This document shows positions 1 through 64,000 of a stretch of DNA of 64,000 nt, piece after piece. The translations under genes were made by a program, and so were the position numbers. Numbering within the stretch: the first letter of the stretch is position 1; the number at the start of each line of letters is the position of its first letter. The notes below the pieces were generated by a model. The model was not told the origin of the DNA and did no database searches. It saw only the letters and a program-made list of their open reading frames with translations. Origin of the DNA: Macrostomum lignano (lineage: Eukaryota); the NCBI GenBank assembly GCA_002269645.1, contig NIVC01002646.1:1-64000 (forward strand), read 5' to 3'.

Positions 1-451
1 CTAAGTGAGTTTTGAGAAAGCGTCTTACGAGCAAACTTACGCTACACGTAAATTTCTTTCTTACGATCTAACTTACCATAGAACTTACGTGAGTTTCGAG
101 AAACACCCCCCAGACCGAAATTTTTATGAAATGCTACCTAAGACTGGCAAGCAAGCAAAGTTCTTACGAAATTTCTGCCGCTCTAGTCTCCCTGGCTTAT
201 TTTTTCTGGAATGATTTTTGTGGAATTTTCTGGTCATTGTTAAAACCCTAATTTATCGCTATGCAGAAATGCATTATACAGAAATCCATTTAAAAGAAAC
301 GACTGTCTTTGTCGGGGGTCGGTGCTGGTTTGAGGTGGTAGGCCTCACCCACCCACTGTGTTCTAAGGGCTACCTTGTGAACCGCTGGTGCCTATTTCGC
401 TGCGGTTGATTAAATTCTTAATAATATATAATTTATAAAATAATAATATAA

Positions 452-873
452 TGTAACGATATATACAGATTTTTTTCGGCAGCTAATTGCTGCCGTTAAA
501 GAATCTGTCTATGTCGTTATTGTGCTTTTTTGAATGAAACTGATTATTAACGATAGATTTTATACCTTTCGGTAGTATATTCAGCGATGCAGGATGTTAT
601 TACAACTCTGGGATACATGTATTGTTATGTCTTCAGGTTACTTAAAGTCTTCAATATACTTAAGGCATTAATTATTAGTGCTGATATCCTAGCAGACGTT
701 TCCGCGGCTCCAAGGTTCTTAGTCTTGCTCTTATTTCTCTTTATTCCACATTCTCACAGCGGGATTTTAACCCAAGCCTGTTTTGCAGCTTCATTTAGTC
801 CATAGATAAAACAAAACGCGTCAAACTGCATATGCAATTAAAATAATATCAATATTATAGTCGCGTCATATCA
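452..873 (-). mobile_element. Probable 3' LTR of a Gypsy-type retrotransposon
   Basis: On the minus strand the integrase stop is followed by a 13-nt polypurine tract (AAGGAAAGAGGGA, 886-874). A segment then starts TGATATGAC (873) and plausibly ends ATCGTTACA (452). No second LTR copy is in the window, so the distal end is tentative. Confidence 0.5.
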
Positions 874-885
874 TCCCTCTTTCCT

Positions 886-1460
886 TCAAGATGATTGGTA
901 CCTGTCCAATGCTCTCCGGATCCGCACTGGGTACCTGGACTCCGAAGGTTGAATTGAACTTGGTTCTTCATCGTCCTGGATAGGCTTGTGGGTTTCAGCC
1001 TCGGCTCTGTCTCTGACATGGTTCCGGTGCACCACCAGATCTCGTCCTCTATGGTCCTGTACTCGTCTCAGCTGTTCTCCAACCGCTTCTTGAAGTACTC
1101 CCTCCCTCCACTCCTTGTTGAAGGGATCTTGGACCCAAACAGGACTGTGAATTTGATCTGTTTTCTTGTGCTGGAACGACCGACGATGTAGCAGTGACAG
1201 TCTAGTATTAAACTGGCGCCCAAACATTTCTCGACACGGAGCGACACCGTTGGCTCTTGGGCAGACTCGAATGGCGTACAAAGTTTGTTGCATTCGAACT
1301 TCCGGGTCTGGATCGTTTAGCTGTTTTAGCTTGGTCTTCAGCCTTTTCACTGCTACCTCGACTACTCCATTCGAAGCGGGAAGGTATCTGGGTGACTTGA
1401 GGTGTAGCACTCCCATTCGCTTCAACCAGGCTTCTGTTGAAGCTTGGAAACAGAAGCATT
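886..1460 (-). mobile_element. Ty3/Gypsy integrase C-terminal fragment
   Basis: ORF reads AWLKRMGVLHLKSPRYLPASNGVVEVAVKRLK..PCREMFGRQFNTRLSLL..HRNHVR..RYPVRIRRALDRY. This matches the rve core end and the typical Gypsy integrase tail. The upstream pol is missing. Confidence 0.85.
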
Positions 1461-3899
1461 CAGTGTGATGTCATTCTCTTGCAGCCTTTCTTACAGAGGG
1501 GGTTGTGAGGGTTTGACTCTGACTATATATGAAAGTGTGTTTGGCAATCAGATCTCACTTCTGTTTTTCCGTCCCCGGTTTTGATTTTTGTCCCGGCTTT
1601 CCGGCCGCTTGCCATTGTTTTGGTTCGCGCTTTGAGGCGCTTGAGTTCATCACCCCCGGTCCATATTTTTGTCCCCTGCCCGACTGCTTCAGTCTTGTAG
1701 CGTAACGTATGCGGCAGATTCCTGTCTGAAGTCGTCGCTATCAAGCGCGGTTAGATAGAGACTGTCGGATTTGACCAAGTACGTGGCCTCGACCCAGAGG
1801 GCCTCGATCAGTGTCACACTGAAGGGCAGTGCTGATAGAATTTAGTCAGTGCTCCGTTGAACGGTCAATTCGGCAGGGCTCTCGTTTGAGTGTAGGTTCT
1901 GGTTTAGGCCAGGGGTTAGGAGTCTTCTCCGTTGGTCGTGTTCGGTTTTTCTTCTTCAAGCTGAGATCTGCTTGCCATTGCGTAACTAAGTTATTATTAA
2001 TCGTTTGTCTCGATATCATTTTCCGCTATTATCAGTTCGAAATTATCTGCGCCGCGAATTGCATTGAAGCTTGTAACTTGAAGTAATCAAATTAAATCGT
2101 CTAGCCAATTATCAGTCTGTATCATATAGGATTATCACTCTCTAAATCTATTCGGTTCGTGTTCATCTGCATTCTTCCTTTTCTTGTACCGTACTGTGAC
2201 TACACTCGCGTATCGTGTAATTTTTATTGGAGGCCTGGTCTTCACATACATGTAATTCTCGACTAGTTGCACGTAGAAAGCTAATTCTTTCGGCGTTAGG
2301 TCCAGAATTTTGTTTTTCGTTAAAATGTCAGTTATAAAATAGTAGACTACATTTATAAGCAGCGTACAGTTAAGTACAGTGAAAACAACCCAATTTCGTG
2401 CAATTTTGTGTAAAATACGCCAAATTTTCTTTAGAAATTTGTCAGTCTGTCACAATTCCTAGTCAATACTCAATAGCGAAAACGAGTTTTTAGTTAATTG
2501 TAAACTAATAATCTCATTAAGCAAGTGTAAAATAAAACAGTTTATGTATTATAGAAAATATCTCTGTCAAATGCCAAATCACTGTCGGCTTCTATTTTAA
2601 TGTCAATTTCTAGAGTGTAAAATTTGAGAAACCCAAAAAGGCAAAAAAGTGACTTGAGAAAAATTGGCACTATTTTCTTGACTTATATTAGAATATAATA
2701 GGAGAACACACCCAGTCAACTATAAACAAGCCAAGCTTTCATGATGGAAGTTTCCTAGACCATTTTTTCATATCAAATATGATGTTCTATATGTTATTTT
2801 TCAGAAATTAAAATTTAATTTTAGATGCAATGGTATTTGCAACCTAGAGCTATAATAACTATAAAAAAATTGCTTTGTAAACATGGTCTCTTGTTGACAA
2901 TTGTGATATAAAGAAACCATGTTTGTCAGCAAAAAAGAAAACAAGAAAACCAGTAGCTATTTCACAAATCCAAATTAAAAAAATGCATATTGTTATTGGC
3001 CATTAAGGGAACGTGATATAATTATTTTAATTAATAGGTGAAGTCAGCTTATCAAGTTTAGTAAGAAATGAAAACCTGAATGGTTTATTACAACACACAC
3101 AGTCCTGTGCTCTAGCTATTTGTAGCGGTCGAATCCTTGGCTTATGTACGTAGAACTTTATACGGCTTACGGGCCTCCAAAAAATTTCCACGAAAGCTGA
3201 GTGTCGCGTCCTATATATAACGTAACTTCAGTTGTCCTTGTTGTAACAGAGAAAAAAACTACTGCTTAGTAGTTTTTGTTGTTTTGTGTCGTTGTCATGT
3301 TTTGATTTTTTATAGCCAAATTCCTTTGTTAATTTTCCAGCAACAATCTAAAACAGCCAGCAAACAATTGAAATGTTTCCGACAGGCTTACAGCCGAAAA
3401 TCGTAGACAAAATGGTACAATTATTCTTATTATTGCTGAACACCGCTAACTCAGACAAATGTAGCTCTGACGGATGTGCTTCGCACCGTAAATGCGCTAC
3501 GTGAGAAACTACTAGTACTTGAATTTCAGCGCAAGTGAACAAAGCAGAACTTCTTTAGCGTCTGATAGCGTATTTTAAAAGAGTCGCTCCTGGTATTGGA
3601 CTCGATTTGTAGCTTGTCAGCCATGTCTCAGCTTCCCGAGGTAGCAAGTCGACAGGATATTGACAGAAAACTGGCAAATCACTCTGATTGCAGAAATAAA
3701 AGCTGGAGACGACAGAATCAGAAGCTACCATCAAAAAGGAAAGAACACCCAACTGATCCTCAGCCTTTGCGGCGACATCAGGTAGCAGGCAAACCTGTGC
3801 TCAGATAATGCGGATGCTGTGCTGCAAGAGCCCACTGTAGAGGTCGGCAAAGTGCAACGAATCTGCGGATTGCATCAAATAGCCGAAGCAGCAATTCGC

Positions 3900-5290
3900 A
3901 GGAGTTACCCAGTCAGGTGACATTAAGCAGAGTTGAAAATGAATGAGGTTGCTGTTGATTCGCTAGCGTGTGGAGACTGGATCTATGCGATTGTTATGTT
4001 TCTTCTGAAGTTGCTAGATGACGAAAGTCTAATAAGGAGTGGTCCAGATGTCCTGTTAGATGTCTCGGAGCTGCCTTACCACCTGCGCTACACAGTGCGG
4101 TGCGCATTGGCGAGCTGTTTGACCTCCGGTTCGACAGAGCTCGTGTCAAGAGGTTTGATCATGAGCGCAGATCTGATCGAAGACGGGTTGCCACGCACTT
4201 GATGGCGCAGATGCAACGGCCGTCTCTCCAAAGTGCTGACGCAGAGGGATAAAAGTGCAGAGGCTAGCCGGTCACTGCTTTGACTAAGTGCGGAATCTGT
4301 TTTAAATTCCCCATTCTTATTTAAAAATTTGCGGCTGTATTTAGGCATACCGGTAGATGCTTTGGAGCTCGTTGACTTCACGCCTGCGAGAAAGAAGTTC
4401 ATTCTGGATGACTTTGCTGAAGGTTTTCGCATAACGTTCAGTCGGCTTTGCTGAGGGCAGTTGAGGTCAGCAGCTACCAGCCGGCTTAAATGAACTATGA
4501 CGTGGTTGAGTTGCATATTTTAAAAGAAATTTAACTGGATTGCGGCCGGACGCACGGAAGGACGGAGTGACGGAGTGACGGACGGTTGGCGGCCGCGGAT
4601 GATCTGCGCTCGTGGAGACTTGCCACGAACGAGGACGGTCGTGTGCGCCCGATCCATGACTGTAGTTGCATTTAATCGATTGCGCATGGGTGAATTCAAG
4701 ATTGGAGAGCAAGGAGAATCTGCGGTTCTCGTGTGTCGAAAAATGTCGTGTCGTACGTGTGTCGTGTGTCGAAAGCTGACAAAAGGCTGCTTCGAGACCA
4801 AGGTTGACCTGAGCTAAGCATACGGCTCTTGTGGCGTGCATCCTGATTACTTTGTCAACACTGGCTGAAGTTCAAGTTTTGTGGTTCATTTAACGTGATA
4901 ATTAAATTCCCTATGGTGCGGCGGCTTCAGTCACTTGCTTTTATAATGCTGACTCATCTAATTTTGGCACGGATGTCATCTCTAGGCATTGAGTTCGACA
5001 TTGTGCAAGGAATCAAAGAGCTGCCCGGGGACAAAGCGAGGAAGCTAATTCAGCTGATTTTGGAGAAGCCGGTCAAGGTCAGTTTGAGTCAGTGGGTGCT
5101 CAAGCAGCTCATTGGTAAGCTTGAATGGGCGTTGCAAGTCATCACCTGCTGCAAAACCTTTCCTCATGAAGTAATTGAGCGATACGACACCTTACACAAT
5201 CGAATCTCAACAAAGCTCCCCGTGAGTTTTGAAATCTCAGCAGCTCTCACCGTGAGTCATAACAATTCCGCGTCAGAATGAAATGTTTGT
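3900..5290 (+). mobile_element. Degenerate DIRS-type (tyrosine recombinase) retrotransposon RT/RNase H remnant
   Basis: Fragments FILDDFAEGFRI, KGCFETKVDLS*AYGSCGVHPDY and SLGIEFDI..LPGDKARKL..LKQLIGKLEWALQV resemble DIRS RT motifs (AKVDIKSAY..PVHP; FLGIELD; LIGKL.FA). They are broken by stops and an insertion at about 4540-4780. Confidence 0.65.
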
Positions 5291-5790
5291 GACGGAATTG
5301 TACTCGTATGCCAGCTGGTTCTACATTGAAATTTAGCGCAATTAGCGGCTAGTTTTGAAATGCGCTAACTAATTAATATATTTATTATAAACTGCCGTTT
5401 CACACGGATTTATGTGTTTTTGCACATTTTTGACTCACAAGTTTTAAATAAATAAGCTAATAATGCTATTGCTAATAATTTGTTTTTATTAGCAATCCAT
5501 TGTCACAGACATCAGTGTCAAACTGAGACTTGACAAGGCAAGTGCAAGTTGATAAATGAAATTAAAGTAATTAACAACTTTTTGGCAATGAACTAGAAGA
5601 AAAAACTCTAAAGTAGTGACAAAAAACAGGATTAATTGCTGATTACGAAAAGCGAAAAATGATATTAAAATTTCGTTTCACATTTCTAAGAAAATCTGAA
5701 ACATTTACGTAATCGTTAACCTATTACTCAAACTAGGTTCTCATTTTCAGCCTTTGAACACAACTTTGTTATTTACCATATTTATATTTA

Positions 5791-8613
5791 CTATTTGCAT
5801 GACTTCACCTCTTTAACAAAAAGTGAAACAAAGACGGACTCACGTATCGGTTTTCCGAAAGCCTCGACCTCGCAGATCGTCAGCTGAGGCAGGCGACTTT
5901 TCACCATGATCTCCTGTCCGTATCCGACGCATGGCAGAGTCTTGTAGGCGAATTGCTCCGAATTCTTGTACCGATTGCACACCTTATTCTCATCGATGAT
6001 AATCACTTCGAAGTCGGTCAGTCTCTCCCTCAGAGTCGCGCGGTTGAAGATGCGGACGCGCTGAAACCGGACGAAATGCTCGGATTTCGCCTTCCACCAG
6101 GTGTTTTCGTTGCCCGTGTGAGCGCAGTTTAATAGACCCCCTGTATCTGTATCCAGTTTGCCATTATAAGCCTTGTTGCACAAGTGATTTGTGCCATCCC
6201 AGTTCGAGCCCTGGCTGCAGCTGACGAACTTGAGTTTTTCTGCATGGGTTGAGAGTGGCAGTTGAAATTTCAGATATTTTTTCTAGCGGCCGTTTTTTTC
6301 AGAAAAAAATTTCAGCAAATAATTTGACTCTTCCAGTTTGTTAGTTAAGATTCCCCAATATCGCAGCTTCTTAATAACTTTTTAATTCCAGGTGAAGCAA
6401 GTATGTCTTTTGTAAGTGCGTTCTTACGTTCGGTAAATTGTTTTTTTTCATGAAATACTACCTGATACCGGTGAGGATGCTAAGTTTTGGCAAAATTTCT
6501 GCTGCTTTTGCCTGTTTTGTGTACGCTCGCATTTCCAAGAAGAACTATTGTGGATTTCTCCGGTGACGGGAAGTCTTTGAGTGATTTTTAAGACTATTTG
6601 GTTCACCCGTAGAAGCCATCCTGCGCCTGTCACTCTGATTACAGTAGCGAACGGGATCACTCCTATAGCTTGAGGTAGCAATCTCGGACATGGTACTTCA
6701 ATACGCGTAGAATTCAAAAGTCAAGAATGTGATTTATTGTAAAGTTAGTGCTAAAGCATTAAAAACTGCCTAAGCCAGTTATGCATTTGCACCAAAAACC
6801 GGCCTCTAGTAGGCCTGGCACGATTTGCAACTTTGGCGTCCACCGTTTACTGTAGTTTTTTATGATGAGACTATGCATAGGAGTAAGCGAGCAGAAATCA
6901 ACAAATAGTAGGATGATATGATCTAAACCGCAACAACAACAAAAGCAACAACAACAACGACAACAACGGCAACAATAACAGCAGTAACAGCAACAGCAGC
7001 AACAACAACAATAACAGCAACGGCAGCAACAGCGACAACAGCAACAACAACAACAACAACAACAGCAACAATAACAACAATATCGGCAACGGCTACAACA
7101 ACGACAACAACGGCAACTACAACTTCCCGCAGCTTTTCCCGCAGCGAGGTTTCTCCGCTGAAGGTTTTCCCGCCGAGCTTTTCTCGCGGCCGCCGCCTGG
7201 ATGTCCAGGTTGCCGAACTCCAAGTTTCAAGAAATCAATCGTGCCCAAAGAGAAGCACTCCGTCTCATCTCTGCTCTCCCAAAGTTGGAGGTGGTTTATC
7301 GCGAGTCTCTATGTATACCAGCAGTCAGCGTCGAAGCCAAGCGGAAAGCCCTCATCGCGGTGGAGAAGGCCCTTAGAAAGCCAACTGGCGACCCATGGAG
7401 AGAGCTCTGCTAGCGCTGATCGGTACCGCAGCTCAAAGCCAACAAGGGCCCCCGAGAGCAAGCCCGCTCCGTGCTCAACCAACTCCTACCGATGCGACGC
7501 CTACAAAATGCCTAGGTCCGTCCCTCTCCGTGGGAGTTCCTGACTAACTCAGATTGCTTGCACCTCTTCCCGGAGCTTCTCCGATGCTACCTGAAAGAAG
7601 CGGCTGCGAGTGACCTGCTACTTCGCTACTTTAATGACATCGAGCAAGTTGTGGTTTTCTCTGGTATGACGGCAGCAGAAAGGTGGTGCAGCTCATTTGA
7701 GACTGAGCTCCGGGCTCTCAGCCTTGCTCTCGAGGACATCATCAACACGTGCCCACCCACCGCTGCCACTATCACTGACAGTCAGTCTGCTATTCGAGCA
7801 CTCCAGGCTGACCGACCCACGACCAAATTTCTCCTCGAGCAACTCAGGGACCTCGTTCGGCTCGTGGATAGGGAAGCCAAGAAAGACGCCGACCTGCCGC
7901 AACAACACGTTGCCGTTGACTGCCAGGAGATTTCTCCAGCGCTCCATAGCCTACAGGCCGCACCTCAAGGACGTCTATGCCAGTCCGATCACCTTCACCG
8001 GCGACACACGCCACCAGCAGGTTCTTATCGCCCCCCTATGCCTACTACAAGAAGCGCATCGGCCTTTCGGACTCTGAAATCTGCCGTCGCTGCGGAGGCG
8101 AGGTTCTATCTGGTAGTGCTGGTGGTGCGACTCCTCGGTGCCCTTAACTGGGTCTCAGCCTAAGGAGTCGCCATCCGAAGTCAACAACGGCAACCACAAC
8201 AACATTGACAACAACAACAACAATAAAGCCACGAGCGGCGCCACAGAGGGGAAGGTATCAGAGCGCAAGCCTTTGGGCCGCACTACTTAAAATTTCAGCT
8301 CCCAAGTCAGAGTCAGAACGGGGGCTTTTGCATTTCTGCGCGTCGTTCGCCCTTGGCTTCTCATTCAACCGACTAAAGACTTTTAAAGTCAAATTCAAGT
8401 AAAGGAAGCTTTACTTTTTTACTTATCGATATTTCTATTTCAGCTTAGCTTTACAACCTTTACTAATAAAAGAAAAGAGAGCATTGTGACTGACGTACTC
8501 TTGAAACGTAGCTGAGGTAATTCTATATTAAGATACTCACCAGCATAAGTTCGTTCATTACCGTAGACCGCAAGGGCCACAGCAACGAGAAGCGACCCAA
8601 GCAATTTCGTCAT
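5791..8613 (-). CDS. Secreted F-type lectin (fucolectin / FTP domain) protein, 2 or more exons
   Basis: Exon 1 8613-8541 encodes signal peptide MTKLLGSLLVAVALAVYGNERTYA with a GTGAGT donor (phase 1). Exon 2 starts at 6239 after CAG in matching phase: EKLKFVSCSQGSNW..NCAHT..TWW..VRIFNRATLRERL..LPQLTICEVEAFG. The 3' end is either the stop at 5791 or a further splice at the GTGAGT at 5843. Confidence 0.8.
6928..7122. repeat. (CAA/CAG)n microsatellite
   Basis: Imperfect trinucleotide run visible in the sequence; it explains the poly-Cys and poly-Leu ORFs. Confidence 0.95.
7190..8225 (+). mobile_element. RNase H-containing non-LTR retrotransposon 3' fragment with (CAA)n tail
   Basis: SSFETELRALSLAL..ITDSQSAIRAL is an RNase H motif. 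The 3' end CTCCTCGGTGCCCTTAACTGGGTCTCAGCCTAAGGAG..CAACAAC matches the copy at 52660-52730. It lies in the lectin intron. Confidence 0.75.
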
Positions 8614-9884
8614 TCGATTTACTAATTTAGAATAAGGAGTGGCTTCGAGATTTCTTCTTCTGAGTCAAAAAGCTTTTCCTAAAGATTTTGAAAAAACAAA
8701 GTTTCTAGAATTTTTTTTTAACTTTTTAGAAACGGAATTTTTATAGATACAGAGAAATTTAAGCAAGCATTTTGATCGAATATTTTCTAGTCAAATCGCT
8801 TAATAAAGTGACTTCTTGCTTCTTTCTTTCATTTTTTACTTCTCTTGAAATTCCTTTAAAAATTGCTGCGCAAATAATGATCCCGAATGCTCTCGATGCA
8901 AGGCTTTTCTTAGGCTGCTTCAATGAAAATATGTTGCAGAAGTTATTTTTCAATAATTTTGCTTAGCGTCCTCATCAGCGACTTTCGTTTAATGGCAAGG
9001 TATTGTCAAGACTTTCCACATATCTTTTTCTGACGGTTGCATCACAGTTTTTTCTTGATTTTTTTTCTGCTAGTGATTAAAAATGTTTGTAGAGGACGCG
9101 AACATTGGCCGACGATAATTGACAATTGAGAAATTTTTCTGCTTGATCATCTTAGTCATGCACTTACGTCTGTCCGACGTTACCGACCTCTATTGACGTC
9201 GATGACTAAAGTGTACTTTTACGTTACATCGACGGATAACGACGTTAGTCGTCGTCTTAACATCGGTGTAATGTAAAAGTACATATTTGTCATCGACGTT
9301 GGATTGCTGCACGGACGACAAGCAGATCATTGCAGAAAGATTCAAATGTCGATATTTTAGCGTGGCTTCTACGAATAATAATTCCCACCTCGAAAGCTTC
9401 TTTTAAAAATTGAAACGACAGATTCGGTCGAGTTTTTTAATTTCTAAGTTTTTAGAAGTTGGAAATGTAAACTCTTTTACTGGTACTATTAAGATTACTT
9501 TCAGACCGGTTGACCATGTCTAATGTAGTAAGCGACTGGATTATCTTTTAGGTGTCTACTCTAGTCAGCAGCCTCTCATGCCCTCGTTCTTGCCATGTCG
9601 CCTGCCGCTGGGCCTTTTCTGCCTGTCTGCCCGTCTGCCCTGCGTGGTGCTTGTATGCAGCCCCTGCCCGCCTCCCTTGCACTGCGCTGTCTGCCTCCTA
9701 CCTGCCTCACGGGCTCTTTGTTCTCTGCTTGCAGCCACTTTTGGTTCACCCTGTCTATCCGTCGCTGGCGGTTTTACTAGCGACTCATCCCTTGTCAACA
9801 ATTGACAAGTTGCTGTCAAAAAGCGCGCGCAAGCGCAGATTTGCGTAGAGCAGCGAGACCGCGAGTGTCAGAAATCTCAGCTTC

Positions 9885-10378
9885 TCTTAGAAGCAGGTCG
9901 AAAAAACGCTGACTTCTCGCTGAACCAAGCCGCCGCGGCACTTAAAGGGATAGCAGCAGTACATCCTGCAGCGGCTCAGAGCATGCAGTACTGCTCTGCT
10001 CGGATGACGTGGCCAACAAGCTGTAGGCGCCGGATGCGCAGCAGCTGGCTGCATGGGTCGGCAGAGCTGGGCCCGACGGAATAGCTCGTCATTGCTGGTG
10101 TTGGTGGTGGCGGTCGGCAATTAGTGGACACCGAAAGTGGCTCGCAGAAGTGCAGCCTGAGCGGCGTTGAGTTGCCGCGCTCCTGCGGGCCGGTCAGTGT
10201 CCACAATTCAGCATTGAAAAGAAGGACGCGGTTTCTATGACTGCCTGGAAAAGCCGCCCTCTCAGCCGATACGGCAGCCTGGGGCACTGCAGGACAGTCC
10301 GCACGGTGTGGAAGGCGCCCTAGGCAAGCGCCCTGCGCTGTGTCATGTCGTCTGTGATGCTTGGCCCTTGACAATTTG
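9885..10378 (-). mobile_element. RTE LINE 3' remnant
   Basis: VLLFNAELWTLTGPQE..SNDELFRRAQL..QLLRIRRLQLVGHVIRAEQYC. The same motifs occur in the other RTE copies in the window. Confidence 0.75.
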
Positions 10379-10394
10379 ATCTAGTCTGCAGTGC

Positions 10395-10560
10395 TGTAAA
10401 CATGTTGGCCCGTCGTGTTTATGGCAGAGCTCGCGTGCTTCTGCGCCTTTGCCTTTTTATGACAAGTAATTGACGTCAGTTGCTAGAAATAGGGACAATA
10501 GTCTATAAATACGGATCCCATTAGCATTGTTACTAGAGTCTGCTTTTAGGCTAACACCGT
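10395..10560 (+). promoter_or_regulatory. LTR-like segment with CRE and TATA box
   Basis: TGACGTCA at 10471-10478 and TATAAAT at 10504-10510, bounded by TGTAAACA..CTAACA. No downstream gene or partner LTR identified. Confidence 0.25.
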
Positions 10561-11264
10561 CCTCCCAACCACCCCCGCTGAGCCCGGCAGAATCTGCTGA
10601 CTAGGTCGTTGGGGTCACAAATCGTCACAGCGTGCAGAGTTCGCTCGTCTTGTTTATTTCTTCGTTCCAACGGGTCCCTCACTTCACCGAAGACTGAGGC
10701 CTGAAGGAGCTGGTGGCAGCACAACTATCGTACGCTACTATCGAAGGCTTTAGATTAAAGCCAACTCACCCAGCGGATGCAAGTTAGCTAGCGGACGACC
10801 AGAGGAACAACACTAAAGGTCCTCATAAAAGGACAATCACAGAGAGACAACCTGTGGAAAAATTTGGCTAACCATTTCCCAGTTCACTCATTTTATCTCC
10901 TAATCAATTCGGCCTTCGGTTCTGGTGGCACGCGTGTATACTCAGCAACATCGAAAAGTTGCCATCAAAGAAGATTCTGCCTGTGGTCGTCACTTTTCAG
11001 AGTGCAGGGAAAGTCTCTCAATCTTTTATGGGTCTTGCCGTTGATACTAATGCGCTAGGAAAGAGAAGAGATTTATGGAACGAATAAAATATTTTTTTAA
11101 TTCACTTAATTAGTAAGGCTTGACTTGTTTTTTTCCCAACAAAGTGGTAGGGGAATTGCTGTAGCTAAAATTCACACCATGATGACCACGTACTCTCAAG
11201 GCAACAGAGAGTGCACCTTGTGTGATCCTTGTACTTACATGTATATATGTAAATGTACTCATGT

Positions 11265-11607
11265 GCTTGCTATTGTATTTGGGTGGGATGCTTGCTATCT
11301 TGGGGGATGCTGCTATTTTTGGGGATGCTTGCTGTCTTGCGGATGCTTGCTGTTTTAGGGATGTTTTCTATTTAATGGGAACGTCTGTTATCTTTGTGAA
11401 TGCTTTATTTCGTTGTCTTTTTGTTACTTTTAGAAGAAAGAGATTCATAGCAAACATCTTTGTCGGTGAAAATTTTACTCATATAAAATGATTTATAAAA
11501 CTGAAGAAGGAATTGATTCTTAAGAAAATGTGCTTGTTAATGTATTTGCATGAATAATTTTTGCTCTTTGCTAATTGAGCACCCGAAGGGGGCACTAGAT
11601 TTCTAGT
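11265..11607 (+). mobile_element. Non-autonomous element with Helitron-like 3' end, copy 1
   Basis: Internal GGATGCTTGCTAT repeats. It ends GAGCACCCGAAGGGGGCACTAGATTTCTAG|T (GC hairpin then CTAG|T) and is homologous to 12330-12637. Confidence 0.45.
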
Positions 11608-12329
11608 TACACGACTAAATGTACAAATGAATCAAATTTGATGTAAAAATTGTGTGATAAAATGTTGGTCTTATTTTAAGCCGAATGTGTTTATCATAAA
11701 AGATTTGTCTCAAATCGCAGAAAAATTCATAGCCTATTAAGCTTCATTGGCTTTAGTCTTAACCATCGTCATTTATTTATTAAGAAACTATTTATTACTC
11801 TGAAATCTACCACAAATAGAATTTGTGTAGCATTTGAATACAAAAAAACAAATTTTAAATTTACGAGCTCCAAATGCAGATCGAAACGGATGCTGACGCA
11901 ATAGCTAAAAATGAAAATGTTTGCTTGGCAAGGCTCGGTTTGCTCACAATATTGCAATATTTTAGTTGCAGCGGTAAGAACAGAGTTTGTTACTGCATTA
12001 GCTTGTGTAAATACAATTATTTGTTGTGCATACCAATGCCACATGCACCATAGCTGTATGAGATGCACAATATGTCTTTACCGTATGAAAGGGCATTGCG
12101 AAGGGCCAGCATTTTCTGGACCCACTGAGAGATCGATTTTTTGACTTGATGAGTAATTAAGGACTATTGCACTAGATGAGAAAAAATTATTTCACTAGCT
12201 GAGAAGCAGATTATTGCGCTGTCTAAAAAAGAGTTTCTGCGCTATAGCTGAGACGTGGATTTTTGCACAACGTGAGAAAGCGATTATTGCATTAGTGAAG
12301 GTAACGCTTGCACTAGCTACTTGCTGTCT

Positions 12330-12637
12330 GGTTGATGCTTGCTCTCGAGGGGGGCGGGTAATTGCTATTTGGGAGAGGGGAGGTACTGGCTACATTTATG
12401 GGATTCTTTCTATACAGGGATGCTTGCTATCTGGGTAGATGCTTCTACAATATCTGGGGGATGCTTGCTATTTGCAGGATGCTTGCTATCTGGGTGGATG
12501 CTTTTATCTGGGGGATGCTTTGGAACCAAGAAGGAATTGCTTCTTAAGAAAATGTGCTTTTTTAATTGTTTTTCATGAACTATTTATGCTCCTTGTTTAT
12601 TGAGCGCCCCGAAGGGGGCCGCACTAGATTGCTAGTC
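12330..12637 (+). mobile_element. Non-autonomous element with Helitron-like 3' end, copy 2
   Basis: Same internal repeats and ending GAGCGCCCCGAAGGGGGCCGCACTAGATTGCTAG|T. Confidence 0.45.
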
Positions 12638-12941
12638 AGTGCCATAGAAATGAAGACTTTTGCATAGGTGGATCTTTTAGCTGGTGAGCGGTTTTAGACT
12701 ACAATTCCCTCCTAAGCTCTGGATCCCAAGGGTGGATTATAGGTACCACCATTTTATGTCTTTCCTCCTAGATGGATTCGATGCGGAAGGGGATGTGGAA
12801 GTACAGGTCCCAGAGCTCTCTCGTCGTGCACATCTCACTGGGAGTTATCTAGAAGTATTCGGTTAAATTCGGCTCATACTCGGTGATCATCCACTCTGTT
12901 CCTCAGCTTCCATTACATGCCCTGCGACAGGCGCACTCACT

Positions 12942-13167
12942 ACACCTTTTCACGTTCAATTTTGAACAAAGTCCAGTTCTAAAAAAACTAGCGGAAATTC
13001 AATTCAGACAATTCAGACTGGGGACAATTTTGTCTATGGCTAAACCTCGCTTCCGTAGCAGAATGTTTTGAACTGGGGTTTGTTGCCCCAGTCTGAATTG
13101 TCTGAATTGAATTTCCGCTAGTTTTTTTAGAACTGGACTTTGTTCAAAATTGAACGTGAAAAGGTGT
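12942..13167. mobile_element. MITE / foldback element with 82-bp perfect terminal inverted repeats
   Basis: 12942-13023 is the reverse complement of 13086-13167. The flanking direct repeat ACTCACT (12935-12941 and 13168-13174) is a candidate TSD. Confidence 0.85.
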
Positions 13168-14159
13168 ACTCACTTCATACCACGACTGATAGAATTGCTG
13201 GCCCTAAACTTGGTGGAATAAGTGGAATAGGTTACGACAGAGTATTAGATGGTGAGCAATGGTGGCGAGGAGACCAGGCTAATGCGACCCAATGGGCAGC
13301 ACAACAGAGGAAAAATACCTTAACAGACGCGGCCGACGGGCAGGTGGTTGTCGGATGGTCGCGGCGGCTGCAGTCTCGGATCGGGGTGTGTGTTAGGACA
13401 ATTAGTGGATGCTAATTGGGAAGATCCTGAGGATCAGGAGCAATCAAGTATTGGGGCGCGAGAGAGTCGGTCCAACTCGAAATTTCACGTCGAAAGCATC
13501 TTCCTTTACTAAGTCGAAATTTTCCGATTGCAAAATTTCGATCTTGTGAAAGTGGCTGCTATGAACTTTCGATGTGAAATTTTGACCTTATGAAGTACCT
13601 TGCTAGAAGTTTCGAAGTTGTGAAATTTCGACCCTGTGAAAGCCAGAGAAAGTTGAGAAGAGTTTCCGATTCGGGTGCTGAGTTTCTGAGGGAAGGTTCG
13701 GTCTCGCGAGAAAACAGAACAACACAAGAGACCGAAGCCCAGAGAACAGCAAAACAAAGTAAAGGTAAATGATAAGGTAAAAGTTTCCGCTCACGGCTCA
13801 AAACAGGCTCCTATTTTTAGCCCTGATATCACGCGTCACGCGATAACGTTAGCGTGATGCGTGACATTGAAGGACAGGCTGTGGCCCGTCCTTGGACCTC
13901 CGTTACCAAACAACCCTAATGACGTCACCCGCCAGCCGCGCTGTGATTGGACGAGAAATTGAGGTGGGGCACAGTGGAGAGAAATGATTAATGGTGGGGG
14001 TATTACGTAACAGGCGGGGAAAAGCTTGGGGATAGAGGGGTCGTAATGCTGTCTAACTCGTGATTGATTTCGAACAACAGAAAGGAGTTAGGGGTTGGTG
14101 CGCGGGGTAGTGGCGTATATTCCTGTATACGCGCTTGTATACGGTGTAATTCTTTTATA

Positions 14160-17075
14160 AGATCAGTTTTCCAATATTGGATGATTTACAAAATTAAGCT
14201 TGTCGTTTCTAATCCTTCGATTGTAGCTTATCGACCGCAGACGCAGAAGCGAACTCAATCCTGACAGGGACGATCGCTGCGGCGGGTATAATATGTTTTT
14301 CGTGAGACCGATGAATTGAAACAATATGATAAATTTATACCAGCTTAGCAGTGATAGTCGATAAAAAATTAAATAAACTGATTGAAAGAATGACTTACGT
14401 TTGTGTCCAGAAGTTCCTGTATTTTTTGGCCAAGCTCTATGTGATTTTGTATGATCAACTTTGTTCCTGTGAATAAGCTGCACTAGCACATTGGTGTCCG
14501 TGCAAAACTCAACAATCATCAGCAGTTCCAACAAGTCTGCCGAGTCGGCTACTAAGGTTTCGTTAAACCACGCGTTCGAGTCTGTAAAATGACTATTGAC
14601 GTTCAGCTCTATGTTCAGACACTTGAACAGAACGTCGGAGTTCAGATAGTACCAATTTATAAGTACAAAAAGCTAACAGGAAAGTGTTTGGCCACGGCCT
14701 TAGGCAGAAATTTGAGTTCCAGAGGTGAGTCGTGTTCATGCGCGTGGTTTACTAGTTTAGTAAGTGGTTTAGTAGTTATAGTTTACTATAACTACTAAAC
14801 TTCCAAGCCGAGTCACTTTCTTGTATTTGCTGCCAGAAAAATTCAGGACAATGCTTTATTTCTTGCGAGTCACGCATTGGCTTGAACTGAATTCCTTTGC
14901 TCGAGGTCTTTGATTCCTCGAAGAATCAAGAGCTAGCCTGTCTATCGGCTTCGAGGTTGCCGAGCTTAAAATGCACCATGGCAACTAAGCACTGTCGGGC
15001 AGAGAAGGCACAATTCGGAATTCGTGAGGCGTCATTTAGGAATGACAGCAGCTTGTCACCAACACTGATCATCGCTGCACAATCTCAGCAATAGGCTGCG
15101 AATCGCGTCATACAGATCGTGGGACTGAAGGTTGCCCCAGTGGATTTCCAGTGCTATACTCGCCTTCATCACTGCATGACTGCATAAGGAACGGATAAAA
15201 ATGGAAGTTTGCATCTTTTGTGATTGGTTGCAGTTGAGCCTTGAACTTTTGAACAATGTTCAGGATATCTTCGATACTTCATGAAGAACAGTCGCAATGC
15301 GTTGCTTCCCACTGTTCCTTTTTTGAGATATATATCCAAGCATTTCACAGGGAAAAATGCCTCATTAGCTTATTCTCGTCGCTTGACTCACGGACTATAG
15401 CAATTGTAGAGCTTACACAATGCCAGCCTTGTCAGGTAAATCAAGTTTTGTGGCATCCAATCCTTAGATGGTGTTTCGTCCACCAGATAGAACACTATGC
15501 TCTTGGCGTGATAAGTTTTCAACCCTTTAACTTGCAGTGGAGAGATACTGGCTGTCGCACTCGCAAGTCCCATTGAAGTGAACTATGCGATTTCTGTCAA
15601 TAAAGGTGATGTCGATTTCAGAGTCCTGCTCTGTCCGGCCGTCCAGTCGCACCAGACTGCTTGACCAGCCCTCGGGAAGCTGCCAACGAAGTGATTGTCG
15701 TGCTCTGCGAACTCGCCGAAGTTTGCAGCCGTCGCCTCACTATGGACTGTGTGACTTCGGCGAGTGCGCTTTGCATTCTGGCTCTTTCTTGTTGGGTGAA
15801 GCCGGCTGAGTTTAATGCCGAGTGCAGATCACTGCTCAATGCGGCTTCATCGGTTGTGTCAATATGGTCTCTGATTCAATGGAAAGAGCACGGTACTGTA
15901 TGTAATGGTGTACATTCAAAACTCTTTTACAAAAAATGATTCGGAATCGACCGAGTATCTATATCAGATTGCTCACTAAGCATCTCTCGCAATCGATCAA
16001 CAGAAGGACTGTTTGCGCAATCTGGAAGCTGATTGACATTTGGGTCGAGTCACATCAGTTGAATCAGAGCAAAAATCATATATACACAAGATGGGCCACT
16101 CATTAACCGCTTATGAGGCCATAAAAGCTATTGTAAAAAAATTGTGTTTCGCGACAGCGCGAAAATCAACTACTAAACTCAATTTCGTCAGTAGTGTCTG
16201 CAGTAAATTCATCATTCTTAGTTCAATTGAGTAGCTGTTTATCGAAAAAATGAGAATATAAGATCTACGAGCTATGAATCAAAGTACCGCACTGACCATG
16301 CATACCATTGCAGCAGGCGTTAAAAGCCAGCAGAATTTTTTACAACCGGGTCGCATTCTTCGCTAATCAGTGGTCGATGACAGCAGCTCTGCCCGCGCAC
16401 GCAGCCGGGTGAAGCGCGCGCTGACTCTAGCTATGCATGACGGAGCTGTGCTTTCGGGTCGGTGCCAGCTAGCGTGAATTAGCTCAGCTATACAGACTGA
16501 CGCGCCGCTGTAGGCAGCTGCATGAGGAGGCGTCGTCCCTCGATTATCTTGGAAATTCGGATCCGCCATTGCCATTCGAAAGCATGGCCTGGAGTAATCT
16601 GACGTCTCCACTCTGAGCCACCAGGTGCATTTGTGATGAAATCTTTTCTTTGAAGGTTGCTGTCTGCCCCAGATAAGATCATTAGTCTAAGAGACTTTGA
16701 GAGCCTTCTCAAATCCATTCTCAGCTGCGATGTGCAAGGCAGTAGCTCCAAAAGATCATTTGATATTTGTATCGGCGCCGGTTTTAGTCAGCCATCTCTA
16801 CTACAATAACTGAATGGTCATGCCAAGAGGCCAGATACAAGGGGAGTTTGTCCATCATCAGCCTGAGAATCCACACGCGCCATCCATTTGATAAGCAGTC
16901 TAACGGCCTTCCTGACCACGCTCTGAAACGAAGTGAATCGCCGTGCGACCAAATGAATCCTTGGAATCAGGATCGGCGCCCAATTGAAGAAGCTCCTCTA
17001 TTTTTTGCACCTTTCCATCAGTGGCTGCATTTCTGAGCAGTAAATCTTCGTTAGTAAATTTATTTATATCCATAG
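14160..17075 (-). pseudogene. Ankyrin-repeat + Mab-21/cGAS-like nucleotidyltransferase pseudogene
   Basis: N-terminal ankyrins: GADPDSKDSFGRTAIH, DDGQTPLYLA, GATALHIAA, ADPNFQDNRGTTPPHAAA. After frameshift repair the NTase motif reads FVGSF.EGWSSSLVRLDGRTEQDSEIDITF (~15690-15600). Mab-21 C-terminal motif: LKTYHAKSIVFYLVDETPSKDWMPQNLIYLTRLALCKLYNC..LMRHF. Many frameshifts and stops, and the middle of the NTase lobe is deleted. Confidence 0.75.
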
Positions 17076-17157
17076 CGCAAATTAATTTCAATCTACACAG
17101 AGCACCAGCACGAAGATAAGTTTACATGAACGTGGTGCAGCGAAATACTAAACAGCG

Positions 17158-17760
17158 ACTGTTAACCAATTTTATTTTTGCAATTTACCATCTGAAATCT
17201 GCGTTTATATAAAAAATCAGCTTCACAGACCTTACTGTTGCTTTAGTGCAGGTCTCCAATCTTGCCTAGCGTGATGTTGAAACGTCAGTAACTGTACGAT
17301 GTCGCATACAGGCTAAATAAATCTACCCCTAGAACTACGAAATACCCAACAACAACTGATAACCAATTTTATTTTTGCAATTTACCATCTGAAATCTGCG
17401 TTTATATAAAAAATCAGCTTCACAGACCTTACTGTTGCTTCAGTGCAGCGTCTTAAATCTTGCATAGCGTGATGAAATCTGCGTTTATATAAAAAATCAG
17501 CTTCACAGACCTTACTGTTGCTTCAGTGCAGGTCTCCAATCTTGCCTAGCGTGATGTTGAAACGTCAGTAACTGTACGATGTCGCATACAGGCTAAATAA
17601 ATCTACCCCTAGAACTACGAAATACTGATAACCAATTTTATTTTTGCAATTTACCATCTGAAATCTGCGTTTATATAAAAAATCAGCTTCACAGACCTTA
17701 CTGTTGCTTCAGTGCAGGTCTTAAATCTTGCATAGCGTGATGTTGAAACGTCAGAAATGT
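17158..17760. repeat. Local tandem duplications of a ~190-230 bp unit (about 4 full or partial copies)
   Basis: AACCAATTTTATTTTTGCAATTTACCATCTGAAATCTGCGTTTATATAAAAAATCAGCTTCACAGACC recurs at about 17163, 17360 and 17630, with a partial copy near 17475. Confidence 0.9.
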
Positions 17761-17829
17761 ACGATTTCGTAACTAAGGGTTTGTAACTTTGAATTTGTAA
17801 AATAACCAGCTTATACTCGTCGGTAATTA

Positions 17830-19160
17830 TAGAACAACAGCGCCAGCAGGCGAATAATCAATTGTCTGGCCCATTGATCGACAATGTCGGGCGCCCCAAC
17901 GTTGCTCAGGATGCAGTCCACGTATCTCCGTGTCCTCGGTCGCTTGAGCCCGCCTGAACTGTTCTAGCAAAGTGAGCGGCAGGATGCCCTGGACAGGCTA
18001 GGGCAATCGCCCGGATCACGTAGCGCCTGTCAGTTGGAGTCGCCGTCTCGCTGCAGGATGGTACATCCTTGGACAGGACGCTTTTGTCAGCCTGAACGCA
18101 TGGAGCAGCCCCGCGGGCCGAGTGATCCAATTGTTTATTTAGCTGTTGCTCCAGCGTGGCCGTTAACATCGGGACGCTAGAATTCGTGCGACTGGATTTC
18201 GCGCGATCTGGCATTCGAGCGACTGCATTTGCGCGACTGGAAATCGAACGACCTGGAATTAAAGGGCGCGGCTTCTTTCTAGCGACTGGATTTCACACGA
18301 CTGGATTTAAATCCAGTCGATCTAAATCCGGTTGCGCGAAATTCAGTCGCGCGAAATCTAGTCGCTTGAAGTACATGTACGTCGCGAGAAATGATGCAGT
18401 CGAATTCAATTTCAAGTCGCCTAAAATCATCCGATTCGCGCAAAATCCTGGTGCGCAGAAGACAATTAGCGCAAAATCCAGTAGCGCGAATTCTAGCATC
18501 CCTTGAACATCCACGTCTCTGCAGCGTTGTCGAGCAACACGGTCTCAACAGCCGAGCCCTCTGACGATCGGGCAGCGCTTTGGACTGAAGGATGGCGCGA
18601 ATCGACCGGTAGGCCGTCCAGGCAAGTCCTCTCGATCTAGATCTGCGTCGCCGAATTTTGTCCTCAACGTTGGGCATCAGACCGTTGAGGTGAACCGCTG
18701 ACAGCGCGCGAGGTTGGTCGTCTGCCCGTCTGCGCCGCGGCATTACGCTGTGGTGACGGCAGACGGCTTGTCTGACCTGTTTGAAACTTCGTTTAGGAGT
18801 GCTACACAGAGCGACACATTCTAGCGCCGTTCCTCTTCGTGCTGCTCCTGGCATGGATTGTGCAGCTTCGGAACGGACCCCCTTCAGCAGGCGACGGCGC
18901 TTCCTGCTGCGCAGACACATCGGTCGCCGCCACAACGAGAAGCGCCTGAGCGGTTCTGGGCTACGCCGACGACCTCACACTCCTGTCCTCAACTGTTGAT
19001 GGCGCACAGCGCTAGATTAAGGTTGGTCGAGGTGGCATCAAAGCGTCGGCCTATTTGTCGACACGCTGAAAGACCGAGGCGCTGGCATGACCAGCGAGCC
19101 GATATCCCAGCGGAGCTGACATATCACCATACAGCGATATGATGGCGTCAACTAGCTGCT
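17830..19160 (-). mobile_element. 5'-truncated RTE LINE with inverted 5' segment, interrupted by a MITE
   Basis: Plus strand 18740-19160 encodes RT core (VTADGLSDLFETS..PFLFVLL..LGYADDLTLLS). Minus strand 18735-17830 encodes the region immediately downstream (GLAWTAYRSIRAIL..ETW|MLTATLEQQL). Confidence 0.8.
18171..18502. mobile_element. MITE with GGG-ended TIRs and subterminal repeats (MULE-like)
   Basis: Ends GGGACGCTAGAATTCG and CGAATTCTAGCATCCC, with internal CGCGACTGGATT repeats in both orientations. Imperfect 9-bp flanks GTTAACATC / TTGAACATC. It is inserted in RTE coding sequence. Confidence 0.75.
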
Positions 19161-22100
19161 GGGGACTCGACAGGTTCGTAGTAGGACAAAAGAAAGTGTT
19201 ACTCTTAGCACTGAATCAAATGCCATAATAATTAAAAACCCTAAAAAATGCCGAGTAAAGGCCGAGACCTTTCACAGAGTCGTGAAAGGTCTTGGCCCCT
19301 CGGAGTTGTAACTCCTTTAATTTCCTATTTTTCCGAGGTTCATGCTGGCGCGTACAGACTGAATTCATATGCAATTGCTTCCAGCTTGTACTTTGTTTCA
19401 TTTTACGAAATTGTACCTTTAAATGCATAATCACATGCAAGGGCCCGAGTCACCACGCGGGACAGGGGCTGACATCGGGACAACTGTGCAATGTCCCCCC
19501 CCCCTGGTCTGAGTGAAAGCTATGAAAAAGCGAACAAAATGAGTGTCTGTTTGGCAATAAAATTGAGTGTTAAAAACACCGATATAAAAAATAATGTAGG
19601 AATTTCATCACTTAGAATTCTTGACTTTGTCCCGATCCCCCACCATAAAATCCATAGCGACGCGCTCACGCCCCTGATCACATGCAAGTTAAGAATTACA
19701 TCTAATTGTGCAACATATTTACACATGTTTAATATTTGATCAATTAGATTTGTAAGGTCTATAGAGAAATCACAATTCATCAATTCAAGGTGCACTGTTG
19801 GATTAATTTACGTATTGACTGTATTAAGTTATTGATAGAATTTTTACGACAATTACATGCATTCTTCTGGAGAAGTAACATCATAATCTTATAAATTACA
19901 TGTATCCTATCTTATATTTTTATCTCAATATTTTTATTTCATATGTAATATTCAAAACCCATGTTTTATAAGGACCTTTAACTTTTACGAATTTTTTAGC
20001 GTCAATTGAAACCATTATTTGAATTGCTATTAGTTAATTTATTAATTTACCACAATATTTTTGAGTTCAAAGTAATTGTAGTTAACTTAATTGTAGTTAA
20101 CTACTGTCTTTATCGAGTGTAAAAAGAACGAAACATTTTTTATAAATGTCTACTAGTTTCTTTGCTTATTCATTCTACATATTAATTTTTAATTTTTATC
20201 ATATTTAGAAGAGTTCTTACTTCATATTGTTATCGTCACATTATCACATACAACGATAATGATAGATCGAGCTGACTCCGAGATCGAACCGTGGTTTTTT
20301 GAATATTCGTCTCCATAATAGTACTTGTTTCTACCAAAAAATATAAATAAAACGAGAAAACGTTTGAATAATATTGTATTTTATTCATTTTTTAAAATAT
20401 TAATGTCAACTTTAAACTTAAAGCAGTAAACATTTGTTTTAATATGTATTGTAACATATTCCGTTACGGCGGGATTTTAAAGTACGATTTGGGAACTGGA
20501 ACTGAAAAACCGGTCATTTCCAAAATACTAGGTATTTTATATACAATACTCGTACTTAGCCTTATAATATTATTAAATGCACCGAACTATACAGGCCAAA
20601 CAGGCTTTTTGCCTGAGCTATACTTACTACTACGTTGGTTTAAACCAAACACTCTAACACAAAATTTATATTAGCTAGGCCTAGCTCAGTTCAGGTGTAG
20701 ATACTTTACAAATTCGCAACAACAGGCCAAGCAAAAATCGAAAAATGCCAAATGGTGACGCTTTATATAAAAAATATTATATTATAGACATTTATAGACA
20801 AAGGCTGAATTTGTGCCCCCTTGTTGCCACCATTGTTCATACTCTAGGCCTACCCTTTGTGACTATTGTTCTTATATATAATGTTGCATTTGCATATGCT
20901 ATGCTATAAAAGGCTGAACTTCATATCAGAAGTATGCTGAACTCTGAAATTTTGTATGAAATGTCTTCTGTTCACTTTATTTGCTGAGAACATCTAAGTT
21001 TTTGAAACCAACTTGATTTTAAATTGTGCCAATTTAATTTGATTGCTATCTACTTACTAACACTAACTAAACTACATTAGCATTAGGGGCAGGGCCTATC
21101 TATATTATTAATATTAGCCGCAAGCAAGAATATTTATTTATTAATAAATAAAAATATTTTATTTTTACACCTAGTCTAATTTTGTAAATAGTATAAAATA
21201 TTAGGCCTAGGCATAAACCTAGCCTATCTATATTATAAGCCATAAATTAAGATTTAGAATTAAGTTATGTCTATTTTATAATGTACTAAACCAAACCAAC
21301 TAGTCTAAATCTAATTCAAAGTCCATATACTAAAAATGGTAATGCTTAAAGTTCTAAACTGCAATCTTCAAGTTTAAACAATTGATATTGTTAGCATTTT
21401 AATCTATTATCAAGATGCCCATTCCTAAATCTAGGCTCTACCTTATAATAGATTTATAAATGTGGTCACAACATAAATGATTGAATCTAAAAAGTATATA
21501 TATATATTTATATTTTGGCAATCTTTTGGTTTCCTACATTAAATTATTGACTTGTAATATTGCCTAAGAGATGGTATTTTGCAAGCCAGCGCATTGTGGC
21601 AAGACTAGTAGGTATGGCCTATACTAATTCCTAATAGTTAAGCTAGATGTTGCAGAGTTCAATGCTAGACCTTATTTCCATAGGAGTTATAATTGTAGTT
21701 AGTGCTGGTGATCTAGCCATATTAGTAATGCTAGAATATGTAATGCAAATTAATTATGTGGATAAGATAGGGGTAGAGAAAAAGAAAATTTCTTTAGTGG
21801 TTGTCAATTGTTGAGTCTAAAGATAGGGTGGCTTAAACTTGAATTTTACTAGCATTAAGTTTATACAAATAATTCTAAAAAATTCATGCAAATGAATCCT
21901 AACAAAATGTCTCCTATTTTATACTGGCTACTGATGTTCTTAACTCTAAGGGAAGGTTAGTCATTGTCATAGTTGAGTGGTCTTTGTTAGGCACAATTGT
22001 TCAAATTGAGTCTTTAGACATTGAAATTCAATATATATAGAAATGCTTAGCTGATTACTTGCAGTAGATTAGTGCTGCCACCACAATAATTTGCATATTA

Positions 22101-22807
22101 CAGAACATTGAAGTCTTAGAGCTTTCTTTGAAATGAGAACTTTATGTTGTTTTGTGGGCGAATAACTCAAGATAATGCTATAGGCTTTGATTAAGTAATG
22201 AAGAATAAATACTTGTTTAATAGTTATTATTGCTATTATTAATTAATAAATTAAATAGCAGGTGGTTGTTACTAAAATAAAATTTAATGACAAAAGATAG
22301 ATGCCATAAGTGCCATGATGCTAAGCTATGTACTTCAAAGAAAGTTAAAACTAGTCAGTTAATGGTCATAAAGAAAATAACAAGAAAATATATTATTAAA
22401 ACAGTCAAAGTTGAAAAAAGCAAAATGCATAATACATAAAATATATAGTAAGCTACAAACATGCTAATGCATAGGGTAGCATTTAGACAAAATAGGACGG
22501 GGAAAGGATACAAGGGATAGACTAACAGAAAAAGCAGAGGACTGAAGGGAAAAAAGCAAAAAAAAACCAACAGGGCACAGACACAAGACACAAGAAGACC
22601 AGGGACTAAGAACCAAAAACCACAACCAGGACTAGAAAAATAATGCAAAATAGCCTAGGGGGTAGAAAATTTGTTCCGGTGCTAGTTATAAAAAATGCAA
22701 AGTTGTTTCATTTAACTTTTAATGTCTTTTAAAAATAAGTGGCAATCACCTACCTCATACATAGGGGGTGCTATGTAGTATCAGGGCAAAAAAGCAGTCA
22801 GCTGCTG

Positions 22808-25800
22808 CACTGTAAACTCCAAGGGTCCTAAAAAGGTCCAATAAGGGTCCATATATTAGGGTCCGCAGCGTCACAATATATAGACCCTAAAGGTCCGAAT
22901 GTAATCGAGGGTCCAAATATAAGGGTCCAAAAAAGGTCCAACAAGGGTCTTTATGTTAGGGTCCGCAGTGTTGCAATATATGGACCCTGAAGGTCCAAAA
23001 AAGGTCCAATAGGGGTCCATATGTTGCTATATATACTGCAGTATAGCAATTAACCTCTATGTTCATATCGCTCTAGAAAAAAATAACAAACAATAAAATT
23101 GTCGATTTAAAAGTCTTAAATTTTTTGCCAGACTAGCCAGAGTTTTGACTAACATTTAACTAGTACAATGCCTTGCTGTCTCTTAATTATATAAAATGTT
23201 CCCTATACAATAATTATCGTATACCAAGTATTTTCGTAATAAATTTAGTAGAATAAAGAATAATTTCAGTACTAAAATATTAGAAGAAAACCTAAGTTAC
23301 AATAATAATTATATATTACAACCATATTAAAAATGACATTAATAGTGACATCAGTGGTCTTGCACCCAGTGGTACTAAAAATTTTCCGGCTTCAGATTTT
23401 TTTGGGCCATTGATTTTTTTGGGCATATACTTGACAAATAATTTGTAAATAGAATAGACATAAATAGACAAATAAACCATGGCAAAGTCCCACTAGATGC
23501 CACCTAGCATTTTTTCAATGAAAAGCAACATTATATTAAATCAAAGGTGGTTGACAATGTTATAAAGTTTTAAGGTGATTCTGATCATTCTGCCTACAAA
23601 TCAGTAATTATAAGAGATCATTACAACTCTGTAACTTAATATAAAACTAATAGCTATAGCACATTAAGGTTGGACATGCCAGGACCAGGAGCAAAAGCTT
23701 CTGTTATTTAAAGGTATTTTGGGAGTTCAACCAGTTCACTAAATGAAAATGCTTGGCAGACACTAAATCCAGATTTAAGTACAAAACAATGATTAAAAAC
23801 CAACAATTGATGATGAGCAGAGACTGGCAAGATACAGAGTAAAATAAAAACCTTATGTAATGAAATTAGAGAAACTTCATAGATTGATAAGCAACCTCCC
23901 CTAACCCTCAACCCCTTACATACTCAGCAAAATTAGAAAGTTGCCACCAACTCTAGCAAGTCAACTAATTTTGAGACAAATTTGCTGCATTTTAAAGGGT
24001 GGTGACTTTTTTATGTTGCTGATACAAAATCTATGCAAAGCAAAAGACAAAAGAGCTAAAACTGAGTGAAATTGACATAGTGACATTAAAGAAGAAAATA
24101 AGGAAAAAATTAATAAATATCAAGTTAAAGCACACACTATAAAACAGTCATTATGTTCCACTTATCTATACCTAAGCTCTATATATTTATCTATATTATA
24201 TATTTTCTGTTTATCTATCTATCAACTAATGCGTGTATCTGTCTGTCTATTTATGTGTGTATCTATTTATGTGCAAAACCTATTAATCAATTTATATATC
24301 ACTGGAACATAATGACTGTTTAATTGTGAAATGTATAGAATGTAGTAAATTTAGAACTAACAAAATACAGCAATCAATGACTGAGCAGGTGCGCGGGATA
24401 CGGCATCACATTGTCTGAGCTTAGATAGTACCTCCAGAGTTTCAAGGAAAGCTTCTAGGTAGGGCACATGCTGCAGGTTAAATGACACTGAACAGATTGC
24501 GATTGCAACAACCATATCCTTGACACAATTGCAACAAAGTACAGCACCATTTACCAAAATGCCGCGCCAACTACTATCCTCCCTCAAAATGTAAATAGGC
24601 AACTCAGCATCAACATTTTTTGGGGTCAATTCTCACTTGACCGAGTAGCAGGCAAAGGCTGTTCATCAGAATAGTATCATCGTCATCACAATCATTATTG
24701 ACATACAGCTTGCAGTACATGTATTGCTTCATCGTATCTCGCTTTTGCCACATATTCCAAAGTGCACCACAAACATTCCGTTCAATATCCTCTGGTGTTT
24801 GAGGAAGAACATAATCTGCTTTCCGCCTGGAGTTGTAAAGTTCTATCATAAGAAAGGCCTCTTGCAGAAGCATAAGTGGCACTGATAGTGGCTTGTACAA
24901 CTCCAACTCCTCTTCAACAGTTTTATCTTGGCAACACAAGATTCGTTCACTAAAGAGACACTTCATGTTGGATAGCACATCTTTGATTTCCATTATGAGA
25001 TAGTTCTCATTTAGTCTAATCCAGTTGCTTTCGTGACTTTCAGGAATGTATTCCTGCACATCTCCAAAAATCACGCTTTTGGCAATCATGCTTGTTGACA
25101 TAGTAGTACTCTCGGCATTTGCACAATCAACCTTCTGGCGCTTTGCCTGTACTACTACATCTTTGTTGTTTTCATCTTCGTCATCTTCAAAGGCAGCAAC
25201 ATGGCGCTTGCTACCAGTTAGCCAACGTTTTTTTCATCATTTTTTTCTTCAGCTAAAGAGTCCAAAATGCTAGATTTTTTTGCATTAGTCGGACGCTTTT
25301 TGCGACCAAATTTTTGGTGCATCGTTTGTACTATTGGACTGTCACATTCGCTTAGAATCTTCCAATGGATTTCCTTAAATCGTCGGCAAATTTTCTGCCG
25401 CCAAAAAAATTCTATCAGTCAACCCATCTTGCAGTCCTGGGTATGTAGAGATGATGGCAATGCAAATGTCATGGAGCTCTTTACTATAAAGGTAGGGATC
25501 TTGTTTGCTTTTGAAGTTGGTAAATAAATCGTTGATAATATAGGCCAAAAACCTGTGTACAAAATTTGCTTTCAACATAAGCCTAACCTAGGATCGCACT
25601 CTAATTTCTTGAGGGCAGATTCCAAATCAGCCATTTTTGGAAGCAAGTAAATGGTTGGCCATGGTCTTAAATTGGCATCAATAGGCGATCCTGCTATACC
25701 TGACATTGCTACTCTGTTATGCATTGCCACTCTGCTGGACATCGCCACGTTAGGCGTTGCCATTCCGCCAGACATTGCTGCTCCAGAAGGCGTTGCTGCT

Positions 25801-28800
25801 CTGTCAGGTGTTGCGACTCCACCGGATTTTGCTGCCTTGCCTGACATTGCTGCATGGATTATTTCTTGTCCAGGCTCTAGAAAAAAGAGCTTAGTACTGG
25901 CCTTGGATAGTTCTGGCAAAAAGTCGCTATCATTGATGTCGAATCCATTGGATGTCAAAATTTAGATGCCTTCAACTGCAGCTATTCCGAGCTTTAAACA
26001 GCCTTGGACAAGAAGGTCTTGCAGTGATGAAGCTAAGATCAGCTTCTTGCTCAACCGGTCGTGGTTGCTGATACAAAGCTGCATTGCAAAAGATTTAGAT
26101 ACCTAGAGTTTATCAAAGTAACATATTTGTTTATCTACATATACAGTAGCTTAGTTTACATAGTTTATAGTTTTTACTGTTTTTACACTAGGTAGTTTTA
26201 CTCAATTTTACTCACTAGGTAGATACTTAAATATGTGCACTGTTATGCCATTAAAATTGATTTATTAATCATAACATAACATTTCTTTTAAATAGCTGAA
26301 ATTTACTCTAAATTTCTATGCCAACTTGCCCAAGGCATCAGCCTTCAGGGTAGGGATATACTTAAGCCATATTGTTACAATACATGGCTCCATCTTTTGT
26401 CAGCTAGCATTCATACAGTGGCTAAATCTGACAAAACAATGCACAGTGGTAGTTGAATATTAAGCAACTAATAATAGTAAGATAATTTTCTTTATAATGG
26501 TAAGCTAATTCCATAAGTAATAGTAACAGTAGTTTTTCAAGTAAAATTTTTACAGTAAAGATAAATATATTGAGATTTAAATATATACTAAAAACACCAT
26601 AAAAATAAGTTACCCAAACTAAAAGTAGACTTTGTAAGACATAGGCACAAGTCTGTAAGACTTACATGCCAGATTAATAGCAGCAAATCAGCAACTTTTG
26701 AGGTGTGAAAAGAGCTGGAAAACCAGTACAGCTATCAAGATAGTAATGTTTTTTAGAAAACCAAAGGGTAATTGTCATAAGCCTATAAAAGGACATTAGC
26801 ATCAGGGTAAGCTGCCTTTAGAATTGCACAAAGTCTAAAAAGACTCAACATGCTATGAAAAAATATACCAAATTAGCTAAATAAATTTTGAGTTTAATAT
26901 TCAAGATTAAATGAGTATTTTATTGCAACAAATAACAGACCTTTTATCAATGTTAATTGAATAGGCCTATGGGGCAAGTGCTCTCCTAATTCAATTAAAA
27001 TAGTAATATCATTGTTGATTGTACATGAAAAGCAATGTAAATGACATAGAAATTGACTTCTGACTTGCTTACAAACAAGAATCCATTTATTATGAACTTA
27101 AAGAATATTGCTTATTAGTAAAAATTTTACTTTATTATTTTGTACTATTGGTACTACATATCTTAAATTTATTGTTCAGGCTAATATAATGAAAACCTTT
27201 AAACTTTAGCCCTTTACAGACAAAGCAAATGTTTCCTAAAATCAAATAAACAATATTAAGTTTTTTACAAAGTTGTAACTGCTCAGTATGTTCTAAAATG
27301 GAGTCAAATTTTGTAGGAATTATACTTGAATACTGAATCTCTAAAAGTGTATAACTAGAAATTATTAGTGCTTTTTGAATTTGGAACTTTTTAGCACATG
27401 TAAAAGCAACATTTTTAAAATTCCTAGACCTTCTACTTATATCTTTAATTATTTGGTGCTCTGCTTCATTTCTCATTGTCCAAAGGTAATACGCTCGTAC
27501 AAACCATTGTATAAATTATATAACTCTGGATAATGACAAATATAATGTAATTTACACTTGTATTTAGGATTCTGTTTAGTGTACTCATATTTTTTTCAAG
27601 CTGAAAAGCAATAAGATGCTGAAAATACTCTATATTTATAAAATTATTAGTACAAGGTGAAAATACAATATCGGTAAATTGATGCTGATATAGATAAGGA
27701 GCCCAAATCTTGTTCTCAAGATCAAACAAATGTACAAATAAAAGCCCAAAATATTGTAATATGCTAAACATTTGACTTGCAGTACAAGGTAAATGAAAGT
27801 TTTGTATATTATACTTAGTTATTTTAGGCATTGAAACTTTAAGAACCTTTGAAATTTGTTGATTAATCTATTCAATACTAATACTTAAGTTTTTCATTGC
27901 ATAATTTAATATAATACATACTACAATATGTGACATTCCTTCTAATATATCATGCATAATATCAGGGGCAAAGAAATATGGTAGCTCAACATAGAAAATA
28001 TTGCTTAAAATAGATTGCAAAACAAAGCCATTTGATAAATTAAATGATGAATCAATAATTGATGCATGAGTTCTTAAATCAAATTGAAAAGAATTGCTTA
28101 AATTTTCAGTATCAATACTACAAGTGTCAATATAATTTTTTTACAGAACCTACAAATAAATCCACTAGAAAACACTTATTTAATCCTATCATTTAATACA
28201 TGGATAAATTATCTCTAGTCATAAAACAGGCAACAATAGGTAAATTTAAATTAATTGCTTCTACAATAGCAAAATTGTTTAGATATAAATCATTTAACTC
28301 TTCAACTAATGGCCCCAAAACAAAATTTATACCTAACTTTTTAACTTGTAAATCTAAACATAGCATAAAATATATTTCATTGCTTTATTGTTTGCTGCTG
28401 ACAATTGTTTCTAATGGAAAAACTAGTTGAAATAAACAATAGAATATCAGATACTGCTTATTGCAAGCAGACTATGTTTTACCTTATTTTTTAAAATCTC
28501 AGTATCCAATAAAAATTGTAGCATTTTTATTTAAACATTAAACTAAATAAATAGCATTCAAGAATCTTTTTTGCTTTAATAATTTAAACTTTGTGTATAA
28601 GTAGCTTGCTATAAAAGTGCCAGGAAATATTGCTTATATATAGCCTATTGTCTGGATATTTCTCCCATATAATTTATTAGTGATTTTCATTTTTAGCCAG
28701 CTTTTTGGGCTATTAAAAGTTCTTTAATAAGGATGAATTTAAACAAAAAAGGATAGGATAAATTTTTGAAAGAAATATTATATTACTGTTTTCTTATTTA

Positions 28801-29100
28801 GACTAATTGTAGTTTGTAAAAAAGTTCAAAATCTAATATAAGGGGTATCCTTAAAGTACTTATCATATTTGCTCCAGCTCTTTAATATTTTCACCAATCT
28901 TTAAGGTGTCAGATAATATCACAACTGCTAATTTTGAAATAACTTCAAGAGTTGAAATGTAAACTAATTATGATTTTGGCACTTTTTTCCATCTCAATCT
29001 TGGTTTTAAGATCTTGAGAAAGAATTCAAGATTTGTGACTATCCAACTATTTATTAATCTTGAACTTGATCATAGAGGTCTTGTCTAAACCCTATATTTT
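22808..29100 (-). mobile_element. Degenerate EnSpm/CACTA DNA transposon (transposase + accessory ORF2)
   Basis: CACTGTAAA terminus at 22808 with GGGTCC subterminal repeats to about 23020. Transposase remnants GPLVEELNDL..TRDNLSM..FSSGFICRFC (~28310-28140) and MRNEAEHQIIK..NFKNVAFTCAKKFQ (27476-27135). ORF2 fragments at 25958-24357 end AIAICSVSFNLQHVPYLEAFLETLE. The other terminus was not found. Confidence 0.7.
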
Positions 29101-29858
29101 TTATGTTTAAAAAGTTGATATTTGAAGTTTCTTTTTATCCAGTTCCAGTTAGTTTATAATGAAAATGTGAAGAAAGGTCAGCACTAATATTATACAACCA
29201 ATGTTTTAGTAATGCTTTTTAAGGACTAAGTTTTTTTAATAGATTGGCCTCCAACTTTGTAGTTTCAATCCCAAGTATTAAGTTGTCCCTGTATTATGTA
29301 GACGTCAGACATAAGAGATTTACAATGCTGTAAATAGAAAAACAGTTAATAACAATAATATTTAGAACAACAAATAATTGTTAACAAAAGTATCAGCAAT
29401 ACTTTTTAGAGTATCAACAATGCCCAACATTGTATACAACCTCAAATCACTGACATTCAACATAATGGGTCCAAATTAAAATCACTTTAAAAAACACAAT
29501 GCCAGCTAGCATTAGTACAAGCAAAAAAAGCAATAATAAAAAAATTACCATTATGTCTACTCTGCTTTTTATACTGTCTATTTGTCAAGTCTCCAAACAG
29601 CAAGTTGTAGAAAGTCTTGAAATTCAAAAAATCCTAAAGACAATAAAATTATTGATTTTTCAAATAAAACATAAATGGAAGAAAAGATACTATCTGGCTT
29701 GGAAAACTACTATCTGGCTGTGTCAGTTTGGCATCAAGGGCTCAAATTCAAGATAGAAAAACAAAATTATGTTGTTACTGCGGAACTGACTTTGTTTTGG
29801 TAAGTTTGGTTTAAATATCAATTCATGATTTACGCAAACCTCAGCCATTTGCATAGCT

Positions 29859-32800
29859 ATGCTCAGATTTGGTCGTCACAAATCTCCCAGAGATTTGGTG
29901 CTGCAGTTGCAGTCCGCATTGCGCTCGTTGCTTCAGCACAGCAGCTCTGATAGCCGCGAATTCAAGCGAGCACACGAAGAAGTCGCCAAATCCATTGCTT
30001 CGTTGAAGCTGTTGCTAACTAATCGATTAGAGGCGTCTGGAGCAGGTTCAAGCAATCGCGAGTCTCATGAGGCTGCAATCGAAAAGTCCAGGTTGAGCGA
30101 AGCCCTGTCTGAAGTAACTAGAGTAGCTTTCAGTCAAGAGTGCTCAGGATTTCTGCCAATGCTGCTCGATTGCATCGATCGGGTAGACTTTGAGTGCGCC
30201 AAATTTATTGAACACCTGTTTGGTAATTTGCTCTCTAAACAGATTGGCAACCGGTATCCAGCTGTTGAGTATATCCTGGAGAATAGACAGGTAATTTAAA
30301 GGTTAATTGTCTGCTATAGTAGTCGCTTAATGATAATTGTGCTAAAAGTTTCTGTCATTTTATCATTAGAATCGCCTAATATAGTCATTCGGTCATTAGA
30401 ATCGCATAATATAGTAATTCAATCATTAGAATCGCCTAATGTGGTCATTAAATCATTAGAATCGCCTAATGTGGTCATTCAATCATTAATCGCCTAATAT
30501 GGTCATCCAGTCATTAGAATCGCCTAATATGGTCATCCAGTCATTAGAATCGTCATAATATGGTCATCCAGTGATTAAAATTGTCTAATATAGTCATCCA
30601 GTCATTAAAATCGTCTAATATGGTCATCCAGTCATTAGAATTATCTAATGTGGTCATCCAGTCATTAGAATCGCCTAATATGGTCATCTAGTCATTAGAA
30701 TCGCCTAATATGGTCATCCAGTCATTAGAATCGTCATAATATGGTCATCCAGTCATTAAAATCGTCTTATATAGTCATCCAGTGACTAAAATTGTCTAAT
30801 ATAGTCATCCAGTCATTAAAATCGTCTAATATGGTCATCCAGTCATTAGAATTATCTAATGTGGTCATCCAGTCATTAGAATTCCCTAATATGGTCATCC
30901 AGTCATTAGAATCGCCTAATATGGTCATCTAGTCATTAGAATCGCCTAATATGGTCATCCAGTCATTAGAATCGTCTTATATAGTCATCCAGTGACTAAA
31001 ATTGTCTAATATAGTCATCCAGTCATTAGAATCGTCTAATATGGTCATCCAGTCATTAGAATCGCCTAATATGGTCATCCAGTCATTAGAATCGCCTAAT
31101 ATGGTCATCCAGTCATTAGAATCGCCTAATATGGTCATCTAGTCATTAGAATCGCCTAATATTTTCATCCAGTCATTAAAATCGTCTTATATAGTCATCC
31201 AGTGTCTAAAATTGTCTAATATAGTCATCCAGTCATTAGAATCGTCTAATATGGTCATCCAGTCATTAGAATCGCTTAATATGGTCATCCAGTCATTAGA
31301 ATCGCCTAATATGGTCATCCAGTCATTAGAATCGCCTAATATGGTCATCCAGTCATTAGAATCGCCTAATATGGTCATCCAGTCATTAGAATCGCCTAAT
31401 ATGGTCATCCAGTCATTAGAATCGCCTAATATGGTCATCCAGTCATTAGAATCGCCTAATATGGTCATCCAGTCATTAGAATCGCCTAATATGGTCATCC
31501 AGTCATTAGAATCGCCTAATATGGTCATCCAGTCATTAGAATCGCCTAATATGGTCATCCAGTCATTAGAATCGCCTAATATGGTCATCCAGTCATTAGA
31601 ATCGCCTAATATGGTCATCCAGTCATTAGAATCGCCTAATATGGTCATCCAGTCATTAGAATCGCCTAATGATCACATTTCAATCGCTAACTGATTTATT
31701 ATCAATAAAAACTGACAGCTAAAAAAACAACCAACTCATCAGGTACTGTACAAGCTGGTAGATGGCTACCATCGACCTGAGCACGCCATCACCTTCGGTG
31801 GCATGCTCCGAGAGGCATGCCGTCACGAACGCGTTGCCGAAGCGTTCCTATGGGATTCGAGCGGCTTCTATCGGCTATTCGATCACGTGCACGGCACGGC
31901 CTTTGATGTCAGCTCTGACGCTTTCACAACTTTAAAAGATTTGCTAACAAGGCACAAAGCTGTTGTAGCTCGGTTTCTCGAACAGAATTATGTAGAATTT
32001 TTCGACAATTATAAACGACTAATTGAGTCGGAGAACTATGTCACTAAGAGGCAGGCTTTGAAGGTTGGTTGCTTTTTCTAATCTATGTATTTTTGAAAGG
32101 TTTCTAAGTCACGATAAAAATTCTCATTCTCATTCATCCATTCTCAAACTCATTCATCATCATCATCAACCTTTAAGGGCAGCCTCCTCAACATAGTCTC
32201 CAACTGTAGCAACACACTTTCCCTCAATGAGGGGATCGATAATCAAAAAAGATCCATAAAAACTGACTAAATTGTGTACTTCACCTTTCACTGTAAGACT
32301 ATCAGTGGCATTGCTGTACACCCGCTGTCCGCTTTACACCCTGAATCAGCGAATCATCGTTGCGCAAGAACACACGCTCACACAGAGTGTACAGTGGCCC
32401 TGTCATAGCATCATAGTCTCATTAATATCTTGAATAATTATTAATAATTTCAGTTGCTAGGCGAGATTCTGCTCGATCGCTACAACTACAGCGTGATGAC
32501 CAAGTACATCGCCAGTGCAGACAATCTGAAACCGATTATGAACGCTTTGAAAAGTCGACAGAAGCAAATCGCGTTTGAAGCGTTTCACTGTTTCAAGGTA
32601 AACTTGATTTAATTGTTGGAATCGAGGACTTACTGTGAGGTTTCAAGAGATTTGCTGTGACAGATTTAATGTGAGATTTCGAGAGATATACTGTGAGATT
32701 TCGAGAGATTTAATGTGAGATTTCGAGAGATACTGAGATTTCAAGAGATATACTGTGAGATTTCGAGAGACACTGTGAGATTTCAAGAGATTTGCTGTGA

Positions 32801-35252
32801 GATTTTTAGAGATTCACTGTAAAATTTTGTGAGATTTCGAGACACGCCTCTGCCTGTCTGCTCGCCTTTAGGGGCTAGCGGAATGGGTGACCCTCGCCTC
32901 CCCGCTGTGTCTACCGACCACCCTGCAGCTAAATCAAGAAGGGATTTTAGGAGATTATTCACTGGGAGATTACTGTGAGATTTCGAGAGATATACTGTGA
33001 GATTTCGAGAGATTTACTGTGAGATTTCGAGAGATTTACTGTGAGATTTCGAGAGATTTACTGTGAGATTTCAAGAGATTTACTGTGAGATTTCGAGAGA
33101 TATACTGTCAGATTTCGAGAGATTTGCTGTGAGATTTCGAGAGATTTACTGTGAGATTTCAAGAGATTTACTGTGAGATTTCGAGAGATTTACTGTGAGA
33201 TTTCAAGAGATTTTTCTGTGAGATTTCAAGAGATATACTGTGAGATTTCGAGAGATTTACTGTGAGATTTCAAGAGATTTTTCTGTGAGATTTCAAGAGA
33301 TATACTGTGAGATTTCGAGAGATTTACTGTGAGATTTCAAGAGATATACTGTGAGATTTCGAGAGATTTACTGTGAGATTTCAAGAGATATACTGTGAGA
33401 TTTCGAGAGATTTACTGTGAGATTTCAAGAGATATACTGTGAGATTTCGAGAGATTTACTGTGAGATTTCAAGAGATATACTGTGAGATTTCGAGAGATT
33501 TGCTGTGAGATTTCGAGAGATTTGCTGTGAGATTTTGAGAGATTTACTGTGAGATTTCGAGAGATATACTGTGAGATTTCGAGAGATTTACTGTGAGATT
33601 TCAAGAGATATACTGTGAGATTTCGAGAGATTTGCTGTGAGATTTCGAGAGATTTGCTGTGAGATTTTGAGAGATTTACTGTGAGATTTCGAGAGATATA
33701 CTGTCAGATTTCGAGAGATTTACTGTGAGATTTCGAGAGATTTACTGTGAGATTTCGAGAGATTTACTGTGAGATTTCGAGAGATTTACTGTGAGATTTC
33801 GAGAGATTTACTGTGAGATTTCGAGAGATATACTGTGAGATTTCGAGAGATTTGCTGTGAGATTTCGAGAGATTTACTTCGAGATTTCGAGAAATTTATT
33901 GTGAGATTTTGAGAAATCTACTGTGAGATTTTGAGAGGTTTACTGTAAGATTTGGAGAGATTTATTGTTAGATTTTTAAGAGATGTACTGTGAGATTTTT
34001 TAAAGATTTACTGTGAGATTTTGAGAGATTTACTGTGAGATTTGGAAAGATTTATTGTGGGATTTTGAGAGATTTCCTATAAGGTTTTGAGAAATTACTG
34101 TGAGATTTCGAAAGATTCACTGAGATTTTGCGATCAATTCAGACAAACTACCATTCGATGGCAGTATAGAGTTAGGAGCTATTTATAATTACCCATAGCC
34201 TAGCTTAATAACAAATTAATGAGACTGTCTCCATGCAGCTTAGTGCGGGCGATTTTGCTTTGCACTTACCTTTGTAAATTGTTAATCAGTAGGTCGATTG
34301 CGCTTGAGTTATAAACAATACTAAGTGCCCTTACTTAATACAGCACGTTTCCTAATGTTATTTTTAGAATCTGTAGTTACATTGACTGTCTGTTAGTCTG
34401 TCTGTGTGCGTCATTCAGCAGGTCATAGTGATTAGATTAGTATAGGCCATAATGTGCTAGTCTCTGAATAATTTATGATCGACATCCTCATTGACGTGAT
34501 AAAGCTAACTTTTTACGATTGGCGATTGACACGTTCGAAAGGTTTTTTTGTAACTCTGCGCACACTATGCGTCCTGCTGTATGAATGATGAGCATAGGTT
34601 TCATTTTATGGCATTGTAAAGACTCAGGGAGGGGTTTAGCAGTGGTTCATCCTGAAGATTCAGGGAGGGGGATAGCAGTGGTTCATCCTGAAGATTCAGG
34701 GAGGGGTTTAGCAGTGGTTCATCCTGAAGATTCAGGGAGGGGTTTAGCAGTGGTTCATCCTGAAGATTCAGGGAGGGGGATAGCAGTGGTTCATCCTGAA
34801 GATTCAGGGAGGGGTTTAGCAGTGGTTCATCCTGAAGATTCAGGGAGGGGGATAGCAGTGGTTCATTCTGAAGATTCAGGGAGGGGGATAGCAGCGGTTC
34901 ATCCTGAAGACTCAGGTAGGGGATAGCAGCGATTTATCCTGAAGACTCAGGTAAGGGATAGCAGCGATTTATCCTGAAGACTCAGGTAGGGGATAGCAGC
35001 GGTTCATCCTGAAGACTCAGGTAGGGGATAGCATGTATATCTGAGTTCTAACCACGGCACCCTTTTCCCCAGGTGTTCGTGGCCAACCCGCACAAGCCCC
35101 GTGCAGTGCAAAGCATCCTGGTGCAGAATCGGGACCGGCTTGTGGAGTTTCTGCAACGCTTCCAGTCTGACAGACAGTCGGACAGTCAGTTTGTTGATGA
35201 GAAGCAATATCTGATCCGTCAGATTCAGGAGCTGAGTCCTATCGAAGCTTGA
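29859..35252 (+). CDS. CAB39: MO25 / calcium-binding protein 39 family, 358 aa, 4 exons
   Basis: Exons 29859-30290, 31743-32063, 32454-32597 and 35073-35252, all GT-AG and phase 0. Motifs: [82 protein letters not shown]. Confidence 0.95.
30355..31672. repeat. 30-bp minisatellite in MO25 intron 1
   Basis: Unit AGTCATTAGAATCGCCTAATATGGTCATCC. Confidence 0.95.
32632..34130. repeat. 22-bp minisatellite in MO25 intron 3
   Basis: Unit TACTGTGAGATTTCGAGAGATT, interrupted at about 32845-32945. Confidence 0.95.
32850..32940 (+). mobile_element. Very short 3' end of an RNase H LINE inserted in the minisatellite
   Basis: GGGGCTAGCGGAATGGGTGACCCTCGCCTCCCCGCTGTGTCTACCGACCACCCTGCAGCTAA closely matches the reverse complement of 56895-56957. 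Confidence 0.8.
34620..35031. repeat. 36-bp minisatellite in MO25 intron 3
   Basis: Unit GATTCAGGGAGGGGTTTAGCAGTGGTTCATCCTGAA. Confidence 0.95.
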
Positions 35253-35453
35253 CCTGAACTCATTTTTTATGGAACTCAAGTTATGATTTTACAAGGCTGG
35301 CTCTTTAAATTTTTAACATCTTTATGAGAGATCCAATAATATTCCTTATGATTTTCCTCTTCATTTTATACTGTAATCTCATTAATATTCCTTACTCAAT
35401 AAGATTAATCTTTAAATTGCTGCATTTTATTTACTAAGATAAAGTGTGATTTC

Positions 35454-35459
35454 AATAAA
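35454..35459 (+). terminator. Candidate poly(A) signal of MO25
   Basis: AATAAA about 200 nt after the stop, followed by T/GT-rich sequence. Confidence 0.5.
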
Positions 35460-35564
35460 AATTAATTAATTGTTTTTGATATGAGGTCATCGTTATTTTC
35501 GTTTTCTTGTTTTTTAATTAGTTTTATTCGCAGGCTCAGATATTAGGGATATCACAGATAAAAC

Positions 35565-35945
35565 ATCAAATATTGAGCATATAACAGGCCAAATATTAGG
35601 GATATAACAGGCCAAATAGTGGGGATATAACAGGCCAAATATTAGGGATATAACAGGCCAAATAGTGGGGATATAACATGTCAAATATAAGGAATATAAT
35701 TCAGGCCAAATATTAGGGATATAACAGGCCAAATATTAGGGATATAACAGGCCAAGTATTAGGGATATAACAGGCCAAATATTAGGGATATAACAGGCCA
35801 AATATAGGGATATAACAGGCCAAATAGTAGGGATATAACGTGTCAAATATGAGGGATATAATTCAGGCCAAATATTGGGATATGATAGGCCAAATATTAG
35901 GGATATAAGAGATCACATATTGGGGTTATAACAGGCCAAATATTA
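35565..35945. repeat. 23-bp minisatellite, intergenic
   Basis: Unit GGGATATAACAGGCCAAATATTA. Confidence 0.9.
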
Positions 35946-36339
35946 GGGTATAGCATGTAAATAATGTGTTTGCGTATACAATGATATTCTTTGTAAAAAC
36001 AATATAGTTTGCTATTATTAATGTGAAGGTGCTGCCTTAAATTTTTCAATCAATTGCCTGTATTTTCATCGCTGATTTTTGCTGCCTATTTCGTAGATGT
36101 GTTATTAGAGGTGGTTAAAGTTTTGTTGAGCAGGAAATATTTGCTTAATTCTGTTTTTTTTTCAATGAACTACTAATCCGTCCATACGTTTCCTCGCTTG
36201 TTGAGGCTTGTGCCTTGGTTTTACCAAAAACAAAAAAAAAATTTTTTTTATTCTCATTAGCAGTAAAATGCGTTGGCTTTGTTTCATTTTTTGTTACATG
36301 AGCTTATTTATCACATCATCAAAAAGTTCCCTATTCCAA

Positions 36340-36725
36340 TATTCACAATTCGAATATTCACTATTTTCACAAACCCAGTATTCACATTTCAGATATTCCC
36401 TATTTTCACAAACCCAGTATTCACAATTCGAATATTCACTTTCACAATCCCAATATTCACACAGCCTTCAAAATTCCAATCGTCACAGTCTTTACAATCA
36501 CAATCTTAACATCATTCACAATCCCAATCTCCACAGTCTTCACAATCCCAATATTCACAGTCTTCACGATCACAATCTTCACAGTCTTCACAATCTCAAT
36601 CTTCACAATCTTCATATTCACAGTCTTCACAATCCCAATATTCACAGTCTTCACAATCCCAATATTCACAGTCTTCACAATCTCAATCTTCACAGCCTTC
36701 ACAATTCCAATATTCAATCTTCACA
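36340..36725. repeat. ~24-bp degenerate minisatellite, intergenic
   Basis: Unit approximately TTCACAATCCCAATATTCACAGTC. Confidence 0.85.
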
Positions 36726-36905
36726 AAACTAAAAATAGATATACGAAATAGCAATTAAGTGATTAACTCTGATTTATCACACCTGTTTCAGCTTCAACCG
36801 TCTTCTGCAGAACAAAAAATTGCTTTTAAAATTAAGAAATTAAACAAAACAGCCGGGCCTCTGGGGCGAACTGGTTGTTGACCCTGCGCTGGTCAGCCCT
36901 CGAGC

Positions 36906-39900
36906 ATGTCGATGCTTGCTTGGTTTCCAGTCTCCGGGCACCAGTTGACACCGCTGTTACTTCTGCTGGTGCCAATTGACCTGATTTTGTGTCAGGTAAA
37001 TGTTATTAACATTCTTAAATAATGTTATTCTTAATGTCAGATTCTCAACCTGAGATTCTCATCTCATTGTCAGATTCTTAACCTGAGATTCTCATCTCAG
37101 TATCAGGTTCTCAACCTGAGATTCTCATCTCAGTGTCAGATTCTAAACCTAAGAATTTCATCTCAGAGTCAGATTCTCAATCTGAGATTCTTAATGTCAG
37201 ATTCTCAACCTGATATTCTCATTGTCAGATTCTCAACCTAAGATTCTCAATGTAAAGATTCTCTACCTGAGATTCTCAATTTCAGATTCCGACTATGAGA
37301 TTATTATCAAGGCTAAAGAGTCTCACTATGAGATGCAATTTTCATCTCAATACTCACAGAAAAATCCAACATTAAGAGTATTCTCCTGTCTCAACACCTG
37401 CTCAGCAGAATCGGGACCCAGATTTCGGCAATTCCAATTCCCGACTCATCCAGCATGAGCCAGGCGCCATCCTCCACAAGGAAGTGCGTCAGAAGCTTGC
37501 AACTCCAGCTGTACCAACGCAACGTCCCATACCTGACGATGTTGGCCTAGCTGGGGAGAACAACTTTGCGCTGTTGGACCCGCCAGACACTGAGTTTCAC
37601 GTTTGGCGAGCGCCGTTCCCCAGCCTCGGTGAGGCCTGGCCCCGACCGACTCGTCAGTACACCAGTCGCAGTCGGGGTCGCATTACCGCGCCGGAGCAGC
37701 TCAGCTTAGCGGCTAAAGAATTTCAGTTTGTTTTAACTAGCCCAACAGAGTCTGATTGTCCGATAGCGGTTGTTGAGCTGCTCAAAATGGCTTTTCAACG
37801 GTATAGGCGGGTGATTGTTGATCAGAGAGCCGTTAGTGTGGCCGCTGGAGCTGCCGCTGATGCTGATGGACACATTTGGCAGCTCAGTGTGCGGCTGACT
37901 ATTCAGTCTTCTGATGAAAAGTGGCGAACGGCGCCTCTGATGCCCAGTCTGGACATGGATGAGAGCTGTGAGAGCTGACTGTTTTATGTGTAACTTTCTT
38001 GATTTTGGATTTTATGTTTCTTGTAAACTGCGTGTCTTCTATACATTGCTGCAGTCGTGTGTGCGGTCAGTTTCTTCTTTTCTCTAATATTCTCTCTCCT
38101 CTCCTCTAATCTCCTCTACTCTCTTCTCCTCTGTCTCCTCTCTTCTCCTCTCCTCACCTCTTTTCTCTTCTGTCTTCTCTCTTCTCCTCTACCCGCTTCT
38201 GTCTTTCCTCTACTCTCTTATCCCTCCTTCCCTCTCCTCTCCCTACATCTATTCTCTCTTCTCTCTCCTCTCCTCTCATATTCTCTCTTCTCCCCTCTCC
38301 TTTCTTCTCCTCAATCCTCTAGCCAACTCTGCTATTAACCGCCTTAAGGGTAAAACTAGCTATGCAAAAAAGATTTGCATATAATCTACGTTATATGCGC
38401 ACAATATAACATAATAATATTATTAATTTGCTTAGTCAAAAAGGTTTTTTCCTGTCAGTGTCGCGCTATCAGTGTGGCTCGATGCATTTCTGCTCGTAGT
38501 TAATTATCTATATTTCTTCTTTAATTAACCGCTCTTAGACACGCTAAAGATTAGCAAAACTGAAGCGGTGCTCAGTGCCCCAGAGCCGTGGGGTGTTCTG
38601 CGCGGCCTGCAAACTTTCAGCCAGCTGGTGTGGCAGACTCAAGATGCAGCTGTGAGTTCCGCTTATCATTCATTATTATTACATATTTTCACATGAAGTT
38701 AGCATTGCCCGTCTGTTGTTATTAATTTCAGCTGTACGTTAACAGTACAACAATATTTGATAAGCCAAGATTCAAGCACCGCGGCTTGCTGGTGGATACG
38801 TCCCGACATTACCTAAGTATGGAGACTCTAAAAACTAATCTAGTGAGTTTCTATTGTTGATTGCACTCAGTCTGTGTGTCTGCGTTGGTGTCTGTCTGTC
38901 TGTCTCTGTGTGTCTGTCTGTCTGTCTGCCTGTCTGCCTGTCTGCCTTGGTGCCTGTCTGTTTGTCCGTCTGTCTGTCGTCTGCCTTGGTGTAGGTCTGT
39001 CTGTGTCTGTCTGTCTGTCTCTGTGTGTCTGTCTGTCTGTCTGCCTTGGTGTAGGTCTGTCTGTGTCTGTCTGTCTGTCTCTGTGTGTCTGTCTGTCTGT
39101 CTGCCTGTCTGCCTTGGTGTCTGTCTGTCTGTCTGTTTGTCCGTCTGTCTGTCTGCCTTGGTGTAGGTCTGTCTGTGTCTGTCTGCCTGTCTGTTTGTCT
39201 GTCTGCCTGTCTGTTTGTCTGTCTGTCTGTCTGCCTGTCTGTTTGTCTGTCTGTCTGTCTGTATGTCTGCATATCAGTCTGTCTTTCTGTCTGTCAGTCT
39301 GCCTTAGTGCCTGTATGTCTATCTATCCATCTATTTTTTAAACCTACAGGACGCCATGGAGATGAACAAGTTAAATGTATTTCACTGGCACATTGTGGAC
39401 GATCAGTCGTTTCCCTATCAGAGTGTGGTATTTCCTAAGCTATCTGAGAAGGTAAAAAAACGTTTTAAAGTGTTTTTTACTATGCTTTAATTATTTGTTT
39501 ACTCTAAACAACATTTTTTAACACACAGGGCGCATATGATAGTAATAGCATTTACTCATTATCCAATATTCGAGAGATAATTGAGTACGCCAGAGTTCGG
39601 GGCATACGAGTTATACCCGAGTTTGACACGCCTGGTAAGTCATGCCGAACTTTGGTTTGATAAATGCTATGAAAATCCTTCCAGCTGAAGCAAATACCTT
39701 TACCCCAGATGTTCACACACTGGCCATAGAATACAACCCCCTCTACCCCAGATGTACACACTGGTCATAGAATACAACCCCCTCTACCCCAGATGTACAC
39801 ACTGGCCATAGAATAAAACCCCCTCTATCCCAGATGTACACACTGGTCATAGAATACAACCCCCTCTACCCCAGATGTACACACTGGCCATAGAATAAAC

Positions 39901-42900
39901 CCCTCTACCCCAGATGTACACACTGGCCATAGAATACAACCCCTCTACCCCAGATGTACACACTGGCCATAGAATAAAACCCCCTCTATCCCAGATGTAC
40001 ACACACTGGCCATAGAATGAACCCCTCTACCCCAGATGTACACACTGGCCATAGAATAAAACCCCCTCTACCCCAGATGTACACACTGGCCATAGAATAC
40101 AACCCCCTCTACCCCAGATGTACACACTGGCCATAGAATACAACCCCTCTACCCCAGATGTACACACTGGCCATAGAATAAAACCCCCTCTATCCCAGAT
40201 GTACACACACTGGCCATAGAATGAACCCCTCTACCCCAGATGTACACACACTGGCCATAGAATAAAACCCCCTCTACCCCAGATGTACACACTGGCCATA
40301 GAATAAACCCCTCTACCCCAGATGTACACACTGGCCATAGAATACAACCCCCTCTACCCCAGATGTACACACTGGCCATAGAATACAACCCCCTCTACCC
40401 CAGATGTACACACTGGCTATAGAATAAAAACCCCTCTATCCCAGATGTGTACACACTGGCCATAGAATATAACCCCCTCGGCCCAGATGTACACACACTG
40501 GCCATAGAATAAAACCCCCTCACCCCAGATGTACACACATTGGCCATAGAATAAAACCCCCTCACTCCAGATGTACACACTGGCAATAAAATAGAACCCT
40601 TCTACCCCAGATGCACACATACTAAGCCTTTACTCAAGACATACACATCCTCAAGTAACTCAAAACCTTTCCATTTAGCTTAAGTTTTCTATCTATATGC
40701 TACTAAAAGCAGAAATTAAGAAACGCCATGCCTGTAAAATTTTCAGCCCACACGCACAGCTGGTCTCTTGGCTATCCGGAAATTTTCACGCAATGCTTCA
40801 ACTATGCCAACCGCTGGACCGGTTTCTATGGTCCCATGAATCCGGCATTGAATGCTACCTTCGATTTCCTTAAAAAGCTGTACGCAGAAATTTCTAGCGT
40901 ATTCAAAGATAATTATATTCATCTTGGAGCTGACGAAGTTGGCACCTCTTGTTGGTAAGTGTTTAATGTTTATCTGTTGTACTCGTAGCTTATAACAAAC
41001 ATTAATGTCAAAGCTCTATTATCACCTTACAGGGATAATAATCCCATTGTGAATCGAATGCGAGCTGATTTTGGTTTCTCTAGGAGTGATCAGCTGATTG
41101 ATTATTATTTTCGACGGTAAAGTTACTTGCTGTGTGGATTTTAGTTAGTTTGCACTCCCACTCTTCTTTTATTGAATGTTGTTTACACCGTACCAATACC
41201 CACAGATTGCAAAATATCATAACATCTTTGAGTGCCGGCAAGTCAAATAGTAATAAACGCGGTTTTATTGTATGGCAAGAGGCTTACGATCACGGTGTTA
41301 TGGTGAGTTTTGGTGACAAATGGCTTCTGATTCGAGTAAATTCGATTCTTTAGTAAATGTTGTGTGTACATCTGGGGTTGCGAGGAGGTTTTATTTTATG
41401 GCCAGTATGTGCACATCTAGGGTAAAGGGGGGTTTATTCTATGGCCAGTGTGTGTACATCTGGGGTAGAGGGGGTTGTATTCTATGGCCAGTGTGTACAT
41501 CTGGGGTAGAGGGGTTTATTCTATGGCCAGTGTGTACATCTGGGGTAGAGGGGGTTTTATTCTATGGCCAGTGTGTACATCTGGGGTAGTGGGGTTTATT
41601 CTATGGCCAGTGTGTGTACATCTGGGGTAGAGGGGTTTTATTCTATGGCCAGTGTGTGTGCATCTGGGGTAGAGTGGGGTTTATTCTATGGCCAGTGTGT
41701 GTAAATCTATGGTAGAGGGGTTTTATTCTATGGTCTATGTACATCTGGGGTAAAGGGTTTTATTCTATGGCCAGTGTGTGTACATCTGGAGTAGAGGAGT
41801 TTTTATCAGAATGATAACTAATTACAATACATTGAAGTGTAGCCAGTTTTGCAGTAAACTACAGTAACGATCTTTCTGTTTTCTAAGTTTCGAAAACTTT
41901 ATGAAAATCTAACTTAAGTTCAATAATACGCTCGTACTATTAGTAGTAGTAATACAATATGTCTTACTCTATTTTTCTCATTTTAGCTAAAGAGAGGCAC
42001 CATAGTGCAGGTATGGAAAGGCGAAGCCTCCGATGTAGCCATGGTCGCCCAAGCTGGCTACCGAGTTCTCTACAGCACCTGCTGGTACCTGGACAGGCTA
42101 GAGTACGGTCCTCAGTGGACTAAAATGTACCTGTGCGATCCTATTGCTAATTATGCTGGCACTTATAATGGCGGACCGTTTCAACAGCAGATGCCGCAGC
42201 AGCAGCCGCCACCTCAGCAGCAACAGCAGCAGCAGCCACCGCCGCCTTCTTGGATGGCCAACGTTCTTGGCGGTGAAGCCTGCATGTGGAACGAATACCA
42301 AGACGATAATACTGTGCTGCAGAGGATTTGGTAAGGCCACTTGAGGATTGACGCTGCACTCCATCAGATTTTATCTCCTTGAATCCCACACCACATCCTA
42401 TTGAATCCCACACCACATCCTATTGAATCCCACACCCCATCCTATTGAATCCCACACCACATCCTATTGAATCCCACACCACATCCTGTTAAATCCACAC
42501 CACATCCTATTGAATCCCACACCACATCCTATTGAATCCCACACCCCGTCCTATTGAATCCCACACCCCGTCCTATTGAATCCCACACCCATTCTATTGA
42601 ATCCCACACCCATCCTATTGAATCCCACACCCCATCCTATTGAATCCCACACCCATTCTATTGAATCCCACACCCATTCTATTGAATCCCACACCCATTC
42701 TATTGAATCCCACACCCATCCTATTGAATCCCACACCCATCCTATTGAATCCCACACCCCATCCTATTGAATCCCACACCCATTCTATTGAATTCCACAC
42801 CCATTCTATTGAATCCCACACCCATCCTATTGAATCCCACACCCATCCTATTGAATCCCACACCCATCCTATTGAATCCCACACCCCGTCCTATTGAATC

Positions 42901-45900
42901 CCACACCACATCCTATTGAATCCCACACCCCATCCTATTGAATCCCACACCCATTCTATTGAATCCCACACCACATCCTATTGAATCCCACACCACATGC
43001 TATTGAATCCCACATCCATTCTATTGAATTCCACACCCCACCTTATTGAATCCCACACCCATCCTATTGAATCCCACACCACATCCTATTGAATCCCACA
43101 CCACATCCTATTGAATCCCACACTACATCCTATTGAATCCCACACTACATCCTATTGAATCCCACAATTTATCATATTGAATCCCACACGAATCCCATTG
43201 AATCCCACACCAATCCTGATGAAATACCACAACTAAAACCCATAGCTCGTAAATGCTACATCTTCAACCCCAGAAACTCCGCACCACATGATCATTTAGA
43301 ATCAGATTTCAGCCTAAAGTCCTCAACGGCTCCAATTACACTTACAAACCCTGTTCATAAAGCTGGGCTACAAGCTTCACACATTCACCCCCGTGTCCCA
43401 CCAATCCAACAGGCCTCTCGCTTCCGCAGTAGCTGAGCGTCTCTGGAGCTCACCGGAGGCCACTCGCGACCTGCTAGCCGCTGGGCGCCGTATCGAAGAG
43501 CAGCGCTGCAGGATGCGAGCTCGCGGCATCCCGGTCGGCGTAGCCAGCGGCCCCGGCTCTTGTCGGCCGCCGCCACCTGCCGGCAACAGATCAAGGAATA
43601 AGCTTCCAAAAAGGAATAGAAAAATTCCAAAACTAGAGAAACAGTCGCTAACAAATCGAATGGTTGGCGTTAAGCAAACGGCGGCTCCTTTGTCTGCTAC
43701 TGGGTCTGGCTCCTCGAAAAGTGACACCGATTATGCGGACTCCGATCACGACTTGTCGTTTCGTCGATCCCTTGTTAAACGTCGAGGGCCCCAGCAGCAG
43801 CATCAAGATAAGGTAAAATCTAAATCAGTAATGTCAAAATCAGTAATGTCAAAATCAAAATCAGTAATGTCAAAATCAAATTCATTCCTGTCAAAATCAA
43901 AATCAGTAATGTCAAAATCAAAATCAGTAATGTCAAAATCAAAATCAGTAATGTCAAAATCAAAATCAGTAATGTCAAAATCAAAATCAGTAATGTCAAA
44001 ATCAAAATCAGTAATGTCAAAATCAAAATCAGTAATGTCAAAATCAAAATCAGTATCGTTAAAATCTAAATCAGTAATGTCAAAATCTAAATCAGTAATG
44101 TCAAAATCTAAATCAGTAATGTCAAAATCTAAATCAGTAATGTCAAAATCTAAATCAGTAATGTCAAAATCTAAATCAGTAATGTCAAAATCTAAATCAG
44201 TAATGTCAAAATCTAAATCAGTAATGTCAAAATCTAAATCAGTAATGTCAAAATCTAAATCAGTAATGTCAAAATCAAAATCAGTAATGTCAAAATCAAA
44301 ATCAGTAGTGTCAAAATCAAAATCAGTATCGTTAAAATCTAAATCAGTAATGTCAAAATCTAAATCAGTAATGTCAAAATCTAAATCAGTAATGTCAAAA
44401 TCAAAATCAGTAATGTCAAAAATCAAAATCAGTAGTGTTAAAATCAAAATCGGTAGTTTCAAGATCAGTAATGTCAAAATCAAAATCAGTAATGTCAAAA
44501 ATCAAAATCAGTAATGTCAAAAATCAAAATCATTGATGTCAAAATCAAAATCAGTTGTCTTAAAATTAAAATCAGTAATGTCAAAATCAAATTCATTCCT
44601 GTCAAAATCAAAATCAGTAATGTCAAAATCAAAATCAGTAATGTCAAAATCAAAATCAGTAATGTCAAAATCAAAATCAGTAATGTCAAAATCAAAATCA
44701 GTCATGCCAAAATCAAAATCAGTAATCTCAATATTAAAATCAGTAATCTCAAAATTAAGATCAGTAATGTTAAAATTAAAATCAGTAATCTCAAAATTAA
44801 AATCAGTAATGTCTAAATTAAAATCAGTAATCTCAAAATTAAAATCAGTAGCGTCAAAATCAAATTCATTCATGTCAAAATCAAAATCAGTAATCTCAAA
44901 ATAAAAAACAGTAATGCCAAAATCAAATTCATTCATGTCAAAATCAAAATCAGTAATCTCAAAATTAAAATCAGTAATGTCAAAATCAAATTCATTCATG
45001 TCAAAATCAAAATCAGTCATGTCAAAATCAAAATCAGTAATCTCAAAATTAAAATAAGTAATGTCAAAATCAAATTCATTCATGTCAAAATCAAAATCAG
45101 CAATCTCAAAATTAAAATAAGTAATGTCAAAATCAAAATCAGTCATGTCAAAATCAAAATCAGTTATCTCAAAATTAAAATCAGTAATGTCAAAATCAGA
45201 TTCATTCATGTCAAAATCAAAATCAGTCATGTCAAAATCAAAATCAGTTATCTCAAAATTAAAATCAGTAATCTCAAAATCAAATTCATTCATGTCAAAA
45301 TCAAAATCAGTAATCTTAAAATTAAAATCAGTAATCTCAAAATCAAATTCATTCATGTCAAAATCAAAATCAGTCATCTTAAAATTAAAATCAGTAATGT
45401 CAAAATCAAATTCATTCCTGTCAAAATCAAAATCAGTAATGTCAAAATCAAAATCAGTAATGTCAAAATCAAAATCAGTAATGTCAAAATCAAAATCAGT
45501 AATGTCAAAATCAAAATCAGTAATGTCAAAATCAAAATCAGTCATGTCAAAATCAAAATCAGTAATCTCAATATTAAAATCAGTAATCTCAAAATTAAGA
45601 TCAGTAATGTTAAAATTAAAATCAGTAATCTCAAAATTAAAATCAGTAATCTCAAAATTAAAATCAGTAATGTCTAAATTAAAATCAGTAATCTCAAAAT
45701 TAAAATCAGTAGCGTCAAAATCAAATTCATTCATGTCAAAATCAAAATCAGTAATCTCAAAATAAAAAACAGTAATGCCAAAATCAAATTCATTCATGTC
45801 AAAATCAAAATCAGTAATCTCAAAATTAAAATCAGTAATGCCAAAATCAAATTCATTCATGTCAAAATCAAAATCAGTAATCTCAAAATTAAAATCAGTA

Positions 45901-46706
45901 ATGTCAAAATCAAATTCATTCATGTCAAAATCAAAATCAGTCATGTCAAAATCAAAATCAGTAATCTCAAAATTAAAATAAGTAATGTCAAAATCAAATT
46001 CATTCATGTCAAAATCAAAATCAGTAATCTCAAAATTAAAATAAGTAATGTCAAAATCAAAATCAGTCATGTCAAAATCAAAATCAGTTATCTCAAAATT
46101 AAAATCAGTAATGTCAAAATCAAATTCATTCATGTCAAAATCAAAATCAGTCATGTCAAAATCAAAATCAGTTATCTCAAAATTAAAATCAGTAATCTCA
46201 AAATCAAATTCATTCATGTCAAAATCAAAATCAGTAATCTTAAAATTAAAATCAGTAATCTCAAAATCAAATTCATTCATGTCAAAATCAAAATCAGTCA
46301 TCTTAAAATTAAAATCAGTAATGTCAAAATCAAAATCATTCATGTCAAAATCAAAATCAGTAATTTCAAAATAAAAAATCAAATGCAGGTTCCAATCGCA
46401 GAGTATCAACATCGAAATAGGATTTACGCGATTTCCAAGAGCCAGCATCATCAACACCCGGTGGCTCTGTTCCTAGCCCTGGTGCTGGCAGCTCTGGCTC
46501 TGTTCCTGGTGCTGTCCAGAGCGGTGTTCGTGCTGAGAATCACCCGCTACGGTGGCAGCACCGCAGGTTTGGAGTCGGCCGGCTCCACCGAGGGCAAGGC
46601 TGCATGGCTTCTGTGGCCCTGGCTGCGGCCCCGGCGACTCCTGCTGTGTCTGGCCATTGCCGCCGCTTGCAATGTGCTGGTCTGGCTCTGGACTTCTATG
46701 GTCTGA
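36906..46706 (+). CDS. GH20 beta-N-acetylhexosaminidase (HEXA/HEXB-like), 12 coding exons, with C-terminal hydrophobic extension
   Basis: Exons 36906-36995, 37406-37967, 38539-38651, 38732-38842, 39350-39451, 39529-39634, 40747-40954, 41033-41116, 41206-41302, 41987-42330, 43413-43812 and 46389-46706, all GT-AG and in frame. Motifs: [67 protein letters not shown] (catalytic DE), [22 protein letters not shown]. The first and last exons are less certain. HEXA versus HEXB orthology cannot be assigned. Confidence 0.92.
37033..37330. repeat. Degenerate minisatellite in hexosaminidase intron 1
   Basis: Recurring TCAGATTCTCAACCTGAGATTCTCA. Confidence 0.85.
38075..38310. repeat. CT-rich low-complexity tract in hexosaminidase intron 2
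   Basis: CTCTC/CTCCT runs. Confidence 0.9.
38868..39325. repeat. (TCTG)n compound satellite in hexosaminidase intron 4
   Basis: TCTG runs punctuated by GCCTTGGTG. Confidence 0.95.
39695..40620 (+). repeat. ~40-bp minisatellite in hexosaminidase intron 6
   Basis: Unit approximately CCCCCTCTACCCCAGATGTACACACTGGCCATAGAATAAAA. Confidence 0.95.
41362..41805 (-). repeat. Same ~40-bp minisatellite, inverted, in hexosaminidase intron 9
   Basis: Unit TTATTCTATGGCCAGTGTGTACATCTGGGGTAGAGGGG is the reverse complement of the intron 6 unit. Confidence 0.95.
42380..43212. repeat. 21-22-bp minisatellite in hexosaminidase intron 10
   Basis: Unit CCCATCCTATTGAATCCCACA. Confidence 0.95.
43815..46372. repeat. 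21-bp minisatellite filling hexosaminidase intron 11
   Basis: Unit TCAAAATCAAAATCAGTAATG, with a ~840-bp higher-order duplication. Confidence 0.95.
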
Positions 46707-46767
46707 TCTTGAGCTTATTTTCATCGGCTGTTTCACTTCTGTAAATGCTTTTGGCTCTTTCTGTATT

Positions 46768-47372
46768 GTCCACTCTACTCTATCTACTCCCTACTCTATC
46801 TACTCTACTCTATCTGCTCCCTACTCTATCTACTCTACTCTATCTGCTCCCTACTCTATCCACTCTACTCTATCTGCTCCCTACTCTATCCACTCTACTC
46901 TATCTACTCCCTACTCTATCTACTCTACTCTATCTGCTCCCTACTCTATCCACTCTACTCTATCTGCTCCCTACTCTATCCACTCTACTCTATCTACTCC
47001 CTACTCTGTCCACTCTACTCTATCTACTCCCTACTCTGTCCACTCTACTCTATCTACTCCCTACTCTATCCACTCTACTCTATCTACTCTCTACTCTGTC
47101 CACTCTACTCTATCTACTCCCTACTCTATCCACTCTACTCTATCTACTCCCTACTCTGTCCACTCTACTCTATCTACTCCCTACTCTGTCCACTCTACTC
47201 TATCTACTCCCTACTCTGTCCACTCTACTCTATCTACTCCCTACTCTATCCACTCTACTCTATCTACTCTCTACTCTGTCCACTCTACTCTATCTACTCC
47301 CTACTCTATCCACTCTACTCTATCTACTCCCTACTCTGTCCACTCTACTCTATCTACTCCCTACTCTGTCCA
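46768..47372. repeat. 30-bp minisatellite downstream of the hexosaminidase stop (probable 3' UTR intron)
   Basis: Unit CACTCTACTCTATCTACTCCCTACTCTATC, bracketed by GTAAAT (46741) and CTCTAG (47379). Confidence 0.9.
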
Positions 47373-48208
47373 CCTCTAGTTTTCTAGTTAACTCTGGTTG
47401 CATCCTCTGTGCAGCATAATTTCCATGTTGATCTCGCTGTGGCACACGCTTTTTTCTAGCAAGTATTTCTACCTGTCTTACCCTTTCACTTAGTCGATCT
47501 CATCTTCATCTAGTATGCTGCTGTTTTACGTTTCAATTTTGCTAATTTTACTATTCAAATTTTGCACCGTCAAAATAGTCAGGTTATGAATGTAACTTTA
47601 AACATAACAACTTGTGCCTAACACATTAACTCTGTAATACCAGCAGCTTCCTTATTTGATTTCTGTTTGCTTCTGTTTTCGAATAGTTAGATTCGTTTTA
47701 AGCTTTGCTGTACGAATAACTATAACTATACGATAACTGCAGTGTCAGTACATAGATAATCACTACATGTGTAACTGACATCGACTCCAATATACATGTA
47801 GAAGAGACAGTATTCTAATCATTGATTATCCAATCTTTTATAAACATTTCTGATAGCACACCCTGTACTTATCAACTTTGTGTCCGGCATTTTACCCTTT
47901 AAATGTCCTTAAATCAGACTTCCCTTTTCCTTTTTCTATCTAATGCAATCGCCGTTATAACAGTTTGTAGTCAGTGCAAGTTTTAGCGCTGGGGTTGTTT
48001 ATAACAAATATCTTGTAAGAGTATATTTAGTTACATTCTGAAAATTAATAAAAATAAATTAATATTGTCGTGCATGCTTTTATTACTGAAGATTTACATC
48101 AGTTTACAGTTGAGTGTATTTTTATTCTGGATTTATTATGAAGAAAACAATTGACAAATATAACGCATCTGAAGTGTAAATATAATGATTACATTCAGAC
48201 TGTGTCCG

Positions 48209-48257
48209 ATCGGGTCTCAACGAACTATAGAAAGTTTTTCCGTTACGAGACCGTCAT
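48209..48257 (-). promoter_or_regulatory. SECIS element (type II) of the selenoprotein L-like gene
   Basis: Minus strand ATGAC-GGTCTC-GT-AACGG-AAAA-ACT-TTCTAT-AGT-TCGTT-GAGACC-CGAT. It has the non-Watson-Crick core UGAC/CGAU, helix II GGTCTC:GAGACC and AACGG:TCGTT, unpaired apical As and an apical mini-helix. Helix I is weak by eye. AATAAA follows at 48126-48121. Confidence 0.85.
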
Positions 48258-48359
48258 TAATGCGCTATATATATGTCAACTGCGTGTAATGTAATACATG
48301 TAATAAGTCTACTATTTTGGAATGGCAGAATGGATATTGGTATTTGACTGCAACATCAA

Positions 48360-48897
48360 CATCTTGTACCGACAGCAGTCCTTTCAAAACATCCTGTACA
48401 GACAGCAGTCCTTACAAAAATCCTGTACAGACAGCAGTCCTTACAAACATTTTGTACAGACAGCAGTCCTTACAAACATTTTGTACAGACAGCAGTCCTT
48501 ACAAACATCTTGTACCGACAGCAGTCCTTGCAAACATCTTGTACAGACAGCAGTCTTTGCAAACATCTTGTACAGACAGCAGTCCTTACAAACATCTACA
48601 TGTACAGACAGCAGTCTTTGCAAACATCTTGTACAGACAGCAGTCCTTACAAACATCTACATGTACAGACAGCAGTCTTTGCAAACATCTTGTACAGACA
48701 GCAGTCCTTACAAACATCTACATGTACAGACAGCAGTCTTTGCAAACATCTTGTACAGACAGCAGTCCTTACAAACATCTACATGTACAGACAGCAGTCC
48801 TTGCAAACATCTTGTACAAACAGCAATCCTTGCAAACATCTTGTACAATCGGCAGTCTTTACAAACATCCTGTACAGACAGTAGTCCCTACAAACAT
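48360..48897. repeat. 29/35-bp minisatellite between the SelL stop and the SECIS
   Basis: Unit TGTACAGACAGCAGTCCTTACAAACATCT, with or without ACATGT. Confidence 0.95.
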
Positions 48898-49021
48898 ATT
48901 TATCCTAGGGCACGTGTTCTGTACGTCCGTAGTCAATTCTACTAAGTGTTCATATTTTCCGGTAAAATAGCACCAGCATAACATAAAGCGACAAGTTATT
49001 TAATAAGCTACGCTAGCTACA

Positions 49022-51324
49022 CTACATGTACTCGCGACACTTGGCTAGAATAGTATCAATACTCGGTCGGTCAGTAGACGATCCGCCTGCCTGACTAAAC
49101 ACAAGCCGACACTCTGCATCACTACCCGATCCGTTATATTCTACTTTCAGTAGAAAATCGCCACCCATCTGCAGCAGATCCTCTGTGTTCACATCGGCCG
49201 GTTTGTCCGTTTTAACACCACAAGCGGACAGTTGGGCGTAGTGATGGAGAGCCGCTACGCCCCAGCTGTTGACAGCGGAACGATTCAAACCAAAGCGTCG
49301 ATACAGGTCACGTTCCGGGTCGGCGAAGGCACCTACTGAAGGATCATCGGATGTCTCTGTGCATGTACTATTTGGAGTTTTGTCAACTAGGCAGACGCGA
49401 GTTAACCAGTTGCGGATGACGTCTGGATCGGAAGCGAAGCTGATGAGCAGCGGGCGGCAGTGCGCAGCTTGCAGGCTTGGCTGCGCGGGTGTGTAAGATT
49501 TGGGTTATTGTAAATAATATATTATCCATGACAGTTAGTCAGTCAACCTGTCACAATCGCAGAGTTAATACGGCATGCAGTGGCGTAACACGGAGGCGTG
49601 ATCGGAAAACGAAACTTAAAAAGGCCAACAAGCTAGATTTATGACAAGAAATTAACAAGCCCGGGATAGCGGTAGCCCACCAAGAGGCAGGGGCGGGGCC
49701 CACCAAAAGATGGAGGGCGCCCACCAAAAGACAGGGGCTCCCACTAAGAGACAAAGGGTGTCCGCTAAAAGACAAGGACGTCCACCAAGAGACAGGGGTG
49801 CCCGCTAAAGGACAGGTACTCTAACCAAGAGATAGGGGCACCCAGCAAGAGACAGGGGCGCCCACCAAGATCCTTGGGACCCTTAAGTTTGATTAACCTT
49901 TACCTTGATTACTGACTAATCTCTGGACTGTTTTTACAAAACGACACTTACTCTAAGTGGAGCAACCCCTCTCAAGACCCAATTGTCTGGCACAAGTATA
50001 TGCCCCTACCTAGGGCTTTGGGGACGCCTCAGACAAAAATTGAAATACTGTAAACTACTGTATGCATGTGTGGCACCATAGGGTAATAAGTGTGTTTGTT
50101 ATAAAGTCATTCAGAAGTAGGTCATTCAGATAACCCAACATCATGCATGAGTATACATTTATAGCAGGAGATATAGTATATGGATGAACCTAAAGAGGTG
50201 CATACATTTTAAAGTTTAGCTGCCAGAAAAATAAAATTGCCATTTTGGGGAACTATGAAAATGATTTGGTATGCAAACTTTCAAAACTAAAAGGCTCTTA
50301 ACAATCTCTTAATATAAAACTACTCACAAGCCGCAACTGCAACTCTACCGCATGCTGCTGTCATGGATGTCAGGCTAAATGGCGTAGGAAAACTAGCAGA
50401 AGAAATTTAGTTCCTTGGCCAATCAGATTGCTGAGTGGGAGCTGCTGCTTAGTCGTTGCACAGACCAGTTGCATTTGAAGGACATCAGTAGCATTGGATC
50501 CAGGACTTTGAGGTAGCCACTGCTGTAGATATTTTGAATCAAGCTTAGTGAGAAATTCATCCCATGATTCCTATAAAAAAGCAAGAAAAATAATCATATA
50601 AAAATTTTGTAAAATTAATTTTTTAGTACAATAAAAATTTGGTTACCTCAAATTGCAAAAGATTTTCATATACTTCCTGAACCTCATATTGTACAAAATT
50701 TGCTTTGAACAGGGAATCTAATTCCTTGAATGAGTTGACACTGCATCTAAAAATTATCATATATATAAAAAAGTTTTTTTTATTGATCATTAATATATAA
50801 TGCTATTAATTTTTCCTAAACTGCAAATATACTTACTGTTTAAGCATAGATGAATATAAGCCAATCAATCTTCCACAAGTCAGCAATCTTTTGTCAAAGT
50901 TCTCTATACTATCATCTGAAAGGTAAATTTAAAAGACAAAAAGTAGTACACTTAGAATGTTTGCAGGGTATCAATTTACCTGTGAATAGTTGAAATTTTC
51001 AGTTTTTAATTCTTAATTTCTTAATTTAAGATCAAATTTAAGATTTAAATTTTAATTTAAATTAAGATCAATTTAAGATCTTAATTTAAGATCAAATTAA
51101 GTTTTTAACTTAATTTGATCTTCAACTAACGATTTTTAATTATTGATTATCTTGGAAACTTATTTTGCACTTAAATAACCAATTGATAATGAAAAACAGA
51201 CTTTTTGAGAAAACAGCTAACGATTACAAAGAAAGGCTTACTCACCTGCAAAAGTGTCCTTCAATTCAAGCAATACTTTGTTGGCATTTTGAATAAAACT
51301 ACTGACTGCAGAGAGGAAGTCCAT
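49022..51324 (-). CDS. SELENOL: Selenoprotein L-like (thioredoxin / AhpC-TSA fold, UxxU motif, two Sec), 319 aa, 5 exons
   Basis: Exons 51324-51246, 50915-50837, 50746-50647, 50570-50328 and 49480-49022, all GT-AG, 960 nt total and in frame. Protein: MDFLSAVSSFIQNANKVLLELKDTFADDSIENFDKRLLTCGRLIGLYSSMLKQ..VYENLLQFEESWDEFL..KFLLLVFLRHLA-U-HP-U-QQHAVELQLRLPSLQAAHCRPLLISF..FADPERDLYRRFGL..DLLQMGGDFLL..DRPSIDTILAKCREYM*. TGA codons at 50372-50370 and 50363-50361. SECIS downstream. Confidence 0.92.
49675..49870. repeat. ~20-bp degenerate minisatellite in SelL intron 4
   Basis: Recurring CCCACCAAGAGACAGGGG. Confidence 0.8.
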
Positions 51325-51819
51325 TGTTCTGAAGATTAAAACTTATATATGGACTATTATGAACACAATAAACTGAATCTAGATTGTGCTAGCTACATGA
51401 TAAAATTGTATCTAAAAAAATGGAGGCAGAAAAAGCGGCAAAAAATATAATACTATTTCATTGAATCATTTTGAACGAAAATTGACATTAGTATTTATAA
51501 ATTTATGGATTTTAGACAGTTTAAAGAAAATTTAAATGACAAAAAAGTAAATATTATAATATTAATTGCTTCTTGAAACAGCTATGTAACCACCGAAACC
51601 TGAAAACCATAGACTCATTTGATTAAATCATTCTAAAAAGTGATATCTATAAAAATCGGAAAGAAGCCTAAACATCACGGCATCGCCCTGTGAACCACTT
51701 CACACGTTCAAGGAAGCAATGCCCCCATCAGCCAATGCCAAAATATTGGACCGTACTGTTTTGGCCTTTAACTAAATACAGAACACTAATTACAGAACAA
51801 CAGGATACGCGTTCAGCGT

Positions 51820-52320
51820 CGTCACACGGCGCGCCTCAGGGTCAGCAGGTCGCGAATGAACGCTACGTACGCCGCTGTCCAAATCCAGGGCGCTGGCGTT
51901 AGCCAGCAGACAGTCCACGAAACGCAAGTGCGTTTAACAAGGCCACATCGTCATTCGCGTTGAGTCGTACTGCCCACATCTGGTGCAGGAGGTGCTGCTT
52001 CTGCAGGCACAACAACAACAACAACAATTCAGAATACAATTGCGTCACAGGGCGCGCTTCAAGGCCAGGTCGCGAATGAACGCCACGCCGCCGGCCAAAT
52101 CCGAGACGCCGGTGTCAGTCAGCCAGTGCGCGCCTGCCCTCGCCGGTAGAGTGCTTGATGCAGCGTTAGCAATTAACAGCACCTCCTGCGCGCCTCTGGG
52201 CAGTACGATCCTGCATGCGCTGATGATGTGGCCTGCCAACTGGAGTCGCTGACGGCGCAACAGGTCGCTTGGACGGACCAGGCCGGCGCGATGATACAAA
52301 ACCGCGTTGGTCACTCACTC
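51820..52320 (-). mobile_element. Two tandem RTE 3' end remnants
   Basis: TNAVLYHRAGLVRPSDLLRRQRLQLAGHII..VAFIRDLALKRAL. The GGTCGCGAATGAACGC block is duplicated at about 51849 and 52067. Confidence 0.7.
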
Positions 52321-52324
52321 GCGG

Positions 52325-52730
52325 CCGATCTTGAAGGCGGCGCGCAGCAGGCCATGCGTGCAACAGCAACCCGCCCTGGAGGGTTACCTGGGGGAAGTCT
52401 ACTCGGGGCGCCTCACCTTCCACGACGGCCCAAGAAATCAGAAGTTCCTCGTCTCGCAGACCCGCGCAGGCCACTCTCCGGCGTCGGCTTACTATAAGAA
52501 GCGTATCGGGACGACCGACGAGGCCACCTGCAGGCTCTGCAAGGACGAGGTGGACCAATTACACCTACTGACATGTCCCGCCTTGGATTCGACACGCCGC
52601 TTGTTTGGAGTTCATAACCTTAGCGACATTGCCGATGGTCACTTGGTGGCGCGGCTCCTGGGTGCCCTCGATTGGGTCCCCATCTGAAGGAGCCGCACTC
52701 CGCAATCAACAACAACAACAACAACATCGT
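52325..52730 (+). mobile_element. LINE 3' end with C-terminal Cys/His motif and (CAA)n tail
   Basis: QTRAGHSP..CRLCKDEVDQLHLLTCPAL..RLLGALDWVPI* followed by CAACAACAAC. Same family as 7190-8225. Confidence 0.8.
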
Positions 52731-52734
52731 CAGC

Positions 52735-55700
52735 TCCCAGGCGATCTAGGACGGTGTCGATCGATCATTGCCTGGAACAACGCCGCCCTCTGGCGGCCAG
52801 TTAGGGCCTCGGACGGCAGGACTGCACTCTCAGAACGAAGGCAGCCCAGGCAGCCCGCGGCGATGTCATAAATCTTTGCGGACGCCGGAAACCAGACCGC
52901 CAAGGTAGGTGAACCGCTGACAACGCGGGGCTCCATCGCCTGTCCATCAACCCCCCAGCACAAAATCACAGCCCCGATGTCTTCCTGCACGTAAATCAAG
53001 CACGACAGTTTTCTGCGTGTTGACCACCAGGCGACACTCGCCGCATCATCAACTATAGATTGTACAGTTGTCTGGGCGCCCTCAAAAGTTTAGGTCAGCA
53101 GGGCAAAATCCTCGGCGCAGCCAAGCACGCTGAGCTGTCTCTCCGGTTGACGTCGATCCACGCGTCGCCGCATCAGAAAGCCGTCGTCGTTGTGTAGGAA
53201 GAGCGGTCCGCAGCACCCAGTCAAGCACCAGAACGAACAGGAACGGAGCAAGCGTATCTCCCTGAAGCACCCCGGTGGATGTCTCAAAAAAGTCCGATAG
53301 GCCGTCCGGTGTTGATACAGCAGCTTTCGTATCACGGTACATCGCCATGATAGCGGAAATCAGCTGCTCTGGCCCGTTGTACGCACGGAGCACCTTTGGG
53401 AGCACAAAACTGACGACCGAGTTGAATGCCTTCTTGAAATTTATAAAGATAACAATCAGGATCGGTGGCGCATCCGCGCCTCCTCGATGACTCGGCGAAG
53501 AGCTAGGATCTGCGTCACTGTGCCGCGATGGGGCCGGAAGCCGATCTGCTCAGGACGCAGATACGGATCCAGCACGGGCTGCGCCTGCGATAGCAACATC
53601 CGGTTTAACAGCCTCGCAGCGCAGGATTCTTAGAAATTGCGACAATGTGCGCCCTGGTTCACTCGTTGGGTGCCTCCTCACCGAAGAGCACTCTGCAGTT
53701 TATCACTCTGGCAACCTCGCTGGCTACACAGTAGATGCTAAGCGCATCGATGGGCACCCCATCGGGATCCAGCGCTTTCCCGCGTGGTGTCTGTTGCGCG
53801 AGCCTCACAATGTCGACTGTGCTGATGAAGAGTTGATTCGGGAGGTGATCAGTCTCCCGAAAACTCCCACTTCCAGACACTTAAGCCTGGGAACAAAATA
53901 AAGTGATCACTTACTGTTGCGGGCTCCTCTTCTGTGTAGTGCAGGTTCTCCGAGCTCGTTTCTTCAAATCTTCTTCTTCTCCGGAGGAATCTTCTTGAAG
54001 TCTCGAATCGGCCGAATGAGAGCGTGACGATCAAATCAGGCGACGTCGCAGTATTTCTCGAATGCAAATCAATATAGGCCTTAAGCTCAGTAATCAATAT
54101 CAACGATGCGCCCTTGTAATAAAATCAACTTTCTGTAATAATCACGAGGACCTCCAAGAGGGACGTCTTCTTCTAGATCTAACGGAATCGGAGTCGTGTG
54201 CTCCTATCGGTTAATCTAGGATAACCAAAATCAATCAATCGATAATCCTCTAAGGGTATCGGAATCGGTCCGCAGATCCAATCCAATCCCTTAGGAAAAT
54301 GGGAGGCCTCAAATTCAATGAACTCAGTCCAAACGACTGGACAGTAACGGCCGGCAATAAATCGCTCTCAAAATCAATAACAAAGGCTCGAGCAACGGCT
54401 CACCAATTGGTTTATCTCTCTCTCAGAGATGTAGCCTCGCTTAGCTGTTCCAGCAAGCTCCAAGATCTTTAGAGGCTGCTCCGAGTCCCAAGATCTTTTG
54501 AGGCTGCTCCGAGTCTGAGATATTTAGCTGAGGAAAAATTGTTGAGAAACAGCTTATTTTTAGTAGGTGACAGTTTCGCGCTTTGGAAATTTGACCCCTA
54601 TGGAATACAATAGCTTTGAGCGCCGATACCATATTCGGAGTTCTAAATTTAAATGTTGCAAAAGATGGTCACTTGTTGTTTTCGTGGTCTTTAAAAATAA
54701 AGTATGACAATTTGCAGTTTTTGTAACATTCGAGTTTTTCGCATCTTCATGTTGCTACTTATAGTAGTCTACTTTGTATCTTATTTGGAGATCTCTACAC
54801 TGACTCATGCTAGGCTGAAAATCTCCTCTTCCAGCAACATAATATCAGGGGGCAGGGTCAGACTGTCTGTGGCAGCGGGGGCGGCGGCGCATTGAAAATG
54901 GCGGCGAAGAACTCACGCAGCTCGTTCCTGCGCTCGTCGGCAGAGTCACCCGCCAGGTTTAGCGGAATGCGCCGCTTTCGCCCCATCAGAGAGTTGAAAG
55001 CCGACCAGGCCACGCGACTTCTCTGTCACAAGGACCACTGTATATAGCTATATACCGTGGTCCTTGGTCTGGCATCGGGCCCAGCGGCGGAGAGGGCCTG
55101 AATGGCGTCATCAACAGCAGCCTGCTGCAGATAGACTGCTGCAGATAGACTGCTGCAGATAGACTGCTGCAGATAGACTGCTGCAGATAGACTGCTGCAG
55201 ATAGGCTGCTGCAGATAGACTGCTGCAGATAGACTGCTGCAGATAGACTGCTGCAGATAGACTGCTGCAGATAGACTGCTGCAGATAGACTGCTGCAGAT
55301 AGACTGCTGCAGATAGACTGCTGCAGATAGACTGCTGCAGATAGACTGCTGCAGATAGACTGCTGCAGATAGACAGCCGCCAAGGCCTCCTCTGCCTCGC
55401 GGGTTGGCCGCCTGCTCAAAAGGAGTCTCTTCTTCAGCACTTCCCTCGCTTGCCCAATCGCGGGGTCGTCTTGCCATATCGGCTGCCCCCGCTGGGCCGG
55501 TCGCATCAGCGGGACTGCTTGTTCTGTGGCGGCCCGAACTGAAACACACACAACTCCGCGTACTCGGCACCTCCACAATTGCCACCGAGCGCAGTGATGA
55601 AAGCGCTATCAAAGCGACTGTGCGTGTCGGCGTTCCTGAGCACGCGGTCGTAGCCGCTGCAGCGAACGGTAGAGCGAATCGCGAAGACAAAGGTCGCAGA

Positions 55701-56130
55701 CGACGCGAGGAGTCCATGCTCAGACCGCATAGCCAGCGGCGTGATGGCGCGGCGGCGCTCGCGGAAGCGCACCAGCACATGATCGAGCTGTGCCTGCCTC
55801 CTTGTTGCGTTCCGGCCACGCACATTCTGATGCTTGCGCTTGCAGCCCACAAAAGTTGCGAGTCTGCCCGGTGGCTTGCGGAAGCGGGTGTTGGCCGACA
55901 CCATTTCCTGCCTCTCTAGAAAATCCTCCAGCGCTCTGTTGCTGCCGTTCTCACCTGGAGTGATGAACGGTGACCGCTAAGACCTCATTAGCAGTTAGCG
56001 TTAGCGGTTCGCGTTCAGTTCTCCGAGGATGATCACTGTGTCACGCTGCAACGTTTGCCTCCACCTGTACCGAAAGCTGCTCGAAGAAGTCCTTAGCCTC
56101 ATCAGGACAGGTGGCGGGGGGCGCATACTC
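52735..56130 (-). mobile_element. Fragmented RTE LINE (endonuclease + RT) with nested insertions
   Basis: Endonuclease fragments at about 56130-55600 (VIILGELNA-like, QLDHVLVR..RSEH). RT at 53830-53050 (INFKKAFNSV, GVLQGDTLAPFLFVLVLDWVLR, LGCAEDFALL). Unrelated sequence at 53830-54890. Confidence 0.8.
55128..55373. repeat. 14-bp minisatellite inside the RTE
   Basis: Unit GACTGCTGCAGATA, about 17 copies. Confidence 0.95.
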
Positions 56131-56454
56131 ACAGAACCGGCGAACGTTTGTTACAATTACTTGACTTGTGACTATATGCAAGGTAATATTGGGTTGTAGT
56201 GCTTGGTAGTATAGCTTGTCCCTCCCCCTTAAAAATTTTTCTGGATCTGGAGTGTTCTGGGGAGCTCAAGGACAAAAATGCCCTTGAAGTGAAAAAAGTG
56301 AAGCTTGCAGACAAATCCCTGAGACTTTGTTGGATTAAATATGATTATTTTACTAACCAGTCAGTAGCCTTGGACCAAACACTTGCTTCTACCGTCGGAA
56401 AACTGCTCACCCGAAATTTCTCGTGCTACAAAAGACTCTCAAAAAGTCCAACAA

Positions 56455-56772
56455 GGGCTTTAGCACCAAGGGCTTTAGCACCAGGGGATTTAGCACCAAG
56501 GGTTTATCACCAGGGGCGCCAGCGGCACAGGGGACGCCAGCGGCACCAGAGGCTTTAGCACCAGGGGCGACAGCGGCACCAGGGGCGACAGCGGCACCAC
56601 GGGCGACAGCAGCACCAGGTGATTTAGCACCAAGGGTTTATCACCAGGGGCGCCAGCGGCACCAGGGACGCCAGCGGCACCAGAGGCTTTAGCACCAGGG
56701 GCGACAGCGGCACCAGAGGCTTTAGCACCAGGGGCGACAGCGGCACCAGGGGCGACAGCGGCACCAGGGGCG
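56455..56772. repeat. GC-rich compound ~18-bp repeat
   Basis: GCACCAGGGGCGACAGCG and TTTAGCACCAAGGG units. Confidence 0.9.
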
Positions 56773-56879
56773 TCAGAACTTTTGCCTCTCCCCCAAGCTA
56801 CATGAACGTCTCCTAGTGCTTCACCCCACTTGTTCGCTCTTGACAGCGAAGCAATCACGTGTGACCTACAATTGTCACT

Positions 56880-58565
56880 TTGATTTACTTTTCTTAGCTG
56901 CAGGGCGGTCCGAAGACGCAGCGGGGAGGCGAGCGTCGCCCATTCCGCTAATCCCTGAAAGACCCGCATAGGCTAGGGCGCGGGGCCGGTCAGGGAGGTC
57001 TGACGGTCCTGTCTGCAGCGTTGTCTTCGGTGGGGAAGACGGAGGCTCGCTCGGTGGCCCGGAAGAACCGGATGAGCCGTGGGATGTTCTCGGGCCGGCA
57101 AACGTCGTCCAGGGACGGGTTGGGCCCGAGGTGGTTGAGCCGGTCTCGGTTGAAGGCCGGGCAGTAGCAGACGAAGTGCTTGGCGTCTTCGTTCTCGAGG
57201 TTGCAGAAAGGGCAGAGTTCGCTCCGGCGGGCACTTCGGAGGAAACAATGCCTGGCAAAGCAACCGTGACGTGAAGGTCATAGTGAGAGCGCGGATATCT
57301 TTTTGATTTTGGTTCAAAAGGATTCTCCGCAGCTTGAGGGACGGATTGGGCACTGCCGCACGAGATTGGCGGCAGTTGGAGATACCATCCCATCTGCGCA
57401 AGTGCAGGATGTCCGCCCAGTCGTTAATCTGACGATTGATGACTGTGGCGGGGATGGGGGCCAGGGGCACGGGGCCAAGGGGCGAGCCGGAACAGCCTGC
57501 CTTAGCGAGGAAGTCGGCGAGCTCGTTACCTTTGAAGCCGGCGTGTCCTGGGATCCATGTAAGCCGGACGGTGTTCCTCCGAGCCAGCTTGTTGAGCTGC
57601 CCGATACAGTCGCGGACTGTTCGGGAGTTCGTAGTGGTGTGACACAGGGCCTGCAGGGCGGCCTGGCTGTCAGAGTGGAAGAAAATTCTTCTGTCCTTGA
57701 AATCCCTGCAGTGGAGCTCAGCTGCACAGGAGCTGATGACAAGGATTTCGTTCTGGAAGACGCTGGAGAGTCTGCTAGTGTGTTGGGCGTGAGTAGCAAT
57801 CACGCGGCCGTTGATAAGGATGCAGACTCCAAAGCCGGATAAACCGTCTTTGGAGGATCCGTCAGTAAAGCAGTGAACCTCCTGAGGAGCCCAGCTGTCG
57901 TTGGCGTTCTCCCTAGAGGGGATAGTGACCTTGAAGCGTTGGTAGAGATTGAGGGAGCGCGGCTCAGCGTCCGAAAGGACAGCCGCATTCCCACTCTCCT
58001 CCAGAACTTTAAGGCACAGGTCAGAGTGCGGCAGGAGCTTGCGCTTCGCCATCGCTCTTTGTGGCTTGAAGCTAACGCCAGCCTCGATGAGCCGGCGGGT
58101 GGTTTTAGCAGCCTCGCGACGGACAAAGATGTCCAGAGGCGCGAGGCAAAGAAAAGCGTTGAGGCCGTCAAAGGGAGCAGAGAGCGGGGCATTCAGGATC
58201 ATGCGGCACGCACGTCCCTGCACCTTTTTGAGGGCTTCGTGGCAGGTTTTAATCTGCAAGGCGCTGGTCCAGACCAGGCCGGCGTAAGTAACGGCCGGTC
58301 GGACCATTGCGGTATAGATCCACCAGAGCTGTTTCGGGGTGAGGCCCCAGGTGGTGCCGACGGCTCTGCGCAGCTGCGCAAGAATCGCGAGGGCTTTTTT
58401 GGTTTTGGCCTGGACGTGGGTGGACCAGCTCAGCCGATGGTCCAGCGTCACGCCGAGACACTTGGCTTGCTTGCAGGATGGAATTTCCACCCCGTAAAGC
58501 TTTAGTGGGCGAATACGCCAGTTAACCCTGCTGGTGAACATGATCGCGACAGTTTTGGTCTGTCC
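56880..58565 (-). mobile_element. 5'-truncated LINE with RT C-terminus and RNase H (R1/Loa-like)
   Basis: KTVAIMFT..AKCLGVTLDHRLSWSTHV..IYTAMVRPAVTYA..CFTDGS..FHSDSQAAL..WIPGHAGFKGNELADFLAK. The 5' end abuts the THAP transposase. Confidence 0.9.
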
Positions 58566-58569
58566 AAGA

Positions 58570-60019
58570 AGAGATCCAAGAAGGCTGAAACCTGAATGCC
58601 GGGATCGCAGGGGTGTAAGAAAGAGGCAACTATCTCATTGGGAGAGCTTATTCTGGCACCAAGAAGCTCGATCGCTCGAATATTGTGCTGAGTCCCATCG
58701 CATGTAAATGATGAGGCAATAACGCCAACCTGGTAGAGCCGCTGGATTGATTCCTCTACGACACTTGAAAGAAATTCGCCATCAACTCCGCTCACTAGAA
58801 AATATCCTAAAGGTAGCTTCCAATAGCTCTTGAGACCCACTGCCATCACTACCAATGCTGAAGTTGCCTCCTGATCAGTTGACTTGCCATCGCCTTTGTC
58901 AACATAGCCAAAGAAACTGCCTTCATTTGAATTCCACTGAACCATCGCTTCCAGTGACATTTCATCAGCTACAACGTTGCAGTAGTCGAAGGATCGGTCA
59001 TCATTGGAGCTGCGTCGCCGAGAAAGTTCCTGAAAGGCTTGTTCACAAAATCCTGGAAGGCATTTCGCATTCGAGAGCCATCTTCTAAGCGAACCTGGAT
59101 GCGGAAGCTGAAAGTACTGTCTCACATACGCATAGGCCTTCGGGCTGTAAAAGTGCAATGTGGAGGCGAATTTCCGCACTTCGTGGGAGAATATTCTTGT
59201 CCTCTTGGTAATCTTGCTTGGCAAAATGCTGCTAAGCAGTGAATCGGAGGTCAAGAAATTCAGCCGAGATGCAGCAGCTTCATTCAAAATACATTTGGCT
59301 CTTAACTCTCGAATCACATCTTTCAGGGTCTTGGCTCTTTGTTTAATTTGCCTATGCTTTGAGCGCAGTGATCGAATTTTGCGGTACTTGCTCTGGAGCG
59401 ACCGCCTTAAGATTTCAACAGCCTTTGCACTTTTCTTGAACCGGCTATGAGTAGATAGAAGCCTTCTGTATCTGCGCCGAAGATTTTTAAGTGCTCTCAC
59501 CTTCTTGTCGAATTCTTCTCTGGGCACGCAGTTAACATGGATGTCCGGTCCAGGATCTTCATCTTCCTTGGCAGCCACTGGAGCTTCCGGCTCGCTGCTC
59601 TCTATTGATTTACAAAATGCAGCGAAATCAACTTCGCGAGCTGCGGCCGCGGTGGCAGTCTTCCGTTTCTTCTCAGCTTTCGGCTGCAGATGGTCAGGGA
59701 ACGCCGGGAAGATGGAAGGAACGGCATTTGGATATAGCCGTCTTTTGACGCTAGGCAGAAAGCCTGCAAATTGCTCTTTGAAGCAAGATTCCTCAAAATG
59801 CATTGAGCAGACTTGCGTGGATGGCGATGGCTCAAAATCTTTTCTTCTCAGCGCTATCAGCCACTTTTTCCTTATTTCCTTGTCCTTTGGAAAAGTATGA
59901 AAGGACACTCTCGCCAAAGACATTGCTGAGTTGTTCGAGCAGCCAGCAGCGCAGCAAAAGCTGCCGTAATTTCCTTTTCTTTTCCTCGGCAATTTAGAAG
60001 ATTCAGGTTGTTCTTTCAT
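58570..60019 (-). mobile_element. THAP-domain P-element-like (THAP9-type) transposase, truncated at its 3' end by the LINE
   Basis: C2CH THAP domain (CCAAGC..SFHTFP..W..VCSMHF..AVPSIF), a coiled coil, then FASTLHFYSPKAYAYVR..LPHPGSLRRW..VADEMSL..LPLGYFLV..TCDGTQHN..SAFLD, where homology stops. Confidence 0.9.
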
Positions 60020-60460
60020 TTCGTTTTGAGAAATTATTAATTTTTTAATAACTTTGCTTAGCTGTTTAAGGTTAGTATAGCATTGCTATTGTGGTCCCCA
60101 TGCCGCATTAATATACATGTTAATTTAAAAAAGGGCAGTGCAGACAGCTGAAGAAGGGCCAGTCTTCCCCAAGCCAAAAATATCGATCGTTTTGGGCTGG
60201 GGTAGAGAGGACCATTTTTTGCTTTGTCATTTTGTCAAAAAACGAGCCCACGCAAGCAATGCTGGATGCGCAGTCTAGTTATACTTATTGGTCTGTGGAT
60301 CAAACAAAGAGGCTCGAAATACGCTATTTTCTTGGAGAAAGCAACTTTAAGCAGGGGGGGGCAAAATGTTTGGGGAACGAACAGAAGCCCAGAAAAGTAA
60401 ACTTCTCTGGGTAAAAAACTTTTGTTTCCTAAAAAATTAGCTTTAGCTACAGCCTTGTAC

Positions 60461-61458
60461 CTCGATTGGGGACATCAGATCCGGTGACTCAGCTGGTGTC
60501 CGTCTCCAGTTTATCAGGTTTTCCTGAATGAAATCTTGAGCTCGCCGACTTGTGTGCTTGGGATCATTGTCCTTAGTAATAATAAATGGGTGCATTCGAT
60601 TTATTTTCTATAACCTTTTGCTTTAATACGGCGCTTAAAACGCAGAAGCTTTGGCTTTGACTTACAGCAAACAGTCGATGACCATTAGGAAACAAATCGC
60701 GAATGGTAGGAAGCAATGCATCAGTCAAAATTTCCTTAACGTAGAAATCGGCAGTCATAATCCCTTTGAAAATCACGAGTTGCGTAGCTCCTTTGCGGCT
60801 GATTCCTGCCCAGACGTGCACCTTTGAAAAGTCAGTTAATCTGCGTGTCTATTACATCATGTATATCTGTGTAACTAATATATGTGTCCTAGAAAATGAA
60901 TACAGTAAAATGACAAGGCACAATATGATTAAAATGCTTCAGCAGGAAAAAATAATACTAAAATGCGTGTGTTCCTACCTGCAAAGGATGCTTTGGAACT
61001 TGAACCTTCGGTCGAGCGCAGTTTACTCGTCTAAACACAGTTTGATGCGTCTTTCGGGAAATAGCAACTGTGCATTCATCAGTGAATATAACGTCACTGA
61101 AGGTGTCATTTAACTGCATCTTCATCAGGCTCAAAATACACCTCACTGGTTGGTTTTTTTTCTTAATAACTTGGCAGTATTGTGTAGACGTTCGAACCCA
61201 ACCGAGCTTTTGTCTGATTCTCTTCATTGTGCGAATGGATAGCTTTATAATTATATCAAACTCTAATTCCGTTTTCAAGCAGAGCTCCCTTGCAGAAATT
61301 CGACCATCAGTCTCTTTGATTAACTTGTCAATAAATATAGCCTGTCTTAGACACCATTTCTTACCACCAGTTCTTTTGCCGAATTTCCTCTTTGCAGGAA
61401 TCAGATGCGAACGGACACTTCGCTGAGCAACTTTTAAAAGTGCACTAATAACTTTCAC
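60461..61458 (-). mobile_element. Tc1-like DDE transposase with spliceosomal introns, 3' end missing
   Basis: Exons ~61458-60979, 60821-60666 and 60571-60461: DVIFTDECTV..PKHPLQ|VHVWAGISRKGAT..HRLFA|DNDPKHTS..TPAESPDLMSPIE. GT-AG introns at 60978-60822 and 60665-60572. Confidence 0.8.
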
Positions 61459-61940
61459 ACTTTTTCCTTCTACAAAAAAAGAGTCGTTCTATTCGGAGCT
61501 TCCGTGCTATGCTAAGATGCTGCCCTCTTTTTAATAGATAGTTGCATATACAAATTAATAGGAAGAAGCAAGCAATCTATTAGATCACCCGCGGGAAATC
61601 TAACACAATCTAACATAGCTCATTATTTTTTTCGTTTCCCACACCCCTCCACTGTTCCCCACCTCATCACCGCCCAATGATGAATCCTCCAATGACAAAG
61701 CATCAAAGAGGCCGCAAATTACAAGATTATCAAGTTATTTCAATTAAATATGAGCTGAATTAAAATTACATAATTTGCATTAGCATTCAATCACAATTTT
61801 ACGAGAAAGTCAATGGCGTGCGATTGTCGATGCCATAGAGAATCATGTCTTTATATCGAACTGGTTTCGGAGCTATTCAAGGCGATTTTTGCCTATTCTA
61901 GTGTGTTTAAAAAGGAAAAGTCCAAGATATGTAACTTGCA

Positions 61941-62199
61941 AATCAATCAGCAATTGCCAAGCTGTAATACTAGACTCAAATATGAGATTCTACAGATCAT
62001 TAGAGCGTGTCAGTCCCTAGCTGTCTTCCCCAGAAAGAATCGTGTCTCTAGCTTAATCAGCTTTCCAGATGTTCACTCAAAAATGGCGATTCCAGAAATT
62101 TGCAATGCATTCAAATGGTGAAATTCCCGAAAATCAATCAGCAATTGCCAAGCTTTATCACTAGACTCAAATATGAAATTCTACAGATCATTAGAGCGT
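61941..62199. repeat. 68-bp direct repeat (61941-62008 and 62132-62199)
   Basis: AATCAATCAGCAATTGCCAAGC..CTAGACTCAAATATGA..CTACAGATCATTAGAGCGT occurs twice. Confidence 0.85.
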
Positions 62200-63099
62200 C
62201 CACACTATCCAAAAGGTATTCAAACAGAGTCCACACTAACCCATACTACATTAAGAGTGTTTGGTAGGGAAACTCGGCCCGTGTTTCCATTGCAATTAGC
62301 AGCAGGCGCGCTCTGATGAGCTGGAGTTTTCCTGTCTGTCCGAACCGGCTACATGTATTTTACAGTACTAAATACAGCAGCGGATTTTGCAGCTCTGCTG
62401 TCTTTATGACTTCGCATTTTTGTACCCTCACTTTCCACTTTCTACAAGCGTTTATCTAGGACTCCTTTCTCTTGGCGACACGACATCATGCAGCCAAGGA
62501 CGACTAAAGTAACGTATATATCTACTTAAGTAGTCCTTGCATGCAGAATAGCTCTAATAGAGGAAAATTAACTGCCGCAGTGCATTTTTCATGACACAAA
62601 TCGAGCTACTCTCCAGATTTTCTTTTCCAGGTAGTTCCGTAGCTAAACTACAAAAAACAAAAAAATATCGATGTATCTTGCTGAGCTACGGTTCATGACG
62701 GCATGCTGCTCAAGAAAAGAGTCAGAATCATCTTCAGGAGAAGTCTGTTGGCCCGGCGGGACAATGCAGCTTTTTGAATTCTAAGCATTACACTTTATGT
62801 TATATTGAATTGCCTGGTCTGCTTTTAGCTGCTTTTTCTCGGATATCAAAGGCCAAGTCCACGCATCAAAGAATAAAAATATCACTGTTTAAAATCCTTA
62901 ATATGTGCTTTACTGCTTAAGGATACATTGCAGACTCATCACATCAAAGTATTTTTGGTCTTTAATCGCGGAACAATAATTTGAATTCACGAATGAATTG
63001 CAAACGTATTGCAGAAGGTGCTAACTAGTTTTTAAGCACTTTGATCGAAGATTTTAAAAAATAGAATTCATTTAAAAACTGTCTCGTCGATCATTTCTT

Positions 63100-63432
63100 T
63101 CATAAGCTGTCCAGCATTTTCATTGCACTTTCTCGATCAATTTTTTTCAGACAACCGTAAATCAGTTGTGAAGTGCCGTCTGAAACTTTGCAACCGGACG
63201 CAATGCAATTACTCACTTCTTCCAGATTGTCACCGAATTGGAATATACAAGCTCCGTACACTGACTTGATCTCACAGGTTTCCGAAAGAACACGAGCTGT
63301 TCTCCAGCACTCAATATCCATTTCACTTTGCTCGCCAGAACCAGCTGCATCCTCGATAGCTGCGGTTGCCATGGAAACCAGGGCAAAAATAAGAACGCAA
63401 ACTTTAATAATTTTTCGGAAACTCTCAGCCAT
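63100..63432 (-). CDS. Small secreted six-cysteine protein, 110 aa, family unknown
   Basis: Signal-peptide-like MAESFRKIIKVCVLIFALVSMATA, an acidic linker with GSGE, and mature Cys spacing C-x10-C-x8-C-x13-C-x4-C-x12-C. The ORF is uninterrupted and no homolog was recognised. Confidence 0.6.
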   Translation of the reverse strand: MAESFRKIIKVCVLIFALVSMATAAIEDAAGSGEQSEMDIECWRTARVLSETCEIKSVYGACIFQFGDNLEEVSNCIASGCKVSDGTSQLIYGCLKKIDRESAMKMLDSL

Positions 63433-64000
63433 GGTAATGGTTATCCAATGGGTAGCTTTCAGATGAGATATAACGTTGCCGATCTGCAACTATAAACTCA
63501 GTCAAAGCTTTAGTTGATGGTCTCTGTTTAAATAAAACTATTTTAGCAGTGGATAGTGCGTGTATGTTTCGAATATTTTTGCTAGCTTGAAATTTTTCTT
63601 TTCGTTATTCTATTCCATTTTTTCTTAAACTCGATAGAGCAAGCGGCACACAACATTTTAAAATGTTTCATTTGCTGAAGAGTAGATGTCTAAAAAAGTT
63701 TTAGAATCTAAGTAGCTTGAATATTTTATGAAAGAATTTTTAAGTAATATGCAATTGTCAGTGGAAAGAATTTTCATGAGCGCGCCTTCTGTATGGTTAA
63801 GAATTTTTAGCATTTTCAATTTTGCTAAATTGAGATTGAAAAAAAATCAATGGTATGTGAGGCGAGGCGATTCGATTCGTCTCATGTAGCAAACCAGACA
63901 CGAACGATTTCCAAATTTCCCTATTTCAAGCATCAAGTAACGGCTAATGATGCTGTTTTGTTGAAACTATAGAGTGCAAGTACTTGATAACTTGAGCACA

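Follow-up and report, generated by a model that had tools for sequence, protein, structure and literature searches.

A probable type II SECIS element in the 3′ untranslated region of the selenoprotein L gene of Macrostomum lignano

Introduction

Eukaryotic SECIS elements share a core summarized by the consensus UGAN/KGAW, where K is G or U and W is A or U, and the descriptive pattern employed by SECISearch consists of UGAN, an opposite GA, a helix II of 10–13 nt, an unpaired AA, and an optional helix III (PMC3753652). In selenoprotein L (SelL), both selenocysteine (Sec) residues are inserted through a single SECIS (PMC3316567). Flatworms possess Sec machinery as well as SECIS elements that follow the consensus; those of the TGR/TR genes reportedly fit the consensus quartet and the unpaired AA, with otherwise little sequence conservation (PMC2873472).

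The element considered here lies on the minus strand of the window, i.e., positions 1 to 64,000 of contig NIVC01002646.1 from the flatworm Macrostomum lignano, and all coordinates below refer to this 64,000-nt stretch. It is probably the functional type II SECIS of the M. lignano SelL (SELENOL) mRNA. Such an element is an expected feature of a gene of this kind, though the candidate shows several deviations from the consensus. This reading is adopted because the gene needs a SECIS and the candidate is the sole consensus-compatible element in its 3′ region, and also because of its SelL-like architecture, the strand-specific structured domain around it, and its site just upstream of the poly(A) signals. 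The original prediction, which interpreted the hairpin as a SECIS, is supported by the present analysis; the binding of SECIS-binding protein 2 (SBP2) and the recoding of UGA are inferred.

Like the SelL SECIS elements of fish, molluscs, and other aquatic eukaryotes, the candidate is located in the 3′ UTR of a gene encoding a U-x-x-U motif. It shares with them the AUGA core, the 11-bp helix II, the A-run, the mini-helix (type II), the GA, and a predicted long basal helix. It also fits the SECISearch pattern in all of the parts listed above. The flatworm TGR/TR elements belong to the phylum of the candidate and use the same machinery, with a different host gene.

The Selenoprotein L Gene

The last SelL coding exon (49022–49480, minus strand) comprises 152 codons and the stop codon TAG (49024–49022), and follows the acceptor cgcag/CCA. 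It is supported by the Pfam family AhpC-TSA_2, the protein search, the protein alignment A1, and tblastn. Used as the query of an exhaustive HMMER search (49480–49025, minus strand), this exon retrieved 46 sequences at E ≤ 1e-3, namely two Macrostomum lignano UniRef models with 99% and 94% identity and 44 remote homologues. The exon matches SelL/PRXL2C-like proteins, and the homologue P0010 is the representative of a 90%-identity cluster which holds the Biomphalaria glabrata ‘selenoprotein L’ and ‘peroxiredoxin-like 2C’. The word-indexed protein search gave no match for the last exon, and no sequence relatives were found in the PDB.

Upstream, the exon 50328–50570 (minus strand; acceptor ttatag/GAA, donor CTT/GTGAGT), supported by tblastn, encodes ...VFLRHLA-U-HP-U-QQH..., in a longer reading ...GTKFLLLVFLRHLA-U-HP-U-QQHAVELQLRL. 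This UGA exon (50570–50328) joins the last exon (49480–49022) by in-phase splicing. A probable preceding coding exon (50647–50763, minus strand; ...FKELDSLFKANFVQYEVQEVYENLLQFE, donor GAG/GTAACT) gives a weak tblastn match (E = 2.8), yet it is colinear with residues 57–96 of the homologue P0005, which belong to the N-terminal domain of the homologues. The composite protein matches the Pfam families PF13911 (AhpC-TSA_2) with E = 3e-5 and PF00578 (AhpC-TSA) with E = 1.8e-5, both slightly under the gathering cut-offs.

The two in-frame UGA codons (50372–50370 and 50363–50361, minus strand) are aligned to the U/W positions of the homologues. The resulting motif, FLRHLA-U-HP-U-QQH (50372–50361), would place two Sec residues where the thioredoxin fold has CxxC. 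The homologue sample consisted of 33 encoding loci, drawn from the transcript assemblies of Logan, the metatranscriptomes of JGI, and a mollusc genome at NCBI, and more than 25 of these loci carry LLRHFA-U-LP-U-RD in frame at the aligned position. Because the M. lignano UGAs match the U-x-x-U there, the upstream gene is, on sequence grounds, a genuine SelL homologue requiring a SECIS. The motif is divergent in M. lignano, with Q after the second U, where the homologues have an invariant R. According to alignment A1, the last exon keeps the family residues D..R.LY..FGL.RS, QMGGDF, and DRPS, and contains two insertions relative to the homologues.

The need for one SECIS to serve two closely spaced UGAs, pointed out from the beginning, agrees with the published rule for SelL and is no difficulty because of that rule (PMC3316567).

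The Candidate SECIS Hairpin

The minus-strand letters from 48260 to 48209 read UUA-AUGAC-GGUCUC-GU-AACGG-AAAA-ACU-UUCUAU-AGU-UCGUU-GAGACC-CGAU, and by direct reading every base of the AUGAC, helix II, bulge, AAAA, mini-helix, and CGAU that had been proposed is present on this strand. The UGA of AUGA constitutes the 5′ half of the non-Watson–Crick quartet of a SECIS. In the candidate, the 5′ core AUGA (48254–48257), read directly and aligned to the AUGA columns of the SelL-specific covariance model R3, is followed by C48253 and then by the 5′ strand of helix II (48240–48252). The latter consists of GGUCUC, a 2-nt GU bulge (48246–48245), and AACGG, as given by direct reading and by the fold, with R3 placing the GU as an insertion. 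The 3′ strand (48213–48223) consists of UCGUU followed by GAGACC. The outer part of helix II is thus formed by GGUCUC (48252–48247) and GAGACC (48218–48213), and the inner part by AACGG (48244–48240) and UCGUU (48223–48219), with one G·U pair included. In total, helix II has 11 bp (6 + 5), with 13 nt in the 5′ strand when the bulge is counted and 11 nt in the 3′ strand, which falls in the SECIS range of 10–13 nt.

Helix II is capped by the unpaired apical run AAAA (48236–48239), representing the conserved SECIS adenosines and aligned to the AAA columns of R3. In the minimum-free-energy fold, the run is followed by a mini-helix (helix III, 48224–48235) of ACU (48235–48233) and AGU (48226–48224), which encloses the 6-nt loop UUCUAU. 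The mini-helix would make the element type II, but it is marginal and its support is weak, since it has 3 bp only. The 3′ core CGAU (48209–48212) places its GA (48211–48210) opposite the UGA, while C48212 faces C48253. Both AUGA and GA directly flank helix II, placed for tandem sheared G·A/A·G pairs, and fall on the core columns of R3 in the alignment. The hairpin is present in the minimum-free-energy and centroid structures of ViennaRNA alike, and the minimum-free-energy fold of the inner segment has an energy of −12.4 kcal/mol.

The elements of other organisms provide the family frame for this comparison. In at least 17 homologous transcripts, the arrangement AUGA (or GUGA)-N-11 nt-AAA-mini-helix-...-NGA is found 19–430 nt past the stop codons. 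Their common structure is accompanied by compensatory changes in 15 of the 15 modelled pairs, and 87% of the alignment cells are paired, compared with 34–46% when the partners are slid, in an alignment which was itself fitted to the structure. The energies of the inner hairpins range from −4.9 to −18.2 kcal/mol, and the candidate lies within this range.

Two departures concern the core and the apical run. The original prediction described the hairpin as reproducing the established SECIS core; this holds for AUGA/GA and for the apical adenosines, and CGAU has C at K. In the candidate core UGAC/CGAU, the W position fits, and C48212 is off-consensus because the published consensus is KGAW. Among the SelL elements, with U/G-GA-W at this site, the K position is U or G except for A in L003, and C occurs in none of about 18. 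KGAW is a consensus preference and not an invariant, and its W is also broken in the SelL elements L005 and L032. The second departure is the A-run, which starts 13 nt from AUGAN in the candidate because of the GU bulge, unlike the 11 nt of the SelL SECIS elements.

The Basal Helix and the Structured Domain

The hairpin belongs to a larger domain of 146 nt (48285–48140, minus strand), which folds with −45.3 kcal/mol (z = −5.72), a value that none of 200 shuffles attained. The opposite, plus strand of the same domain reaches −33.7 kcal/mol (z = −2.46). Because the plus strand folds much less well, the fold is strand-specific and argues for an RNA structure of the mRNA strand.

The domain is closed by a basal helix I, recovered both by the fold and as the inverted repeat I1. 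Its 5′ strand (48259–48283, minus strand) is composed of GCAGUUGACA (48283–48274) and AUAUAGCGCAUU (48270–48259), and its 3′ strand (48147–48169, minus strand) of GAUGCGUUAUAU (48169–48158) and UGUCAAUUGU (48156–48147). The predicted long-range helix of 22 bp is built of 10 bp (48283–48274 with 48156–48147) and 12 bp (48270–48259 with 48169–48158), with several G·U pairs, and surrounds the SECIS hairpin together with two small hairpins. The small hairpins (48175–48209, minus strand), given by folding prediction only, are UCGGAC-ACA-GUCUGA (48209–48195) and UGUAA-9 nt-UUACA (48193–48175), and separate the 3′ core from the 3′ strand of helix I.

A canonical local helix I with its internal loop was not found in the fold; the internal loop has a single A on the 5′ side and 47 nt, i.e., the two hairpins, on the 3′ side. 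The weakness of helix I, noted originally, is therefore true locally, but a 22-bp long-range helix replaces the local one. The thermodynamic fold also pairs the core UGA with a UCA near helix I, which decides nothing because such models do not represent the G·A quartet. The homologous SECIS elements have long basal helices too, and L005, L007, and L009 carry one extra hairpin on the 3′ side. Unlike in the SelL SECIS elements, helix I of the candidate lies across a 47-nt two-hairpin insertion.

A kink-turn core can have its partner helix across an extra helix or helices at a junction, and such arrangements are called k-junctions or elaborated kink-turns. A possible, though rather doubtful, reading of the predicted fold is that the candidate is a functional SECIS with an unusual, junction-type base, in which the kink-turn core UGAC/CGAU, with a C·C fourth pair, would be located at a multi-helix junction. 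In this arrangement, the 22-bp helix I would be followed on the 5′ strand by the bulge AAU, of a canonical-looking 3 nt, and the 47-nt two-hairpin insertion would be placed between GA and helix I. The order of helix I, AAU, and GA is like that of a 3-nt k-turn bulge, an analogy drawn from the minimum-free-energy prediction alone. To our knowledge, no SECIS works in the manner of a k-junction. That three homologues carry a single hairpin inserted on the 3′ side hints at a variant that may recur among SelL elements. If the junction reading is true, SBP2 recognition would tolerate a k-junction-like SECIS base.

Location in the 3′ Region

The AUGA starts 765 nt past the SelL stop codon TAG, in agreement with the approximately 770 nt estimated before. 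This location differs from the 19–430 nt of the other SelL SECIS elements, and the candidate lies beyond a 540-nt minisatellite (48358–48897, minus strand), which is situated between the stop and the SECIS and repeats a unit of 29/61 nt about 18 or 9 times. Downstream of the element, three AAUAAA poly(A) signals (48137–48132, 48126–48121, and 48084–48079, minus strand) form a cluster at 48079–48137. The first of them is found 72 nt beyond the GAU of the element; an AATAAA had been expected about 85 nt away, and the signal does follow the element, at the shorter distance.

On the minus strand, no AAUAAA was found between the SelL stop and the element. An ATTAAA occurs about 25 nt beyond the stop, at about 48997, and could yield a SECIS-less mRNA isoform. 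The placement of the element on the correct strand and in the 3′ UTR, as originally described, agrees with its position on the minus strand, past the stop and before AAUAAA; we infer that the 3′ UTR reaches the element, which would hence be included in the mRNA.

Pattern Searches and Covariance Models

The occurrence of comparable hairpins by chance was assessed with a SECISearch-style pattern on both strands, consisting of AUGAN, 10–13 nt, AA, an apical part, the complement (at most 2 bulged nt and at most 1 mismatch), and NGAN. The scan of 128 kb (both strands) gave 7 matches; the candidate ranks first among them, and no other reaches 12 pairs. In 40 dinucleotide-preserving shuffles, matches of the level of the candidate appeared at a rate of 0.175 per 128 kb, which scales to about 0.001–0.002 expected in the ~0.9-kb 3′ UTR on the right strand. 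The relaxed pattern allowed GUGA, other apical dinucleotides, and more irregularities. It found one other match in the UTR, a poor 8-bp one at 48953, and the candidate is the sole credible one from the stop to the poly(A) signals. Farther downstream, the relaxed matches fall within TGA-rich tandem repeats. The element is present as a single copy within the window.

Covariance models, proposed at the outset as a check of the hairpin, gave a divided answer: Rfam SECIS_1 is silent, and a SelL-specific model does score the candidate, with 13 bits only. No match to the Rfam SECIS models was found in the whole window at the gathering thresholds, nor in 1.2 kb or 101 nt at the candidate at E ≤ 10, i.e., it stays below about 13 bits. 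The candidate is thus unlike RF00031 in giving no covariance match on 101 nt, and differs from it in the C at K and in the non-canonical internal loop and helix I. The gathering score of SECIS_1 (RF00031) is 35. On the SelL controls, this model gives 35.9 bits for L033, 34.4 and 30.9 for L020, 29.3 for L015, 22.9 for L009, and 16.1 for L005, and it misses L001–L004, L007, L008, L011, and L032, so that about half of the controls are detected, at 16–36 bits. Since SECIS_1 fails on about half of the SelL controls as well, its silence at the candidate is mild counter-evidence to a SECIS and no refutation.

The 3′ halves of the SECIS set were not alignable by MAFFT, and SelL-specific models were therefore built up in three steps (R1, R2, and R3), solely from the elements of other organisms and with none from the window. 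R1, based on a gap-free seed of 3 sequences, did not find the candidate, and R2, with 11 sequences, gave it 6.0 bits only, in a local alignment. R3 contains 16 sequences, after the exclusion of a false member with a GCGA core (L013), and aligns the candidate end to end, treating the GU bulge as an insertion, with a score of 13.0 bits, the second highest in the window (both strands). The corresponding E-values are 1.8 in the window, 0.0025 in 91 nt, and about 0.013 when scaled to the 943-nt UTR on one strand. The top match of R3 in the window, with 16.9 bits at 35975–36031 (plus strand), looks spurious, and the background reaches 13–14 bits in 80 kb.

The true elements held out from R3 obtain 32.8 (L005), 20.9 (L019), and 10.4 bits (L032), and compared with these members of the family, at 10–33 bits, the 13 bits of the candidate correspond to the low end of real elements. 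Since this score is equal to the best background matches in 80–128 kb, it is significant only for a UTR-restricted search, and it is meaningful only because the search space was fixed beforehand by the gene.

Alternative Explanations

Several other readings of the hairpin have to be considered. It may be a chance SECIS look-alike, the true SECIS lying elsewhere, whether non-canonical, in a further 3′ exon, or invisible to the pattern and the models. Such a reading can draw on the silence of Rfam SECIS_1, the R3 score at the background ceiling below a spurious-looking top match (16.9 bits, 35975–36031, plus strand), the off-consensus C at K, the bulged helix II, and the atypical helix I. However, the chance expectation in the UTR is about 0.001–0.01, no other minus-strand candidate was found past the stop save artefacts in the TGA-rich tandem repeats, and the domain that holds the hairpin is very stable, specifically on this strand, and immediately precedes the poly(A) signals. 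A look-alike is hence considered unlikely. Alternatively, the 146-nt domain may have another role and contain AUGA...GA by coincidence, whether it governs the stability or localisation of the mRNA, gives rise to a small RNA, or is a mobile element's inverted repeat. This explanation starts from the length of the inverted repeat and the strength of the fold, and from weak miRNA-like matches that Rfam gives, only in the neighbouring repeat array. It is very improbable: the domain matches no Rfam family, it is single-copy in the window and thus not a dispersed repeat, its helix uses G·U pairs and is much weaker on the opposite strand, and the full SECIS motif set beside a gene needing one would be left unexplained. 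The origin of the inverted repeat from a mobile element of the MITE type was rejected, as the window contains a single copy.

A different doubt is directed at the gene rather than the hairpin. Flatworm proteins are generally fast-evolving, which bears on the possibility that this SelL copy is decaying or non-functional, with the hairpin a relic SECIS or none at all, and recoding no longer supported. The redox motif RHLAUHPUQQH diverges from the near-invariant RHFAULPURD, the last exon has two insertions relative to the homologues, the Pfam scores are slightly below the gathering cut-offs, the region is rich in minisatellites and contains a decayed reverse-transcriptase ORF, and the public gene models omit the UGA exon. 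On the other hand, at least three consecutive exons are open, with good splice sites and with the two UGAs as the only stops, the conserved family residues are kept, and a second M. lignano copy encodes a 94% identical protein; together with the generally fast evolution of flatworm proteins, this makes a decaying copy quite improbable.

Proposed Mechanism and Implications

If the hairpin is the SECIS of SelL, its function can be outlined as follows. The 3′ UTR RNA would fold into a type II SECIS, in which the AUGA/GA quartet, kink-turn-like and with tandem sheared G·A pairs, would lie under the 11-bp helix II, capped by the unpaired A-run and the small apical mini-helix. Below the core, the 22-bp long-range helix would close the domain around the two extra small hairpins. 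SBP2, bound to the core, would bring in eEFSec with Sec-tRNA[Ser]Sec, and the ribosomes would insert selenocysteine at both UGAs. In the spliced mRNA, these codons precede the element by about 1.24 kb and lie three codons apart. The expected product is a U-x-x-U redox motif in a peroxiredoxin-like protein of the thioredoxin fold.

The candidate completes the evidence for a diselenide (U-x-x-U) SelL in M. lignano, a model flatworm of regeneration and ageing, and offers, for a gene with two Sec codons, a concrete SECIS that can be tested. The available tools penalise its C at K, its bulged helix II, and its basal helix broken by hairpins, and if functional, it would provide SECIS predictors with a useful and difficult test case. 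The M. lignano SelL is also missed by the public gene models: the UniRef entries A0A1I8IZH1 and A0A1I8FVG9 omit the UGA exon and join the remainder to adjoining genes. At several of the homologue loci, the gene caller wrote W for the UGAs or broke the gene into two ORFs.

Annotation of SelL and its homologues

The selenoprotein L (SelL) locus of Macrostomum lignano, 49022-50570 on the minus strand, is represented in UniRef by two models, A0A1I8IZH1 and A0A1I8FVG9. In both, the exon with the UGA codons is skipped and the last SelL exon is joined to unrelated sequence, and the gene is therefore mis-annotated in this species. The two models appear as a 993 aa 'protein kinase domain-containing' and a 3935 aa 'RNase H domain-containing' protein.

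Homologues from other sources are affected at the U-x-x-U motif, which contains two selenocysteine (Sec) residues encoded by UGA. The gene calls of the public collection for three homologous loci, L001, L002 and L003 (proteins P0005, P0003 and P0015), give W for both UGAs, apparently because a UGA=Trp code was chosen by the gene caller. In other homologues of the collection, the gene is broken into two ORFs at the motif. Such W-for-UGA calls and two-ORF splits provide a handy signature for finding selenoproteins in databases of this type.

Three metagenomic homologues (L026, L027 and L030) carry U-LP-C, with one Sec and one Cys, in place of U-x-x-U. Eukaryotic-type SECIS elements were looked for after these three genes and none was found; they are possibly bacterial SelL-like genes. 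One of the three is located on a 28-kb contig.

SECIS elements and covariance model matches

According to published work, SelL is served by a single SECIS (PMC3316567). In marine metatranscriptomes and Logan assemblies, some of its transcripts contain two such elements in tandem in the 3′UTR. The pairs are located at 586-638 and 834-886 in L020, at 1104-1161 and 1437-1494 in L009, and likewise occur in L022 and L023, with both elements scoring well (37-53 bits) in covariance models.

The best match in the window to R3, the covariance model built from 16 SelL SECIS elements of other organisms, is found at 35975-36031 (+), with 16.9 bits and E = 0.18. This AT-rich AAUGAU...AAAA...UGAA stretch, immediately preceded by a 23-nt tandem array, includes 7 non-canonical pairs, and the match looks spurious.

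Repeats around the gene

The SelL 3′UTR from the stop codon to the probable SECIS is mostly taken up by a 540-nt minisatellite (48358-48897, minus strand; 29/61-nt units, 87-90% matches). Its weak miRNA-like Rfam matches (E 0.06-8) look like repeat artefacts. A tandem repeat with 20-21-nt units in ~10 copies (49675-49870, minus strand; 67-69% matches) is located in the 847-nt intron that separates the UxxU exon from the last one.

Downstream of the gene, a stretch of 17 kb (30363-47378) is dominated by tandem arrays. They comprise 30-nt units x44 (30363-31670), 22-nt units x52 (32966-34122), 41-nt units x22 (39697-40619, matched by an inverted array at 41361-41806), 22-nt units x39 (42379-43217), 21-nt units x121 (43834-46377) and 30-nt units x20 (46769-47378). 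The 21-nt array is rich in TGA and is the source of many false SECIS-pattern and UxxU matches.

At 52749-53498 on the minus strand, upstream of the gene or within a SelL intron, there is an ORF resembling reverse transcriptase (FKKAFNSV...LQGDTLAPFLFVLVLDWVLR). It is decayed, contains 6 in-frame stop codons and is probably a LINE remnant. A motif resembling that of this ORF occurs on the plus strand near 18773.

Follow-up and report, generated by a model that had tools for sequence, protein, structure and literature searches.

A five-exon gene with two in-frame TGA codons

On the minus strand of the window (the whole 64-kb stretch of DNA analysed here), positions 51324-49022 hold five exons that, when spliced by script, join into 319 codons followed by TAG, a CDS of 960 nt. 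All introns are of the GT...AG type, with the donors GTGAGT, GTAAGT, GTAACC and GTGAGT, and a pyrimidine-rich tract precedes each AG. The only stops inside the 319-codon frame are TGA at codon 153 and TGA at codon 156, which would read U-H-P-U in the predicted protein, in the context LLLVFLRHLA-U-HP-U-QQH. This structure of five GT-AG exons, 319 codons and no internal stops other than the two TGAs had been proposed in a sequence-only reading of the DNA, and splicing by script reproduced it exactly. The parts of the gene are as follows, P0005 being a homologue from the selenoprotein L (SelL) family and P0038 a bacterial relative.

51246..51324, minus strand: exon 1, 79 nt, with the ATG at 51324-51322; codons 1-26 plus 1 nt
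50837..50915, minus strand: exon 2, 79 nt, where the N-terminal helical domain begins (..LLTCGRLIGLYSSMLKQ); homology to P0005 residues 48 onward
50647..50746, minus strand: exon 3, 100 nt, N-terminal helical domain (CSVNSFKELDSLFKANFVQYEVQEVYENLLQFE), from the alignment and homology to P0005
50328..50570, minus strand: exon 4, 243 nt, which completes the N-terminal domain and carries the first peroxiredoxin (Prx)-like beta strands and the redox motif
50370..50372, minus strand: TGA codon 153, predicted selenocysteine (Sec) 1, aligned with TGA in six transcripts and with Cys in bacterial P0038
50361..50363, minus strand: TGA codon 156, predicted selenocysteine 2, from the same homologue alignments
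49022..49480, minus strand: coding part of exon 5, 459 nt including the TAG at 49024-49022, remaining Prx-like thioredoxin-fold domain

The predicted protein has an N-terminal helical domain of ~120 residues and a C-terminal peroxiredoxin-like thioredoxin-fold domain. Exon 5 continues in frame after the TGAs with the motifs LLISF, DPERDLYRRFGL, QMGGDFLL and DRPS, where the earlier reading had placed LISF and the other three. In full, the redox motif of exon 4 reads LLLVFLRHLA-U-HP-U-QQHAVELQLRL. Upstream of exon 1, a TAA lies in frame six codons 5´ of the ATG, and a CAG acceptor at 51331-51329, 4 nt 5´ of the ATG, could be a cis or a spliced-leader acceptor.

The two TGAs align with the predicted Sec codons of selenoprotein L homologues

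Homology was found on both sides of the TGAs. Residues 38-152, which precede them, match P0005 residues 48-160 (E=6e-15), while in a library of 1.8 billion proteins exon 5 matches 44 distant homologues at ~1e-9 to 1e-7, and the two homologous halves stand in the same order as in metazoan selenoprotein L. The NCBIfam model NF040769, ‘SelL-related redox protein’, covers residues 138-313 across the Sec site (E=8e-26), with a score of 90.7 bits that lies under the model cut-off of 120. The Pfam families AhpC-TSA and AhpC-TSA_2 match the window protein at ~5e-5, which is sub-threshold, and the homologue cluster carries the NCBI name ‘selenoprotein L [Biomphalaria glabrata]’. The exons together with the matches on either side of the TGAs are far beyond chance. 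A PDB sequence search gave nothing relevant, and a homologue search with the full protein and with exon 5 returned none, although the collection holds close relatives, a limitation of the tool.

Both TGAs fall in the same alignment columns as the TGA-x-x-TGA of six homologous transcripts (L001, L002/3, L004, L006, L007 and L008), and the bacterial relative P0038 has CxxC at these columns. The catalytic and structural residues conserved in the homologue alignment are retained in the window protein, and the N-terminal helical domain is common to it and the UxxU homologues. We also considered that both TGAs might be misassembled or misread Cys codons, with CxxC in the true protein, a reading raised only because TGA is one base from TGC or TGT. 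This is scarcely credible: two independent errors would have to hit precisely the pair of Sec positions known in the family, both sites are TGA in all eukaryotic homologues examined, and gene models from another assembly also avoid the TGA exon, as expected if the stops are present there too. The name of the cluster and the NF040769 match bear out the proposed SelL-like identity, as does the alignment of the TGAs with those of the six transcripts, which had been suggested as a check. The locus is a further member of the already known SelL family.

The predicted UxxU motif at the redox turn of a peroxiredoxin-like fold

The fold was judged indirectly, on a model of the homologue P0005 (30% identical, pLDDT 84.5). 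In this model, the Sec positions 161 and 164 lie at the turn from the strand 151-157 to the helix 162-172. The best match in the PDB was human PRXL2B, a CxxC enzyme (TM 0.78 on target, sequence identity ~20%), and PrxQ/BCP structures were matched as well. The homologue model therefore agrees with the earlier claim that the TGAs occupy the position of a thioredoxin-fold CxxC, and supports a predicted UxxU at the CxxC position of a Prx-like thioredoxin fold.

The structural match also bears on another assignment, in which the gene would be a different peroxiredoxin-like member, for example of the SelU/PRXL2 type or a bacterial-type AhpC/TSA protein, that gained its TGAs independently. The motif of SelU/PRXL2 is CxxU or CxxC. 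That the solved structure nearest to the family model is human PRXL2B (SELENOU3), that one Biomphalaria model in the cluster is named ‘peroxiredoxin-like 2C’ by NCBI and that the Pfam matches are to generic AhpC-TSA families would all fit such an origin. We nevertheless consider it highly improbable. SelU is described with one site only, occupied by Sec or Cys (PMC13134290), whereas the window gene has UxxU at the exact TGA-x-x-TGA positions of six other species and shares the N-terminal helical domain with the UxxU homologues; the combination of one Sec/Cys site and no SelL-type N-terminal domain that marks SelU/PRXL2 is thus not what we found. Only one specific family model gave a match, ‘SelL-related redox protein’.

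A hairpin across the exon 4-exon 5 junction follows the second UGA

A 30-bp hairpin begins at the second UGA, with the exon junction within its 4-nt apical loop. Its arms are:

50328..50363, minus strand: 5´ arm of the hairpin, which is like a Sec redefinition element (SRE); last 36 nt of exon 4, from the second UGA
49440..49480, minus strand: 3´ arm of the same hairpin, made of the ~40 nt with which exon 5 opens

Since splicing is what brings the last bases of exon 4 next to the first of exon 5, the hairpin would form only in spliced RNA. Consistent with this, the spliced sequence folds at -40.8 kcal/mol (z -3.7), while the z-score for the unspliced sequence is -1.0, and the segment containing the hairpin is the most structured among 29 segments of the CDS. 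When 4.3 kb were scanned for partners of the exon 4 tail, the best (-42.8, compared to a mean of -15.4 and sd of 6.6) started no more than 1 nt from the predicted acceptor. In four of the five full-length homologous mRNAs, the position after the UGAs likewise ranks first or close to first in structure, while a partial sixth transcript (L004) has no such structure after its UGAs. For the post-UGA region of seven species, RNAalifold gave no common structure and no column-wise covariation; the hairpins are out of register. In the window gene, as expected of an SRE, a stable stem-loop lies within ~6 nt 3´ of a UGA and exceeds the rest of the CDS in stability. The junction hairpin may act like a Sec redefinition element, slowing the ribosome or otherwise favouring recoding at both of the closely spaced UGAs.

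A SECIS candidate within a branched structure in the 3´ flank

The region 3´ of the stop codon contains the following features.

48358..48897, strand not assigned: array of 29/61-nt tandem repeats (~18 and ~9 copies) in the presumed 3´ UTR, between the stop and the SECIS candidate
48147..48283, minus strand: structured element around the SECIS candidate (-45.3 kcal/mol, z -5.5, 0 of 200 shuffles)
48209..48257, minus strand: core hairpin of the SECIS candidate, type II-like, with an 11-bp helix II, an AAAA bulge and a 3-bp mini-stem
48137-48132 and 48126-48121, minus strand: two poly(A) signals, both AAUAAA and read directly, which follow the SECIS candidate by ~70-85 nt

The hairpin at 48257-48209 is our candidate for the SECIS element. 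It lies on the strand of the gene, 765 nt 3´ of the stop and before the AAUAAA, and was the top AUGA..AA..GA hairpin on both strands of the 64-kb window (128 kb); shuffling the 1-kb 3´ flank 400 times never equalled it. The sequence is AUGA-C-GGUCUCG(UA)ACGG-AAAA-ACU UUCUAU AGU-UCGU UGAGACC-C-GA-U, giving in order the AUGA quartet, the 5´ strand of helix II, the AAAA bulge, the mini-stem with its loop, the 3´ strand of helix II and the GA. In the surrounding element, a long outer helix (UUGACAUAUAUAUAGCGCA / UGCGUUAUAUUUGUCAA) stops 3 nt 5´ of the AUGA and closes a junction of the SECIS-like hairpin and two small hairpins. The element folds better by 11.6 kcal/mol on the strand of the gene (the plus strand reaches only -33.7), and the window holds no second copy of it.

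The candidate departs from a canonical SECIS. It has no helix I adjoining the 3´ GA, where ~50 nt with two small hairpins intervene, and the distance from the quartet to the AA motif is 14 nt, compared to 10-12 in the controls. No match to SECIS_1 was obtained when 46000-52000, 47900-49100 and 48140-48300 were scanned with Rfam. We do not count this as absence because, among the controls, the genuine SECIS elements of SelL transcripts were also missed in kb-scale scans, one reaching 14.7 bits when given 111 nt. A single-sequence covariance model from the Rfam SECIS_1 consensus placed the 48257 candidate at the top of 40000-52000 (12.5 bits, E ~0.2); this rank is given no weight because the control SECIS elements were missed and a spurious site scored equally.

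Other possibilities for the element were set aside. An initial scan with a SECIS pattern that allowed no gaps gave no hits. Further candidates (46543, 47509, 43358 and others) have a weak helix II and sit in repeats, and a proximal AUGA at ~48953 forms no helix II by eye. A 32-nt intron within the element, removal of which would restore a canonical lower helix, is too short and has a poor donor site.

Public gene models and copies of the locus

The host is Macrostomum lignano, a flatworm as had been supposed from the letters, and its public protein models bear out the expectation that standard annotation would truncate or miss the gene. In UniProt A0A1I8IZH1, exon 1 (‘MDFLSA’) is joined straight to exon 5, and A0A1I8FVG9 enters exon 5 with a frameshift; both skip the TGA exon and both are fused with transposon fragments. 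The public models at the locus are thus wrong chimeras, and the 319-residue protein is missing from them. An exact look-up of the 88-residue ORF of exon 5 returned no contig.

The locus has several copies and is surrounded by repeats and transposon debris. Exon 5 is 99% and 94-97% identical to the M. lignano models P0001 and P0002; it is intact in two other gene models of the species, at 97-99% identity, while flanking segments are 72-85% identical between copies. Given a locus embedded in repeats and transposons in a host that is a hidden polyploid (PMC10468722), the copy in the window could be a silent or decaying duplicate, with an intact frame that is unexpressed or has lost Sec insertion, in which case translation would end at codon 153. 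The cause of such a loss would be a 3´ UTR disrupted by the tandem repeat, which takes up 540 nt, and by insertions in the SECIS; a candidate that lacks a normal helix I and an Rfam match is compatible with this, as are the several copies and the setting among transposon fragments. However, the 960 nt of coding sequence are free of frameshifts and additional stops, all splice sites are unbroken, and the conserved catalytic and structural residues, the 30-bp junction hairpin and a statistically unusual SECIS-like core are all intact. Between copies, moreover, exon 5 is more conserved than its flanks. We therefore regard a silent duplicate as unlikely and, from the sequence and the homologue model, propose that the locus is quite probably a functional selenoprotein L (SELENOL) gene of M. 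lignano.

Discussion

By analogy with established SelL, a working gene would have both UGAs decoded as selenocysteine via one 3´ UTR SECIS together with SBP2, eEFSec and tRNA-Sec. On the evidence of the window, the SECIS would be the AUGA/AAAA/GA hairpin at 48257-48209, set within the larger branched structure 5´ of the poly(A) signals. The 64-kb window contains no tRNA gene; each of the three flatworms examined in PMC3828610 is reported to have SPS2, TR and GPx selenoproteins. The product, again as in established SelL, would be a thiol/selenol oxidoreductase in which two selenols alternate between the reduced form and an intramolecular diselenide.

SelL is known from sponges, placozoans, cnidarians, annelids, amphioxus, tunicates and fish (PMC3473315, PMC2874816, PMC3316567). 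Flatworms use selenoproteins and have SPS2, and a 2013 survey of flatworm selenoproteomes, in which SelL was absent from planarian, schistosome and tapeworm, concluded that SelL was lost before flatworms diversified (PMC3828610). The Macrostomum gene argues against so early a loss. Since Macrostomorpha are described as a basal flatworm group (PMC5730564), a SelL gene there would shift the loss to a later branch, and its presence in M. lignano is in line with the persistence of SelL in aquatic animals. We can offer only tentatively, as a combination that could well fail, the larger proposal that the Sec form of Macrostomum SelL works, that the loss came later, in the line to planarians and parasites, that the SECIS is of a branched-junction type and that a post-UGA hairpin made from two exons is general in SelL mRNAs. 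If this were true, a SECIS with a 3´ internal loop expanded into a branched junction would be an unusual recoding aid, and the two-exon hairpin would be a previously unremarked feature of SelL mRNAs that aids UGAs six nucleotides apart. With the junction hairpin and the odd SECIS candidate in a transgenic model (PMC5730564), the gene would provide a compact case for studying the decoding of two UGAs. The understanding of SelL itself is unchanged.

Comparison with known systems

The SRE of SEPN1 (Howard et al. 2005, 2007, as cited in PMC3541580 and PMC4989117) is likewise a stable stem-loop of the CDS a few nt 3´ of a UGA. The hairpin described here differs in that it follows a pair of UGAs, has its arms in separate exons, is not conserved in register between species and has a putative function.

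Among related proteins, SelU/PRXL2A-C, including human PRXL2B (prostamide/prostaglandin F synthase), have a Prx-like fold with a CxxC-type motif at the same turn, but form a separate subfamily with a single Sec/Cys site and without the N-terminal helical domain. The bacterial relatives in NF040769 (P0038, L005) are homologous over the whole length of the catalytic domain, with the redox motif at the same position; they differ in lacking the N-terminal helical domain and in having CxxC or UxxC. Bacterial selenoproteins use bacterial in-frame SECIS elements (PMC4989117), and the UxxC proteins would therefore do so as well.

The closest system is SelL of fish and marine invertebrates (Shchedrina et al. 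2007, as cited in PMC3316567, PMC4989117 and PMC13134290), with which the comparison was made via homologues. The window protein differs in having H-P between the Secs, where the homologues have L-P or D-P, in two lineage-specific insertions in exon 5 (~16 and ~7 residues), in a SECIS candidate whose lower part branches in place of a simple helix I and in a host phylum, Platyhelminthes, where SelL was reported lost (PMC3828610). What it has in common with SelL, as described in the citing papers and seen in the homologues, is the Prx-like thioredoxin fold, the UxxU with the flanking motif LRH[FL]A-U-xP-U, the N-terminal helical extension of the other metazoan members and a marine or aquatic host.

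A five-exon gene with two in-frame TGA codons

Three-frame reading of 51700-48900, with the pieces joined by script, reproduced exactly the gene model proposed in the sequence-only reading, five GT-AG exons encoding 319 codons:

51324-51246, minus strand, SelL exon 1
50915-50837, minus strand, SelL exon 2
50746-50647, minus strand, SelL exon 3
50570-50328, minus strand, SelL exon 4
49480-49022, minus strand, SelL exon 5

The introns (330, 90, 76 and 847 nt) all run from GT to AG, with pyrimidine-rich tracts preceding the acceptors. The CDS comprises 960 nt, ending in a TAG stop at 49024-49022, and upstream of the ATG lie a CAG acceptor at four bases and an in-frame TAA at six codons. As had also been claimed, the only in-frame stops inside the CDS are two TGAs spaced as U-H-P-U (U, selenocysteine), at codons 153 (50372-50370) and 156 (50363-50361) in the context LLLVFLRHLA-U-HP-U-QQH. 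GC content within the gene (51324-49022) is uneven (exons 1-3, 32-38%; introns 1-3, 14-23%; exon 5, 53%; intron 4, 44%), and across the whole window it ranges from 23% to 58%.

Homology to selenoprotein L on both sides of the TGA codons

Pfam matches of the window protein to AhpC-TSA and AhpC-TSA_2 were both sub-threshold. The NCBIfam model NF040769, "SelL-related redox protein", matched residues 138-313, spanning the Sec site and the exon 4/5 junction (E=8e-26), and the protein encoded by exons 2-4 before the first TGA gave an independent match to residues 48-160 of the SelL homologue P0005 (E=6e-15). Exon 5, searched exhaustively with HMMER, returned 46 proteins. Two are M. lignano UniProt models, A0A1I8IZH1 (P0001; 99% identity) and A0A1I8FVG9 (P0002; about 94-97%); among the remaining 44 (31-44% identity) are a cluster containing the NCBI entry "selenoprotein L [Biomphalaria glabrata]" and proteins from amphioxus, coral and acorn worm. 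The database text of the full-length homologues reads LLRHFA-W-xP-W-RDH, and in the contigs fetched for transcripts of other species (L001, L002/L003, L004, L006, L007 and L008) both W residues are TGA codons called Trp by the gene caller. In the alignment with these homologues (A1), the two TGAs of the window coincide with their TGA-x-x-TGA and with both Cys residues in a bacterial relative that has CxxC; that the window TGAs are sequencing errors is extremely improbable. The sequence is coding on both sides of the TGAs and matches a single family there in conserved order, the pattern by which selenoprotein genes are classically recognized in genomic DNA. Together with the NF040769 match and the shared TGA columns, this upholds the proposal of a SelL-like gene with a UxxU motif. 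We show an intact gene encoding an N-terminal domain of SelL type and a Prx-like domain whose redox site carries UxxU.

For the fold, a structural model of P0005, built with an alignment that included exon 5 of the window, stood in for the spliced window protein (pLDDT 84.5, pTM 0.80). It predicts helices over residues 5-109 and, after them, a domain of thioredoxin type, with Sec positions 161 and 164 in the turn between strand 151-157 and helix 162-172. This is the CxxC position, where the sequence-only reading had placed the TGAs. In the PDB, Foldseek ranked human PRXL2B, the prostamide/prostaglandin F synthase (as its C44S/C47S mutant), first and PrxQ/BCP peroxiredoxins next. A window protein of SelU/PRXL2 type is very unlikely.

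In a large protein collection, the selenoprotein ORFs of the transcript contigs of L001-L004 (P0005, P0015, P0035, P0047 and P0056) are present at full length and show Trp where Sec belongs. These contigs were evidently translated by the gene caller with TGA read as Trp, so a W-x-x-W standing where a redox CxxC would be expected is a useful selenoprotein flag in that collection. Separately, a high-GC homologue on a bacterial contig (L005, SRR29636883) has a single in-frame TGA in HRHLG-U-LPC (UxxC); this is a SelL-related protein in prokaryotic selenoprotein form.

Public gene models skip the TGA exon

P0001 and P0002 map in order to the minus strand of the window, with exon 5 97-99% identical and flanking segments 72-85% identical, and therefore derive from allelic or homeologous copies of this SelL locus. 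The genome of M. lignano (Platyhelminthes, Macrostomorpha) is rich in repeats, and the species is a hidden polyploid (PMC10468722, PMC5730564). The expectation that predictors would miss the gene was correct: both models avoid the TGA exon, P0001 by linking MDFLSA straight to PSLQAAH and P0002 by reaching exon 5 out of frame, and both splice past the true SelL stop and are fused to reverse-transcriptase and RNase H fragments. Over window positions 36300-63400 (minus strand) they are chimeras spanning >15 kb that include SelL exon 5 and low-complexity repeat translations, and their names ("Protein kinase domain-containing", "RNase H domain-containing") do not fit the SelL gene.

Tandem arrays are exceptionally dense in the window (21 nt x 121 copies, 30 nt x 20, 29/61 nt x 18/9 and others), with one inside SelL intron 4 and another inside the presumed SelL 3´ UTR, and these repeats give long spurious ORFs on either strand. 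Of two neighboring ORFs, the 505-residue one is a P-element-type transposase and the 522-residue one a retroelement pol fragment, as their domains and matches (listed below) indicate.

43834-46377, tandem array
46769-47378, tandem array
48358-48897, tandem array
43000-43217, tandem array
49675-49870, tandem array
51023-51113, tandem array
31187-31694, ORF derived from repeats
36208-36732, ORF derived from repeats
38874-39341, ORF derived from repeats
55111-55852, ORF derived from repeats
58502-60019, minus strand, 505-residue ORF with THAP, P-element transposase HTH and TNP-like RNase H domains
56973-58541, minus strand, 522-residue ORF beside it, with an RNase H domain and 91% identity to part of P0002

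A hairpin after the UGA codons spans the exon 4/5 junction

In the spliced mRNA, the 87 nt from the first UGA contain a 30-bp hairpin starting at the second UGA (-40.8 kcal/mol, z -3.7, matched by 0/200 shuffles), with the exon 4/5 junction within its four-base loop:

50363-50328, minus strand, 5´ arm (last 36 nt of exon 4)
49480-49440, minus strand, 3´ arm (first ~40 nt of exon 5)

Unspliced sequence at the same place gave z -1.0. When the 4.3 kb of minus-strand sequence downstream was scanned with the exon-4 tail, the strongest pairing fell at 49481-49440 (-42.8 kcal/mol versus a mean of -15.4, sd 6.6), starting no more than 1 nt from the predicted acceptor, so the exon 4-exon 5 join is supported independently of protein homology. 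The post-UGA region is the most structured of 29 windows tiled across the CDS. The same position is most or nearly most structured in the homologous mRNAs L008 (z -5.6), L001, L006 and L002; it is not among the most structured in L007, and the partial transcript L004 has no hairpin there. RNAalifold found no shared structure among the post-UGA hairpins, whose registers differ without covariation. The conserved feature is a local tendency to structure, not a homologous helix.

A candidate SECIS in the 3´ flank

The Rfam scan gave no SECIS match near the SelL gene. This blank carries little weight because the same scan misses the SECIS of genuine SelL transcripts at kb scale and scores the clear element of L001 at only 14.7 bits. 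A custom scanner (AUGA quartet, helix II closed beside the 3´ GA, unpaired AA 9-14 nt from the quartet) recovered convincing elements in L001, L002 and L004. Its best match on both strands of the 64-kb window was 48257-48210 (minus strand), with a helix II of -11.3 kcal/mol that was matched by 0/400 dinucleotide shuffles of the 1-kb 3´ flank. Written as AUGA quartet, helix II 5´ strand, AAAA bulge, mini-stem with loop, helix II 3´ strand and GA, it reads AUGA-C-GGUCUCG(UA)ACGG-AAAA-ACU/UUCUAU/AGU-UCGU-UGAGACC-C-GA-U, a type II layout, and lies 765 nt past the stop and ~70 nt ahead of two AAUAAA signals. A consensus-derived covariance model also put this candidate first and was set aside, its positive controls having failed.

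Two features are non-canonical. A two-base bulge places the AA motif 14 nt from the quartet, and there is no helix I beside the 3´ GA. In its place, a long outer helix (about 20 bp) stops three bases before the AUGA on the 5´ side and resumes ~50 nt past the GA, enclosing two further small hairpins in a multi-branch junction. The whole element (48147-48283, minus strand, about 137-146 nt) folds at -45.3 kcal/mol (z -5.5), compared with only -33.7 kcal/mol for the opposite strand, and has no second copy elsewhere in the window. The 48257 hairpin is a good SECIS candidate; should the element prove to be a SECIS, the branching of its lower half would be unusual.

The odd SECIS candidate and the tandem repeat in the 3´ UTR are what could be expected of a silent or damaged duplicate, the main rival reading of the gene. 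However, the reading frame and splice sites are flawless, the post-UGA hairpin is present and the locus copies are conserved, and we regard such a duplicate as unlikely. A functional SelL gene in M. lignano is probable.

Relation to known selenoprotein L genes and recoding elements

SelL is known from fish and many marine invertebrates, with reports from sponge, Trichoplax, Nematostella, Capitella and amphioxus (PMC3473315) and from Ciona (PMC2874816), and has bacterial relatives (PMC2398784). It is absent from the list of a flatworm survey covering Schmidtea, Schistosoma japonicum and Taenia solium (PMC3828610). The literature searched held no link between Macrostomum and SelL, though newer transcriptome annotations or selenoprotein databases might already list the gene. 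M. lignano SelL is therefore an addition to an established family that had been considered missing from this phylum, and it moves the inferred SelL loss to after the split of Macrostomorpha.

Published work on SelL has both UGAs served by a single SECIS (PMC3316567, PMC4989117) and describes a redox motif in which a diselenide can arise between the two selenocysteines (PMC13134290). By analogy with this family work, one SECIS, putatively the 48257 candidate, would serve both UGAs of the window gene, and the two selenocysteines would form a diselenide in the redox motif. The exon-junction hairpin could stimulate recoding. It resembles the Sec redefinition element (SRE) of SEPN1, a stem-loop in the CDS 3´ of the UGA (cited in PMC3541580 and PMC4989117), and may be an SRE-like aid in decoding two adjacent UGAs.
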